A stretch of DNA of 63,920 nucleotides, the filler included, from Halocafeteria seosinensis (lineage: Eukaryota), in the NCBI GenBank assembly GCA_001687465.1. It is 4 parts of 4 records of this genome, joined end to end, with 100 filler letters (N's around TTAATTAATTAA, not from the genome) between each part and the next. Parts side by side here need not be neighbours in the genome. Positions count along the whole stretch, not along the records: positions 59,301 to 63,920 come from LVLI01000108.1; 3 more parts are not named here. One strand, 5' to 3'. Each line of letters starts with the position of its first letter. Within the stretch, counting starts at the first letter, position 1. A program made the translations under genes and the position numbers. Shown here piece by piece: positions 1-63,920 of this stretch. Below the pieces are notes generated by a model. It was not told where the DNA came from, searched no databases, and was given only the letters and a program-made list of their open reading frames with translations.

Positions 1-298
1 TTTGAATGTCCACTTCGGGTCGAGTGGCGGTCTCGGTACGTTCACGGCTGTCCATTGTGTCCTTATCAGAGATAAAGGGTAAGAAAACCATACAGAAAGA
101 AAGATTAACGATGATAATGCAATTTGATATGCTTGAATGTTCTTTAATTCCACTTTAATATGCTTAATAATGGGTTCACATTCTTCCTTCACAAAACTGG
201 CAAATTTCGAAATATCGGGGGCACAGGCGCTTTTTCCGGTGGTGCGCCCCCGCAAAACGTCGGGGGCAAAGTGCGGAAAAGGAAATATCCCAGCTCTG
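1..298 (-). mobile_element. Terminus of a hAT-like DNA transposon (second copy of the element starting at 27856)
   Basis: 1-298 is a near-identical reverse complement of 27856-28153. Similarity stops exactly at CAGAGCTGGG and the flanks differ. Truncated by the window start. Confidence 0.75.
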
Positions 299-995
299 AC
301 CGTGTGGTACGCGGCGAGTGAATGCCTGCATGGGTAGCTTCAATGTAACGATATGACGAATTCACGAACTTGTATTGTAGGCCTTGCAGTGGACAGTACA
401 TTGTAGTCTCCCGACTGGGGACCAGAGAAACCTCTACTGTGTAGTGGCAACCCATACATTGTACCGCCTGTTTCACGAAGTTCGTGTCTTTCTTGGCAAG
501 TTGAACTTTTGCGGAGCCATGTTTCACAAAGAACGTGTATTTCCGTTGAAAATGGTTCGTTTTACAGTTATTGGTGTGCAAATAAGCGTATTGGCCCTAA
601 TTCTCATTTGATGCCGTCGAAGTAACCTTGCTATGAGATACAGAGTGTATTGTATGTAACTCTGCGGCTTGATAACCGGCCCACGAGGATTCTTCGGGCT
701 GTCATTCTATTGAGCTGCAGATCCTCCTTGATGACGGCGTTGAAATCTCTGATAAAAGATAGGGAACTCTACACATCTAGGTCCTTTCGCAACTCATCGT
801 CTCTAGCACTTCTGCAGCTTGAAACGGCCGTAGGGCAAGAATAAGGCTCTAGTCACTTCACGTACTTACTCCTGAGTTCTCGTTTGGTGCGCTTCCGAGG
901 CAGATACCTATGAATATTCGTTACTTCAGTATAAAAGGGAAGTTCTGCATATCTTCCGGGTTTTTGGATGGATACGATGCGCTGCCTGGGGTGCG

Positions 996-2229
996 CTAGC
1001 ACTCTGGCAGTTCGTGACGTCCGATAGTAGCACGTTTCTGCGTAGCATTTTGTTTGTTAACTTTCGCGGAACTGAGTCTAGTTAAGGTAATTGTCCTAAT
1101 GTGTACGCGTTTCTGGGTTATGCTCGCTTTATAGATATATGTATATAACAAGAACTCGTGACCGCCACTGGTAAAACGGCGTGATGGCTTCTCGTCACCG
1201 CAAAAATACTGTGAGAAACCATCCAAGATGGAAAGAACAATTTTGTTTCGAATCCAACTGATGGCAAACCATGGTAAAGATGCTGTAGCTGCAGAAATGA
1301 GACCGGCAAATAAGTATGCTGGTCGCAAAGCCACCTTGGGGTTTAAGTCTTGGAGAAACCCCACGCCTGATGCCTTGTTTCGAGGGAAGTGTGCAAAGTC
1401 CTCAGGAAAACCGTCAAAGCATTCCCAACTAGAAGCTCTCAAAACATTGATCGGAATACGTTTTCCAGCTGAGTTCTTTTTCTCGCTTGTTGACGCAGTA
1501 GATTTAGTCTTCCTGTAGCTCTGGGAAAATACATGTAGGTCGAGTTCACTATCCAGGGAAAACGTGCTGTTGAGCACACCTTGCATTGTCTTCAGAAATA
1601 CATTTTCCGCTTCTTCTAGGGGTTGCTATAGTGGCATGTACGGCTTGCTTGAGTGCAAGAAAGGATTTAATACTGCTTATATCTTTCTCAAACGACTTTA
1701 ATTCAGTTGCATATCGTTCGTCACCCCAAATGAAGACAGCAACTACGGGAAAAACGCCAGTCTCGGTATTGTTGAGCGTCGTATCTCGTATCTCCTCTAA
1801 CCATCGGCAGACTTCTACTGTTGTATCATAACTGTCACCTGTATACTTTGCTGAAACAACAATGACATCGCTTTGTTGCAAGTAACCACCCAATGTTGTG
1901 CCTACAGTTCTTGGAGAGTCCATATCTCTCCACAAGAGAAGGGGTACTTGTTCGGCCTTTCCATTTTGCGCCGGTTGCGAGTGTTTGCTGTACTTGGATT
2001 CAACGTTGGTCGAGAGGGGCTGTGAAATGCGGATATCTTCCAGGGCAATTTCTGGTGGGGCATCCTTGACGCTGAGATCTCGAACACTTGTGACAACTAT
2101 TGAACTTTTCCGTTTTCGTTGTTTGCCTGAACTGTCGTCCACACTGACAAACCCAACTCCAGGAAGTGATTCATACATGTAGTCTCTTGAGAAGAAATCG
2201 TTGAAGATACTGTAATTCCTTCTTCCCAC
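996..2229 (-). pseudogene. Frameshifted, 5'-truncated copy of an unknown gene (paralog of 8570-9658)
   Basis: 1320-~2231 is nearly identical to 8570-~9466. Indels near 1585 and 1620 split the frame into ORFs 1549-2229 and 996-1586. Confidence 0.6.
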
Positions 2230-4316
2230 ATCACCCGGGGCCAGCTCAATCCAAATTCTTCAATCCGATTGAATTTAAGGCTCTGTGTTGCCGGATTGCA
2301 AAATCCTCAGATTCATCTGATACGCTATACACACTTTTTATGACTTCATACTGCGCGTTCTACTTCTTTGAATTCAGTTGCGATGAACTACGTTTGCCTC
2401 CTGACCGCGAGCAACTTTTTCTCTCGTATGTGTCCAAGTTTGCGCATTCTCTGTTCAACCGCTGTTGTCGTAGTATTTTACCTGAAGCAGTTAGTAGTTG
2501 CTCGACCCTCTTACATTCTTTGGAGCTTACGGTAAAATTTTGACATTTGCTACAGTATCCTGTGTTGTAATCGCAAGTGTCGTCTCCTCTGACTACGAGC
2601 ACTTCCGTTCTCTTTTGGGTCTATTGTATCTGTACCGGCACTACGAAAAAAAGAATGTATTGGAAAGGTTCCTATGGTATGTTTCGGGTAGTCAGGAAAC
2701 TTTGATTGTGCCTACAAACGGGCTCCTGGAGTTGGACGAGCCAGAATCGCTGGGGGGAGGTGCGACAGCGACTATCCCGTCTGTCTCAAATACGCAAGAG
2801 GGGCTATTGGACTCCGTAAAAGGGATAGTCCAGTCCATTACCGGAGGCTTAGTACTAGCGGAGTCTTTCGTGGTCTGTTGACACGATCTGTCACATATGT
2901 CTGTGTGTGTGTGTGACACGAGGAGTTAGCTCCTTTCTCCCAGAGTTGCGAGGGTTGGCGCACATATAGCAGCTAACGCACCAGTTCCTCGGAGAAAGTG
3001 AATCGTATCCATTTCATGGGAATACCTGGTTTTGTGGTTCTTCAGAGGTGTCCTGCTCCATCGAGGAGTCCCAATTCCCGTAACTAGCTACAACGACAGT
3101 CATAACCTCATCAATATTTACTAGACGTGACTCCACAGTGACCCGAGGATTGGTACTCCGTTTTGGGAAGATGATCCAGTATCTTCATGTCTCTTTATCC
3201 ATTCTAATCTTAATCTGTAGGCGTAGGGCTACTTGCAGTTCTTAGCGAGCTAAAGAAGCTTTCAGGACCCAGCCGTAATCAAGGCTGCTCCTGACACGTT
3301 TTTGAGAACAGACCCGCGAGCCTTTGAGGCCAACTGTTCCAGCTAAGTGTACCCAATCAGCCAGTCGTTGTAAGTTATTTTTTAAAATTGAAAACCCTTT
3401 ACTTTATGGGGAAGAAATGAGTGCATCTTGAGCGTTTGCTCCCAATATTGTATCTATCTTTCGGTGTTATCCACTGCTTCGGAACATTCAGCAAGGTTGC
3501 TTAACTGGGGACAGCTTTTGGAAGATACTTGAGCTCTGATAGCGGAAAATGGCGGTCCGACTTTCCGAAGCAAGCGACAGAAATACCGCAGACTATGCAG
3601 CGGCGTCAAGATATGCATATTGGTGCATCTGCGGTCGAAAAGGACGATAGTTCCTAAAGGCATACCACACCGACAACGTGACCCAATTGTCGATTCTGCA
3701 GAGTTCCATCTTGCGGAGATCCTTTCATCTCTACACTGAATGCGGAAAAGATTTTATTCCGTATTCCCTTCTTGAGGGGGTGTGAGATATACAGTATTTT
3801 CAAGCATAACACTGCTGAAGCGTGCTACGGGGAAGTCCATCTTCTGCTGAACTAACCGCGTTTGTTCCTTCCCTCTATCCCTCTGCGATGCATCTTTCCA
3901 ACATATCAGAACAATCATACATACCGAATTAAACATACACTCACATCTGCGTTTCCGGAACTGATTGTAACTCGGTGTCGTCTTGCTCCCAGCTCCACCG
4001 GCTCAGCGGCATCCACACGACGAGAGACTGAGCTACTCTTCAGCCTCGAATTCAACGTGTGAAAGTTCGACGAATGAATTACTGTAGACCGTATCTAGCG
4101 CGGCTTCCAAAGTACTTTTTTATGGATTCTCTTTGCTCGATGTTTTAAATGAGCATTGTAAATCCTTTCGACGTATGCAGAGCCGTGTCAGCCATTCATC
4201 GTCATACGAAGTGTACAGTGTACCAGAGGTCTGTGTAGGCGCCTAGACATACGGTACAACTGTGCAAGTATGTACACACACGGTGGAACAGACTCATAAG
4301 AATCCGACACACACAA

Positions 4317-7300
4317 ATGTGACAGATAGCCCACCGGCCGAATCCGAACGGGCTCGGTGTACGCTCCACCCACAGCACTGATTTTACCACGGCCTAAAAG
4401 TAGCAGATAGTATTCGCGTAGCCTTCACGAAACTATATTCCATATTCAGATGCACAACGGCATTCTACCATGTGTACCTCGCTTCTTTTCCCAAGCATCT
4501 ACTTGAAGTACTGTGAACTTCCAAACTACAAAAAAGGCTCTACGGGGATAACAATCTCGCTTCAATTCAAATTGTTCAATGCAATGAATGCTGTCTGGCA
4601 TTGATGGTGCAAGGGTTGTAAAGGAGCATGTTATTTTGTTCCCTTTGGTAGCTTCAGTTCTTTCTGTGTGTTGTTTCATAATACATTTACAGTAGGTTGT
4701 ATTAACCTGTCTGTGTAAGTGTATACAAACAGATGCTAGATAAAGTTTATTAACACCGTTTGTAGGAGACGATGCCGAAGAAAAGAGCTTCTAATACTAG
4801 TACGGCCGCTACAAGACGCCCCAATACCAGACAAGCAGCTAATGAGATCCGTCAGACCCAGAAAAGAGGCCGTTCAGGGGAATCGGGGACTCAAAAAGGG
4901 TCCGCGAAGGCATCGTACAACAAGCAACGGCAAGCGTCTACAGACACAACTGGTAGTGTGGCACAATTGGGACAGCAACATAAGGCTTGTGGACAACAGG
5001 CGTCTGCCGTGGCGAGCTCTTCCTCCGTGGAGGGGAAAGCGAGCGGCTCGTCGGCTTCCAGAGCGAAAAAAGGAAGGCCCAACGCTAGTAAAAGTGTACC
5101 GGAAGCCAATTACACCGGTAGTACCGCTAAAGGAGAACTAGCGATACCATCTTGGCCTACCCAGGAGGAAGAGGGGAATAGATTAAACCAAGAATATGAA
5201 GCTGAACTGGTACAGTCTCGTGGAAACTGTTCTAGCAGTGAACAATCGGGGACTGATGCAAGGCACTCTTCAGAGGGGGCTGATGACACAACGCCTGGCA
5301 GTGCGAGCAAGGATGATATGGGAGAGAGTAAGGAGATCATGATAGTAGAGAGAGTACTGTAGTGCGTATTTATGCTTGCAAACGCAGGCTTCTTCGAGTG
5401 GACGAAGCGAATGCTACCTGTGTTCAGAGTCCCAGTGCCGGAACAACAAAAAACGCTAGAGTTTTTGGAAGGAGTTGGATATGAATGGGGACACGATTCA
5501 TTGGCTACAAAAAAGGGAGCGAAGCTTATTTTCAAGAAATACATAAGCGACAAGGATGACCAAGTCCTTCTTGCATCCGCAGCCTATAATGCAAATATGG
5601 CGCATTCAGGTAGGTGAACGTCGGTAGTTTTTACCGTTGACTCTTGCTACTGGGGTTTTATTCGTCCTTCACCATAATGTTGTTTTGTCTTGTATTGCGT
5701 TGTTGCTTGTTTGCAGGAGGCGGCGGTGCGGCTTCAAGCTCTGCTGCTCCAGGTAAGTAGACACTCAAAACCGATAGCAGACGTTCCTGTGTGTGTATCA
5801 CTTTGTTGCTTGTTTGCAGGAGCCGGCGGTGCAAGCTCAAGTTCTGCTGCTGTAGGTAAGTGTTGTCTTGTCTTGTATTGCTTTGTATGCCTCGTCTTAG
5901 TCCCTTTGCTTGCAGCTGCCGGAGCGAGTAAGAATCTACGGGAAACAGATACAGACTCTGCACTGCAAGCATTTATAGAAGGCTTTTCTGCGGTGCGAAT
6001 GACGAACGCAGCGGCTAACGAACAATTATCCGCTGGTTGTGTGCTAACATTTCCAACAAAGTTATTTAACTCTGAAAACTTTACCGATAAACTGTATATT
6101 CGGCACACGTATATCGACGTAGCCCAATTGATCTTCTCGAATTACTATGCCAACGGAGACACGGCGATGCAGGCAAAGGCCCAAAATGCTCTGCAACACA
6201 TTGGATGCAGCTTAGACGCGGAAGAAAAGGATCTTCCGAAGACTTGCTTGATATTTAGTGGAAGCCCTGGAATCGGAAAATCGGCCTGTATTGCTTTTAT
6301 AGCGTTCGTCTGCAACAAAGCGAACATTCCATTTGCTTTGGTAGGCCACTCCACAGGATCTTTCGAAGGTCGGGCCGATTATGGAAACGACTATCGTGAT
6401 AAAATTTTTCTTCTAGACCATGATAATAACATGTATTTCGGGTGCAACACTGTCATTTTTACATCTCCGAATACAGAAAGACTAATACGTTGGAGAGACA
6501 TTGGTCCAGCACCAGCCGCGAACCAAATGATGTTCATGAACGTTTGGAGCAGTGATGAATTGAAGGATTTCGCAAAAAGTTGCTATACAGAAGAGCGCGT
6601 GGCTATGCTGGATGTGCTGTACATGCATTTGGGCGGAAGCCCTCGGCACGTGATACCGCCAGCGTGGGTGAAGAAGGACAAAATGCATGATTACATAGAG
6701 GAAACCATTGGGCCTAGACTAAACACGATTAAGGACGAGGATAGCTTAAATGGGGCACTTACTGGTGAACTTAAGAAAAGTGATGGGAAGATGTCTCATG
6801 TTTTGATTCACTATGTAACTCCCTTAGGGAAGAACGTTTGCAGCCACAAGGATCTAACTTACATGCCTGCCTCGTCGTACATAGCCAAGAAACTCGCTGA
6901 CAAAGCACAAAGGATGCTAGGTATGAAACGGATGTATTAATTTCTACTTCTTCAAAACAATCCAAAGGCGGCTGTTCTCCTTGGACGCCTATACGAACCT
7001 ATTGCTGTTGAACAACTGTGCTCTAAGTGACTTGCAATGGCCAAAAACAGGAAAGGCAGGTACCTAGGTGAACGCAAGCGCGCTCCTCCAGGTACATTGA
7101 AACCAGGTGGGGTGCCCGATAATGGATTTGTCCCTGTTGACTTTTTTGGCATTTCTGACTTGGGTAAAGAATCCTTAGTGAATGCCGGTGATGACGACTT
7201 GCTAATTCCTGGAGATAGTACTTTTCCAGTGGGTGACGTAGTTCGCCGAGGGATGCATCGTAGTTTTCTCGTGGATCTCTACCAAGCCACTGTGGCCCAT

Positions 7301-7662
7301 GAGCATCCAATTTCGTATCTCGGTCTACAGCAAATAGCTGAAGCCGTCCGCAGTGCTATGGGACTTCATGAGAATGCGTCAGTGGGCATTCGTTTATTCT
7401 TCTGCGTGCCTCCTGAACGCTACAGGCAGTTCAAAAAGCAAGAAGTAAAGGAAGGAACGGCGGTTGTTGAATGTCCCCCCCAACGTTGTTTTGGAGCAGT
7501 TTTGTCTAGAAGTACCAATACCCAATAGTCCGATTCTAGACAAGGCAAGTCTCTAGTAATAGAAAACCTTCAATATATGTCTACAACACACACGGGACAA
7601 AACGCCCGCTCGTCGTTAAGGGGATGCGGTCAACTCCCCGGCCGGTGGGCTATCTGTCACAT
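4317..7662. mobile_element. Candidate TIR-bounded element carrying a Crinkler-like gene
   Basis: ATGTGACAGATAGCCCACCGGCCG (4317-4340) is the exact reverse complement of CGGCCGGTGGGCTATCTGTCACAT (7639-7662). One gene lies between them. Outer 8-mers ACACACAA and AGGCACAA match at 6/8. Confidence 0.55.
4772..7528 (+). pseudogene. Crinkler/RHS (CR)-type P-loop NTPase plus PD-(D/E)xK-like nuclease, spliced, with two in-frame stops
   Basis: Motifs IFSGSPGIGKS (Walker A), MNVWSSDEL, LGGSPRHV, SHVLIH, ASSYIA, GRLYE, FPVGD...LYQATVAHEHPI, LFFCVP..Y..F..Q. Frame-preserving introns 5328-5387, 5610-5716, 5753-5819, 5856-5915. Stops TAA 6938-6940 and TGA 7028-7030 lie in an otherwise continuous frame. 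Confidence 0.75.
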
Positions 7663-7914
7663 AGGCACAATTACACAATTTTTGTCCAGACGGGACACTG
7701 TCCCACCTCCCATTCCCATCCCACGGGCCTATCCTCTCAATAGACGCTGATGCAGGCGATACTTTCATCCGATCTTCGTTATAGCTTAAAGACGGTCCTG
7801 TAAGAAATACACTGGGGGCACTGATTCTTCCGGTAGGACGTATACAATACACACGGCACGGACCCACCTCCCACTCTCTGAATCTGTAGTGTACTTATGG
7901 TCTACCGGGTTTTG

Positions 7915-8336
7915 CTACAACTACTGGTACTTACATCCCAAGTGAATCAGTAACAGGAAGCGGTGGAAATGTAGTTGAGGAAGGGCATGAAGAACGAAAG
8001 GAGGAAGAAAGCGATGATGAAAGAGATATAAATGAACTTTCTCGTAATGAATTTGAGAATATTGAATTAGCTAATAATCGTCAATTTGGTCAAGTAATTG
8101 GAAAAAGCAAAGTAGAAGACTTTCGGTTTGAGTTTATAAATAGAGATGAAGAATCAGGAATGATTCGTGTAGACTTCGCAACAAGAACAAAAAAAGGTTT
8201 AATAAGAAACAGTTATTTTTATGAACCAAGTAGTGGTGAAATATTTACCGCACAGGGAAATAAAGTAGGACAATGGGGACGTAAAGAAATTGGTAAAAAA
8301 CTTAGAAATGTTGCTAACAAAAGGTCAAAATCGTAA
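7915..8336 (+). CDS. 5'-truncated AT-rich viral-like ORF (about 140 aa, acidic then basic)
   Basis: Open frame ATTTGTYIPSESVTGSGGNVVEEG...KKLRNVANKRSKS*, absent from the ORF track because it has no early start codon. AT-rich and intronless, directly upstream of the ATPase stub. Confidence 0.6.
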
Positions 8337-8410
8337 AAGCTACAAGTCAGATTATTTAATCTTCTTTTGAAGTCGTTTAGATGGTTTTCCTTAAGAAAGC
8401 ATCTATTTTA

Positions 8411-8439
8411 AATTTATCTATAGAATATAAGTAGATAAT
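8411..8439 (+). promoter_or_regulatory. Possible viral late-promoter-like TCTA motif in AT-rich context
   Basis: AATTTA-TCTA-TAGAATATAAGTAGATAAT-ATG, with 19 nt between TCTA (8417-8420) and the ATG. Resembles the CroV/mavirus late motif. Confidence 0.3.
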
Positions 8440-8570
8440 ATGCCTTTAGAATTTGATTTGTTTTCAGGAAAACAAGGTGAAGCTCAAGACGAGAAGAAAA
8501 TTCCGGAAGAACTTCACTTCCCCTTCCGTTTTTGTATCGTGGGGAGTACCGGTTCGGGTAAGACCACGTT
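8440..8570 (+). pseudogene. N-terminal stub of an A32/FtsK-HerA-type packaging ATPase (virophage/Polinton-like virus)
   Basis: MPLEFDLFSGK...HFPFRFCIVGSTGSGKTTL. The PFR-hydrophobic-GxxGSGKT pattern is typical of these ATPases. From 8570 the DNA switches to the duplicated host segment. Confidence 0.7.
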
Positions 8571-9658
8571 GGTCGCAAAGCCACCTTGGGGTTTAAGTCT
8601 TGGAGAAACCCCACGCCTGATGCCTTGTTTCGAGGGAAGTGTGCAAAGTCCTCAGGAAAACCGTCAAAGCATTCCCAACTAGAAGCTCTCAAAACATTGA
8701 TCGGAATACGTTTTCCAGCTGAGTTCTTTTTCTCGCTTGTTGACGCAGTACATTTAGTCTTCCTGTAGCTCTGGGAAAATACATGTAGGTCCAGTTCACT
8801 ATCCAGAGAAAATGTGCTGTTGAGCACACCTTGCAGAAATACATTTTCCGCTTCTTCTAGGGGTGCTATAGTGACATGTACGGCTTGCTTGAGTGCAAGG
8901 TAGGATTTAATACTGCTTATATCCTTCTCAAACGACTTTAATTCAGTTGCATATCGTTCGTCACCCCAAATGAAGACAGCGACTACGGGAAACACGCCGG
9001 TCTCAGTATTGTTGAGCGTCGTATCTTCTATCTCCTCTAACCATCGGCAGACTTCTACTGTTGTATCATAACTGTCACCTGTATACTTTGCTGAAACAAC
9101 AATGACATCGCTTTGTTGCAAGTAACCACCCAATGTTGTGCCTATAACTCTTGGAGAGTCCATATCTCTCCACAAGAGAAGGGGTACTTGTTCAGCCTTT
9201 CCATTTTGCGCCGGTTGCGAGTGTTTGCTGTACTTGGATTCAACGTTGGTCGAGAGGGGCTGTGAAATGCGGATATCTTCCAGGGCAATTTCTGGTGGGG
9301 CATCCTTGACGCTGAGATCACGAACACTTGTGACAACTATTGAACTTTTCCGTTTTCGTTGTTTGCCTGAACTGTCGTTCACACTGGCAAACCCAACTCC
9401 AGGAAGTGATTCATACATGTAGTCTCTTGAGAAGAAATCGTTGAAGATAATTCCTTCTTCCCACATCGACTGCACGCTTACAGTGCCGTTGATGGCCGAT
9501 TCCTCCTCGTCCATCAGCAGCTGTCCCCTCCTGCCGCATTGACATAGATCCGCCCTCCAACACCTGCAGCACGAACGATGAGAGTCTTCATAGCCGGTGT
9601 ATGTGTATTCAAGCACACGCTTGCTTGATGAGGCGGAGGCCATCCTTCCGAATTGCAT
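8570..9658 (-). CDS. Unknown protein, 3'-truncated by the viral fragment
   Basis: ORF 8414-9658. The part below 8570 is read-through into the antisense strand of viral DNA. Paralog at 1320-2231. Confidence 0.45.
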
Positions 9659-9976
9659 TGAATACAGTGTCGAAGCCTACTCCCGGTCTCGTTGGGGCCG
9701 AGTGTGGTTACTCTCTTCTATGAGAGAGTAATGAACGCATGCAAAAGTCATAGTATGCTGCAACCAGAACATGGGTACCAGTGAACTTCACATTGCCAGA
9801 AAAGTTGGCGCGCCAGAAATTACTGGCAAGTTCGCCACGTAGCGTAGAAGGCGCCAAAATTTAACAGTACTTTTTTCGCTACTCTCTTATTCGTTTAGTT
9901 TCATTGAAAAAGCTGCCCGATTCCCCTGTTTTCAGTGCGTTTCGTGAGCGTGTTCACCACCAATATCATCCGCAAA

Positions 9977-10325
9977 ATGGACAGAAAGATTGCTCGGTTT
10001 TCCATCTGCTGGCGTAGCTTCAACCTGACCCGAGTCGCAAAACTCTCCGCTGCCTCATAATTCAGTCAGTTGCAGTTTGCACGCAACCTCTGAATTCAGG
10101 GTAGAAAAACGAATCATAAATCTGGCCGCAGCGCCAAGATTGCCTCAGCTTATGGCAACAATGAGAAAGAAGCGTTCTTGTACAAAAGATACTTTGCGAC
10201 CGCCACGCGATTCAAAAGGAGACCCCAATGATTCTATGATAAAAGCGCTAGTCTCAAACAACAACAAGCTGTGCAAAGGAAAGAAGCATGTCAAAGTGTA
10301 TTCCGCAAGTGGATTCCGAAAATAA
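9977..10325 (+). mobile_element. Possible decayed hAT transposase fragment
   Basis: Frameshifted DRKIARF..AGVAFN resembles hAT IARFF..GIPFN, followed by KRIINL. Weak, by-eye similarity. Confidence 0.3.
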
Positions 10326-10501
10326 GTCCTTTAGACAGAGTATTTAGGACGCCAAAAGTAATTTCCGCAACTGCGGGGTTCACAAAGTATCCCAGGAAAT
10401 GAACAGAGCTCTCGGGCTATTCAGTGGACACGTAGATGTAAAAAACTCATTGCGGAAAGACAATAATAAACATGTTGTCAATTTGTACTATTTCTATGCT
10501 G

Positions 10502-10601
10502 NNNNNNNNNNNNNNNNNNNNNNNNNNNNNNNNNNNNNNNNNNNNTTAATTAATTAANNNNNNNNNNNNNNNNNNNNNNNNNNNNNNNNNNNNNNNNNNN
10601 N
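10502..10601. other. Artificial contig spacer
   Basis: 100 nt of N containing TTAATTAATTAA (stops in all frames). Confidence 0.97.
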
Positions 10602-12215
10602 GTATGGGAAGGCGTAACAGTCCACGTTGGAGTCTGTGTCTGTGTTGGTGTGTTGGTAACGGAAGGTGTAGATGTGGATGAACTGGTCATAGTGGCAGTC
10701 GGTGTTTCCGTTGCAGTCTGTGTACGCGTCTCTGTCGGTGTCGATGTCACTGACGGCGATTCTGAGGAAGAGGGAGTAGACGTTACTGAGGAAGTGGTAG
10801 ACGATGACGGTGTAGCTGTACGGGAAGGCGTAACAGTCCACGTTGGGGTCTGTGTCTGTGTTGGTGTGTTGGTAACGGAAGGTGTAGATGTGGATGAACT
10901 GGTCATAGTGGCAGTCGGTGTTTCCGTTGCAGTCTGTGTACGCGTCTCTGTCGGTGTCGATGTCACTGACGGCGATTCTGAGGAAGAGGGAGTAGACGTT
11001 ACTGAGGAAGTGGTAGACGATGACGGTGTAGCTGTACGGGAAGGTGTAGCAGTCCACGTTGGGGTCTGTGTCTGTGTTGGTGTGTTGGTAACGGAAGGTG
11101 TAGATGTGGATGAACTGGTCATAGTGGCAGTCGGTGTTGCCGTTACAGTCTGTGTACGCGTCTCTGTAGGCGTCGACGTCACTGATGGCGATTCTGAGGA
11201 AGAGGGAGTAGGCGTTACTGAGGAAGTGGTAGACGATGAAGGTGTAGCTGTATGGGAAGGCGTAACAGTCCACGTTGGAGTCTGTGTCGCTGTATGCGAA
11301 GGTGTAACAGTCCACGTTGGAGTCTGTGTCTGTGTTGGTGTGTTGGTAACGGAAGGTGTAGATGTGGATGAACTGGTCATAGTGGCAGTCGGTGTTTCCG
11401 TTGCAGTCTGTGTACGTGTCCCTGTAGGTGTCGACGTCACTGATGGCGATTTTGAGGAAGAGGGAGTAGACGTTACTGAGGAAGTGGTAGACGATGAAGG
11501 TGTAGCTGTACGGGAAGGTGTAGCAGTCCACGTTGGGGTCCGTGTCTGTGTTGGTGTGTTGGTAACGGAAGGTGTGGATGTGGATGAACTGGTCATAGTG
11601 GCAGTCGGTGTTTCCGTTGCAGTCTGTGTACGTGTCCTTGTAGGCGTCGACGTCACTGATGGCGATTTTGAGGAAGAGGGAGTAGACGTTACTGAGGAAG
11701 TGGTAGACGATGAAGGTGTAGCTGTACGGGAAGGTGTAGCAGTCCACGTTGGGGTCCGTGTCTGTGTTGGTGTGTTGGTAACGGAAGGTGTAGATGTGGA
11801 TGAACTGGTCATAGTGGCAGTCGGTGTTTCCGTTGCAGTCTGTGTACGTGTCCTTGTAGGCGTCGACGTCACTGATGGCGATTCTGAGGAAGAGGGAGTA
11901 GACGTTACTGAGGAAGTGGTAGACGATGAAGGTGTAGCTGTATGGGAAGGCGTAACAGTCCACGTTGGAGTCTGTGTCGCTGTATGCGAAGGTGTAACAG
12001 TCCACGTTGGAGTCTGTGTCTGTGTTGGTGTGTTGGTAACGGAAGGTGTAGATGTGGATGAACTGGTCATAGTGGCAGTCGGTGTTGCCGTTGCAGTCTG
12101 TGTACGTGTCCTTGTAGGTGTCGACGTCACTGATGGCGATTTTGAGGAAGAGGGAGTAGACGTTACTGAGGAAGTGGTAGACGGTGAAGGTGTAGCTGTA
12201 CGGGAAGGTGCAGCG
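10602..12215. repeat. Coding tandem repeat, 216-bp (72-aa) unit, some units with an extra 42 bp
   Basis: The same motif recurs at 10608, 10824 and 11040. Units with an added TQTPTWTVTPSHTA segment occur near 11260-11310 and 11950-12000. Confidence 0.95.
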
Positions 12216-13870
12216 GCCCACATAGTCTACATGTTGGATGTAAAAGTTCCGAAATTTGGGTACTTACGTGAACTCAGTCGGCACTCGGTATGCGTAAGTT
12301 CGAACTTTCCAGCCGGGCATTCATCGCAACGCGTAGATGCTGCCGGACTTGTATAGCCGTCTGCTCGGAGAAAACGTTTAAAAAAGAATGCATCCGATAG
12401 AAGGTTGCATAGTATGTACATATCACTAATCTTCTTATCGATCCCTACTTACCGGGGCATCCGGTACACTCGTTACTTTGCTCGTATTTTCCCGCGGGAC
12501 ATTCGGTGCAGATAGAAGAGCCAATGGAACTGGTTTCACCACCTACAGTAGGCAAAATGAAGAAGATTTGAAAGCAGCACTAAGTGACCGGAACGTCAAG
12601 ATCTTACTTGGGCAGTTATTGCAGCCGCTTTGGCCAATGCTGGCATACTCTCCGGCAGGACACTGTTCACAGCTAGTCGAACCACCAGAGCTGGTTTCAC
12701 CACCTGCAAATGTAAACAGCCTCGAACAAAAACTTTGCATGGCTCATAATTCTATTCCAGTAAGCTTGCTGGCAAGGTTCTCTTACCAGGGCATCCATTA
12801 CAATTATTATTTAGTTCGTACTTTCCGGCGGGGCATTGGGTGCAGCTAACAGAGCCAGGGAAGCTGGTTTCTCCATCTGCAAAAGAAGAAAGAGTACGCG
12901 TCCTCTCCCCTTTGGTCAGCTGTTTGAGTACTTACTCGGACAGTTATCACAACTGTTTTGATCACTGTTTTCATGCTTTCCGGCAGGACACATCTCACAG
13001 TCAGTCGAACCACTAGAGCTCGTTTGCCCACCTGAAAGTCGCGAGCAACGGAAAGGGGAAAGCTATGACCAGCACTACCAATTCTGGACCGCGATCTAGG
13101 TTTTAATCGCGATGTTGGTTCAGTACATACTTGGACAATCATTGCAATCGCTTTGGTCCTCCCTTATATATTTTCCAGCGGGACACTCCTCACAAGCTCC
13201 CATGTTCTCTGAACCGCTAGGGCTCGTTTTTCCAACTGTAATTGGGATAGCAAGTGAAGAAGAAAGTATATGCCAATTTCTCACAGCTTGCATTCTCCAT
13301 TTTGTTGCAGCACATACTGGGGCAAGTAGAGCAACCATCTTGGTTTGCCTTGGAATACGACCCAGCGGGACACTCTTGACAAGCATAAACACTATCCGAA
13401 CCACTAGAGCTTGTTTCCCCATCTGCAATGGCGACGAAGTTTAAGGCAACAGAAACTTGGATTAACCACTGCATTGTATTACATACTCGGACAACTGCTA
13501 CAGCTGCTTTGGTCCTCTGTTGAATACTGCCCGGCAGGGCATGCCTTACAGTCCTCTTCGCTGTCCGAGCCGCTTGGACTTGTCTCACCAAACTGTTTTC
13601 GAGTCACGCCAAGCAATCCATGCATGAGCCGTTGCTCACCAAGAATCGATACAGTACAATGGAACGTTCAATAGGACTTACCGGACACCCCCAGCAGTCG
13701 AAGAATGTATCGTTACCCGCAACAACCTCTTGGCAATATCCCCCTGCGGGACAGTCTTCGGTACAAGTTGCCGAGCTTTCAGTGGGCACCAAGACTCCAA
13801 GTACCAGAATGAAGACAACGGCGCAGCATGATTCCGTTCGTGTGCCGAAGCTAAACATCCATTCAAACAT
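10602..13870 (-). CDS. Secreted/surface protein with Cys-rich (GCC2/GCC3, ephrin-receptor-like) repeats and a Thr/Ser/Pro mucin-like stalk; 3' end lost in the gap
   Basis: Hydrophobic signal (AVVFILVLGVLVPTESSA). About 9 short exons such as GETSSSGSDSVYACQECPAGSYSKANQDGCSTCP, separated by GTAAG/GTATG introns. Then the T/S/P-rich ORF 10602-12223. Confidence 0.8.
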
Positions 13871-14330
13871 TTGGCGTCTCCCTTGTGAATGTTGCGTGTA
13901 TGAAAAAGGCTTACTTGGTAGTACTTGTAGCCCACAAAAACAACCTCAACAACGATATGGTGACCATGCTTGCATTGCTTGGAGACATGAAGCAGATTTC
14001 TCTTCTGACTCTATGTACATAATGCCGACCCCACATAAGTATTCACTATAAAAAATACAGATAATCAAACGACATGAATTTGACAATACAGATGCATGGA
14101 CCATAACAAAGTAACATGCATTAAGCAACAAGAATAAGTGTACAAGGCGTTCGAGGATGTTCTGGGAGAAGAAATTAAGTGTTCACGAAAGACTTGTATT
14201 GCAGATGACAGAGAAATATAACCCTATTGTCCCTCTAAAGAGGAAACCTTACGTAGGTACACTTAAAAGTATGTCCCATTGAACTGAAAGATCGTCTCCG
14301 TGGCCGTTGAACCACCGAGCAGTACAGTAC

Positions 14331-14404
14331 CTCACACGGGGAATCCGTCGGGGAGTCACTCCGAGTCACACCGAGTGTCAGTGAGTCACACGGGGAGTCA
14401 CACC
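14331..14404. repeat. Cluster of GAGTCAC motifs with about 10-bp spacing
   Basis: GAGTCAC at about 14353, 14363, 14383 and 14395, plus variants. Confidence 0.6.
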
Positions 14405-15167
14405 TACTTGGTAGTAGAGGAATAACATGGAACAATTCAGCCTTACGTCCATTGGAAACAATATGTAAGCCCTAATACAGTCTAAATGTGGGGATCGTTT
14501 ATTATTTCACTATTAAAGTCGACTATTGGCGTCTGGACACAGCAGACGTCCCCTTCTATGCAGATCATGGAACACAGCAGGACTCCAACACAGATGTCTC
14601 TAGTATACTGGAATTTACACTTATTCTCGATCTGGATCATACAGGCAAGTACCCCTATTTCTTTTTCACGACAGGAACACACCATGGCAGAGACAGTATG
14701 TGCGGCACATATCAAAGTTCCACAAGCATACAACGATTCCTGTATTGCTCTAAGACGTAATAATTTTTGCATATCAAATGGAGTCTGTGTGTACAGTACT
14801 GCAGTAATCGCGCCGAAAGATGAACAAGAGATGTCCGGACTTATCTTGGAGATACCACGTGTTTGCGAAGCGCGAATACCGAGAAGCGAAGTTAGAAATT
14901 ATAGCCCGTGTATAACTACAAAAACAGCGGTGGCTTTCTTGATTCATTCCTAGTCAGTAGCTAAAGGCATCCCTTGACGGTAGCTTCTTGAATTCATTCT
15001 TTGTGAATAGCTTCCAGGGGCATGCCGCCGTCATGCGCGATAGCAGTGGAACTGGAGAACTACATCCGCGTGAGTCAAATGCCATTTGAGAGAGAGGTGC
15101 TCGTACACCCACGAAAAGAGAGGCGAGGCCATTAATGGACCTGGTAGCAACGGGCCCAATGACCACA

Positions 15168-15550
15168 GTTTATGTCGATGTGAAAGTGCCAAACCCGCTC
15201 ACGGGAGACAGACTAGCCAGACCTCACCATCCCGGCAGAAGCGGAGAAGATGAAGCGGACAAAATACGGGCATCTGAAGGACAACCACACGGGAATTAGT
15301 TCGCGATAGAGGCGGCGGACGACTTCGGGAAAGACGCGATCAAGTTTTTCAAGAGAATTGCCAGGCAAGCACCGGGCTCCCGCTGGGGAACAAACCGATG
15401 ACGGCCAAGCTGTCAGTCACGTTGATGCGCCACAACGTGAACATGTTGGAGCCATTCCGGTTAGGGTTCACCCCTCACACGAAGTAGCGTAGCCTGAGCA
15501 TACACGTCTTCCGGTAGGAGCATTACTAATACACGCACATACACACACAT
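15168..15550 (+). mobile_element. Decayed 3' end of a CRE-clade (restriction-like endonuclease) non-LTR retrotransposon
   Basis: Across frameshifts: VYVDVKVPNP...AEAEKMKRTKY...FAIEAADDFGKDAIKFFKRIAR...KLSVTLMRHNVNML. Ends in an (AC)n tract. A shorter copy lies at about 15720-15780. Confidence 0.7.
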
Positions 15551-17169
15551 TCACGAACCCCTTGAAGATGATCATTCTTGGTGAAACAACATACAGAATT
15601 GTCCAACTAAGAAAAAGAATTGAAATATGTCAAGACTACTCTTATGAAGCGGTCCATGTTGTACGATATACGCCTAGAGAAAGGACATGAAAAAGTGCCT
15701 GAGTGGTCCTTGATCATTGGGCCACAACGTGAAGATGTTGGAACCGTTCCCGGTACAATACTAATACACATACACACGGTCGTGATGCCATTCTCGAGAG
15801 GCGCCTTCGGTCAACCACTTCAGTAGTGTTTGTTTTCCACTAAGATCTATTTACTGCTTCTTCCCGCACTATGTACTGTATGTACGTTCTTTACCCTATC
15901 GGCATGTGATGCTACACCGTTCGCTAGATGGCTACGAACAAACTTCTAGGGAAGCGAGTGTTCATTACAGGTAACAGCACTCGCTGGAAGCCCTCAACTC
16001 ACCCGGAGTCGCTGCTGATCCTGTAAGCGTGCATCATTCTCGGGCTCTTAGTTACAGAGATAGCGGTATATCTGATGCACACTTAGTGCGGGAGGGGGCA
16101 ACTTCCTTGCTAGGGGAAGCTTCGAAGGGACTACGTGCCAGTGACGCCAGTGACCTTGGATAGTGGCTCTCGTGATAAACCTTGTGTCTAGGCCATTATT
16201 CCGAGCGCCACTATCCACAGTCAGTGTCACACAATGTCAAATCATCATAACGTCAGTGTCATTCGTACGTTTTGAATATCGATAGGTATTATGTACGAGT
16301 GCAACACATACCGGTATTTTACATTCAACAACTTTCAACAGTATCAACAATGACCCGACGAATCCAGTTGCCGGGTTCAGCAAAGTACACATACCCAGCA
16401 CGCCCTTTCTGGACACTCAACACTGGCAGCATTGATTCTCTACCTTGAAAAATCGCTTCAGCCTCCTTTGGAACAATTTCCAAGCTTTCTTGGTAACTTT
16501 AGTAGTAGTGCATATTATTATGGCCTATCGGCTAAGTAGAACTACCACGTACCGCTTATGGTTCAGTGTTGGTAAGGGTGGAGCTATCCGCACTACTCCT
16601 TGCTCTGTTTGATATGCATCCTACGTGTTATAATCGTGATGACCATGATATACGACCACACTTGGAGCTCTATCGCTTTGTTACCAGTACTTGGTGCTCC
16701 AATGATTCCGCACAGAAACCCTTCGTTGAAGAGGTGCGACCGGGCATGCGACCGGGGCCCGCAAACAACGGTATGCATGAGGCGAATGGAATCATCGTGT
16801 TTGTTTGCTGGGACCGTAACTGATTGAACAGGCTCTTCTTCCCCTAGAATTGCTGCACGAGACCCCAGTAAATCGATTCGCTCGAGTACAGAAAGAAAAG
16901 TGCGGCACGCTGGCTTTCCCGGCGCTGGTTTCTTCTCCAGCGGTGCGCGGTGTTTTCTTGGATCCATTGTAAGCGTTGCCATGGGATCTACGGTGGTTAT
17001 CGGCATATATCAACAGAGAGGTGAAGAGTTATACACTCTATTCTGGGTATGTTTAACCCGTTGCGAATACTGCGTCGTATTGACTCATCGGGGGTTTTCT
17101 GCCTTTTCTGCGTTGGGGTTGCACAGGTCCTATAAAGAGCGTGTGTAGGCAGGGAAGGAGTTAGAAACT

Positions 17170-20100
17170 ATGCCAGAAGAAAGCAAACAAAATCAAGGAC
17201 GCTCGGCGTCGGTGGTTGGAGTGGTGGAGGAGGGACCTCGCATGCGAGGACTCGCACAGGTAAGCTTCCCTGAGTTCTCCCAGACGTTGAGTTGAGCCTC
17301 CAGTACACTTATGGAACCGTCTCTTCAGCTTGCGTGCGATTCGGATGATGAAGAAGGCTTGAGTGAAGATCGTTTCCTGCGGACCAGGTACATTCCACCG
17401 AGCAAAGGAGAAGCATATCAGAAGTGCAAGGAGAGCATGTTCGACGCTGGAAAAGCATCTGTATGGGGAACTACTCTAACAGAACTCTACTCCATGGGCG
17501 TCGGAATAGGCCTATATTTCCAATTGTTGTGCTATTTGTCAGTAATCATGCTGTGCTGTGCATTCATCATGACGCCGACTTTGACCATATTTGGATCGTC
17601 GAATAACTTGCCCCAAGAGGATATCGACTTTCTGTCTCTGACGAGAGTTTCCTTGGGGAACTTTGGGCATCCAGCGGAAGGAAGCCAGAACGCCACCTCT
17701 ACAATATTCATAGATGGCTTCGGTAGGGTGACTATAAAGAATGCTGCCCTGGCTGTGGGCTGGAGCGCTTTTATCGTCGCCTTATTTCTTTTGGGGTTCA
17801 TCCTGTGGTGGCGCCGGCGCATCAAACAGGCAGTTCGCTTGTTTGACATCAATAATATCACGATGAGTGACTATACTGTGTATGCTACAGGATTTCCTTG
17901 GGACGCCAATCGGGAAGAGATCAGACAACACTTCGATAATCTCTACAACTTGTGGGAAGACGATTGGACGTATGGCGGGAGTGTCAAGTACCTTTGCCTT
18001 GACCGGAAAGCAGCAAAGCGGCCTAAATTCCTCAGTCCTAGTAACGCTGCAAGAGTGAGAGAACGCGTGGAACAGCTACGGCGGAAGGGAATCATGTTAC
18101 CTTACCCCCCGGATCACTCCAATATTGCTCCGGTAGAGGATGTGAGCAACACAGATGACGATAGTTACATGAACTCGTGGGTGGCGGAGCTCTCTATTGC
18201 CCACCCAAACGGAGCGCTGATACGAAAGTATAGACAGTTGACGAAGAAATTTCGGCAGATTCGGTCGGCTCGTGGCCTCATCAAGAAGTATACGCAGGGT
18301 TTGAGTGCAGAGGCCAACCCCACGAAACGGGCAAAGGCCTTAGCACGCTTAAAGAAACTTGAGGAAGAATTGCGTCAAATTGATATCAGACATGGCTGCA
18401 AGTACAGCGAAGAGTGTGTTGGGGCGTTTGTAGTATTTAACAACGAAGAGAGTCTCAGAAGGTGCTTGTATGACTATGGAGCATCACACACTCTCTTTAC
18501 TAGATTTTTTCAGCCACCTCCATTAAGATTTACACGCAGCATCAACGGAAAAGTTCGCTCATGGAAACTGTCAGTAAGCAAAGCTCCTGAGCCGGAGGAC
18601 GTCACGTGGGAAAATCTCGAGATATCCCAGTTTAAACGAATACTTCGCCGAATCGGAGTAAACTTTATACTGTTACTCCTGATTATATTCTCCCTCTTCA
18701 TCCTTTTCTTACTGGGTTCGCAAGAGGAGGTCCTGTCCAATAACCTACCTACTGATGGATTTTGTCAAGATGACCTTCCCACTTTGGCCTTCGGGACTGA
18801 GGATATTCCCCCAGATGCTCGGTTAGTGCGTAATGAGGAATTGGGGGATCAAGTGTGTGACACAAGTGAGGCTTACATCACCTGGGAATCCTCGGAGATG
18901 GAGCCCTTAACCAACACCACTATGAACCCTTGTCTCTCGCCCTGTGTAGACCTGACGGGCGACCTTGAGTGCACCGGTCCCTCCGGGGAGACCTATCAAC
19001 ACCAGGACGTTGTAGACTGCTATTGCTCTCAAGAATTGGACCAGAAAATTGGGGAGCAAGGGATTTTTTTTGGAATAATTGAGATGACCCGCTCCCCGGA
19101 AGAGCTATGCCAAACATTTGTGAGGAAGTTCGCGTTAGCGCGTTCGATGACGGTAATAGCCGCCGCTGCTGTCGTCTTGCTGAATGTTTTGTTGAAGGAC
19201 GTCTTACGTCGCGTCACAAAGCTTGAAAGGTTTGATAGCTCCAGCCAAGAAAAGACGGCAGCTGCGGCGAAAATCTTCCTAGCTCAGTTCTTCAACACCG
19301 GTCTGGCAATATTGCTGACAAATCTCAATTTCCCTTTTGAAGAGGTGAAGCTAGGATCAGTTCGATTGCTCAGCGGTGAGTTTCGAACGCTAAATTCCGA
19401 ATGGCATGGAAGCGTAGGTGCATCCATCACGGTTACTATGCTCTTGAACATTTTTGGTCCGCACCTAGCGACTGTGTTTCGGGCATTGATTTGGAGATGT
19501 CTCCGCAGATGTGGAACTCGCCAAGCTGTTATCCAAGAAGAGATGGATGAGTTATACAGTGCGGAAAGTTTTAGCATCGAGACTAGATATCCCGTTTTAC
19601 TTAACACATTCGCTGTTACATTGTTTTACGGAGCAGGGATGCCTATCCTATTCGTCTTTGCCAGCGCATCTTTCGTAGTTTCGTATTGGGTGGACAAGTG
19701 GATGCTCCTCAAGCTGTATAAGCGACCCCCGTTTATAGACCAGTCTTTGGCTGAATTAGTGCTTAGTGTCTTCCCTTTCTCAGTCATACTGTATCTTGTG
19801 ATGGGTTTGTACATGCTCGGTGATCAGGAGAGGATTCCTGTGTTGCCGGTCAATTTTCTTGGAGGAGCGACGGGACAATATCGGGAGACGGTAGATGATG
19901 TAGACCGGTACGATTTCACCGGCTTAGCCAAACGCAGTTTGAGGGAACATACGTTTCCATTGTTTATGCTGCTTCTGGTACGTATCTGTTGAAAACTCAT
20001 ATGCGGCAAATGCAGAGTGTTCAGTTGCAATATGCCATGTTTTTAATACGCAGGTTACCGCATTGTCATTTCTAATATACTCCACTATGGGTCGAAATAT

Positions 20101-20983
20101 TTTTAGGTGCTTGCAAGGGTTGTTCGAAGTCATGGGAAGGTGCTGCAACTGTGTCGTGAATTTCAGATCTGTATGTATTATGAGGCATGTGTTGGCAAAA
20201 TGTTTTTTTTTGACGAATTGTCGAATCACCTTTCTTGCAGGGTGAGTGCCAGAACCTCCCTCGGTTTACAGGTTCCTATGAATATAAGATTCCAGGCGAC
20301 ATGGACTATGAGCTGAGCGAGGAAGAAATCGAAGACGGATGGAGGTTGATTCGAGATCAGAGTAGAGGGGCAATGGCTAAGTCGAAGATTAAGTTGCGCA
20401 CTGAGAGTGACTACCTGGGTGATACAGGGGAAAAGTTGCGAACGTGGGAAGTTATCAATGAGTACGCTATTGCCAGTTACGATATAATGGCCAACTCCCA
20501 ATATCAAAAGGCCATAGGGGGTACGTGTATTAACCGATTGCTAATTGTTTTCTTTGTCGACATGTGCACGTATATGTATTGTTGGTGGTGCTTGCAGCCC
20601 TCGAGGAGGGAAATATCAGGGCCAAAGCGGAACGGCATCGCCGACAGAATATATTCGCTATAGCGCCTACCCCTTTGACAGCTAAGCAGTCGAATAGAGC
20701 TGTTGCTACTGAGGGCTTGAAAGAGGGCCATCATCGAAAGGGTAACGAGGAATATGAGCTCTCCCCGTCCCCTTCTCTTTCCTCCTACTACCATGAGGAC
20801 GCTGACGAAGACGATGCTCCAACCGAAGCTCTTGCCGACGTGACGTTGCCGAACCGTCGGCACGGCGACCCTCATAAAGACGAAGTTGAAGAAATATATG
20901 CCGCAGAAGATAATGTGGATCCGGCTCCTGGGAGAAGATCCACGCACTCTTCACCGCACTCTAACGGCAATAAGAAAAAGTAA
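17170..20983 (+). CDS. OSCA/TMEM63 (CSC1-like) mechanosensitive cation channel, multi-exon
   Basis: MGVGIGLYFQ, TMSDYTV, AFVVFNNEES, APEPEDVTWENL, FLAQFFNT, YWVDKWMLLKLYKRPP, many TM helices. First intron about 17260-17328. Confidence 0.85.
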
Positions 20984-21532
20984 TCCTGGAAGAGTCATTT
21001 CAGCTCTTGTAAAACAATACAGTACTTCGAGATTACTGTATCTTCGGATGAAAACTGCTAACCTTGTAAAGAATAACAATCCGATCTTGCATGTAGTCCC
21101 CGAGTAACCATTCTCAGGGCACTTCCAGTGTTCGTGGTTAAGTACAAATCGAACACAGGACTGAGCACTCACATGACACTCACACACACACATGTCAGCA
21201 TGTGACAGGTAGCCTACGGGCAGGAAGCCCCATCTTGTTAACGATGGACATTGAGGGCAGCAATACTAATACATACATTGAGGCTTGGTATGGCGGTATC
21301 TGTTTACAAACTGGGCTGTACCACACGCGTTTGGTTCTAGGTCTTATTCCAGGCCTTCTCCAGCCCATCCCGTACTCTGTGGTTGTGGTTGACTCACCGC
21401 GTTGAGGTAGTTGTGCAGTATGCGTCTTGACTTGTGCATACTCAGTATAATTAATATACATGCACGTGTTTGTTAAACCTTAGGTTTACAACATGCCTTA
21501 GAGCAGCTGGATTTTTAGAGGTTGGTAGAAGA

Positions 21533-23855
21533 ATGGATCGATCCAGGTAAGTCGTGAGCACTCGTTGGCACAAATCCTCCTAGCTCCTTATTAGGGCGTT
21601 TTAGTGTGATATATACAGTTCCCGTCACCACCGCGATAGGCATCATCGTTCCTCCCGTGACCGGGAAAGAGATAGAGATAGAAGTCGGAGCAAGAGACAC
21701 CGCCGTCATTCTGATAAAGAGGAAAGGGGCCATCGCCGTCGATCCTCCTCTTCCAGGAGACATCGAGATGATGAGGACCGACGAAAAAGTAGACGGCGCA
21801 GCCGAAGTAGGAGCTCTGAGAGACGTAGACGAAGCCGTAGTAGAGAGCACTCGAGGAGAAGAGAAAGAAGCGACGGCGAAGAGGATCGAGCTGGAGAGCA
21901 GGAGCAAAAAGAGCAGAGACAAGAGCAAGAGGAACGACAGTATAGTCAGCAAAATTCAAGTTATAACGAAGAGGATACCAAAGATACAAACACAGGAGAG
22001 GGTGAGACACCCGCAGACTCGAGCAAACTGGAGAGTCTGATCGACGATATTGCAGCTGGGGAAGAGGAGGACGAAGAGGAAACAGAGGGTACCGAAGAGA
22101 ATGACCAACAAAAACTGGAAAGGCTACGCGAAGAACGTAGGAGGCAACGGCAACAACTGCTTGCGGAGTATGGTGATGCTACGCAGGACAAACAGGAGCG
22201 AGCCCTTTCTGGTAATTCATCTGCGAATCATTCAGCTCAACAAGGAGCCCGCTCAAATGCCAGCGGAGCATCTTCTATCCAATCAAAACCAGCGCATAAG
22301 GAGAACACGGTCGCGTTGGAAGAAGATGCTCACGAGTGTCATCGCAAAGACCAGACAATTGAATTGGCAAAGGGGGCTTTTGAGCAAGACAATAGCGAAA
22401 AGGTGAAATCAGCGGGGGATTCGAGTTTCGACATGTTCGAAGATGATATTCAAATTAGGGATGACGAAGACCTGGATACCACCAAGAAAAGGACAGCAAC
22501 GGCACACATGGATGATGGCGTGGAGGAGAGGGAGCGTATTGCTGGTATTTTGGGCGCCAAGGAAGAACACGGAACCCTGAATGATAACTGGGACGACTCG
22601 GAGGGGTATCTGAAATGGAACGCGGGCGATATGATTGGCGGACGCTATCGAGTAGTTGTAGGGTCTGGAAAAGGAGTATTCTCCTCAGTGTGCCTTTGCG
22701 CCGACACGCTAGCTGGAAAAGTTGTCCCAGGACAGAAAGATACACCCGAAGAATCGAGCCAATACAGCACAGTAGCAATCAAGGTGCTACGAGCAAATGA
22801 TACCATGAGGAAAGCAGGCATGAAAGAGCTTGGCCTCCTCGAAGATTTGAAAAAACAGGATCCTCATGGACGCAGCTGTGTCATTCGCTATTTGAACCAC
22901 TTTGAACATCGGAATCATTTGTGTATCGCCTTCGAACCGATGAATTTAAATATTAGAGAAGTGCTAGATAAGTTTGGAAAGACTGTGGGGATAAACATTC
23001 AAGCCGTAAGAATGTATGCCCGACAACTTTTGCTCGCTCTGAATGCTCTTAGGAAGAAAGAAATAATCCATGCGGATATTAAACCCCATAATATTTTGAC
23101 GAACGATAAGTACAACGTCGTTAAGTTGGCAGACTTTGGATCAGCATTTCGTGAGTCTGATCCTGAAAACTGTCCTACCCCTCTCCTTGTTTCACGCTTC
23201 TATAGGAGCCCTGAGATCATTCTAGGATTCCAGCATAGCACTGCATTGGATATGTGGAGCTTGGGCTGCGTGCTCTACGAAATGTACACTGGTAGGGTCT
23301 TGTTTCCCGGAGAAAGCAACAATGAGATGTTGTGGCTGCAAATGCAACTTCGAGGAAGGTTATCAAACAAGGTGAGTGAAGAAAATCGAATGCGTAAGTA
23401 TGTGCATGCACCATATAAATATCTTTCGCTGCTCTACACAGATGATCAAACATCACTTGCGGCAAGCCGAAACTCTGGAGTTAACACCCTATTTCGATCA
23501 GGATTTCAGGTTCGTCCGGGAAGTCCGAGACCCAGTTACGAGAGTATGTTAATGAATACCCTGCTTTTTTTGATGACTTAAGTCACGCTATCATTTGGCA
23601 TTGCAGGGTATTGTGAAACGAAAAGAAGCGATTCCAGACAAACCTCAAGTGGATATTCGCAGCAAACTGCTAGCACACAAATCCAAAGATGATAGCAGAA
23701 AACTGGTGTTGCTACTACAAGACTTGTTGGACAAGATGCTGACACTTGACCCAAACAAACGAATTTCGGTTCGAGAAGCTCTAAAGCACCCTTTTGTTGG
23801 CAAAGCATCAAAGAAAGCTGGTCAGACTCAAAACGGCGGCAATGCTGCACAGTAG
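21533..23855 (+). CDS. PRPF4B: Pre-mRNA processing kinase PRP4
   Basis: RS/RD-rich N-terminus after an intron; DNWDDSEGY, GKGVFSSV, HADIKPHNIL, LVSRFYRSPEIILG. Confidence 0.9.
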
Positions 23856-23915
23856 CTTGTCTATTTTTTTCGGATTTGTACTATTCTAAAGGCCCTCGTC
23901 TCGAACGTTACAGAG

Positions 23916-25387
23916 TTAGCTCCTTTCAAGGACGATTGCAATACCTTGACCACCACCGATGCAAGCGCTTCCGACTGCGTACTTCTTCTGGGAATTGTCA
24001 TGCAATTGATGAGCAAGGTGACCGGAGATCCGCGCGCCGGACGCTCCAAGAGGATGACCCAACGCAATTGCTCCCCCGTTTACGTTCGTAATTTCTCTGG
24101 GAAGTCCTAGTTCGCGCTCCACAGCAATGTATTGGGCGGCAAAGGCTTCATTCACTTCGAATTGGTCAATCTTGTCTTGGGCAATACCAGACTTCTCCAG
24201 TGCTTGCCGAACGGCAGGGCAGGGACCGATACCCATGATTGTGGGATCTACACCGGCACTGCATTTAGGGAAAGAGGGCGAACGCTTGCAATACGGTTGT
24301 ACTACGTTGAACCATAATACAAAAGAGCACTTGAACTTACATTCCGTATGATACTATCCTTGCCAAGGGGGCCAAGTTGTACTTAGCGCACGCCTCCTCC
24401 GAAGCCACGAGCATTGTAGTTGCTCCGTCACAAATTCCAGAAGCACTACCAGCAGTGACAGTACCTTCTTTCTGGAACACGGAAGGAAGTTTGGTCATTC
24501 CTTCCAACGTGGTGTCTGGGCGCGGGTGTTCGTCGGTATCGAATTGCTCGGTCTTGCCCTTTTTACCCTTGAGTTCCATTGGGGCAATCTCGTTCTTAAA
24601 CACGCCATTCGAGTTTGCAACACCCCATGCTTGTTGACTACGAAGTCCATACTCGTCCGTATCATCCCTAGAGATTTTGTACTGCTTGGCAAGGTTTTCT
24701 GCTGTAATCCCCATGGGAAGTTGCGTGTAGCTGTCAGTTAACGCAGCCCAGAGGGTGTCAGTCATTTTCATGTCCTCGCCCAACTTTGTACCGAATCGGA
24801 CTTTATGTCCGAAAACAGACAATGGTGCCTGAGACATGCTCTCCGTTCCTGCAACTCAAGAAGCACATCCACCCCGCTTCTCGTTCTCTCAGTACCGTGT
24901 ATTGTACTCACCTCCTGCCAGAACGACTTCAGATCCATCCAAGATGATATCCTGGGCAGCATTGATAATAGCCTGGAAGCCACTTCCACACAGGCGGTTG
25001 ACCGTCAATGCAGTAGTATCCTGGTTCATGCCACTTCTCAGCCCCACATGACGGGAGATGTACGCAGCATCATGAGAAGTCTGAGCTACATTCCCGATGA
25101 TGCAGGATTGGATGTTCGCTGGGTCAATCTGCATTCAATGAGTACAAGATCCTCTGGCTCTGAGCTTCATGCGTCAAGAAGTGAGAGCCACATACTCCAG
25201 CATCGGCAATGGTGGCTTGGGCCGAATGGACGGCCAAATCGGTGGCGGAGAACCCTTTTAGTTTGCCTCCAAACGTCCCAAAAGGAGTCCGCTTCGCCTG
25301 TATTCAAACATTTACGAGAAGCAGAATGGAATCAGTGCTTTACCATACTTGACACGGCGCTGTGCACCACGCAATTCATGAGCATGG
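23916..25387 (-). CDS. ACAA2: 3-ketoacyl-CoA thiolase (mitochondrial ACAA2-like), multi-exon
   Basis: [50 protein letters not shown]. Start approximate. Confidence 0.9.
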
Positions 25388-25770
25388 GAACCAGACGTAC
25401 CGCCACCAAGTAAATCCCTCTCTGAAGCGACATTGTATGTGTATGATACAAACACCCGAATGCAAAGCGACAGCCTTAAAGAAAGCGGATAGGTCTGATT
25501 TAACAAATGTAGGGCACTGAAAGTCAATACTTCCTCACACATAATAATTGTGGAGTTCCCGTAGATTGGTTTTTTGCGCCACTATTCCCGCCGAACTACC
25601 TAAAAAGCGAAGCTACCTTAAACTACCAACGGATACCACAAGGGCATGATATTCTACTCCGATAATAGTTTTTGTATCAAAAACAATAAAAAGTATAAAT
25701 CGGAAAGAATATATGCAAAACTACGACAGGAAGAGGCAACAATATCTAATAGCTGAGGTTGCAGCCCGCT

Positions 25771-27695
25771 TTACTCCTGGTTCCAAGGAGACTGGTTCAG
25801 GAAGGTCTTGAGCATAGCCAAGGCAGCTTGAGGTTGATCTTGAGGCACCATCTGCATCATTGAATTACTCGCATAACTCAGTAACCAAGAACAAATCAAC
25901 GTTCATGAGAGCTGATACTTACATGGCCGGCATTGAACACGCGCAAGAATGTGAATCCGTTGGCAGTTCTTACTTCCCCAGCTTGCTGGCCTTTCACATT
26001 CCAGGCATTATCCGCTGTGTAATTAGAAAGCAGTAGAAGGGATCACCGTTGAAGAGAGCATTCTTTTGAGGGTAGAGAAAGGGGTAATCTAAACTTACCA
26101 GCTTCATTGAATGCTTGCTTTCCGGACCACTTTAGATCAAGCGCCCACGCTTTGTTGCCCAGCCAGTTGCAGATGAAATCGACGTCACCGGCGTAGATTA
26201 GGACAGGGATATTGTTTTCCAACAAGGGGACAACATCTTGCTGATACTGCTTCATCCAGTCCTTAGTGAAGTCACCATTGACTTGAAAGTTGCAAACTGA
26301 CCACTTGTGCCCTGTAACACCGAGCATGTCAGTGACGGTCTTGTTGGTCAAGAAGGTTGTGACGGAGCTCATGTCATAGCAAAGAGGTCGGTAGTTGCAC
26401 ATTTTGCGAATGTCGTACGGATTTCGACCGGTCTCTTCATACGGATTTACCATGACCTTGCCACAGTAAGACTGTGCCTTGGGGCATTCGTCGGTATCCG
26501 TTTGACAGTTGGCGATCATCTTGCGGCACTGTGGCCAAGATGACACCATGCTGTTGTACGTGCTCTCACTAACGATAGGTTGGCCAATCTTGGAAATACT
26601 GTAGTTGTATGCCAACTGGGGATAGTACTGGTACTGCACCAATGGGTTTGTAAGCCCATTGCCTACCGCCACTCCTGTAAGGCGGATGTGATGGCCTTCT
26701 CCGCGTTTGTTCCCTTCGTACACTCTGTGGCTTGTAGCCTGCATTGCATTTACCATGAAGCACACATTGTCAGCAAGATCATTGTATCCGACGCTTGTTG
26801 CGAAAGAGTAGCTTACCGGAACATAATGCCCGCCATAGCTCTCACCAATAATAAAGAGGTCATTCTTCAACAGGCTAGGATGCTTATCATAAAATGCTTG
26901 AAAGAATTTGTACATGTCTTCAGCGACTTGCGTCTCGTTGTGGTCATATCCGCTTTTATCACTGTAGCTGAAGCCGGTACCAGCTGGTTGGTCGATGTAC
27001 ACAATGTTCGCTTGTGCATTCCATCCATATGGATTCTCTTTAGTGTCGCTTCCATCATCAGTCACTTTACAGGGACCGTTCTCTGAGGGAAAATGCAAGT
27101 GAATGAATAGCACTTGATTTGATAATTCCCGTTCAATCCATGTGGGGTACTCACCTTTGAGAACAGCCAATTCCGACGAGCAGCCAGGGCCTCCAGTCAT
27201 CCATAGAATAAGTGGATCGGAGGAAGGGTTGCTTCTAGAAGCGAAGAACCAGTAAAAGTAGTGCTTATTGGTCTCCTCACTAATGTCAGCGTAACCTGGA
27301 GATGGAACGAATATCAACCAGTGAGCGCGCGAGTTCCAGCATAGGAAATCTACTCTAGAGAGCACCAACGCAGTAGCCTACTGATACCTCGTTTACAATA
27401 GTGACAAAGGGAAGAATCGTTTCAGCGCATTATGCAGCGCACAGCCTGACGTGTGTGCCCATTTCCCGGCTTCGGAACACCCTAGGGACGGACACCGCCG
27501 AGTTCTACACACAGCCCAGTAGCATGTGCTTTAGTATACCAAGACAACCAGTGCCAGTAACCCACCTGAGAAGCTGTTAGTAGATCCACAGAGTCCGGTC
27601 ACATCGTTCTCGCGCAATTCTACGGTAGCCGAAGCCATGGACGCCATCAGCGTCATGGCGCCCATAAGCACCGTGGAGGCTTGAAATGTCCGCAT
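25771..27695 (-). CDS. Serine carboxypeptidase (S10, CPY-like)
   Basis: Signal peptide; WMTGGPGCSS, DQPAGTGFSY, GESYGGHY, YAGDVDFICNW, AGH/MVP. Confidence 0.93.
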
Positions 27696-27855
27696 AATCA
27701 AGTGTTTGGTTGTTTTTTTTTTTTTAATTCCAAAAAGAAGAAACGAAAGGATGAGAAATTGAGCTCCAGTGTTGATCAAACTAGATCCTCAGAAACAACA
27801 CAATTTCGCCGCAATATACTCTTCCACCCAAGGAGACATGCGCATTACCCCAGAA

Positions 27856-28758
27856 CAGAGCTGGGATATTTCCTTTTCCGCACTTTGCCCCCGATGTTTT
27901 GCGGGGGCGCACCACTGGAAAAAGCGCCCGTGCCCCCGATATTTCAAAATTTGCCAGTTTTGTGAAGGGAGAATGTGGACCCATTATTATGCATATTAAA
28001 GGGAAATTAAAAGACACCCAAGCATATCAAATTGCATTATCATCGTTAAAATTTCTTTCTGTATGGTTTTTTTGCCCTTTATCTCTGATAAGGACACAAT
28101 GGACAGCCGTGAACGTACCGAGATCGCCACTCAACCCGAGGTGGACATTCAAACTCAGGGCGATAACATACAAACTGATGAAAATATTGTTTTCCTCGAC
28201 GCATCATCCAGTACAGTATTTTATACTCTATATGTACGTACTAATGGCGTTCTACAAAATGGAAACTATATTCGCGTACGCAGGCCCGAGTGCAACAGCC
28301 GAGTCGGGGAAGAAGAAGAAGAGGGCTCGCAAACGCACGCTGCCTCTCCATGTCGAGAAGGTAAAAGAGCTGCAATTAAAATTCCCATGGATTTATGTAA
28401 ATAGACAGTCACAGGAATCCTTGTGGCGTCAAATTAAAGTCACTTGTCGACCTTGTAACGCCATTCTCAGTGCCAAAGACGACTGCGATTTAGCGAGACA
28501 CGCCAAAGGGTCTAAACACTGCAAGCTGGCTGGGGTAAGTTTGGCGTCACTGATGCAACAATGATGTCGCCAACAGTATATGAACTATAATTTACCGTAA
28601 GACATTGTTATGGTGCAGACTGATTCCCAGAAAGCCGTGGGAGAGAAGCGGACGATCAGCTCCTATTTCGAGGATGAGGACAAAGCCATATCGGCTTTGA
28701 TATCGGGTAAGCTCACTACAGCCGGACTCTGTCCGAATGTTATCGAGCGAGTTGCAAA
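27856..28758 (+). mobile_element. hAT-like DNA transposon left end with a spliced Zn-finger N-terminal exon set; truncated by the gap
   Basis: Terminus CAGAGCTGGG shared with 1-298; subterminal GCCCCCG repeats. ATG 28099 (MDSRERTE), intron, then KKKKRARKR and CRPC...HAKGSKH. No catalytic domain is visible. Confidence 0.65.
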
Positions 28759-28858
28759 NNNNNNNNNNNNNNNNNNNNNNNNNNNNNNNNNNNNNNNNNN
28801 NNTTAATTAATTAANNNNNNNNNNNNNNNNNNNNNNNNNNNNNNNNNNNNNNNNNNNN
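28759..28858. other. Artificial contig spacer
   Basis: N run with TTAATTAATTAA. Confidence 0.97.
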
Positions 28859-29010
28859 CCTTCTATCTATGGGGCATGAAGTGCATCCCATGAGCTTCTC
28901 AGCTCGTTCATACTGCTATATTGAGGTGCTGACGGATCCTATGACAAGTCGTCATATCTTTTTTATTTTTGTCAGCAATATAGATACTTGTCACGTTCTA
29001 CTCTATAATC

Positions 29011-29130
29011 GTCAGCGGCCATACTACGTAGAGTACACCGGACTCCCATCAGAACTCCGTTAGTTAAGCTGCGTTAGGCCTGGTCAGTACTGAGGTGGGG
29101 GACCACTCGGGAAGCCCAGGTGCTGCTGAC
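29011..29130 (+). rRNA. 5S rRNA
   Basis: GTCAGCGGCCATAC...CCCATCAGAACTCCG..AGTTAAGC...AGTACTGAGGTGGGGGACCACTCGGGAA...GTGCTGCTGAC, 120 nt. The ends pair (GTCAGC/GCTGAC) and oligo-T Pol III terminators follow. Confidence 0.95.
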
Positions 29131-29670
29131 TTCTTTGTTTTTTCTTTTTTTTTTCTTTCAAGAAACTTGTTGCTTTCATAGTCCTCTACTGGGAAGCAAG
29201 ATGCTTGTAATGGCGGGCTAGGCACTGAAGCAAGGGAGAACAATAGATGTTAGGCTGTGTCAGTCTCAGAGTTACTTCACAAATACCGTATGGTGCATAG
29301 AGTGAATCCCATATTGCCCACGTTTAGAAAGAGTTTACTTATTTCCTCCCGCATAGGTGCATAATGCTATGTATAGGCCGGACTGAAGGCTTTCGGTCAT
29401 CAAAGTACACCGAAAATACGTATCCTTCTTGTGAAGGTGCTGCGTCAATGACGTAATACCCAGCATTAACAGCCACTTTCTCGCCATTGCGGGCTCTTGG
29501 CTACTCGTTTGTTTGTCTAGTATCTTAACCGTACCAAACTGTGTGTACCTAGCATCATCTACAGCTGGTAGAGTTGGTCTGCGTGCAATTCCGAGGCATA
29601 ATGGGCGATTCACCCACAATTTCGATTACCTCTTTCCAATACGAAAACGATGCAGGCCATTCTCTGATAA

Positions 29671-31686
29671 ATGGGAGTCCCGATTGGTATGTTCCCCGCT
29701 AGGAATTTAGTTGCTTACTGTCAAAGTTGCTCAGCGCGGCGTTTTGAGTCTAACTTAACATGCTTATTCCTTGATTCATGTTGCAGTCGTACGCGGAGCT
29801 CCTTAGGTTCCTCTCCCAAATACAATAGACTTGATTCAATAAATGGAGAGGAGGACGAAGTCGACTCAGCGGAAAAAGGTAGGCAACCAGCCGTCAAGAA
29901 TTGCCGTTGTTGACGCGGAACAGTCAACGGGAGTCATCACCTTGGCATACAGGCGCAAGCTTCTCACAGAGTACATTTAACGCCATCAATGTGCTTGTGG
30001 GAATAGGAATGCTTTCTTATCCGGTGGCCTTAAAAAGTTCGGGATGGGTACGTGATACACCGACGAGGCATTGATTGTCAATTCTACTTGTATTCATACC
30101 ACGTCTTCGAATGATACAGATCGGGGTTGGTATCATGCTTCTGTTTGCACTAATAACGAGGTATACGGCCTTGATCCTCGGCCGTTCTATGGATGTATTT
30201 CCGGAGTGTAGAAGTTTCTCTGATTTGGGGAAGAAAGCGTTCGGCGAGGTAGGACGAGTGTTAATAACTGGTATGATCGATTGATTGAATGAAGTTCCCA
30301 ACTAACGGGAGAACATAGATATTCCATGTGAAAATACAGTGGTATTCTTTCTGGAACTGATGCTGGCCGCTTGCGCTTCTTATTTGGTACGTAGATCGGG
30401 AGTTTGTATGCGCGCTAATGCCACTTGCACGGACTTTGCACACATTGACAGATCGTATTTGCAACAAATCTCGAAAGCATGTTTGAATCGAAGCCCATGT
30501 GGTTTTTCGCTTTGATAGGTGCTTTGACGGTACTGCCAACCACATGGATTAAGGATATGTCAAGGATGTCATACCTTTCCATATTAGGCATCCTATCTTC
30601 TATCTCACTGATTTTCATAATAATCTATACGGGCGTTGCGCATCCAAACGGGGAGAGTTTTGTCCATGGAGGAACAACGAAAATCGTCGTGCCTAAATCC
30701 ATTCCCTTCTCGATAGGCGTCTTTATGATTGGATTTGGTGGACATGCCGTTTTCCCTGTCATTTATGACTCTATGAAGAACAAGAAGGAGTACCCGAAAG
30801 TTCTGAACTGGACTTATACAGTTACGATGCTTTGCTACGGAGCGGTCGCAGTAGTACGTATAAATTATCTCATCGGAAACTGATTTCAAGTATAGAACAA
30901 TGACGACTTTACAGGGAGGGTATTTGCTGTATGGTGAAGATACAGACTCAGAGATTACGTTGAATCTTCCTGCTGGACCAGGTAAGAAGGAGCATTGACT
31001 TGCTTAATTACAGGTTTTGGTTTAAGTTCCTTTTTCCCACCGTCTACAGTTACTGACACGTGCAAGATTGTGATTGTCCTAAATGCTGTTTGCAAGTTCG
31101 CTATCAGCTTATCACCCGTTGGCCAAGTCTCGGAAGACATGATACAAGGTATCCTTGGTATCATCAGAAAACGGCGAGTGGAACGCGAGATGCTGCAAGG
31201 CAAACGGATTCCAAACGTAGATTCTTCGGATTCCCTCTTGGATCAGGTTGAAAAACGGATCGCCGGTGAAAATTGGGAAGTAGATGATTCTACGGAATCA
31301 GAATCTGGACGTCAAGAGACCAATGCATGGTCAGAAGAAACGAAAATTTACTTGCGGGGAGTACTAACACGTACTCTGTTGACGGGCGTCGTATTGCTGA
31401 TTGCGATTTACTTAGTAAGTACTTATGGGAAAACGTTCGCACGTTACAAAATACAACCAGCATGAGACGATTGCAGCCTTACTTCAGCAGGATCATGGCT
31501 TTTTCTGGAGCCTTGCTAAGCTTCAGTGTGTCGGTCATCTTTCCTCCGCTAGCGTATATCCGTCTGATGAAGCTGGCGAATATAGAAATTAGCGCTACTT
31601 CATTGTGCTGGAACTGGGCGCTCGGAATATTCGGCATCGTGTGTGCTTTGGTCGGCACCGTCGCCGCTTTCGTAGGGAAGTTTTGA
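29671..31686 (+). CDS. Amino acid transporter (AAAP, AVT1-like), multi-exon; start uncertain
   Basis: SFSQSTFNAINVLVGIGMLSYP, SFSDLGKKAFG, FGGHAVFPVIY, multiple TM helices. Confidence 0.88.
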
Positions 31687-31722
31687 ATTACGTTCCGACT
31701 AAGAAGGGCACCCTCGCGGGCT

Positions 31723-33953
31723 TTAGTTCTTCATCTGGGTACAGAAATCGGCCCCATCTCCGCTGCATGAAATGAAGGGGGAACTATGGAATGCAATGAT
31801 TTTGCCGCCTCTGTACGGAGGGTTATATGCTTGCAACCGGCGTGACCAAGCCATCTTAGCTGGAGCCGATGAGGGTGCAAATTTAGGATGAAACCAGTTA
31901 TAGTTTGGCACGGCGTACTGTAGGGAGGTTTGGATCTCGCTAGTTTCCGGATTCCCGAGAGCGTCCCAGTCATCGGTGTTGACTAAAGTGTCGACCAATG
32001 CTGCATTCGCCGAAGATGCATACACATTCTCACATGGAGTGTTCTTTGTCCTTAACGAAGGATGGGTGGCGTGAATCCTGTTAAGCCAGCTCAAAAAGAA
32101 GTGGTTGAAAAACGGCAACACGTAGCTGTGTATGATCCGCGTATGGTGGTTATAGTAGAGCTGCAAGTTACGAAGTCGCAAAATATAGGAAGTGGCAGAA
32201 ATTGTCGGTAACGGCGCATGCAAGGAGCTTACCTTAACTGACGGATTCATTAAGATGCGAGTAGCTCCGATGGCCCACAAATCTTTGCAAACTATCTGAC
32301 ATTCGGAAGCAGCACATAATCCAAAAGTATACTTCAGCAGCCGCGTATCAGCGGTTATTTTCTTCATTTGTTCGACGATGTCTTCGTCTTGGAGAGCGGG
32401 GTTAGGAGAACGATATTCCTGAGGCCTTGCCGGTCTGAACATGATTTCGTTCTTTATCAGCGATTCAGCATGCATTGCAGCTGCGCCGTTCCAACAAGAG
32501 TAAACTGGGAATGCGCTAGTCGCACGTAAGAGTTTCTGAGTGGTAGGTTCCCGCACGTAAGGGTACCATGCAGAGAACGTGTACCCTTTGATATCTCTGG
32601 CTACCCACCTGAAGTACGTCGCGATTGAGACAAGACAAAGTAAACAGGGGAGGAAGGTTTATCCATCAAAAAAGTCTTACGCGTCGTAAAATTTAAATTC
32701 TTCAAAATCCATCCCGCAAGCCATGTCGTAGTAGTCGGGTCCGTTGTTCGTATTCACTAAAGATAGGATATCTTGAGACTGCACAACCAAGGTAGATGTC
32801 TTTTTGTCGAAGAACTGACAATGAATATAGGTCCTTGCGGAAGACTTACATATAGGAGAATATCATTGATGAATAGGATCACAATGGGATTTCGGAGTCC
32901 AAGATTTCGTTCGTATCTAGAAGGATTCCATAAGGAGTCCGAGTTTAGCTGACTCATAGTGGTCACCTTTAGAAATGCTTTGAGTTCCAGTGATAGAGAC
33001 TTCAGGTATGTTGGCTCGGAGCCTTCACTTTCCTGAGCTGCTTCATTCTGGAGAGTCGAAAAATAGTGTTGAATTTTCAAAGACAACGAATTGCTAAACA
33101 GCTGTCGATCATCGAGGCCATGGCGCCTCAGACTCTGGACAAGGTATAAAGGACGCAGAGCCATATTCCTGAAGATCGAGAGAATCGGAATTCTAATACT
33201 TGTCGGAGATTGCTTTAAACTCTTTGAAGAACCACTACATGTGCTGCCAATAGCGAAGCAAAATTTCCACCATGGAATCCGAACTGTCATAATTTCATGT
33301 TTAACCTTCATTTTGGACAGGATTTGACGCAGTTCATCCAAGTGCTGAGGGGTGGAATCAGTGCTACCTGCAAGAACGTCTGTCATCTAAAGAATTTTTT
33401 CCAGTGTTTTTCTTTAAAGAGTCTTACCACTTTCAAAAATCGATACATATACGTTATCTGTCCCTAGCATCTCGATCGTTCGCACCAACTGCTCGGTGAA
33501 TTGCGGGAATAACTCTTCGTTGTTGAACAGGTTCTGAGCAATAAAGTAGGAATACCGAGAAGCACTGGCTGACAACCTATACGAATTATGTCCGTTGAAA
33601 TACTTTGGAAGTATCTTGTACGCTTCCGCTACTTGGTACAGTAGGAAGATAAGTCCAAGTGTCCATACTGTTAAGCGAACAACACGCGGATGTGAAGCTT
33701 GTGAGCGGTCAGTGTCGTCGTCTACTGGCTTCATAGGACCCTTTGAAGCATGACTCTCAGTTGAGGATTCCTCTTCGGGTGAAGGGAGAGATTCTTCGGA
33801 ATTCTCGGGTATCGTTGGTTTAGCTGTATCGGAGGCCTGTGAAGCCTGGGATCCTGCTTCGTGCGACGCGGCAAACGACGTCCACAATGGCCGACGTCGA
33901 CCAACACCCACGGCGTGCATATTTGCACCAGAAAGGGCACCCGATGACAGCAT
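31723..33953 (-). CDS. CAP59/GT69 family alpha-1,3-mannosyltransferase-like, type II membrane
   Basis: TM anchor; YFIAQNLFNNE, VSIFES/GSTDST, FRNMALRPL, LFINDI, ACGMDF, WVARDIKG, VYSCWNG, ASEC. Confidence 0.85.
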
Positions 33954-34472
33954 TTACGTCATCAGGGCATGTTCAATTCCTCGTCACTTGCACGAAAGAA
34001 AGGGACGCCCACCATTAACCGTGTCGCACATGTTCCCCTGATTCATTTAAATATTTTTTTTTCCAGCGCGATACGTGAACGTTTCTCGCCCCATGGACGA
34101 GATATAAAGTATACACTTGCAAACCCTAGTGTATACGCATACTATGTTACACTGAAAACCTCGAGTTCGCACCAATTGCGGCCCTCGGCTCTGGATTGGT
34201 TTCAGCCAAAGTAGACGAAAAGATTGTCCTGTTTTCAGCCCCAGTTATGTCAGTATCTTGTGCTCCTCTATTCGCGTCCATTGCTGTGTGATAATCTAAT
34301 GTCTGCCGCCGATCCTTTGTATTCACCGTCTGGCAATCGGATCTGGGCCTTGCGCCGCGTGTTGGGTGCATAGGAGGCACGAAAGAAAGGGGAAAAGACG
34401 CCTGAGATAGCGCCTTTTCTCCCCTCCCGCGAGAGAACTATATCATGCCATTGTAGGCATTTAAGCAGTGTA

Positions 34473-37400
34473 ATGATTCCATCGACGCGTGCAAATACTG
34501 CCGATAGTAGTATTCAACAGTGCAAACAACTGGAGCATGCGGCTATAATGCCTCATACACGCGCAGCTTACGCGGGAAAGGAGGTAGAAGAGGAAAGTAA
34601 AGGGTCTTTTGGAGCTGTACATGGCTCAGATGCTCCGAATACCTCCTCTACGGGGTTCGGGGCAGTATCCTCCAATGGCGCAGATGCTCATCACACCGTC
34701 GGATCGAACTCCAGTGACAGAGATGTGGGCAGCACAGGAGGAGGGGGCCCATTTCAACCTTCAGGGCCACCACTGGCTCCTTCCATGGGGATGCTCCAGG
34801 ACACGATTTCGTCGATGCGCGGCGCTCGTGAAGAAATCCAAACCGTCAACAACAATTCGGCAGAAATGACACAGAACCTGTTTGACCCGTATCCGGTCTC
34901 CACGACTTGTATGGATGACCTACGGCAACTGGTCCTGGCGGGATCACGGGTTGGAGGTTCCACGTCCAAAGACTGCTATGGTCATGGGAGTAGTCTGAAT
35001 GAATTTGAACAGCAAATTGCTCGGTTAGTAGGACATGAAGCAGGAGTGTAAGTGTGCTACTCGTAGTACTAACTTGGATTCGCACTTTACATGTTTGTGT
35101 CCTCCTGAGCGCAGATTTTGTTTGGATGAACTCCAATGCCAGCTCATGGCGGCAAGGATACATTCAGACGCTTTAGGTAATTCAAAAAGAATTGGATTAC
35201 ATCCTGCATCTTATTTCAGAATCCACTCATTAGATGCTGCTGAAAACATATGGGGATTCGAGGAGGTACTCATTGGCAACGCTAATCGAGCATTGTCAGC
35301 GAACGATGTGCTTCAACATTTATCGGAGTCAGAATTTCCATTATCTTGTATCATTGTCGAAATTCCTCAGGTATGAATAGCATCAGGGATTAGATGCATA
35401 TGTTGTTCAAGTTGTATATGTATTTTTCCGTCCTGCAGAGGGAAAATGGATGTGTCACGATACCATGGGATGATCTAACAAAGATTAGCTCTCGTTGCCG
35501 AGAGAAAGGCATACCTCTGCACTTAGACGGCGCGAGGCTCTGGGAGGCTCAACCTCATTATCATAGAGCCCTTCAAGAAATAGGCTGCCTTTTCGACAGC
35601 GTTTCGATTTCTTTCCACGAGTCGGTTAATGCTATTGGGGGTGCAATGCTCCTCGGAAGTCGCAAATTTGTTCAACAGGCCAACATATGGAAACGGCGTT
35701 TAGGTGGCTGTGTCCCAACTTTGCTTCCGTACGAAATAAGCGCTAGGAGTCAGCTAGAACGCAATTATGGGACGTTTGAGGGCCGCTATGAAAAAATGAA
35801 GAAGGTGGTATCGACAATGACCCACTACTTCGTGCTTACAGGGTGGCCTATGCGATTTGACCCGCCCGAGCCACATTCGTGCACTGTTCATGTATACTTA
35901 CTTGGGAAAAGGAAGTACCTTGAAGAGGCGAAGAAGGCTGTGCTGCGAGAGCACAATATTTTACTTTTCCGATCCTTAAAAAAAGTTCCAGCTTATAAAC
36001 TGAGTGAATTGGATGTTCCGGCTCATCATCCCGGAGATGCTCTTCGGAGTGAGACTCCCTCAGGACTCACAGGCAATGAGCAGACGGCGTTTCCTCAATA
36101 CTCCCATCAGCATGCTGATCAGAATCAGTACCTACGGAAGCAGAATTCTGGCTGGGAAGGGTCTTACATGCCAGCACCCGGCCATTACCAACACTCCCAG
36201 TATCCTCAAGGAATGATGAGACAGTCAACCAATTACTACCCTTACGGAGGGACTCCGAATCCTTGGCAGGAGCACTTGCAACACAGCGCAGAAGGTCAAT
36301 ACGGTGAATGTGATCCTAGCCAACGAACTTCAAGGGGTATAGATAGTTCATGCGTGCCAATTGAAGCTAAACCGGTTGCTACAGGGATGTTGAGCATGCG
36401 CGCCCACGACCTGTCCAACGCAAGTTCAATCCCGCGCAATGAGGCTAGTGATACCCTCGCGTCGGCGGCCCAGACTGGAACTGTACCAGCATACGTTGCT
36501 TCCCCTCGAATTCCCTACAGGATGAACAGCAATGAGAACGATTATATGGAGCCAGCTAAACGGGGGAATAGTCCTGAGAGCTTAAGGGTGTCGGAATGCT
36601 CCAAAGGCTCTGGGAAGAACAAAGGACGACCGATGATGAGGACGAAGCAGCAAGACAATGACGAGTCAATCGAGCAGGTACTACATAGACAAAATCAGCT
36701 GTATGATTTTTATCCGGAGCAGCTGAAGTCTGATCCCTCAGTGGGCCAGTTGTCCGGCGATGAACTAAGTACGCTGTGTTGATTGTGCTGGTCATTCTGT
36801 AGCCTTAACCAATTTATTGAATTCTCGTTGCAGACCAAATTAAGCCAAGTCGCTTTGAATACTATTTTGAATGGACAATGGGTAAGCACACTGTGAGCGT
36901 GCCCCATTTACTGTGTTTACGTTGACCGCTTCTTACTGCCTTCTTACAGGTGGTGCCAATGTGCCTTTGCACGAAAACTGGTTTATTTTCGGTTGGCAGC
37001 AGTATTGGAAATATTATATGGAATTAGTTAACAAAGATTACGGCAAGCGAGAAAGGTATTACAGCAACTATAGTCGAGAAACATCCTCATTGGAAACGGC
37101 ACGTGAGTATCCTCCAAACGCTATGGGCGGTTGGCAGCCGCTGCAATGGCAAGGCAGTGGGGAAGGCGACCACGAGAATGTAAAACATGAGGAACCGGAA
37201 GGTGCCATGGTGCCCGGTCCTACGAGCTCTGTGTCGGCGTCATGCGGCGAACGCTTTCAAAGGAATGCTGCTGAGAGACCGAATGCAAACAACGGTAATC
37301 TGCCTCCTGCAATCCCGAGAGGACCGTCGTACGAAAACCTCCAAGAAAAAACTGGGACTGCCCCCATGCCACCAAATGTTCCACTACGTATTCAGACTTC

Positions 37401-38031
37401 CCATGCGTTGCCCGTTGAAGCCGTACATCCAAGTCACGGCTCGGCATCCCCTGGGACACCCCTTCTGAATACTTCCGAGCAGAAGTCGAGGCAAATAATG
37501 GAACAACCGTCGTTCCCAATGGAACAGTGGGGAGACCAATCCTATGGGGGAGGCATATCTGGCGCTAGGAGAGTACATGAACATTTGTATGTTCCTCCCT
37601 CTAGCCGACGCAGCACCGACCACATGAACTACGGAATCCCCCCAGACGAAGCGAGGTTTGGGCTTTACGCAAGTCCACGACAGTCACTACAGCCCTCGCA
37701 ACAGCAAGCTGTCAACTACTCTGCGCAAAGTGGAGGGATACCTTCTGGTGCTGTTCAAACTACTCCGGCTGCTAAAGAGTATTCTCACTCGGGCGTGGAG
37801 ACCTCAGCCTATCCCCAGGAGGCAGTGACGTCCTATGTTACTTCTAATGTACCTAAGACTAGAGCGCAGGCGCAAAAACGCGGTGCAACCAGTCAACAAC
37901 AAAGTACTGAACAACAGAACAGCGAAAGCGATGAGCATTCCGCTCCGCAGACAAGAAAGAGAGCAGCCTCCTCTCGGGGAAGACGATCACAAAGCAAGAC
38001 AGCTAAGAGAGCTAAGAAGACTTCTGGCTAG
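34473..38031 (+). CDS. Threonine aldolase-like PLP-fold protein with a long low-complexity extension
   Basis: DCYGHG...FEQQIARLVG, EIPQ/RENG, LHLDGARLWE, WKRRLGG. The PLP-lysine position reads SFHES. Several introns. Confidence 0.75.
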
Positions 38032-39339
38032 ACCACCCACACACCCGAATACACACATTCAAGAAAATGACATTGCACAAGTAACAAAGGTGGCTTTTCG
38101 TTCGAAGCCCATACAAATTGTAGTGATATCACGGACGTTTTATTGAAGCTACTATATGCGGCCAACGTACGAAATAGCCGTTCCAATTGTTTACGCGCTG
38201 CCAGCGGTGCTGGTGACCCCTCGAGAAGCCTCAACCACTTGCTGCCAGCATTCGGCGATTCTGTACGAAGTAAACGTCTCCCGGAAAGTGCTCCATCCGA
38301 TCCGTTCAACACGCACTTACCAGATAGAATGATCCCCGAAGGTTAGACGAGTTGCCTCTGCTTTCTTGTAAAATGGAATAAGACTTGACTCCAACTCCGG
38401 TGCTCGCGAGCAGAATTACCGGCTCTTTCCCTTTCCCTGATTCTTAAAAGCATCATGACGAGCAAATCGCTACAAAAAAAAAATTCAGGGTGCATTTTTG
38501 GTACTCTTTATTGATGTCTTCTACACCACCAGACCTCTGGGATGGGGCGGTCAACGTGTAAGAGCCAGATAAACAGTTCCGTTCTTCCGAAGGATCCCGC
38601 AGCGGCTCGCCGATTCTGTCGCAACGAGAGATATGCTGCTATCTATGAAACCATATAGGTTTGTCCGTGTTTCCGCAGCAACAAGACTGTGTGTGTATTA
38701 CTGAATATTCAACGTATCGACCGGACTTCCTTCGAGACCTGCAAGAATAACCGGTTCTGCCGGATCGCATCGGGGGATTGAACCTGAGCCGAACGCTTCT
38801 ATTTAGCCGAAAGCAACAGAAACCAACCCCATACCCCCTTGGGTGGTTTCGGCGCCTCTCCCTCCTAAGGAGACCGACAGTGCACGCGTCGCTGGCACAA
38901 TAGGATCGTGCTGTTGCACGACATGGAGGAGCCAGGTAAGCATTGACTAAAAGAGCAGAATGTCCTCAGGGGGAGCTTCAAGGGGAATTGAATGGGATGC
39001 GGCGGGTTTCTCGGCCGTCGTGAGGGCCTAAAGCGAGGCCCTCGCGCCGATGTGCATGGTCGAAGATGGGAATGGTGCATACGTTTTGTCCATTCAGGAC
39101 GCTCTGGTCCTTTGTAGGGCTTAAGTGAAGCATGGAGAGAAAAGGCTGCATGAAGCATCGGTCGCAGGTTGCGATGCGCATGCAGGGTTGACTCATGCCG
39201 TTGGATCTACGAGTGTTTGCGTCGTCCGCCATCTCTTGTTCTTCAAAGCTATCCCTCTGGATTTGCTGTTGATGCGCAGAGAAAATAGATCCTGTTATGG
39301 GGTCTCCGAGCAACCACAGTGGTTCATGGCCGGATAAAA

Positions 39340-41054
39340 ATGAGAGCGAACGGGGATTGTTCGATCCGCCTATGCTACCTCTGTCTTCCACGAGCAATGA
39401 ACCATCGCCTCAAGACTGCTCAGCCTACGTGGTAAGTGGAGATTAGCATATGACAACCGGGATTGTGCAGTCATGGAGGAATCATCTGCGCTTGCAGACT
39501 AGGCACGTGCATCATCAGTTTCCCGGATTTCGCCTCGACAGTGGTTCTGCGAGCCCGAACCCTGGTTCGAGAAGATTCATCTCCCCAGCGTATGGAAGGA
39601 CAACACAAGAAGAGACGACTCCGGTCTCCCGTAGTGCACGGAACAGTGCTGCATCCTTGGGCGGCATTCCGAATCTGCATGGTACGCCTGCATGCCCTTT
39701 GCGCAAGACGAACAATTTGGGTTGATAATGTTTCGGAACACTGTCACCGCAGACTTTGACGTTTTCGATGAAGCGAAAAGATTCAGAAGAAATTCGATGG
39801 CTGAACAAACTTTTGGGAACGTAAGTAATCGCTGTACTTTCATTCAGATGGCAGCAGTTATTGATGTTCACTGTCACCCGCATGGCAGCCCGGAAGATCT
39901 CGCCGCAACAGCAGCGGTAGAGGGAGTCCTAAGAGGAGACGATCCTCTGGGAAAAGATATGAAGCAGTGGAAAGGAGATATTCCAACATGTCAAGAGACG
40001 ATGACACACTTCAGCGTATTCAACAGGAACAGCAGTCGAAGCCGGGGGTATGTGCACTGTTAAAGAGGATTTTCTGCTTATTGCCCGAAACACGAGATAC
40101 GGTAAGTCTTGTGGATGTGCGGAGCTAAGAACCAAGCTGTACCAGGTTCTTTAATAAATAATGATATTCAGAAAATATTTCCGAGCAACGAAGAGAACGG
40201 GTCACCAAAACCGCCTAGACCAGTACGTATTTCATTGAATCAACCCGGAACGGTACCTGTGTGTATGCCTTCCTTCTGGGGCTTCCCATCTACAGAGACG
40301 GCATTCTGCGATAACTGAGATCTTGCCTTTTCAAGGGGAAGAAGACGAAGGGAAGCCGGTTCTGCTCTTGGGACTGGAAGGGACATTGGTGCACAGTTCA
40401 CTAAAAGAGGTACGCGGACTGTGTTTGTACTATGTGGTCGCATGTTTACTCATGTTACTGCTCCTGCAGCCTGCTGGAAAATACGATCTTTGCGTCCCTT
40501 TTTCCTTTATGGGAAGGAGTTACCAGGCGTACGTGCAAATTCGTCCTCATGCTGAAACGCTCCTTTCCAAATTAAAGAGGAAGTATGAAATCGTCATCTT
40601 TACGGACAACCTAAAAGTATACGCAAACCAGGTAATTGACAGATTAAATGCGTCGAAGTCGATACGGTGGAGACTGTTTCGAGATTCCTGCTCTTACTGC
40701 GAAGGAAAATATGTCAAGGACCTCCGCTACCTAGGACGAGACCTGTCTCAGACGATTTTGATTGACTGTAGTCCTAGTAGTTACAGGTTTCAGCCTGAAA
40801 ACAGCCTTCCTTGCAGTACATTTCGCGGTAGCCCCTCTGACGAAGAATTTAAGTCCATTTGTACTTTTCTGCAAAGCATTCACCGAGGCGTTGACGATGT
40901 GAGACCGCTACTAAGAACGTGGACCCAGCAGAATTTCATGCAATGGAAAAATGAGCATTCTACATCAACTGAGAGTAGAGATGCAGAAGATCGCGTTCAT
41001 CTACGTCCTACAGTTTCTCACGAATCAGCGGAACCTGGTGCAGAGCAAGGATGA
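39340..41054 (+). CDS. CTD small phosphatase (SCP/NIF, HAD)-like protein with a degenerate active site; start uncertain
   Basis: LLLGLEGTLVHS, YVQIRPH, YEIVIFT, RLFRDSC, YVKDLRYLGRDL, IDCSP. Confidence 0.8.
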
Positions 41055-42022
41055 ACGCGTGCGTTCCATGTAGTTATGCCTGAACTATTAGCATGCGGAG
41101 TCTGGGTATCAAGTGCAGTGGGGACTAAGTTTGGTGGCGTGGATAGAGTACTTAAATTTTTAAGGAACTTCGCGCCCAGATCAAGGAAGAACCGTTGCTA
41201 GATATGACATTGCAATCCAAGAAAGGAGTAGAGAGCTCGGTGGAGGCTCACGTCGTAGCAATTTGTTTCATTTGTGGTCTATGGCGACTTCCAGCTTTCC
41301 GTCCCTGATGTCGTTCTGTAAAGACATTGAGACTTCAGACGGTTGTTATGCGTACCTTTTTAGCAATTGCATACCCCGACTATTTATGCTTCAGCTTGGT
41401 CTCTTCTGCGTCTGAACTCTGTTGGTTAGCAGTTGCAGCAAGTGCAGTGTAGTGGCTAAAGTTGCACAAAATTCATATTGTACAGTGTAGTCATGTGTAT
41501 ATTCAGTCGCTTTGGAAACAATGGCACAATGTATGGTATGTAGATCTGCATTACCGCGGTATCACTGTATTGTAACCATTGCCTTATGAGCTCCCTACTT
41601 CTCTGGCTCCGCATCGAAGCGGTATGTACTTGCGGACATACATACATGTACAACAGTAGTTGAGACTGCATTTTCGTATACTGTAGATATAAATAACCCA
41701 GGGCAACTTTGTTCGTGCGATCCCACAAGCTGGGGAGTGCATTAGAGTGTTTCCTACCGCGTAATATTCCAGTGCACATGTTACACCAGACCCCACTGCG
41801 AGATGCTCCAGGGAATCGAATGGGGGTCCCAACGAGTTGGAAACGACACTGGCACGTGCGCACTGCGCAACAACCTCAAGTTGAAGTATTTGTGAAGTAG
41901 TTGCAACAAGCCGTTAAGGAAGATGAAGAATTCATAGATCGTTTGGAGGCTTTATTAAGCGCTTGGGTGTGTCTTTTACACTTTTTCTGCGACAATCTGA
42001 AGCATTCAAGTACAAAGATACG

Positions 42023-43006
42023 ATGGCTTACTATGCGAGCGCCTCCTACTGGGAGGAAAGATACAAAAAGTACGTCCGAAAGAGTTCCTTTCAAATGTTG
42101 GATTCTTCTCCCGAGGGATGGCGGGTTCCCTTGGCGTCCCCCGGCCGCCGAATAAGGACCTTTTTTGTAGCCTTCCTGGGGGAGAGTTCTCCCTGAGGGC
42201 GCTTATATGGGTTTAATGCACTATTATGGTGTATTGGACGTGTGATTCTTGCAGGGACCCCGAGCCGTTTGATTGGTATCAAAGATACGCTGGAATCAAG
42301 GACCTTGTCCACCAATACATCAAGGAACATGACCATATGCTGATGCTCGGGTGTGGGAATTCCAGATTGACAGAGGAAATGTATGATGATGGTAAGTGTC
42401 CATAATAATTGCAATTTGGGTTTTGGGAACGAAGAAGAACTCTGTAGGATCTTCGTTGCTGATCGCGCATTTCATCATGCTCGTGGACTACGATGGCTGC
42501 AGGATATAAATCCATTGTGAATATTGACTATTCTAGTGGAGTCATTAAAGCAATGCAAGAAAAGTACAACGATTACACAGGTCTACAATGTGAGTAGATG
42601 GTGTTAGCACATTGATTGGTCGCCTTCCTGTTCTTATCTCCCATCGAGGGTTGAATGTACAGGGCATACCATGGATGTGACGTCTTTGGACTTCCCTGAC
42701 GCAAACTTTGACGCCATTGTTGATAAAGCCACTATGGACTGCCTACTTTGTGGCGAGGAGAGTACCACTAACGTGTCTAAAATGCTAACTGAGGTATCTC
42801 GAGTATTGAAGCCGGAAGGAGCATTCATTGTCATCACCTACGGCACTCCAGAAAACCGTTTATCTTACCTTGAACAAGAAGAATACCAGTGGTCAGTATC
42901 CGTTCATACAGTAGCTAAGCCGGACGTAGGAGCTGCTGCCATTACAGAATCGTCAGATGGATCCGGCGTACACTACATCTATGTATGCAAGAAGAAGGCG
43001 TCCTAA
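42023..43006 (+). CDS. Class I SAM methyltransferase, EEF1AKMT4/METTL13 N-domain-like
   Basis: YWEERY, FDWYQRY, LMLGCGNSRL, NIDYS, MDVT..FDAIVDKATMD. Confidence 0.88.
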
Positions 43007-43462
43007 GCTTGGCACTAAGGATGATGTAATTGAATGTTATGCTGGTCCGTGAAGGATAACAGCTCGTTTCCGGCTTACACAGTAGTTAGCTGAGGTAGTT
43101 ACATAGTTCTTGTCTGCCTGTAACCTATTCCATATTTTATGGTGTTGAATGGATTTCGCAACTACCCTGAGCAACAAGTACGCAAAAATCTTGTTTTCTC
43201 TATATTTAGGACAGACTCGGTACGATTTTCACTCGAATGTTGAAGTGAATCGATCAAACAAGGAATGTATCATATCATACAATGCCATGTATGGAACTCA
43301 ATACTGAATGGCCCATTTACCAAGTGGGAACAAGGAACACCCACCTTCCTGATCGCATACAATGATGATTATTTGTGTTTGTTGCCTGGATTATAACATG
43401 TACACATTGTTACCTCTATAGATGTACTTATCGGAATATTAAACGTAGAATAGTGCTGAAAA

Positions 43463-45281
43463 ATGCTTTCTAAAGTGGTCCGAGCTTCCAGCTGGAGGGG
43501 TCTTTCCTCCTCGTTTCCCACTCGTATGATGTTTGTACGTCCTTCTCCCCGTGCCCAGATACTTTACACAACATGTATATCTATTATCGAGTGTCGTGTG
43601 TATGCCGTGCAGCGCGCAGGAGGAGCAATGAACGTGAAACACTTTGCGGCAGCGGCAGGGGAATCGTCCCTCCAGGTACGTGGGGAGGAAGCGAAGCCTT
43701 AATATACACGGTCGGTCATTGTGTATTTTGACTGCGCAGGTGACAAAGCTCTACGAGCTTCACGAGCGAAATGAAGCCAAAGTATGTGCCATGTAGTTTG
43801 TTGTTTTTGTCAGTTATCGAACTTGGGAATTGTATTTATTTATTGATTGCAGTTTACGGATTTTGCCGGATACTTGATGCCTGTGCAATACAAAAGCATG
43901 GGAATCAAACAAGAGCACCTTCATACTCGCGAGAAAGCGTCCTTCTTTGACGTTAGTCACATGGGCCAAGTGCGCTTCAAAGGCAAAGATGCTGCAAAGT
44001 TCTTGGAATCCGTGACCACTGGCAATTTCCAAAACTGTCCAGAGGTAAGTCGTTGATGGATTCTGGAGATGTGTGATACGATCTTCCAGAAATGTCATCA
44101 TTTCTCTGCAGGGTGAAGGAAGATACACACTGATTACCAACGACAAAGGAGGGATAGTGGACGATGGAATTATTACCAACGTAGGCGAGTACTTGTAAGT
44201 TCTATCCACGGCAGCCTGGATGAAACGTGTGTTTGTATGAAACCATCTTACGGAATCGCAGTAACTTCGTTATCAACGCCGGGAGGAAGGATGAAGACTT
44301 GCGGCACTTGGGTAATAAGCTCAGCGAATTCAGGATGAAAGGTGGCGATGCCACCTTTGAGCATTTAGAAGAGCAACAGCTCATTGCTCTTCAGGGGCCT
44401 GAGGCTATGAACATTCTGCAGCAATTTCTTCCTTCAGATGATCTATCGCAGATGCCCTTCATGACTGGAAAACATATGCCGGTAAGCATCCTTCTCGTGT
44501 AGAATAATCATGCTGACATATCCTTCACTCTCTATGCTTCCTCTTACCGCAGTTCGATTGTGGTCACACGCTAGCCGAATTGCTCGTTGTGCGCTGTGGG
44601 TATACGGGAGAAGATGGGTTTGAGATAAGCATCCCTCCGGAACACGTAGAGACTGTCGTCAGCCGCCTAGCAACAGATGAGCGATTGAAACCTGCAGGCT
44701 TAGGCGCTCGGGACAGGTAAGCAGTGTGTGCTTCTGCCCTGACTTCTCTTAAACATGGTGATCACCTAGTGTTTGGCTTCTGCTATCAGTTTGAGACTCG
44801 AAGCCGGTCTGTGTCTTTATGGTAACGATATCACTGAGCAAACAACCCCGGTCGAAGCCGGCTTGATTTTTGCTATCGGTAAGTGTTCCTTTAAGCTGGG
44901 ATCAATCTCCATGCTGAAAAATCTCTGCAATGCGATTGTACAGCGAAGGACCGCCGCGATGTTGGGGGTTTCCCGGGATTCGAGGTGATCAACGAGCAGA
45001 GGCAGAATAAAAGCTGGCAGCGGAAGCGGGTTGGTTTGACTGTTAAAGGAGCCCCCGCAAGAGAAGGAACTGTAGTGTTTGATCCTGAAAGTGGAGAACA
45101 AATTGGCGAAGTGACGAGTGGCAGCTTTGGTCCGTCCGTGAATAAGCCAATCGCTATGGCATACTTGAAGAAAGGGTTCACCAAAGTGGATACCGAAGTC
45201 GAGGTGGAAGTTCGAGGGAAGAGAAATAAAGCGGTGGTGACGAAAATGCCCTTCGTTCAACACAAATACTATAAGCCGTAA
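43463..45281 (+). CDS. AMT: Glycine cleavage system T protein (aminomethyltransferase), mitochondrial
   Basis: [59 protein letters not shown]; transit-peptide-like N-terminus. Confidence 0.95.
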
Positions 45282-45377
45282 ACCGGTTGAAACTATAAAT
45301 TTCAATGTTGGGTGTGTACTGCTCGCACTGGGTAGTTCTTGTGTTTCTTTTATTGGATTAGTACAAATAACACTGAT

Positions 45378-47105
45378 TTATCTACCACCTTTTTGCGAGT
45401 TTTTGCTTTTTACTGACATACGGATGTCACAATAGGTCTTGAGAACATCCTCTAGTTGATGGTTAGGCAATACGGTGGCCGTCCCGTAAATACCTGCAGT
45501 GCCCTCCGCCTTGGTATTGGGATTCTGTCTAACTGTCTCAACGGCCTCCTTGAGATCTTGGATCCACTCTTCTTTAATGTTGGAGGTTGTTTCTGCAATG
45601 CATATGTGGGCTGCAGGAGGAAGCTGTAGAGGATTTACAGACCAACCTTTCTTCGTCATTTCGCTGGTAATCGTGTAGATATCTAGGGTGTCACTGGTGA
45701 AGCTGACAATGCTGGCATCACAGTCTGTGATTGTTCGAAGATCAGGAATCTTGTTAATTTCTCGACAGAGCCAAGTGTGAGTGTCATGAATGTGTCGAGC
45801 AACGTTCTGATACCCCTGTTTACCGAGGTGCATCATAGTACCCCAAGCGGCTGCCATGAGTGCTCCCGACCTCGCTCCTTGAATAGTCGATGTGACGTAG
45901 AACCCACCTGCCCAGTCTGTGATCCCATGAATTGTAGCTCTCCTGTACGCATTATCCCGGAAAACTACGAAGGATGCTCCTTTGGAAGCGAGGCCGTACT
46001 TGTGCCCGTCACATGAAATTGATGTAACGCCAGGGACCTCGAAGTCGAAGTTCCTCTCAGGCGGGAGGAGTCCAAGTTGTTTCAGCGGGGAAAGAAGAAA
46101 GCCACCAAGACAGTTATCCACATGAAGCGGGACATTATGTTTTACAGCTAGGTTTCCTAACGCGGGAATCGGATCAATGACACCGTGGGGGAAGGTTGGA
46201 GCAGAAGCAAAAATTGCTATGGTGTTCTTGGTGATATGCGGTTCAACATCCTCTGGATGAAGGCGCAAGTCGCCCTTGAGATCCACTTTCTTCAGTTTGA
46301 TGCCTAAGTAGCCACAAGATTTGTCTATGGCGGGATGAGCGGCCGCGTTACAGATGATTTCCGGTGAGTAGTTACCATACTGAGTGCGCGCGTGGTTCCG
46401 ATAACCAAGGGTCGCCAAAAGGATTGATTCCGTACCTCCAGATGTGAATAGGCCTGCACTATTTGCGTCTCCATTGAGCATAGTTTTTACCATGTGAATC
46501 ATTTCAGCTTCGAACTTGCGCACAGCCGGAAACACTCCAGGATAAAGTGCATTGGTGCAATTGTAGGTCGCCAGCAACTCGTTTTGAAGATTGGTAAGAA
46601 TTCCACCTGTATCCGCGGCCGCCAACTATATAACCAATAATACGATATGTGCTGCAATGTCGATAAACATACCATCTGCATGATAGATCCCGCCGAATTT
46701 CTTGCCCTGGTTTTCCCCGTCATCTCGTTCCTTGAGTTCTTTGGCTTTACCAAGCACTTCGGAATACGGTATTCCCGTGTCCGGAAGTTCAAAGTTCGCT
46801 TCAGGATCACCTTCACCCAGTAAATCTTGCTCAAGTTGATCGAAAGTTTTCTGTTCCTCGGCTTCCACCACTCCTCGTAATCCAGGAACTGCTTTGGCTC
46901 CCGCAATTAAACTTCCCACAGTGCTCTTCACAATTTGTCGTGGACCCATTCGGTACAATTTATACGTCGCTCCGCCCACCACCAGCAATGCGAGGGCGTG
47001 TTCGACCTGCCGGGCGGCGATCGAATCGGGGGGACAGCCTAAATGCCTGAGAATTCTGGAAAAGGAAGCGTAAGACTGGTTGGGTAACCCACTGGAGGAC
47101 GACAT
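45378..47105 (-). CDS. SGPL1: Sphingosine-1-phosphate lyase, copy 1 (two exons)
   Basis: N-terminal TM; TSGGTESI, FPHGVIDPI, HVDNCLGGF, SISCDGHKYG. Confidence 0.9.
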
Positions 47106-47322
47106 TGTTACGTATTTTGGGTGTCACTGCCGTCGGGAAGCAAACCACAGGACTAAAAGTAGGACTTTAAACAAACTGGAAATTTCAAGGAATATCTGCA
47201 CAATGCTGAGATGTAGTAAATTGTATAATTACATGTGTATACCAAGGTGGCGGCTAAATAACTTAGCCGCCGTACTCCAAGGCTGCTTCAGTGAACCTTG
47301 AACTTGTTGATGGTGGTACCAG

Positions 47323-49078
47323 TTAAGAGTTCTTGGCCTTCACTTTAACCCGAATGTCACAATACGTCTTCAGGACATCTTCAAGCTGGCTGTTCGGTAA
47401 TACAGCTGCAGTGCCATAAATACCGGCGGTGCCCTCTGCTTTTACATCGGGATTTTGCCGAACTGTTTCAACGCAATTCTTAAGATCCCGAATCCAATCA
47501 TCCTTGATATTCGTAGTGGTTTCCCCTATACAGATATGCGCCGCAGGTGGAAGTTGCAACGCAGTTACACTCCAACCCTTCTTGGTCATTTCGCTGGCGA
47601 TTCTGTAGATATCTAGCGTGTCACTGGTGAAACTAACGATACTCGCATCGCAATCGGTGATTGTTCGAAGATCAGGAATCTTATTGATCTCGTTGACGAA
47701 CCATTTGTGAGTATCCTGCATGTGAACAGCAACGTTTTGGTATCCTTCTTTACCGAGATGCATCATGGTAGCCCAGGCTGCAGCCATAACAGCCCCCGAC
47801 CTAGATCCTTGTACGGTCGACGTAACATAGAAACCTCCGGCCCAATTAGTTATTCCATGAATTGTAGCCCTGCGGTACACATTGTCTCGAAACAGCACGA
47901 ACGATGCACCTTTTGTCGCTAAGCCGTATTTGTGTCCGTCACAGGAAATTGAAGTCACTCCCGGCACCTCGAAATCGAAGTTCTTTTCTGGTGGTATAAG
48001 ACCCAGTTCTTTGAGGGGTGAAAGAAGGAAACCTCCCAGGCAGTTATCCACATGCAGAGGCACTTTATACTTCAAGGCTAATTGGCCCAAGGCAGGAATT
48101 GGGTCGATCACGCCGTGAGGGAATGTCGGAGCGGATGAATATATGGCAATGGTGTTCCTGTTGATGTACGGTTCTACTTCCTCGGGATGAAGCCTCATAT
48201 CACCTTTAAGATCCAATTTCACTACTTTCACGTCCAAATAGCCACATGCCTTATCCAAGGCTGGGTGGGCGGCAGCGTTGCATATGATTTCCGGAGTAAA
48301 GTTCCCATACTGAGTGCGGGCGTAATTCCGGTATGCAAGAACCGCCAGGAAAATGGACTCGGTCCCTCCAGAAGTATATAGCCCCACACTGTCAGCATTC
48401 CCATGTAACATAGTCTTCACCATGGTAATCATTTCGGCCTCAAACTTCCGAATAGCCGGGAATACTCCAGGATAGAGGGCATTGGTGCAGTTGTACATTG
48501 CAAGCAACTCATTTTGGAGCCGAGTCAGGATCCCACCTGCGTGAACAACGAGTGCAACCATTGAAAACGCTGCTAAGAAGAAAAGGAAAAACAAGAAGAT
48601 GATATCTGAGTTTACATACCATCCACGTGATAGATTCCTCCCCATTTCTTGCCCCCATTGTTGTCATCGTCTCGCTCCTTCAGTTCCTTCGCTTTTTTGA
48701 TCAATTCATCATAGGAGACACCTTTTATCGGGAGCTCAAAGTTGGCATCAGGATCTCCATCTCCCAGGAGATCCTGCTCCAATTCATCAAAGGTTTTCTG
48801 CTCTTCGGCCTCGACAACATTTTTAAGCCCCGGAACCACTTTGGCCACTCCAATCACACTTCCTACGACGCTCTTCACAAAGTTTCGAGGGCCACTGGCG
48901 CCCATTTTGTACAGCTTGTACGATGCTCCTCCCAGAGCTAAGAGCACATAAATATGCTCTAAACGTCTGATTGTGGTAGAATCAGGAGGAGACGCTAGAC
49001 ACTGCAAAGAGCTCCATAATGAGCAAACCCCTGTCGGCAGACGCTCCCAATTTCCCGTGGAAGTAGAGGGTTCCAGCA
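47323..49078 (-). CDS. SGPL1: Sphingosine-1-phosphate lyase, copy 2 (two exons)
   Basis: Same motifs and same intron position (after GGIYHxD) as copy 1. Confidence 0.9.
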
Positions 49079-50419
49079 TATTTGCTACCTCTCTCTCTCT
49101 CTCTCCAAGAGACCAACAGGCGTTCACAAACTGTAGCTTGAATTGAATAAATGAGAAGCAACAAAACCTCTGGGGGATGCGAAATACAAATATTTAAGGG
49201 TATTATGGCGGCTATTCTCTGTAGCCGCACCGCCTGTTGCCCCGAGGGACACGGACACGGGAAAAAGAGTTCAAGAAGGGAATCTAACCAAAAATGGCAT
49301 TTACATAGTTTTTCGTACTCGTTAACTGAGAATGTGATTGCTAGTTCCACGTTGGCGAAGGAAGGGCAACACAGAGTGATTTGACGTAAAATTCCACCTG
49401 AATTGGAATTCCAGTTCATCCCAGACCAGAAACAGCAGAACGATAAGTCGACATACCGTCGGACAGGCAAGGATTGAGCTATCACTGTGCTGTCTGCGAT
49501 TATCAAAAATGTTTATTTAGATGGGCTGCTGGTTTCGCCTAGGTGTCGGTGAAAGAAGCCACTGAGTACCCGGATGTCAGCGAACCCCCGTACTCACTGG
49601 AATGGGAACGTCTAGCTGCTCTTGATCACCACGAGGACCACAAACTGCGATGAGCATGACCCCTACCAACAGCAGTATCCATCCCAAAGTGATCGAAGAT
49701 GATCTATGCTTTGGGGCTAGTGCCATGGTAATTAATTGGGCTGTTAGCTTTACGGTAAACACAAGTTGGTTATGCTGCACTGGACGGGTATAGCCTACGT
49801 CTCACAACAAATCTTACGCTAGGATAAATACAAATACATACGCTTTATTCTGATATGTACTTCACGCACACAGTTCACGTGACAAGAATATATCACGTGC
49901 GTGTGCGGTGTGTCGGATGTTCAGACAGAAGCAGCTCCATCAGCGTACCGTAGCGTCTCTTGCTATAAACATGTAGCTTGGACAGCGAATCGTCCCCATT
50001 CCGCAAGTTGGCATGGTCCATCAAGATGACCTGCTGCTATCGTTTTCGGTCTTTCGCGCAAGTCCCAACTGTTCAGATTGTCACTTGTGAAGCTGCACCC
50101 GCGCGCCAAATCGTAGACACCACCATAATGTACGCATGAGTTGTTAGCTGATGTAAGCAGTGCCTTGTAGTAAGCTCAGATATTAATTGGATATCCTCAA
50201 ACAAATACCTGTACTTGAAAGTGCAAGAGTCTGAATGAATAGATCCTGGACGAAGTTGGAATTCAAAGAATAACGCGCGCGCAAACCCATTTTACCTCCC
50301 CGGCTCTATTGCACGCGATAGGCGCTGTACCATAGGATTAGGCACCCTGTCCGGCTAGTCTAAACACAGGGAAACAAGTGAGCTTGGAGTTGATCGAAAG
50401 TGTTATCGTCTAGGAGGAG

Positions 50420-53400
50420 ATGGCAACAACACCGCGTGCACAAAATGGCGCTCCCGCCACAAGTACCAACATTGGGGTGTATTGCCGCTTAAAGCCAAGG
50501 GACACAAATAGCACAACCGGTCCCGTCCAGCAGCAGACTCATCGCCCATCAAGAAGCTCTACTCCTGTTAAAGGACCAGACGTAGGTAATGGAGTTGTTA
50601 CTCCGAAGAAGACTACCCGGAATTCCGTCTATGGCTCCCGCCGAAGCAGCGTGGCAAAACGTGAAGTGACAGAAAATGAGGAACCAGACGAAGAGGCGTA
50701 CGTAAACGTCGCTTATTTTTGTCTCGACATTGGTCTAGTGGCAGTGGTGAATATTTCCAAAACTATCGCAGATTGTACGTGGATGAACAACAAAATAGCA
50801 TAAGGATTTTGCGGCAGTCCCAGCTTACCCCATCTAAGGAAAGGTAAGATCTAAACGGTACTTTTGACTGAGGTATTATCTCCATCATTATGTTTGGAAA
50901 GGTGTATTTTGTACAGAAGTCAATATGAATTTGATGGAGTGTTCCCTGAAGATTCAAGTCAAGAAGTAATCTTTGACAGATGTGGCAAACCACTGGTGGA
51001 ACAAGCTCTAGAGGGATATACATGGTAAGTCAAGCTTGAGCAATCAGCATGGGTAAGATGGTGTACAGCTTTCATGAGTATCAACCCCTTGGCAGCACAC
51101 TTTTTGCCTACGGACAGACTGGGAGTGGAAAGACTTACACGCTTGAGGGCACAGAACAAAACCCTGGAATTCTGCCCCGAACGGGCAATCTTCTCTTTTA
51201 CTATATCTCGAACTTAGCGGAGGAGTGGGATATCAAGGTTTCGGTACGTAGGCGAACCGCTTTTCATACCTGATACCAAGCGCAAACATCCAGCTTGATG
51301 ATAAGGTGCAGATGTCATCAGTGGAGTTGTATCAGGAGAGATTCAAAGATTTACTAAAAAGCTCTGATCTGTGCTCCAATTCTACTAAAAGGCAGCCAAG
51401 AAAATCACGAACGTCTGTACAATCTAGTACGAACATGGATACTGGAAGAAGGTCTTCTATGGGAATCGATGACACCCTGAAATTAAGAGAAGACCCTTCC
51501 GCGGGTACACACTTGGAAGGGGTTGTTGAGCAAACGGTAGAAAGCGCACAGAGACTAATGGATCTAACGCAACACGCCTCTAACATTCGAGCGACAAGTG
51601 AAACGTCAATGAATAAGGTAAGCTAGTTTGGATATTTTTCTGCTTTTCGGAACCCCATAACCTGTGTTTACATCTTCAACCAGGATTCTTCACGCTCTCA
51701 CGCCATATATACTCTGAAACTTCAAGTAGAATCAAGAAATGGTAGGGAGAAAACAAAGTTTGGGAAGATAATCCTAGTGGACTTGGCTGGATCCGAAATG
51801 GTTAGAAGGACCCAAGCGACGGGTACTGTTCTGGAGGAAGCCAAAAATATCAACAAGTCCCTGTCGGCGTTAGGGAATGTAATCCGCTCCCTAGCGGAGG
51901 GAAAGAACCACGTTCCGTACAGAGACTCGAAACTAACGATGCTGCTGCGAGATGCTCTTGGGGGCAATTCTGTGACAAAATTACTGGTCACCGGAACAAT
52001 GAGTTCTAAGGTAAGAGTGCATCCGAAACTCAGCAATTCCGTCTTCGTATTTTTGCATCCACGGAATACTACAGGATATTGCTGAAACAACCTCGTCAAT
52101 GCGGTTTGCCATGAGTGCAAAACAAATAAAGAACCGGGCTGAGATCTCTGTGGCCAAGAGCATCGAGGACTATCAACAAGTGAGTTTCCCCTCCAGCATG
52201 CGGGTACAGTACTGCTCACACGGGACTGCTAACTCGATCTTACGCAGATCCTATCCGATTTAGAGTATCGTCTAAAGATGATCACTAGAGAACGAGATTT
52301 TTATAAGAAGAGATTATCCGAAATTTCCAATGGCTCTCTGGACGATTGTGGCGGAACTGGCACGGAAAACTTAAGGCGAGCAAAATCTACGGGTAGTCCG
52401 TGCAGACCCCCGCCAACCCCTCTTTCTTCCAAGAAGAAGAATGAGATTTCTTCGACGTTCCGTGATAGCAGAGTTAGCAGGAGTGGCAGGCCTCCCCAAA
52501 CACCCAGAAAAGACGACTCTAATGACTATGAGGGCTGTGAAAAACAATTGTGCTACCCTATTTCTCCTGCTCGGGACGCGCATGGCGCAGAAACGAGCAC
52601 GCTTGAGCTACGATTGGCTAACGCTGAAGCGGAAAAAGCACGCTTAGACTCTGAGTTGGCATCCAGTCAAGCAAAAATCGCTGAGCTGCAAGAGGAGAAA
52701 AACAAGTATCTATATCGGCAGGAAGAACTTACTACCTACACTGAGCAACTTAAAGAAGAAATCCAAGAGATGAGACTTGAGAACGAAAAACTTCGTGGGG
52801 AAGGGAGAGAGCTCCAGCTGAATCGTGATCAGCTACAGAACCAAATCGAAGAATACAATAACGTTGACGCTAACAAGGGCGAGGAAATAGCGAAGCTAAA
52901 GCAGGAAGTTGAGTCACTTTTTAACCAGAACAAGACGTTACGGCATAACTTAAATGAGGCACAGGAAATGAAGGAGCAACTAGAAGCAAGAGCGAATTCT
53001 AGCGAAGAGACCGCTGAACACCGCCGGGGAGAGATTCAGGAAGTCTCAGCTAGGCTCAAGGACGCAGACCACAGGGTCTCCAACTTGGAGGATAAAGTCC
53101 AAGAGTGGAAGGAAAGAGCCGAAGAAGCTGAATGCAGCCAGAGCAGACTGCAGGCGGAAAACAAAGCAAACGCTGAAGAGATTCAGTGTTTGATGGACGA
53201 CGTTTGCAAATTACAGTCAGACAATACTTCAGCAGTGCAAAGCGAAAACAAGGAGGTTTTGGAGCTTACACGGAATTTACAAGAGTTAGAGAAAGGAAAG
53301 ACAAGCTCTGAACAGGAGGCCCAGGATCTGCGGGGGCAGCTTCGAGAAGCAATTGAGACTTCCGACTCACGTAAGAACAAGCTTACGTTAGTTCTAGATA

Positions 53401-55793
53401 AGAAGAAGTACCTAGAAAATGAGCTAGAGGAAGCTCGCGCCAGGAACCAAACTCTCGAAGCTGCTCTCAGCGAAGCCAGGCAGGCACTTTCCGAAGCTAG
53501 CAACAGAGAAGAAGCACTAAACGAGGAAAAAGAATCCATCAAGCACCAGCTGAGAGACGTACTCAACGACGTGGAGCGATTAGAATCCGATGCGGCGAAA
53601 TCAGAGGAAGCGAAAGAACGACTTGACACCAGGTGCTCTGATCTGTGTGTCACCATTCAGAAACTGAACGACCGCATCCAGCTTGCACAGGAGGATGCTA
53701 GCTCCAGCTGCCGCGAGAAAAAAGAATGTCATGAAAGGGCTAAGGATTTGGACTTTCGACTACAAACTACTTCGGAAGATATGCGTGTTGCTGAGAGCAA
53801 GCTATCCCAGGCTAGAAACGAAGCTTCAGCACGAGATGAGATCTTATCTTCGTTGCGTGAGGAGAACCGGCTCCGTCAAGTCCAGCTAGAAGAGCTCTGT
53901 GACCTTTTCAAAAACCATGAATCGCAACTTGTAAAGAGTGAACACGAAAATACGAAATTAGGAATGCTCCTAAAAGAGCAGCGGGGGCACTATCTAAGAG
54001 AGAAGCTATCCTATAAAGCTCAGGTCGATGGCTTTGAGGCTAAGTTTGAAGAAGCAAAGTGTAAAATGGATGGGTTGACTGAGCAGTATCATTTGCTCCA
54101 GGAAGATTACAGATCTAACCAAGCTGAGATGCAGAGAAGATTGGAGTCACTTTCCAAAGAAATGGAGAGTACTGGACAAGAGAATTCGATGCTGCAGCAG
54201 GGAACCGAAAGACTCGAAAAAGACAACCATAGAATTCAGGCTGAAACTGCTCGAGTAAATGAAGAACTGTTTGAAGCAAAATCCGAGCTTTCGCGAGCTA
54301 ACATCACAATGCAGGATAAAAACAAGAAGCTCACGCCGGAGGCTTCCGATATTGACACTGCCAAATGCCCGAGGAGCCAACTGGAAACGTTGGAAAAAAC
54401 GAAGACAGGTCTCGACCCGTCGTCAAGGCGATACCAAGCTGCTTACAGTCGTCTGGTCAAGGCAACAAGCGTGTCAGAATCAATCAAAGGAAAAGAGCTG
54501 CATGCTGGGAAGAGAAAGTGCAACACTGCAGGAGAGAGCAGAGAGGAGAGGGCCAAAGTCCAGCAACTGGAAGATAAAAATCGTTTCCTCCAAGCAGAAA
54601 ATGAGAACCTTTCGCAAGGTCTTCAACGAGTGTCTACGGAGAAAGATATTTCAGTAGCACGGGCGATCAAACTGAAGGCAGATATCTTTCAGATCCAACA
54701 GGATACTAGGCAATGGAAACCGACAAATCTGCAGCTGGTGAGTAAACGTTTGGTAAATATACCCCCGACATGTTCGAACAACAACCAGACAACCGAAGGT
54801 TCTCAGGCTAACCCGAGTTCGGCCGCTCAGCTTGTCGTTAGAGTCAATAGCGCCGAATCAGAAAACATCAAACTCAACGCAGAAGTTGCCAATGAGTCCC
54901 GGGCACATGCGCACAGCAAAGTCCTGATTGAATCACTCCGGCGACAAGTAGACATGTTGGAGCAACGTGTGTCTACTCTTAGAACTATCCTTTTCGAAGA
55001 TGAGAGACTCGATGAAAACGAACATAGTCTTGATAACTCGAGAGTACGATACAGTGGCGATGCACAAAACGAGTTACTGCTGGAGGAATGTTCCGCTCTA
55101 AGAGTTGCTTTGAATAGGGAGCGAGAAGCGGTCAAGAGCTTAATTAATGATTCGGACAGGCCAGTGGACGGCCGCAATCCGGTATCATCTAAACTGAAAT
55201 ACAAATGCCAGATATACAAACTGAAGAAGAAAATAAAGGCGCTAGAAGACTGTACCCGCCACAGCAATTCGGAACTGATCAAGGCAAAGGAGCATGAGGA
55301 AGTCTTACAATCGCAGCTGCAGATGTACAAGTGGTCCGCTGAAAGGTGGCAGCAGCAGCTCCTAGAAACGCAGCGAAAACAAGATGCACTGCATAGTGAT
55401 ATGTACGCGGAGATACTCCGTCTTCAAGGCCAGCGGAACGCATACAGTGAAGATTGCGCACAAATAATGGCTATGGTCCAGGATAAATTCCGTGAGAAAA
55501 ATTCTTTGCAAATGGAAAGCCATGAGAATAGTTGCTCCCAAGAGCTACGCAGAGCGGAGCGAAACACTGAATGCAGCGAGCTCCGTGGCAGCGGGTTCTC
55601 TCCATTTGCTGTACATTTACGAAAGCACAAGACAGTTACAGTTACGCAGCGGAGCCAGAAGCAGTACCCGAATGCGAAACGCAACCTTTCTGCCAACAGG
55701 CCTGAGGTACTATCCCCTTTGGCCCAAAACTCGAGGAAGTATGACAGCCCTCAGTGCGGCTCTAGTCCCTCGGATGCAATCATGGGCCTCTGA
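50420..55793 (+). CDS. Kinesin with N-terminal motor and long coiled coil
   Basis: [54 protein letters not shown]; 1171-aa coiled-coil last exon. Confidence 0.92.
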
Positions 55794-55916
55794 GGGTCAC
55801 TTGATAACACACGTCTCACACGGTAAGTAGCCCTGGTACGAACTGGCGTCGGATCTAGTAGCAGGCTTATGGGAAAAATAAGACCAATTGTTGCAATGCT
55901 GGATGACTGTACAGTA

Positions 55917-58900
55917 TCATTGTTTCGGAGACGATGCATTCTTTTTCCAGGGCCTTCCCGTTCTGTTCCTGCGTCGCCCCCAAATATTTTTATCTGGCCG
56001 AAATTTTCTGGCGGCTCTAGCTGCACTAGCTACTGGGGAGTTGGGCCGCATCACTTGGTCTGCTGGTAGTTCCGCCATCTGAACCTTCTGCTTCGGTTCT
56101 TCTGGCGGATCCACACGCATTTGTTTAAATTCCACCTTACTGTTGTTCGTTAGCCTTCTAGTTCTTTGAGAGTTATCATCACAAGGTGTTCGGAGTCCCC
56201 CTTCACTGGCAATGCTTGGTAGCTGCTCGTGTTGCTTCGATTCTTCGTCATGTGGAAGATCACGTCCATTTCTTGTTCTGTCGCTCGATTCGGATACATT
56301 GATTCGAATTATCGGAGGCGGCTCTGCAAGCACTGACGCTCTCCATTGAAGCAATTTCAATGCAGCCCGGTGGCTAGTACTTAGTTGAGAGCTAACAATT
56401 TCGTTGGTGTTGGTGATTGTTGAATCCTCTGTACCACCCGAAGGACTTCTCAGTGAGACAATTCTCCAAGCATTGGGGTGGCTCTCCACGCTCCTGTCAA
56501 ATTCAACGAATGTGAGTGGTTCGACCGAGCCTGACCGTGCCGACATGCTTTCAGCGTCCGTGGGAGGAGGGGCCAGAGGGTTGATGCCACGCACTGGGTT
56601 TATACTATCCCGCTCACTGCGTTCAGTACCGGGACTGAGTAACATTCCCCGATGCTCCAGTCTGCAGTCTCTGTTGTCCGGATTCGCGACTAGCCTCATT
56701 ACTTTGATAGGTCTCCCCAACTTTTCCGCATATATCTGCTTAATGTCATCTGCTCGGGCAGAGTTACTGCGGTTATACCGTCTCCTAACGAAAACAAACA
56801 CCAACATCACAATCAAAGCCAGAAGCAGTATGCCGGGGACACCAGCAGAAACTGCCATCCTGCCTATTTCTTGGTTTGCATGACCCGCCGGATTTGGCTG
56901 GCAGGATGCATCAGTATCAGTGGCACTAGTTCCGCTTCTGCAAGAGATGCACCGTGTTTGTGATCCGTCGGGAACCGCACCTTGCCCACACGAGTAACAT
57001 ACTGAATCATTTGATCGTGATACTTCGTACGGAGCGCAGGAGATACAAGCCGACCGCTGACTGTTGGGGATGCTACCACTACTGCACAAACTGCATTCTG
57101 CATCAATATTGCTAGCGACTTCGTACTCGGAACAGTTGAAGCAGCTATCTTGGGTCGCCGAAGGAACGTAGCCGTCACCGCATGTTTGGCATTCTGAATG
57201 TCTCTCCGTTGCAAACTGATGTGGTTCACATTCATGGCACTCACTCTGATGTGAATTCGGCACGACTCCTTTGCCACAGGAAGTGCAGATAGCGTCTTCC
57301 TTACCGGAAATTCGATTTGGTGCGCACTGGCGGCACGATGCTGCAGATTCATCAGGGACCACTCCGACACCACACCTGTAACATGCAGCATCAGTTCCTG
57401 CAGCCACCTCAAATCTCCTGCAAGATACGCACTCTGCTTGATGAGTATCTGGAACAAAACCAGGCTGGCACGTTTTACAAAATGCATCCTTAGCTGATGC
57501 CACTTCGAAGTCGAGACAGTGCTCACATCCATCCTTGTTCAAGTTAGGAACCTTGCCATCACCACAGAGACTACACCCGATGGCACCACTTTCGGAAAAC
57601 AAATGAGACGGGCAATCCTCACAAACACCAGTGGAAGCGTTAGCAAATTGACCTTTGCCACACTCGTAGCACACAGGCTCCAGCGGCCCAGAACCACTAT
57701 TTTGAGGGCACGTCTCGCACTCTCCTCGATCTTTGCTGGGGACCCTACCAGCTCCACAAGACCGACAGATCGTATCCGTGACAGTCGCGATATAATTCCC
57801 AAAACACTGTACACAAGCACTGCGATCCCCGTTTGGAACGCTACCCAGTCCGCAAGCACGGCACTGCTCATCCCCTACAGCCGCATATTCCCAGGCACTA
57901 CAATTTTGACAATAGTCTTTGGTAGAAGACGGAATTGTTCCAACTCCACAATCATGACATTCAGCATCCGTTGATCCGGCCATCTGAGACTCCGCACAAG
58001 ACATACACTCTCCTTGATTGGAGGTTGGCACCATGCCTTTCTCGCATACTCGACAGGTTTCATCGTTTCGACCAGCAACTTTGTAATCAAGACATGCCTC
58101 GCATCCATTTCGTGTAGCATTGGGAATCATTCCAGGACCGCAACGGTAACAAATGTCGTCTTGATCTCCAGCATACATGTTATCCGTACACGATTTACAC
58201 CCAGCTTGATCTCCATTGGGTACTTTCCCGGGACCACACATCTGACAAACACTGTCCGTCGAGGAGGCCACGAGGTGCGGAGGGCAAGTAGTACATTCGC
58301 TCTGCTCATCATTGGGAACTTTACCCTCGCCGCAGGCATGACATTCAGCATCGTCTTGAGTTGCGTATTCCCAGTTGCTACATGTTTGGCATTCACCGCT
58401 CCAGGGACCGGGAACCTGCCCAGGGTCGCACGTGGAACAGCCTTCATCGTCCTCCGCAGCTACCTGATTCTTTGAACAAGTTCGGCAACTACCTTGGGTC
58501 TCTGTAGGAACCCTCCCACGTCCGCATGACCGGCACATATAGTCAGTCGTATGTGCAATTTGATGCACTTCGCAAAGCTCGCAGTCGCTTTTGACATTGT
58601 TCGGCACCTTCCCTATACCACAGCTGTGGCATTCGTCGTCGCCTTCAGTGGCATATTCCCAGGCACTACAATTTTGACAATAGGCTTTGGTAGAAGACGG
58701 AATTGTTCCAACTCCACAATCGTGACATTCAGCATCCGTTGATTCGGCGATCTGAGACTCCGCACAAGACATACACTCTCCTTGATTGGAGGTTGGCACC
58801 ATGCCTTTCTCGCATACTCGACAGGTTTCATCGTTTCGACCAGCAACTTTGTAATCAAGACATGCCTCGCATCCGTTTCGCGTAGCATTGGGAATCATTC

Positions 58901-59200
58901 CAGGACCGCAACGGTAACAAATGTCGTCTTGATCTCCAGCATACATGTTATCCGTACACGATTTACACCCAGCTTGATCTCCATTGGGTACTTTCCCGGG
59001 ACCACACATCTGACAAACACTGTCCGTCGAGGAGGCCACGAGGTGCGGAGGGCAAGAGGTGCATTCGCTCTGCTCATCATTGGGAACTTTACCCTCGCCG
59101 CAGGCATGACATTCTTTATCTTGTTCAGTAGCAAACTCCGACGCACTACAATTTTGACAATAGTCTTTGGTAGAAGACGGAATTGTTCCAACTCCACAAT
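55917..59200 (-). CDS. Cys-rich repeat type I membrane protein; 5' end lost in the gap
   Basis: Dozens of CxxC..G.VP....C units, a TM helix (VPGILLLALIVMLVFVFV-RRR) and a cytoplasmic tail. Internal near-exact duplication at 768-bp offset (identical ORFs 57935-58117 and 58703-58885). Confidence 0.88.
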
Positions 59201-59300
59201 NNNNNNNNNNNNNNNNNNNNNNNNNNNNNNNNNNNNNNNNNNNNTTAATTAATTAANNNNNNNNNNNNNNNNNNNNNNNNNNNNNNNNNNNNNNNNNNNN
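59201..59300. other. Artificial contig spacer
   Basis: N run with TTAATTAATTAA. Confidence 0.97.
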
Positions 59301-59657
59301 CAGCAAGACGGCGATGGTAATGTCGTAACAGGTAGTGGAAGAGGACACCAGAACGTTCAAAATATGGTAAATTTAATTAAACAGGCTAAGAAGAAGAGAC
59401 GAGCAGGTGGAGCTAAAAATCCTTTTAAAGAAATTAAGAAAGGAATAGACTTTTTCAAGAAGCTAGGAAAGAAAGGTAATACTAAGAATAATGTAGGTAA
59501 AGACCATTTTGACGACGAAACCATTGATGGTTTATTGCTAGCTACACCCGAGGAGAAGCGAAAACTTAAGAAACAACAACAAAAGAGAAAAAAGAAAGGT
59601 AAAGGAGGACAGAAGAAACAAGTAGCCCAAGAGAAACTAAAAAAAAAGCTTAGATAA
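59301..59657 (+). CDS. Lys-rich viral core-like protein, 5'-truncated
   Basis: Frame open from the contig start (QQDGDGNVVTGSGRGH...). Very basic, with Gly motifs VTGSG, RAGG and GKGG. Confidence 0.6.
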   Translation, partial: QQDGDGNVVTGSGRGHQNVQNMVNLIKQAKKKRRAGGAKNPFKEIKKGIDFFKKLGKKGNTKNNVGKDHFDDETIDGLLLATPEEKRKLKKQQQKRKKKGKGGQKKQVAQEKLKKKLR

Positions 59658-59681
59658 GAATATAAACTAACAAACCGAGTA

Positions 59682-59837
59682 ATGGAGGTAGTAACATACA
59701 TTATGATATGTCTTTCAAGTATTATAGCCACCGGAACCCCTGTATTATATAAATACATACGAAAATCTCGTTGCCAGAGTCAATGTTCACATGACGGTCA
59801 GAAATGCGATTGTAAAAAATCAGCGGATACTGTATAA
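59682..59837 (+). CDS. 51-aa single-pass membrane protein with a KSRC Cys-rich tail
   Basis: MEVVTYIMICLSSIIATGTPVLYKYIRKSRCQSQCSHDGQKCDCKKSADTV*. Fills the gap between neighbours and ends 5 nt before the protease ATG. Below the ORF-track cutoff. Confidence 0.7.
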   Translation: MEVVTYIMICLSSIIATGTPVLYKYIRKSRCQSQCSHDGQKCDCKKSADTV

Positions 59838-59842
59838 GAAGA

Positions 59843-60397
59843 ATGAAGATAGACAAGGCTGAAATAAATAGGTTGATGAACATAGCACTGAGTGAATCTC
59901 AGTTACAGGAATATACCCCTCATAAAGTACCAATAATTAGTTACAATCAGATTTATGATAAGACGATTCCTGCGTGGTTAAAGCCAGAGAAAGCATTGAT
60001 AATGTTATATTTACAAGAAGCAAGCGTGGGGCATTGGACGTGCTTAATAGAGCATCCAGACACATTTGAATATTTTGATAGTTACGGACACGCACCCGAC
60101 GAACCATTGACTTGGAATTCAGAAGCTAAGAATATTCAGCTAGGGCAACCTTCACCTTATATATTGGATAGCATCCCTACATTATCTAAACCATTGATTT
60201 ATAATGACAAAGTACTTCAATTGAAGAAGAATTGTAGTCAGACCTGCGGTAGGTACGTTTTACTGCGGGTAGTATTAAAAGACTTGACACTGGAGGAGTT
60301 CATTAACTATTTAAAGTATGTAAGAGACGAATATGACCTGAAGAACTTTGATAGAACAGTGAGCTTTTTAACAAGTGAACTTGACGAACAACAATGA
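59843..60397 (+). CDS. Viral maturation cysteine protease (adenain/Ulp1 clan CE, virophage type)
   Basis: LYLQ...GHWTCL (His), EYFDSYG (Asp), LQ...TCGRY (Gln, Cys); 184 aa, intact. Confidence 0.9.
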   Translation: MKIDKAEINRLMNIALSESQLQEYTPHKVPIISYNQIYDKTIPAWLKPEKALIMLYLQEASVGHWTCLIEHPDTFEYFDSYGHAPDEPLTWNSEAKNIQLGQPSPYILDSIPTLSKPLIYNDKVLQLKKNCSQTCGRYVLLRVVLKDLTLEEFINYLKYVRDEYDLKNFDRTVSFLTSELDEQQ

Positions 60398-60678
60398 ACT
60401 TTGAGAAGCTAAGGGATAAAATTAAATTAATTTGTCCCTTTACTACATAACTAGGATTTCTACCCTTCTTACGCAGGAGGGGGACAGGGACAAAAAATTT
60501 AGATATTTGTATACATATTTACATAATATATATACACTCTTTTTTAGTTTTTGTATATATGAAAGAGATATATTTTTTTGTCTTTTTTGTCCTTTTTGTC
60601 CCCAACTAGGGTTTATATCGCAATTACATAGGAGGGCAGAAATTTATTTTTCTGCCCTCAATCATTATTTTCAGCCCC
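60381..60678. repeat. About 300-bp diverged direct repeat, copy 1 (origin-like, with hairpin)
   Basis: Colinear with 62739-63029. GGGACA/TGTCCC-type motifs flank a TA-rich core. Hairpin GAGGGCAGAAA-n6-TTTCTGCCCTC at 60632-60659. Confidence 0.85.
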
Positions 60679-60714
60679 AATAAATATAATGAAGAAGAAA
60701 CTAAGTGTATTAGT

Positions 60715-61961
60715 TTACTTAGGGTTTCGTCCAGTATTTCTACTACTTCCAGAAGCACTTGTTGGTTGTTCAGGTGTACTTAGACCTACAGCAGAGGCAC
60801 TCTTCGTTCTTTCTGAATTAAGTTTCTGAAGTACTTCTCTGATACAACTTGCTTTTCCCTCAAAGGTGGGCATATCAATAAGGTCTTTCCGAATGCTTTC
60901 AATAATATTAATCTGCGGATAAGAGCGCATGTCGCAGTTGCTAACAAGGGAGTGTGGCATGCGGAACATACCTCCGTTTTGAAATTTTCATCAATGGAGT
61001 CTTCACTCTCGCTCAAAATAAAACCGGACAGACAGTTAATGTTGTTAATGTTATCCTCAAATCGTCTAACGTTAAACAACTGCTCCACAGGCGTTACAAT
61101 CTCTGAAGAGATTGTAATATACTTACCGGCACACTCCAGCCATTTTCGTTCATCTTCGCCAAGTACTTTATCACCCGCGTGCTCAATCGCTTTGTTCAGT
61201 AATTTTTCAACATCGCTCTCATCTTCACCAACTTCAGTGCTTTCACCACCACCGCTATCATCAATATGTTCACCAAGTTCAGCACCTTTACCATCATCAA
61301 TATCTTCACCAAATTCAGCTTCATTACCACCACCAATATCTTCACCAAATTCAGCTTCATTACCACCACAGTTCTTGACTTTCTCAATATCTTCAATACT
61401 CTTGATGCGTTTGCTGAGCAAAGCAATATGACCAAACGATTTTTCGTATTCATCCACGTAGATTTCTGCTTCTAACGCTTGATTTTCCTTGCGTTTTTTT
61501 GACTTCTCCCAACTTCTCCGTTGTTTTTTGTCCTCCGGGGGATTGTTCAAATCGTCTCTCAAGGAACAATAACGTCTTTTCTTGTTAATGTAATCAGTTG
61601 TGCTCTGCTTTAACTGGGAAAGACCGCCCAAAAAGACGCACAGTGCGTCCGGAGAAACAAGTATGTTGGGAGGCACAGCACCTACCAAAAGCTTATGAAC
61701 ATCGTGGCTTGTAACCCCCTTGTTATTCATAGCAAGTACCCTTTTTAGCTTTGAGACTTGGAAGTTAAACTCCAATCTCTTCTTGAGAACGCTTTTTTTG
61801 GCGTTGTTTCTCAACAACGTGGGTAAGTCACACTCATTGGTAGTGGCTTCAACAATCTGCCGGTCTTGAAGGTACTTAGCTTCATCAACGTCTTTACGAG
61901 CTAGTTTGATTGAAGCGCGAAACTCTTCATCCTCCCCTTCATCAATGTTTCTCTTAGTCAT
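60715..61961 (-). CDS. Unknown acidic protein with 12-aa repeats and one predicted spliceosomal intron (60913-60971)
   Basis: ATG 61961 (MTKRNID). GTATGT...CCGCAG, 59 nt, joins ENFKTE to INIIESIRK in the frame of ORF 60715-60969. GGNEAEFGEDI repeats. Confidence 0.7.
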
Positions 61962-61968
61962 TTCTTCT

Positions 61969-62065
61969 TCCCGCACCGAACCCAAGAACAAGAACAAATA
62001 GGAGTTCTCTGGAACAAATGTTTTCCCGCACAGAACAAGAACAAATAGGGGTTCTTTGGAACAAA
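61969..62065. repeat. Tandem duplication of about 45-55 bp upstream of the 61961 gene
   Basis: TTCCCGCAC..AGAACAAGAACAAATAGGRGTTCTYTGGAACAAA occurs twice. Confidence 0.8.
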
Positions 62066-62738
62066 AGGCTTTCAGCGATACTTACGATAGAACCAAACCA
62101 CAATTACAATGAAACCACAGTACAGTTAGACCCCCAATGTAAATCCCCAGTTAAATTAGTGAAGAAAAATGAAGGAAACACGTTTTTTGCTTTGGCTTTC
62201 TCAAGGACCGGAGTTTAGGCCGATATTATCAATCCCAAATTATTGAACCAACTACTTTTTTTCTATAGGAAACCAGCTCTTTGAGCAGTTTAACCGCCCA
62301 TACCACCCGAAAACTGTCTAAAAACCGTCACTTATCTCCGTTCAACCCGAATATACACGATACAAAAGTCTCTCTACAACCAAACAAATAACATAACGAG
62401 CTTACCCACTTCATTTTAGCAAGGTTCCGACAAGTCCGACCTCAAAACTCGCTTTATAAAGACACCAACGGGGCATCTAGACTTCAACAGAGCCTCAACG
62501 ACTTAACCACCCCAATATACACTATGAAGGGAACCATATATTACCCTATAACTTACCATACTGCTAGAATATCATATGGACGATAACATACTGAAAAAGG
62601 AGGGCTGTAGATGCTGTAATTAATGAGGTATGAGTATCAACCTGTTTTGAAGCTCCTTTGGAGCCGATGGGGCACACAGTAGGGACACAGGAGACGATAT
62701 ATAGCAAGTTTGAGGAGTGAGCTTTTCAAAGAGGGAGA

Positions 62739-63029
62739 TTGACGAACAATGAACTTTGAAGAAACTAGGGGATAGAATTAAATTAGTTTGCCCTTTCCTA
62801 CATAGTAGGGATTTTTACCCTTCTTATATAGGGAGGGGCAAGGGCAGAAAAAATCAATATTTATATATATATAAAAACATAGTAAGCATATACTCTCTTT
62901 TAGTTTGTATATATATAATGTAAATTTTTTTGTCCCTTTTATCCCTTTTATCCCTAAATAGGGTTTATACCGCAATTACATAGGAGGGCAGAAAATTATT
63001 TTCTGCCCTTTAAATTATATTTTAGCCCC
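62739..63029. repeat. About 300-bp diverged direct repeat, copy 2
   Basis: Starts TTGACGAACAATGAACTTTGA like copy 1, has the same motif order, and keeps the hairpin AGGGCAGAAAA-tta-TTTTCTGCCCT. Confidence 0.85.
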
Positions 63030-63295
63030 GAAAGCCATTATACACCAACGAGAGAGCGACAACTGAGGGGAGGGGATTAATCTTTTGATGGTCACCGAAG
63101 AAGAGCACGACAATTTAGCGATGAATTACATTGAAAATTACACCTACAATTTAGCGATGAATTTAATAAAAATTACACTGAAAATTACACCTATAATTTA
63201 ACTTATAGCCGGCATTTTTTATTATTTTTTATTAAATAAATCCGGCATTTTATATTAAAATCCGGCATAAATTATTATATGCTGGTTAAAATGCC

Positions 63296-63345
63296 CTATC
63301 ACCCGCCAACGTGAAATCAATTGATTTCACGTTGGCGGGTGATAG
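63296..63345. repeat. Perfect 50-bp palindrome
   Basis: CTATCACCCGCCAACGTGAAATCAA|TTGATTTCACGTTGGCGGGTGATAG, with no spacer and no mismatch. Confidence 0.97.
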
Positions 63346-63920
63346 ACGAACTCGGATATCTGGTATGGCGGGTAATACTCGGAGAGGTATGTTGGCACGC
63401 CAAACCCGCTCTGTTGTTGTGCATAATGTTTCTGTCCTGCAGAAAGATAGTTACTACACTTTTTCAAAAGTTGGAATCAAGCGTAGTTTGATGTGCTATG
63501 AACAGCTACAAATCCCTATAGTGAAGGCGAAGCGCAGTATCAATTTTGCATCACTATGAAGGTATAGCCAGCAAATCTTAGAATGCGACTGCCTTTCTGG
63601 GTCCTCATCCCGGCTACGTGGCAAAGTTAGACTGGGGAGCGGTCAATGGGAGAACGCCATCCCTGCGAGGTTAAAGTGTCCGAAGTAGGGCTTAGAGTAC
63701 GTATCGGGGAGGTACAACAGCCGATAGCACATCGTACTGGCACTGTGTGAAAGCCTTCTTTCACTCTTGCACCGGAACGACAGGTAGTAGAGAATAGGAA
63801 CATCTCAATACCCCTTAGACGATGCGTCGTATGTCCACTGCTTTCACATGTGAGTCATTACATACCTAACGGGCATATTACACAACTCTGCGTTCTTGTG
63901 CGACGCTCCCTGTGTATAGA

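Follow-up and report, generated by a model that had tools for sequence, protein, structure and literature searches.

A probable endogenous virophage end within a spliced host gene of Halocafeteria seosinensis

Introduction

Endogenous virophages can provide inducible protection from giant viruses, and every host that carries them points to a giant virus yet to be discovered. In Halocafeteria seosinensis, palindrome-tipped endogenous virophages have been described; the available part of the preprint reports nested, fragmented and transposon-interrupted copies with very low expression (bioRxiv 10.64898/2026.07.28.741278). The MCP is the main demarcation criterion for Maveriviricetes, to which the packaging ATPase and cysteine protease are added, with a penton gene and a length of 15–45 kb being expected but not required, and with dependence on a giant virus as a further characteristic (PMC9952930). 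Polinton-like viruses (PLVs) of the Gossevirus group also possess a cysteine protease together with virophage core genes (PMC10120064). Here, a locus in the H. seosinensis assembly GCA_001687465.1 is compared with these systems.

Results

Organization of the locus

The window is a stretch of 63,920 nucleotides, filler included, in which positions 59301–63920 correspond to LVLI01000108.1. The contig starts at 59301 directly behind an N-linker. The region 59301–60397 (36% GC, 97% coding) is the only part of the locus that is both compact and viral. It comprises three forward-strand reading frames: a Lys-rich ORF (59301–59657) whose 5′ end is open into the assembly gap and whose first ATG is at 59364, a 51-amino acid predicted membrane protein (59682–59837), and a 184-residue clan CE cysteine protease (PRO; 59843–60397). 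The block is followed in order by an incomplete and diverged duplicate of the terminal repeat's inner portion (60358–60688), starting within the last protease codons, a 2-kb segment of 41% GC (60689–62664), a TIR-like non-coding terminal repeat of ~630 bp (62716–63345), a 50-bp palindrome at its tip, and host DNA. The GC content is 34% over 62665–63345 and rises to about 47.5% past 63345, which bears out an earlier observation of host-like DNA on the same contig. The initial annotation also portrayed the cluster as AT-rich, intronless and compact. This description fits 59301–60397 but fails beyond, where the 41% GC segment includes a predicted intron and the terminal repeat is non-coding.

The locus very probably represents the right-hand terminus of an endogenous Maveriviricetes-type virophage that interrupts an exon in a spliced gene of the host, is one of several diverged copies in the genome, and has a rearranged end. 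No MCP, penton or packaging ATPase gene was found in the window, which includes only ~4 kb of one element end running into the gap. The pPolB and rve integrase genes of a Polinton or adintovirus would likewise lie past the gap. Rfam searches of 59301–63920 returned four matches, all far under the gathering score.

The protease and its relatives

The protease reading frame is free of stops and frameshifts and carries His-64, Asp-79 and Cys-135, with Gln-126, in agreement with the intact His-Asp-Cys enzyme recognized initially. His-64, Gln-126 and Cys-135 are invariant among 118 aligned relatives, and Asp-79 is nearly so. The AF2 model (pLDDT 95.6) matched Sputnik V9 (UniProt B4YNE9) best in Foldseek searches, with a TM-score of 0.88, an E-value of 1.5e-15, an rmsd of 2.2 Å and 30% identity. 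Sputnik V9 was also the best named protein among the 50 fold matches listed, which included no mavirus protein by name. In contrast, TM-scores were 0.56 or less for adintovirus adenains, 0.41 for SENP5, 0.30 for Ulp1, 0.45 for Den1 and 0.37–0.40 for the adenovirus protease. The protein scored 145 bits against a profile built from 58 proteases of loci with Sputnik-type MCP, and its top Atlas clusters were 94–100% viral with Preplasmiviricota commonest (score 0.98). By fold, profile and Atlas clusters, the protein therefore qualifies as the virophage-like cysteine protease of Maveriviricetes (PMC9952930), as judged with the profile made in this analysis rather than with official HMMs.

Related proteases in IMG/VR were accompanied by a penton cluster in 64 of 80 loci and by an MCP cluster in 53 of 80, and representatives of these clusters matched V18-19 and Sputnik_MCP of Pfam. 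When loci of at least 12 kb were considered, 46 of 53 had one of the two clusters. IMG/VR may over-represent virophages relative to PLVs. Close relatives of the protease (over about 42%) with DNA context were not found in IMG/VR or JGI contigs. A quick tree, constructed without Polinton, PLV or Ulp1 outgroups, placed the protease in a six-member clade of its own; for the five proteases nearest to it, no context is known. Judged from sequence and predicted fold, the enzyme is of virophage type, not Polinton or cellular, as the fold is nearest to that of Sputnik V9 and Sputnik-type capsid genes occur at most of the long relative loci.

It is exceedingly improbable that this reading frame is a cellular gene of Ulp1/SENP type, or one for a bacterial deubiquitinase, situated in AT-rich host DNA. 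A PDB fold search did place such enzymes first, though no virophage protease is among the PDB matches listed, but the superpositions gave TM-scores of 0.28–0.53 and rmsd values of 5–15 Å. Sequence searches of PDB found no matches, and a profile search found nothing below E 0.27. Moreover, two of the three hits among 27 candidates in prokaryote genomes adjoin virophage MCP and penton genes. Neither the protease nor the first three of its homologues matched any Pfam family, Peptidase_C48 included; Peptidase_C48 matched weakly in three of the 118 relatives. NCBIfam and PHROGs also lack a family for the protease, and tblastn against INPHARED gave no match. The grouping with cellular Ulp1/SENP proteins that the initial annotation had held out as damaging to its proposal did not emerge by fold, and the match of the modelled structure to Sputnik V9 effectively refutes a cellular origin.

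It is very unlikely that the locus is instead the end of an integrated protease-bearing PLV, such as a Gossevirus, or of a Polinton. The lack of a capsid gene in the window and the location of the protease in a clade of no known context would accommodate this explanation, as would the cysteine protease and Sputnik-like modelled MCP of Gosseviruses (PMC10120064) and the terminal palindromes that the accessible preprint text reports for one PLV subtype also (bioRxiv 10.64898/2026.07.28.741278). However, the fold similarity to Sputnik V9 well exceeds that to adintovirus adenains, a comparison that argues against a Polinton-type adenain on structure rather than on a reference phylogeny, and the 145-bit score was obtained against MCP-linked virophage proteases. 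Furthermore, the same preprint text indicates that PRO is absent from the PLVs in the most similar system described. The proposal of an endogenous virophage or Polinton-like virus made initially is thus upheld for an integrated virus of this supergroup, but the class can be narrowed to the virophages, with Polintons and most PLVs set aside.

The adjacent reading frames

The product of the Lys-rich ORF is 25% Lys with several GG/GxG motifs, as had been remarked from the sequence. It includes an amphipathic 18-mer following a GG, the helical moment of which was equalled in 12 of 1000 shuffles. The ORF matched nothing in Pfam or PHROG and gave a single sub-threshold match in NCBIfam (E 0.13). Against a profile built from the tails of 44 virophage MCPs it yielded no score (479 of 500 shuffles were equally high), but the variability of these tails, noted in the available text of PMC6048507, leaves an MCP-tail identity as a bare possibility. 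We infer that the ORF may specify a virion core protein or a capsid tail cleaved by the protease.

The 51-residue protein has a hydrophobic stretch (best 19-residue Kyte-Doolittle mean 1.77) followed by YK..R..S.C, consistent with the small TM protein recorded previously. It showed a weak likeness to a profile built from 22 members of a family of small membrane proteins encoded on virophage contigs (6.6 bits; four of 1000 shuffles were as high). The same family is encoded directly upstream of the protease in loci L039, L043, L060 and L065.

Diverged copies and the orphan gene

Public contigs of three runs, X1, X2 and X3, all from one study, were compared with the locus; X1 may be the source of the window itself. 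X1 is DNA-like, with a host depth of 77–128 in 29 of 30 bins. X2 and X3 are RNA-like, as GT..AG introns are skipped. The depth of the three-gene block in X1 was 870–1980, although contig depth does not equal copy number, and 105 of 174 X1 contigs of the block were under 99% alike, with 54 of 174 under 95%. The comparison with host depth advocated by the initial annotation therefore places the protease block at several times host level, in diverged copies. Among the runs listed as containing the stretch, none was recorded as RNA. X2 and X3 contain no contig over 59301–60686, and this absent cover carries no weight on expression.

The 41% GC segment includes an orphan gene on the reverse strand (60715–61961) with predicted exons at 61961–60972 and 60912–60715. 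These are separated by a 59-nt GT..AG intron (60971–60913; phase 0) whose ends resemble those of the host. An RNA-like contig of a diverged copy ceases to match at 60914, as splicing predicts, and the gene is probably spliced. A search with the first exon alone, against 3502 candidates of similar length, found no homologue. The repeats listed include no inverted pair at the borders of the segment and a TIR transposon thus is without support. That a virophage lineage acquired a spliced host-type gene beside the terminal repeat, which was then copied along with the element, is doubtful.

A short forward-strand interval (62665–62703) next to this segment probably represents the 3′ remnant of a further reading frame, with a stop near 62703. 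The same loose end occurs just before 62665 in X1 and X2, pieces begin at 62665 in X2 and X3, and the frame cut at this position likely continues in other copies. During assembly, fragments from different copies may have been attached to a genuine junction or to a solitary palindrome scar, in which case no single molecule would have the protease followed by the partial repeat, the orphan gene, the terminal repeat and host DNA. This short-read mosaic is a possibility to be taken seriously, albeit an unlikely one. The family is multi-copy and diverged, 60533–60686 is uncovered in X1, no contig extends across the stretch, and a mere 30 letters bridge the join at 62665. Nevertheless, a hole in these contigs proves nothing, and a separate X1 contig (depth 151) links the end of the protease (60404) to the insert (60698), with a short side of 50 letters; the protease and the insert accordingly are neighbours in at least one variant. 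A mosaic is compatible with a virophage, and the viral nature of the parts would hold.

The terminal palindrome and the host junction

The palindrome (63296–63345) has 25-bp arms that are 100% complementary, compared to a next-longest arm of eight in the window and a maximum of nine in 200 shuffles. It ends the terminal repeat beside host DNA, which is the arrangement that typifies palindrome-tipped endogenous virophages. A 16-nt piece of the palindrome matched nine viral contigs, which is estimated to be about chance level for a collection of such size. The direct repeat between 60358–60678 and 62716–63029 is 324 bp and 78% identical and, like the palindrome, went unmentioned in the initial annotation. 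The partial copy contains a hairpin with an 11-bp stem (60632–60659), whereas the terminal repeat, of which the window has one end only, possesses a 13-bp-stem hairpin (62983–63011) and short sub-terminal direct repeats (63110–63277). The second repeat copy was considered as a second protease gene but was rejected: the likeness is limited to the last ~12 codons and stops are in frame.

The host flank (63346–63920), recognized by GC content and contig depth, comprises the remainder of the interrupted exon, a predicted 56-nt intron (63387–63442) on the forward strand, and an exon from 63443. Loose ends before 63377 in X1 and 63441 in X2 and X3 show that the host gene runs on upstream without virus. 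Positions 63350–63376 are 27 extra bases between two copies of a 7-mer, forming a short filler partly like the viral tip. Flank depth is 370–670 in the RNA-like runs, in which the flank appears as part of a spliced transcript. The flank itself is present at two to three times host depth, and the empty form therefore may be a paralogue instead of the other allele. An X1 contig spans 63321–63499 without differences at a depth of 54, approximately half host depth as expected of a one-allele insertion, with just 25 letters on the virus side, which is below the 31-letter bar. None of the public contigs reaches from the terminal repeat into the flank.

A free virophage that replicated in culture and was co-assembled with host DNA would produce high depth in the DNA-like run, but is highly improbable here. 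The copies are diverged, the junction contig is at half host depth, two other flanks adjoin the palindrome (contig loose ends at 63288 and 63295), and the end looks rearranged.

Discussion

The properties of the locus favor an integrated virophage end. The initial annotation proposed that the capsid and integrase genes are located beyond the contig break, but the present copy may be a remnant in view of its apparently rearranged end. The anatomy suggests as much: a 2.3-kb stretch of partial repeat, host-type spliced orphan gene and gene stub parts the protease from the true end, and the copy probably has recombined or is decaying. In an active copy, by extension from the available description of mavirus, particle maturation would involve cleavage of the capsid protein by the protease behind GG/GxG motifs, with the Lys-rich protein as one DNA-binding substrate of this kind (PMC6048507). 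The element may be silent until a giant virus infects the cell, and the palindrome could adopt a hairpin structure to prime replication of the genome after its excision, by extrapolation from the accessible preprint text (bioRxiv 10.64898/2026.07.28.741278).

As far as that text extends, this kind of element is already described and the very family to which it belongs probably is in print; the locus consequently adds little. The new host-virus pair mooted in the initial annotation is unlikely, as the available preprint text describes elements of this kind that show the same GC contrast and bear palindromes at their ends (bioRxiv 10.64898/2026.07.28.741278). Two details may have specialist use. 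The insertion that breaks an expressed host exon, with its filler partly like the viral tip, bears on integration of palindrome-tipped elements. The second detail is the probably spliced orphan gene within the viral end. If this gene were cargo of the lineage, integrated virophages would bring intron-containing genes that are transcribed by the host nucleus while capsid genes are quiet.

Clan CE proteases, TIRs and integration in eukaryotic genomes are shared with Polintons, adintoviruses and Gossevirus-group PLVs, but the adintovirus adenain is structurally distant from the protease examined here, which instead has the same predicted fold as Sputnik V9. The protease gene adjoins the terminal repeat, whereas in many IMG/VR loci it is upstream of the penton and MCP genes. 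In the available text, the EMALEs and mavirus of Cafeteria burkhardae are similarly low-GC virophages with TIRs of 0.2–2.3 kb and insertions often in exons and near repeats; the main text of the EMALE paper contains neither 'palindrom' nor 'hairpin' (PMC8547959). The PRO of mavirus also cuts after GG/GxG motifs, as stated in the accessible part of PMC6048507. The available text on the H. seosinensis virophages makes no mention of a spliced orphan gene within an element end. Nevertheless, compared by description, those elements match the locus in the presence of PRO, in GC content (about 35% for virus and 47% for host, against 34–36% and about 47.5% here), in TIRs averaging 808 bp (~630 bp at the one end seen here), and in a tip palindrome that is 52 nt in subtype 5 and 50 nt here (bioRxiv 10.64898/2026.07.28.741278).

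Anatomy of the Element

N-linkers join the four contigs that make up the window; the last contig begins at 59301, and the element is readable from this position rightward. Host genes upstream in the window have 47.6% GC, and the interval 59301-60397 has 36% GC and is 97% coding. Its genes are a Lys-rich ORF that runs off into the gap at its 5′ end, an ORF of 51 aa that includes a hydrophobic stretch, and a protease of 184 aa. A 324-bp stretch that starts inside the last protease codons has a second copy at 62716-63029 (78% identity), and folding predicted a short GC-stem hairpin that is kept in both copies. A hairpin polyadenylation signal has been reported for Sputnik genes (PMC6723459); that the hairpins in the repeat copies might act likewise is only a guess by analogy. 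Between the two copies lies a 41%-GC segment carrying a minus-strand gene. The final 630 bp of the element (62716-63345) are non-coding with short direct repeats, and the tip is a perfect 50-bp palindrome (63296-63345) with an arm of 25 compared to a longest arm of 9 among 200 shuffles. Beyond the palindrome GC returns to 47.5%. A 56-nt piece of the sub-terminal repeat (63133-63188) was also observed mid-contig in a 1826-nt contig of the RNA-like sequencing run X3, where the sequences flanking it are unrelated.

The Protease Is of the Virophage Type

Word searches recovered three relatives of the protease (54, 32, and 42%), and a profile built from these retrieved 3138 proteins with E no higher than 0.001. 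An alignment combined the window protein with 117 relatives (118 sequences), most of them the similar-length sequences among 150 matches listed; in it, residues H64, Q126, and C135 do not vary, and D79 hardly varies. The structure model was confident (pLDDT 95.6), and its best viral fold match was Sputnik V9 (TM 0.88, E 1.5e-15), followed by five nameless entries (TM 0.83-0.86). The adintovirus adenain scored TM 0.56 against the model, and matches in the PDB were generic clan CE enzymes (TM 0.28-0.53). In IMG/VR, 133 loci encode a protease relative, of which 80 were kept for neighborhood counts: a penton cluster was present in 64/80, a major capsid protein (MCP) cluster in 53/80, and an ATPase cluster in 41/80. 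The penton-cluster and MCP-cluster representatives, one each, matched Sputnik Pfam families. Across 149 loci, some duplicated between collections, MCP was found in 78 and penton in 103; one or the other was present in 46 of the 53 loci of at least 12 kb. Against a profile built on 58 MCP-linked proteases, the window protease reached 145 bits. In a quick tree with 136 rows and no outgroups, it fell in a six-member clade (SH-aLRT 100) whose other members are environmental proteins without known gene context. Overall, the protease is of the virophage type. Among the three genes required for membership by PMC9952930, the protease was the one found in the window, which holds only one end of the element.

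Two contigs filed in bacterial MAGs (L159:3160-7138 and L160:4033-8722) carry protease, penton, and MCP genes of virophage type consecutively and therefore apparently are virophage genomes binned with bacteria. Separately, a virophage-type protease domain is fused within five proteins of 780-1400 aa (P0017, P0037, P0046, P0052, and P0078), some of which contain many GG sites and a G-H-S-L-G motif that presumably is lipase-like.

Small Genes Beside the Protease

The 51-aa protein matched the profile of a small membrane-protein family weakly (6.6 bits, a score reached by 4 of 1000 shuffles). This family occurs 22 times in the 149 protease-bearing loci and is directly upstream of the protease in four. 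Its members (L039:8855-9310, L001:1046-1243, and 20 more ORFs) show a hydrophobic stretch followed by R.RS.CCG; the family is unnamed, and the one member tested had no match in Pfam. In the Lys-rich protein, a GG is followed by an amphipathic 18-mer whose helical moment was equalled in 12 of 1000 shuffles; the protein gave no score against an MCP-tail profile. The mavirus protease is reported to cleave the capsid tail after GG or GxG, and this tail has been proposed to bind the genome and predicted to form an amphipathic helix (PMC6048507). By analogy, therefore, the Lys-rich protein may be a protease substrate.

Probable Integration and Copies

Public contigs of three sequencing runs from one study (X1, X2, and X3) were compared with the window. 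Over 16.4 kb of host sequence, the X1 contigs are long and unspliced, with a depth of 77-128 in all but one of 30 bins; contigs of X2 and X3 skip GT..AG introns of 64-185 nt. Across the element, X1 depth was 870-1980 for the three viral genes, about 100-400 for the insert (60689-62664), and 540-1350 for the terminal repeat; these are summed depths and no measure of copy number. Of the 174 X1 contigs on the element, 105 were <99% alike. The pattern of depth and divergence is consistent with a family of multiple, diverged copies.

One X1 contig covered 63321-63499 with zero differences at a depth of 54, but fell below the bridging threshold because its virus side is only 25 letters. Among 18 of the 52 loose ends, those before 63377 (X1) and 63441 (X2, X3) revealed a flank that runs upstream into host sequence, which joins the window exactly at 63346. 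The RNA-like form of the flank lacks the predicted intron 63387-63442. Thus, the virus probably splits an exon of a gene that is transcribed and is itself present at 2-3 times host depth. The uninterrupted form lacks 27 bases of the window (63350-63376), which are flanked by a repeated 7-mer and include an 8-mer shared with the palindrome arm; these bases may be repair filler. Two further flanks are indicated by the loose ends at 63288 and 63295, where, as aligned, the palindrome arms would be longer by 8 and 1 base, respectively. The element is most likely a real end of an integrated virophage, and this end probably is rearranged.

The Insert and Its Orphan Gene

The minus-strand ORF of the insert (61961-60786) contains a 59-nt phase-0 GT..AG stretch (60971-60913) whose ends resemble those of host introns. 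In the RNA-like data, a contig from a diverged copy loses its match at 60914, as would be expected from splicing. Neither a homolog, among candidates of near length and with the first exon only, nor a family in Pfam, NCBIfam, or PHROGs was found for this gene. In another X1 variant, at depth 151, the end of the protease (60404) is connected to 60698; the protease and insert are thus neighbors in more than one form. Positions 60533-60686 of the window's own form have no X1 contig cover. Possible readings of the insert are cargo, DNA of the host or of a transposon within a decaying copy, and, in part, an assembly mosaic. No report of introns in endogenous virophages was found by title or abstract opening, a search too thin for absence to be claimed.

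Host Genes Elsewhere in the Window

Host ORFs with a P-loop (5678-6937 and 7031-7525) presumably are akin to CRN/RHS-type NTPase-nuclease genes. A tandem pair of gene copies, 72% identical, at 45381-49193 presumably encodes enzymes resembling the sphingosine-1-phosphate lyase type. A long host ORF with Cys-rich repeats and a predicted membrane anchor (55917-59200) is broken off by the gap adjoining the element. Dispersed, nearly identical duplications were observed at 1320-2232/8570-9467 (96% over 913 bp) and, inverted, at 1-298/27856-28153 (93% over 298 bp).

Comparison with Known Endogenous Virophages

Endogenous virophages have been reported in many protists (PMC10120064, PMC8547959), and the element is of a known kind. 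One preprint describes 36 complete and 18 fragmented virophages of 35% GC in a 39-Mb genome of 47% GC, with terminal inverted repeats of mean length 808 bp and, at their tips, palindromes that are proposed as replication primers and measure 52 nt in one subtype (10.64898/2026.07.28.741278). It also describes transposon insertions in the virophages, very low expression, and Polinton-like viruses without the cysteine protease. The figures for the window agree with those of these virophages, and therefore the family of the element probably is already catalogued among them.

Follow-up and report, generated by a model that had tools for sequence, protein, structure and literature searches.

The window, i.e. 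the whole stretch of 63,920 nucleotides of Halocafeteria seosinensis DNA (GCA_001687465.1) analysed here, is made up of four contigs with N/linker spacers between them. Contigs one to three are eukaryotic DNA with introns and 47% GC, and the last one, beginning at 59301, has 36% GC at its start and carries in order a protease gene, a host-like insert, the tail of an integrase, a 50-bp terminal palindrome and a host gene. At the start of this contig, which falls inside the element, on its viral side, lies a basic, Lys-rich ORF (59301-59657, plus strand, 5' end open) for which a Pfam search gave no match. It is followed by the gene of a 184-aa virophage-type cysteine (maturation) protease (59843-60397, plus strand) with GHW, YFDSYG and CGR motifs, the protease type expected of Maveriviricetes. 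The protease has 3138 relatives at E<=0.001, and virophage capsid (MCP), penton and ATPase genes accompany the best 80 viral relatives, the closest of the proteases fetched with their loci being only 27-39% identical to it. When the protease was used as sole query, no viral locus and no phage record was matched, and two metagenome scans returned 0 and 2 distant loci.

The insert (60698-62664, minus strand) has a GC content of 41% and contains an orphan gene (61997-60715, minus strand) with a predicted 59-nt GT-AG intron (60971-60913) that is read through; no homologue of this gene was found by Pfam and other sequence searches. Downstream of the insert, the C-terminal 19 codons of a truncated virophage-type tyrosine recombinase (62665-62722, plus strand) retain an MGH..T..Y motif, which agrees with the C-termini of 20 proteins from the first 80 loci, 10 of which were aligned. 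A perfect 50-bp palindrome (63296-63345) marks the element end, where GC steps from 33% to 47.5%, and the host DNA beyond it (63346-63920, plus strand) contains a GT-AG intron (63387-63442). A terminal palindrome is thus found at the host boundary, as in endogenous virophages. As the contig has a virophage-type protease at one end and the palindrome with a GC step to host DNA at the other, it represents one end of a virophage integrated in the host genome; virophages are small viruses parasitic on giant viruses.

The endogenous virophages of a halophilic protist described in the accessible part of a recent preprint (bioRxiv 10.64898/2026.07.28.741278) resemble this fragment in being low-GC virophage DNA in a higher-GC host, in the palindrome of about 50 nt at the element end and in their nested, decaying copies. 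The present element is probably decaying too, because its integrase is truncated and a host-like insert separates the two repeats described below, and both of these repeats may therefore no longer work. No primase-helicase gene occurs in the last contig (59301 onward).

Two copies of one module with opposed iterons

The repeats are a single module of about 320 bp present twice in diverged form; the two copies are in direct orientation and share 78.4% identity over 324 nt, spacers included (BLAST E 5e-66). Both follow a stop codon, that of the protease in copy 1 and that of the integrase in copy 2. Copy 1 (60358-60681, plus strand) begins within the last 12 protease codons and has an outer inverted motif pair forming an imperfect hairpin right after the protease stop (60411-60441), two forward GGGACA iterons at 60481 and 60487 (60481-60492, plus strand), a core of about 86% AT (60493-60575), three 9-bp reverse units of which the first is degenerate (60576-60602, minus strand) and a palindrome with 11-bp arms and a 6-bp spacer (60632-60659). 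Copy 2 (62716-63031, plus strand) opens with a 36-nt vestige of a protease 3' end. Its forward iterons (62835-62851, plus strand; GGGGCA/AGGGCA at 62835-62846) are degenerate relative to its own reverse units, three 9-bp repeats of TTTTRTCCC (62928-62954, minus strand), and between the two lies a 76-bp core of 86% AT (62852-62927); a palindrome with 10-bp arms and a 5-bp spacer follows at 62984-63010. Core length is thus 76-83 bp across both copies. The outer motifs are two inverted pairs on the left side and the 10-11-bp-arm palindrome on the right side of each copy, and the palindrome arms of copy 1 bear a GGG-CAGAAA word that is also found in the inner forward motif of copy 2.

The original prediction of opposed motifs around an AT-rich core of about 80 bp in both copies was therefore correct as described (60481-60602 and 62835-62954), and the arrangement exceeds chance by the BLAST score as well as by a motif-agnostic detector (detector 1, below), whose only 2 matches in the 63,920-base window, at settings re-tuned after a first version had missed both copies and hence chosen with the window known, were these two, against 0 in a same-orientation control. 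Three points had been absent from it, namely that copy 2 lies inside a candidate terminal inverted repeat (TIR), that the element is integrated, disrupted and adjoins host DNA, and that the contig lacks a primase-helicase gene. Its further claim that motif order is kept while the spacers diverge fails in the pairwise comparison it had proposed as a check. In the copy-to-copy alignment, iterons are kept no better than spacers, with 35 of 45 iteron columns and 189 of 242 other columns identical (Fisher p=1), and on adding the palindrome arms the counts become 56/67 and 168/220 (p=0.24). An Rfam search gave one sub-threshold match only, and scans for sigma-70 promoters and terminators stayed at chance level.

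Copies of the module in related assemblies

Parts of the stretch occur in four runs of one study (X1-X4), which are mutually non-independent. In one X1 contig, 29 other letters replace 60405-60697 between the protease and the insert; a form without copy 1 therefore exists, and copy 1 is dispensable or secondary at that site. X1 is also without cover over 60533-60686, which by itself proves nothing. An X1 contig shares the junction of insert and integrase tail seen in the window, contigs of X1, X2 and X4 run upstream into other sequence at 62665, and another X1 integrase tail passes into different sequence at 62718. Depth in X1 steps through about 260, 540, 1100-1900 and 3000-4000, values that are hints only and not copy numbers. 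A GT-AG intron is missing from the contigs of X2-X4, which may therefore come from RNA; they stop at 62847-62852, but a contig cannot reveal an RNA end.

Over copy 2, X1 contains at least four minor variants that are 80-95% alike. Here the expected contrast between motifs and spacers did appear, spacer and loop sites being variable at 16/35 and motifs plus arms at 7/47 (p=0.003), in a post hoc tally among the variant sites listed, from an alignment with gaps; the motif conservation claimed originally is thus seen among these variants and not between the two copies. The CCC triplets of the reverse units vary at 0/9 sites and the palindrome arms at 1/20, and the palindrome spacer is 5-6 bp long while its arms stay. 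Different flanking sequence is attached at 62827 (left) and at 63009 (right), two points that bracket the unit of iterons, core and palindrome. At 62707 there is a junction with a second inner flank, a hint which, with the terminal palindrome and the GC step, suggests a candidate TIR of about 640 bp (62707-63345, 33% GC) holding copy 2. Copy 2 thus probably lies in a TIR whose opposite element end is outside the window.

The layout in other virophages

The original prediction had called for a search of related virophages and for co-occurrence with a primase-helicase. With the protease, the integrase and two alignments of primase-helicases as queries we fetched 261 loci, whose genes were labelled by profile HMMs and which were grouped into 175 lineage clusters. 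Detector 1 accepts any 5-mer with at least two exact copies per side of an AT core. It found the layout in 17/179 virophage loci (12/120 lineage clusters) and in 0 of 10 shuffles, and in 1/34 unassigned loci. None of the 48 giant-virus-like loci matched, and these are a weak control because their non-coding DNA amounts to no more than 45 kb, whereas the virophages have 235 kb. The same-orientation control of this detector matched 9/179 virophage loci (5/120 clusters); in three of these five clusters the control had picked up outer repeats belonging to the modules already found, and in the other two the matches sit 169-257 bp upstream of a helicase. Detector 2, a stricter exact-word version that finds only copy 1 in the window, matched 15/142 cluster representatives (virophage or unassigned, giant-virus-like excluded) compared with 0-1 in 20 shuffles.

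The layout is thus present in other virophages, in other words than those of the window. The words vary by lineage (GGTAG, GGAGG, TCAGG, GGTCG, GGACC, GACGG, GGAAC and others), and the G-rich strand faces inward in 19/21 modules, as it does in the window. The median core of 70 bp and the period of 9 in 20/42 arrays from other virophages also agree with the window. A second copy, of 149-488 bp and 81-90% identity, was found in 5/15 lineages. In one locus (L206) a module follows the integrase stop by 15 bp and a second, truncated module follows the protease stop by about 50 bp, as in the window, and another locus (L184) has one module on each side of its helicase gene. The words of the window itself gave 0 matches in IMG/VR when exact DNA patterns from the module were searched, and 0/263 in the loci. 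The layout was likewise absent from the loci of both metagenome scans and from 35 later loci; a helicase gene was present in just 3 of the latter, in each case with less than 200 bp of sequence upstream of it. This comparative pattern across other virophages is stronger evidence than the two copies of the window.

Association with the primase-helicase gene

The module lies within 300 bp of a primase-helicase gene in 12/13 representatives holding both, whereas the proportion of non-coding DNA would lead one to expect 5.2 (P=5e-5), where many loci had been fetched centred on the helicase gene; 4 of the 13 cases are one lineage, and counting it once gives 9/10. Across all representatives, the layout occurs in 13/75 with a helicase in the fetched stretch and in 2/67 without one (p=0.006), so that no layout was detected in 62/75 of the helicase-bearing representatives. 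Judged by their Pfam domains (PriCT_2, D5_N, DUF5906), the genes next to the modules encode D5-like primase-helicases. In four related loci (L161, L162, L163 and L165) the helicases are 55-78% identical and the words differ by 0-2 letters. Most of the helicase-adjacent modules (10/12) are upstream of the gene, 133-272 bp before its start; modules downstream of it were seen in L037, in L238 and in the second copy of L184.

One helicase, that of L184, was folded. The last 200 aa of the model, built on a 39-sequence alignment, have a pLDDT of 88, match the C-terminus of the ASFV PrimPol and also match the winged helix of RFX (1dp7), with a TMt of 0.68, an rmsd of 2.5 and an E of 0.016. The L184 helicase is accordingly predicted to have a C-terminal winged helix.

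A replication origin among the possible readings

Since the same layout adjoins the primase-helicase gene in other virophages, the module is a likely site at which DNA copying starts in these viruses. We consider it probable that the module is a replication origin of the type known from staphylococcal SaPI islands, read by the virus's own D5-like primase-helicase. Of the two lines on which the original prediction of an origin can be judged, the comparison with other virophages supports it and the motif-conservation test between the two copies does not.

A much less likely explanation is that the module comprises transcription signals, the hairpins being giant-virus-type terminators or poly(A) signals and the iteron arrays a promoter or operator, e.g. 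for helicase autoregulation. The stop codon preceding each copy, the better folding of both copies than of shuffles (z -6.0 and -3.0) and the varying palindrome spacer between unchanged arms in X1 are in line with this, and host-virus terminator hairpins and late promoters are used by virophage genes according to the accessible text of PMC7031253. The upstream position of 10/12 helicase-adjacent modules fits an operator or promoter as well as an origin. However, such signals would not account for a fixed AT core of 70 bp flanked by 9-bp arrays that face each other, modules also occur downstream of the helicase, and the five other gene classes show no enrichment of modules within 300 bp (integrase 1/11, protease 1/11, MCP 0/7, penton 1/5 and ATPase 1/10). 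For the flanking hairpins the transcriptional reading may hold alongside the origin.

Somewhat less likely still is a structural signal of the TIR, i.e. a protein site for end processing, hairpin-primed replication or packaging, in which case the duplication would represent two TIR pieces of related nested elements. The perfect terminal palindrome at the GC step lies 265 bp from the end of copy 2, X1 has the junction with a second inner flank at 62707, and palindromes of this kind, nesting and decay are known for endogenous virophages from the accessible part of the preprint (bioRxiv 10.64898/2026.07.28.741278). In the IMG/VR virophages, however, the module has an internal position and the duplication mostly extends no further than the module itself (149-298 bp in 4/5), and the module tracks the helicase gene and not the ATPase gene. 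Derivation of the duplication from two TIR pieces would in itself be compatible with an origin.

Function as an attachment site of the tyrosine recombinase, with arm-type repeats around the AT core or with the palindrome as a dif/loxP-like core, appears very unlikely. It would suit the integrase tail preceding copy 2 and the 11-6-11 geometry of the copy 1 palindrome, and inverted repeats of polinton-like viruses (PLVs) have been proposed as both attachment site and origin (PMC11296320, in its accessible part). An attachment core of this kind would have a fixed 6-8-bp spacer and lie by the integrase gene at the target junction, whereas the spacers here are 6 and 5 bp in the two copies and variable among the X1 variants. 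A recombinase core would not tolerate a varying spacer length. Moreover, the module is near the integrase in only 1/11 lineages (1.4 expected), none of the 7 loose ends listed out of 12 in X1 falls in the AT core, different sequence follows another X1 integrase tail at 62718, and the host junction is 300-400 bp away.

It is highly improbable that the module is a MITE (a small non-autonomous transposon) or that it was duplicated neutrally and owes its low-complexity repeats to chance. Copy 1 is present in the window and absent from an X1 contig, and the divergence is uniform, with the copies 78% identical throughout. However, the 293-bp difference has no terminal inverted repeat or target duplication and leaves 29 letters instead of a clean absence, the duplicate includes a protease tail, and other virophages show the layout far more often than shuffled sequences do. 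A reading as telomere repeats was rejected, the G-rich strand being A-rich here and not T-rich; telomere repeats are expected to have a T-rich G-strand.

Comparison with known systems

Under the origin reading, and by analogy with SaPIs (PMC9371898, in its accessible part), the helicase would bind the 9-bp iterons through its C-terminal winged-helix domains, and two helicase hexamers would load facing each other on either side of the core. The AT core of 70-85 bp would then melt and forks would start there. Copy 2 would be the one retained in the TIR, with copy 1 as an additional copy that is internal or older, and the flanking hairpins may well be transcription terminators, which is compatible with an origin.

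According to the same source (PMC9371898), a SaPI origin has at least two penta- or hexanucleotide iterons per side, opposed, with an AT-rich middle, and both copies in the window have two forward and three reverse units in this arrangement. SaPI origins contain 6-12 iterons, and 7 (copy 1) and 8 (copy 2) matches were counted here with a loose pattern that was itself chosen from the sequence. The SaPI origin lies directly downstream of the rep (helicase) gene, in contrast to the mostly 130-270 bp upstream position (10/12) in other virophages, and its cognate helicase has a C-terminal winged helix, a domain predicted here for the one virophage helicase that was folded, that of L184. Membership in the SaPIs or other phage-inducible bacterial islands (PICIs) does not apply to the element, the flanks of which are intron-bearing eukaryotic DNA and virophage genes. 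Unlike the SaPI origin, the module belongs to a satellite virus infecting eukaryotes, is often duplicated, lies in the window within a probable TIR and is known here from sequence alone.

The gene sets of the endogenous virophages in bioRxiv 10.64898/2026.07.28.741278 include, in the accessible part, a tyrosine recombinase and a D5 primase-helicase, and their TIRs have terminal palindromes, from which hairpin priming is proposed. The terms 'iteron', 'origin of replication' and 'AT-rich' do not occur in the main text of that preprint, and its supplementary promoter-motif table could overlap with the words of the module. In PMC11296320, PLV inverted repeats by the primase-helicase and tyrosine recombinase genes are hypothesized to be origin and integration substrate. 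The accessible part of that paper concerns whole inverted repeats of insect-virus-associated PLVs, with no iteron/AT-core anatomy, and names both helicase and recombinase as neighbours, whereas the present counts favour the helicase over the recombinase.

More tentatively, and with a probability somewhat below even, virophages with D5-like primase-helicases in general may replicate from an iteron origin of SaPI-like, self-loading type, its words specific to the lineage, its polarity fixed and its copy number commonly 2-3, which in integrated forms is built into the TIR beside the hairpin end. Each end of the excised genome would in that case have its own helicase-loading site.

These considerations bear on how, within a giant-virus factory, replication begins in virophages that have no protein-primed polymerase. 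In the literature searched, most subscription papers lying outside it, no iteron origin is described for any virophage, and the replication origin site of a virophage has not yet been mapped there. With a defined site of 100-150 bp and a specific binding domain to examine, the question can be put to the test. If true, an iteron origin would explain replication-module swaps between virophages, in which word and winged helix must move together, would serve as a marker for element ends and incompatibility groups, and would extend a design of bacterial satellites to eukaryotic viruses.

In the satellite phage P4, ori1 and crr are both bound by the alpha primase-helicase through its winged-helix origin-binding domain. 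Two separate cis sites served by one primase-helicase would, by analogy, resemble the duplicated modules, but the two P4 sites differ in layout, whereas both copies in the window carry the full opposed layout.

Boundary between the virophage and the host

The boundary between the viral element and the host DNA in the window is marked by a perfect, loopless palindrome of 50 bp (63296-63345). As the contigs assembled from X2, X3 and X4, three sequencing runs of one study, carry this palindrome with different left flanks, whose loose ends fall at 63288 and 63295, it is present at several places. In the AT-rich stretch between the second copy of the candidate origin module and the palindrome (63110-63290), the word CCGGCAT occurs three times and there are two direct repeats of 30 bp; a 56-nt piece of this stretch was also found in another contig of X2-X4. 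Just past the palindrome, at 63346-63385, a repeated 7-bp word encloses a 20-bp stretch, and TGGCGGGT is common to this stretch and the palindrome. In one form seen in X1, the remaining run of the study, a different host sequence runs directly into 63377. The arrangement at 63346-63385 is possibly a target duplication or an end rearrangement.

The viral element also encloses a host-style orphan gene (60715-61997, minus strand) with a predicted intron of 59 nt. A paralogue of this gene exists, since an X1 contig matches 60796-60969 and diverges beyond.

Module layouts in other virophage loci

In the compared loci L081 and L032, the region of about 370 bp located 5' of the primase-helicase gene is a near-perfect palindrome over its full length with the AT core at its centre (7515-7880 in L032 coordinates). 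At 11695-14659, locus L184 carries its primase-helicase gene with inverted module copies on either side, adjoined by a GIY-YIG gene and the integrase gene, and the whole looks like a swappable replication cassette. The single virophage of L247 has two modules with words unlike each other (11278-11405 and 18452-18618); no helicase gene was found in its fetched stretch.

Host genes and repeats

Elsewhere in the window, a tandem pair of host genes that are 73% alike (45378-49127, minus strand) is probably sphingosine-1-phosphate-lyase-like, judging by their motifs. A large host membrane protein with Cys-rich repeats of 48-aa period (55917-59200, minus strand) is interrupted by the contig end. A direct repeat of 600 bp (1320-1919 and 8570-9159, 7.24 kb apart) and an inverted match of 298 bp between contigs (1-298 and 27856-28153) are possibly ends of host mobile elements.
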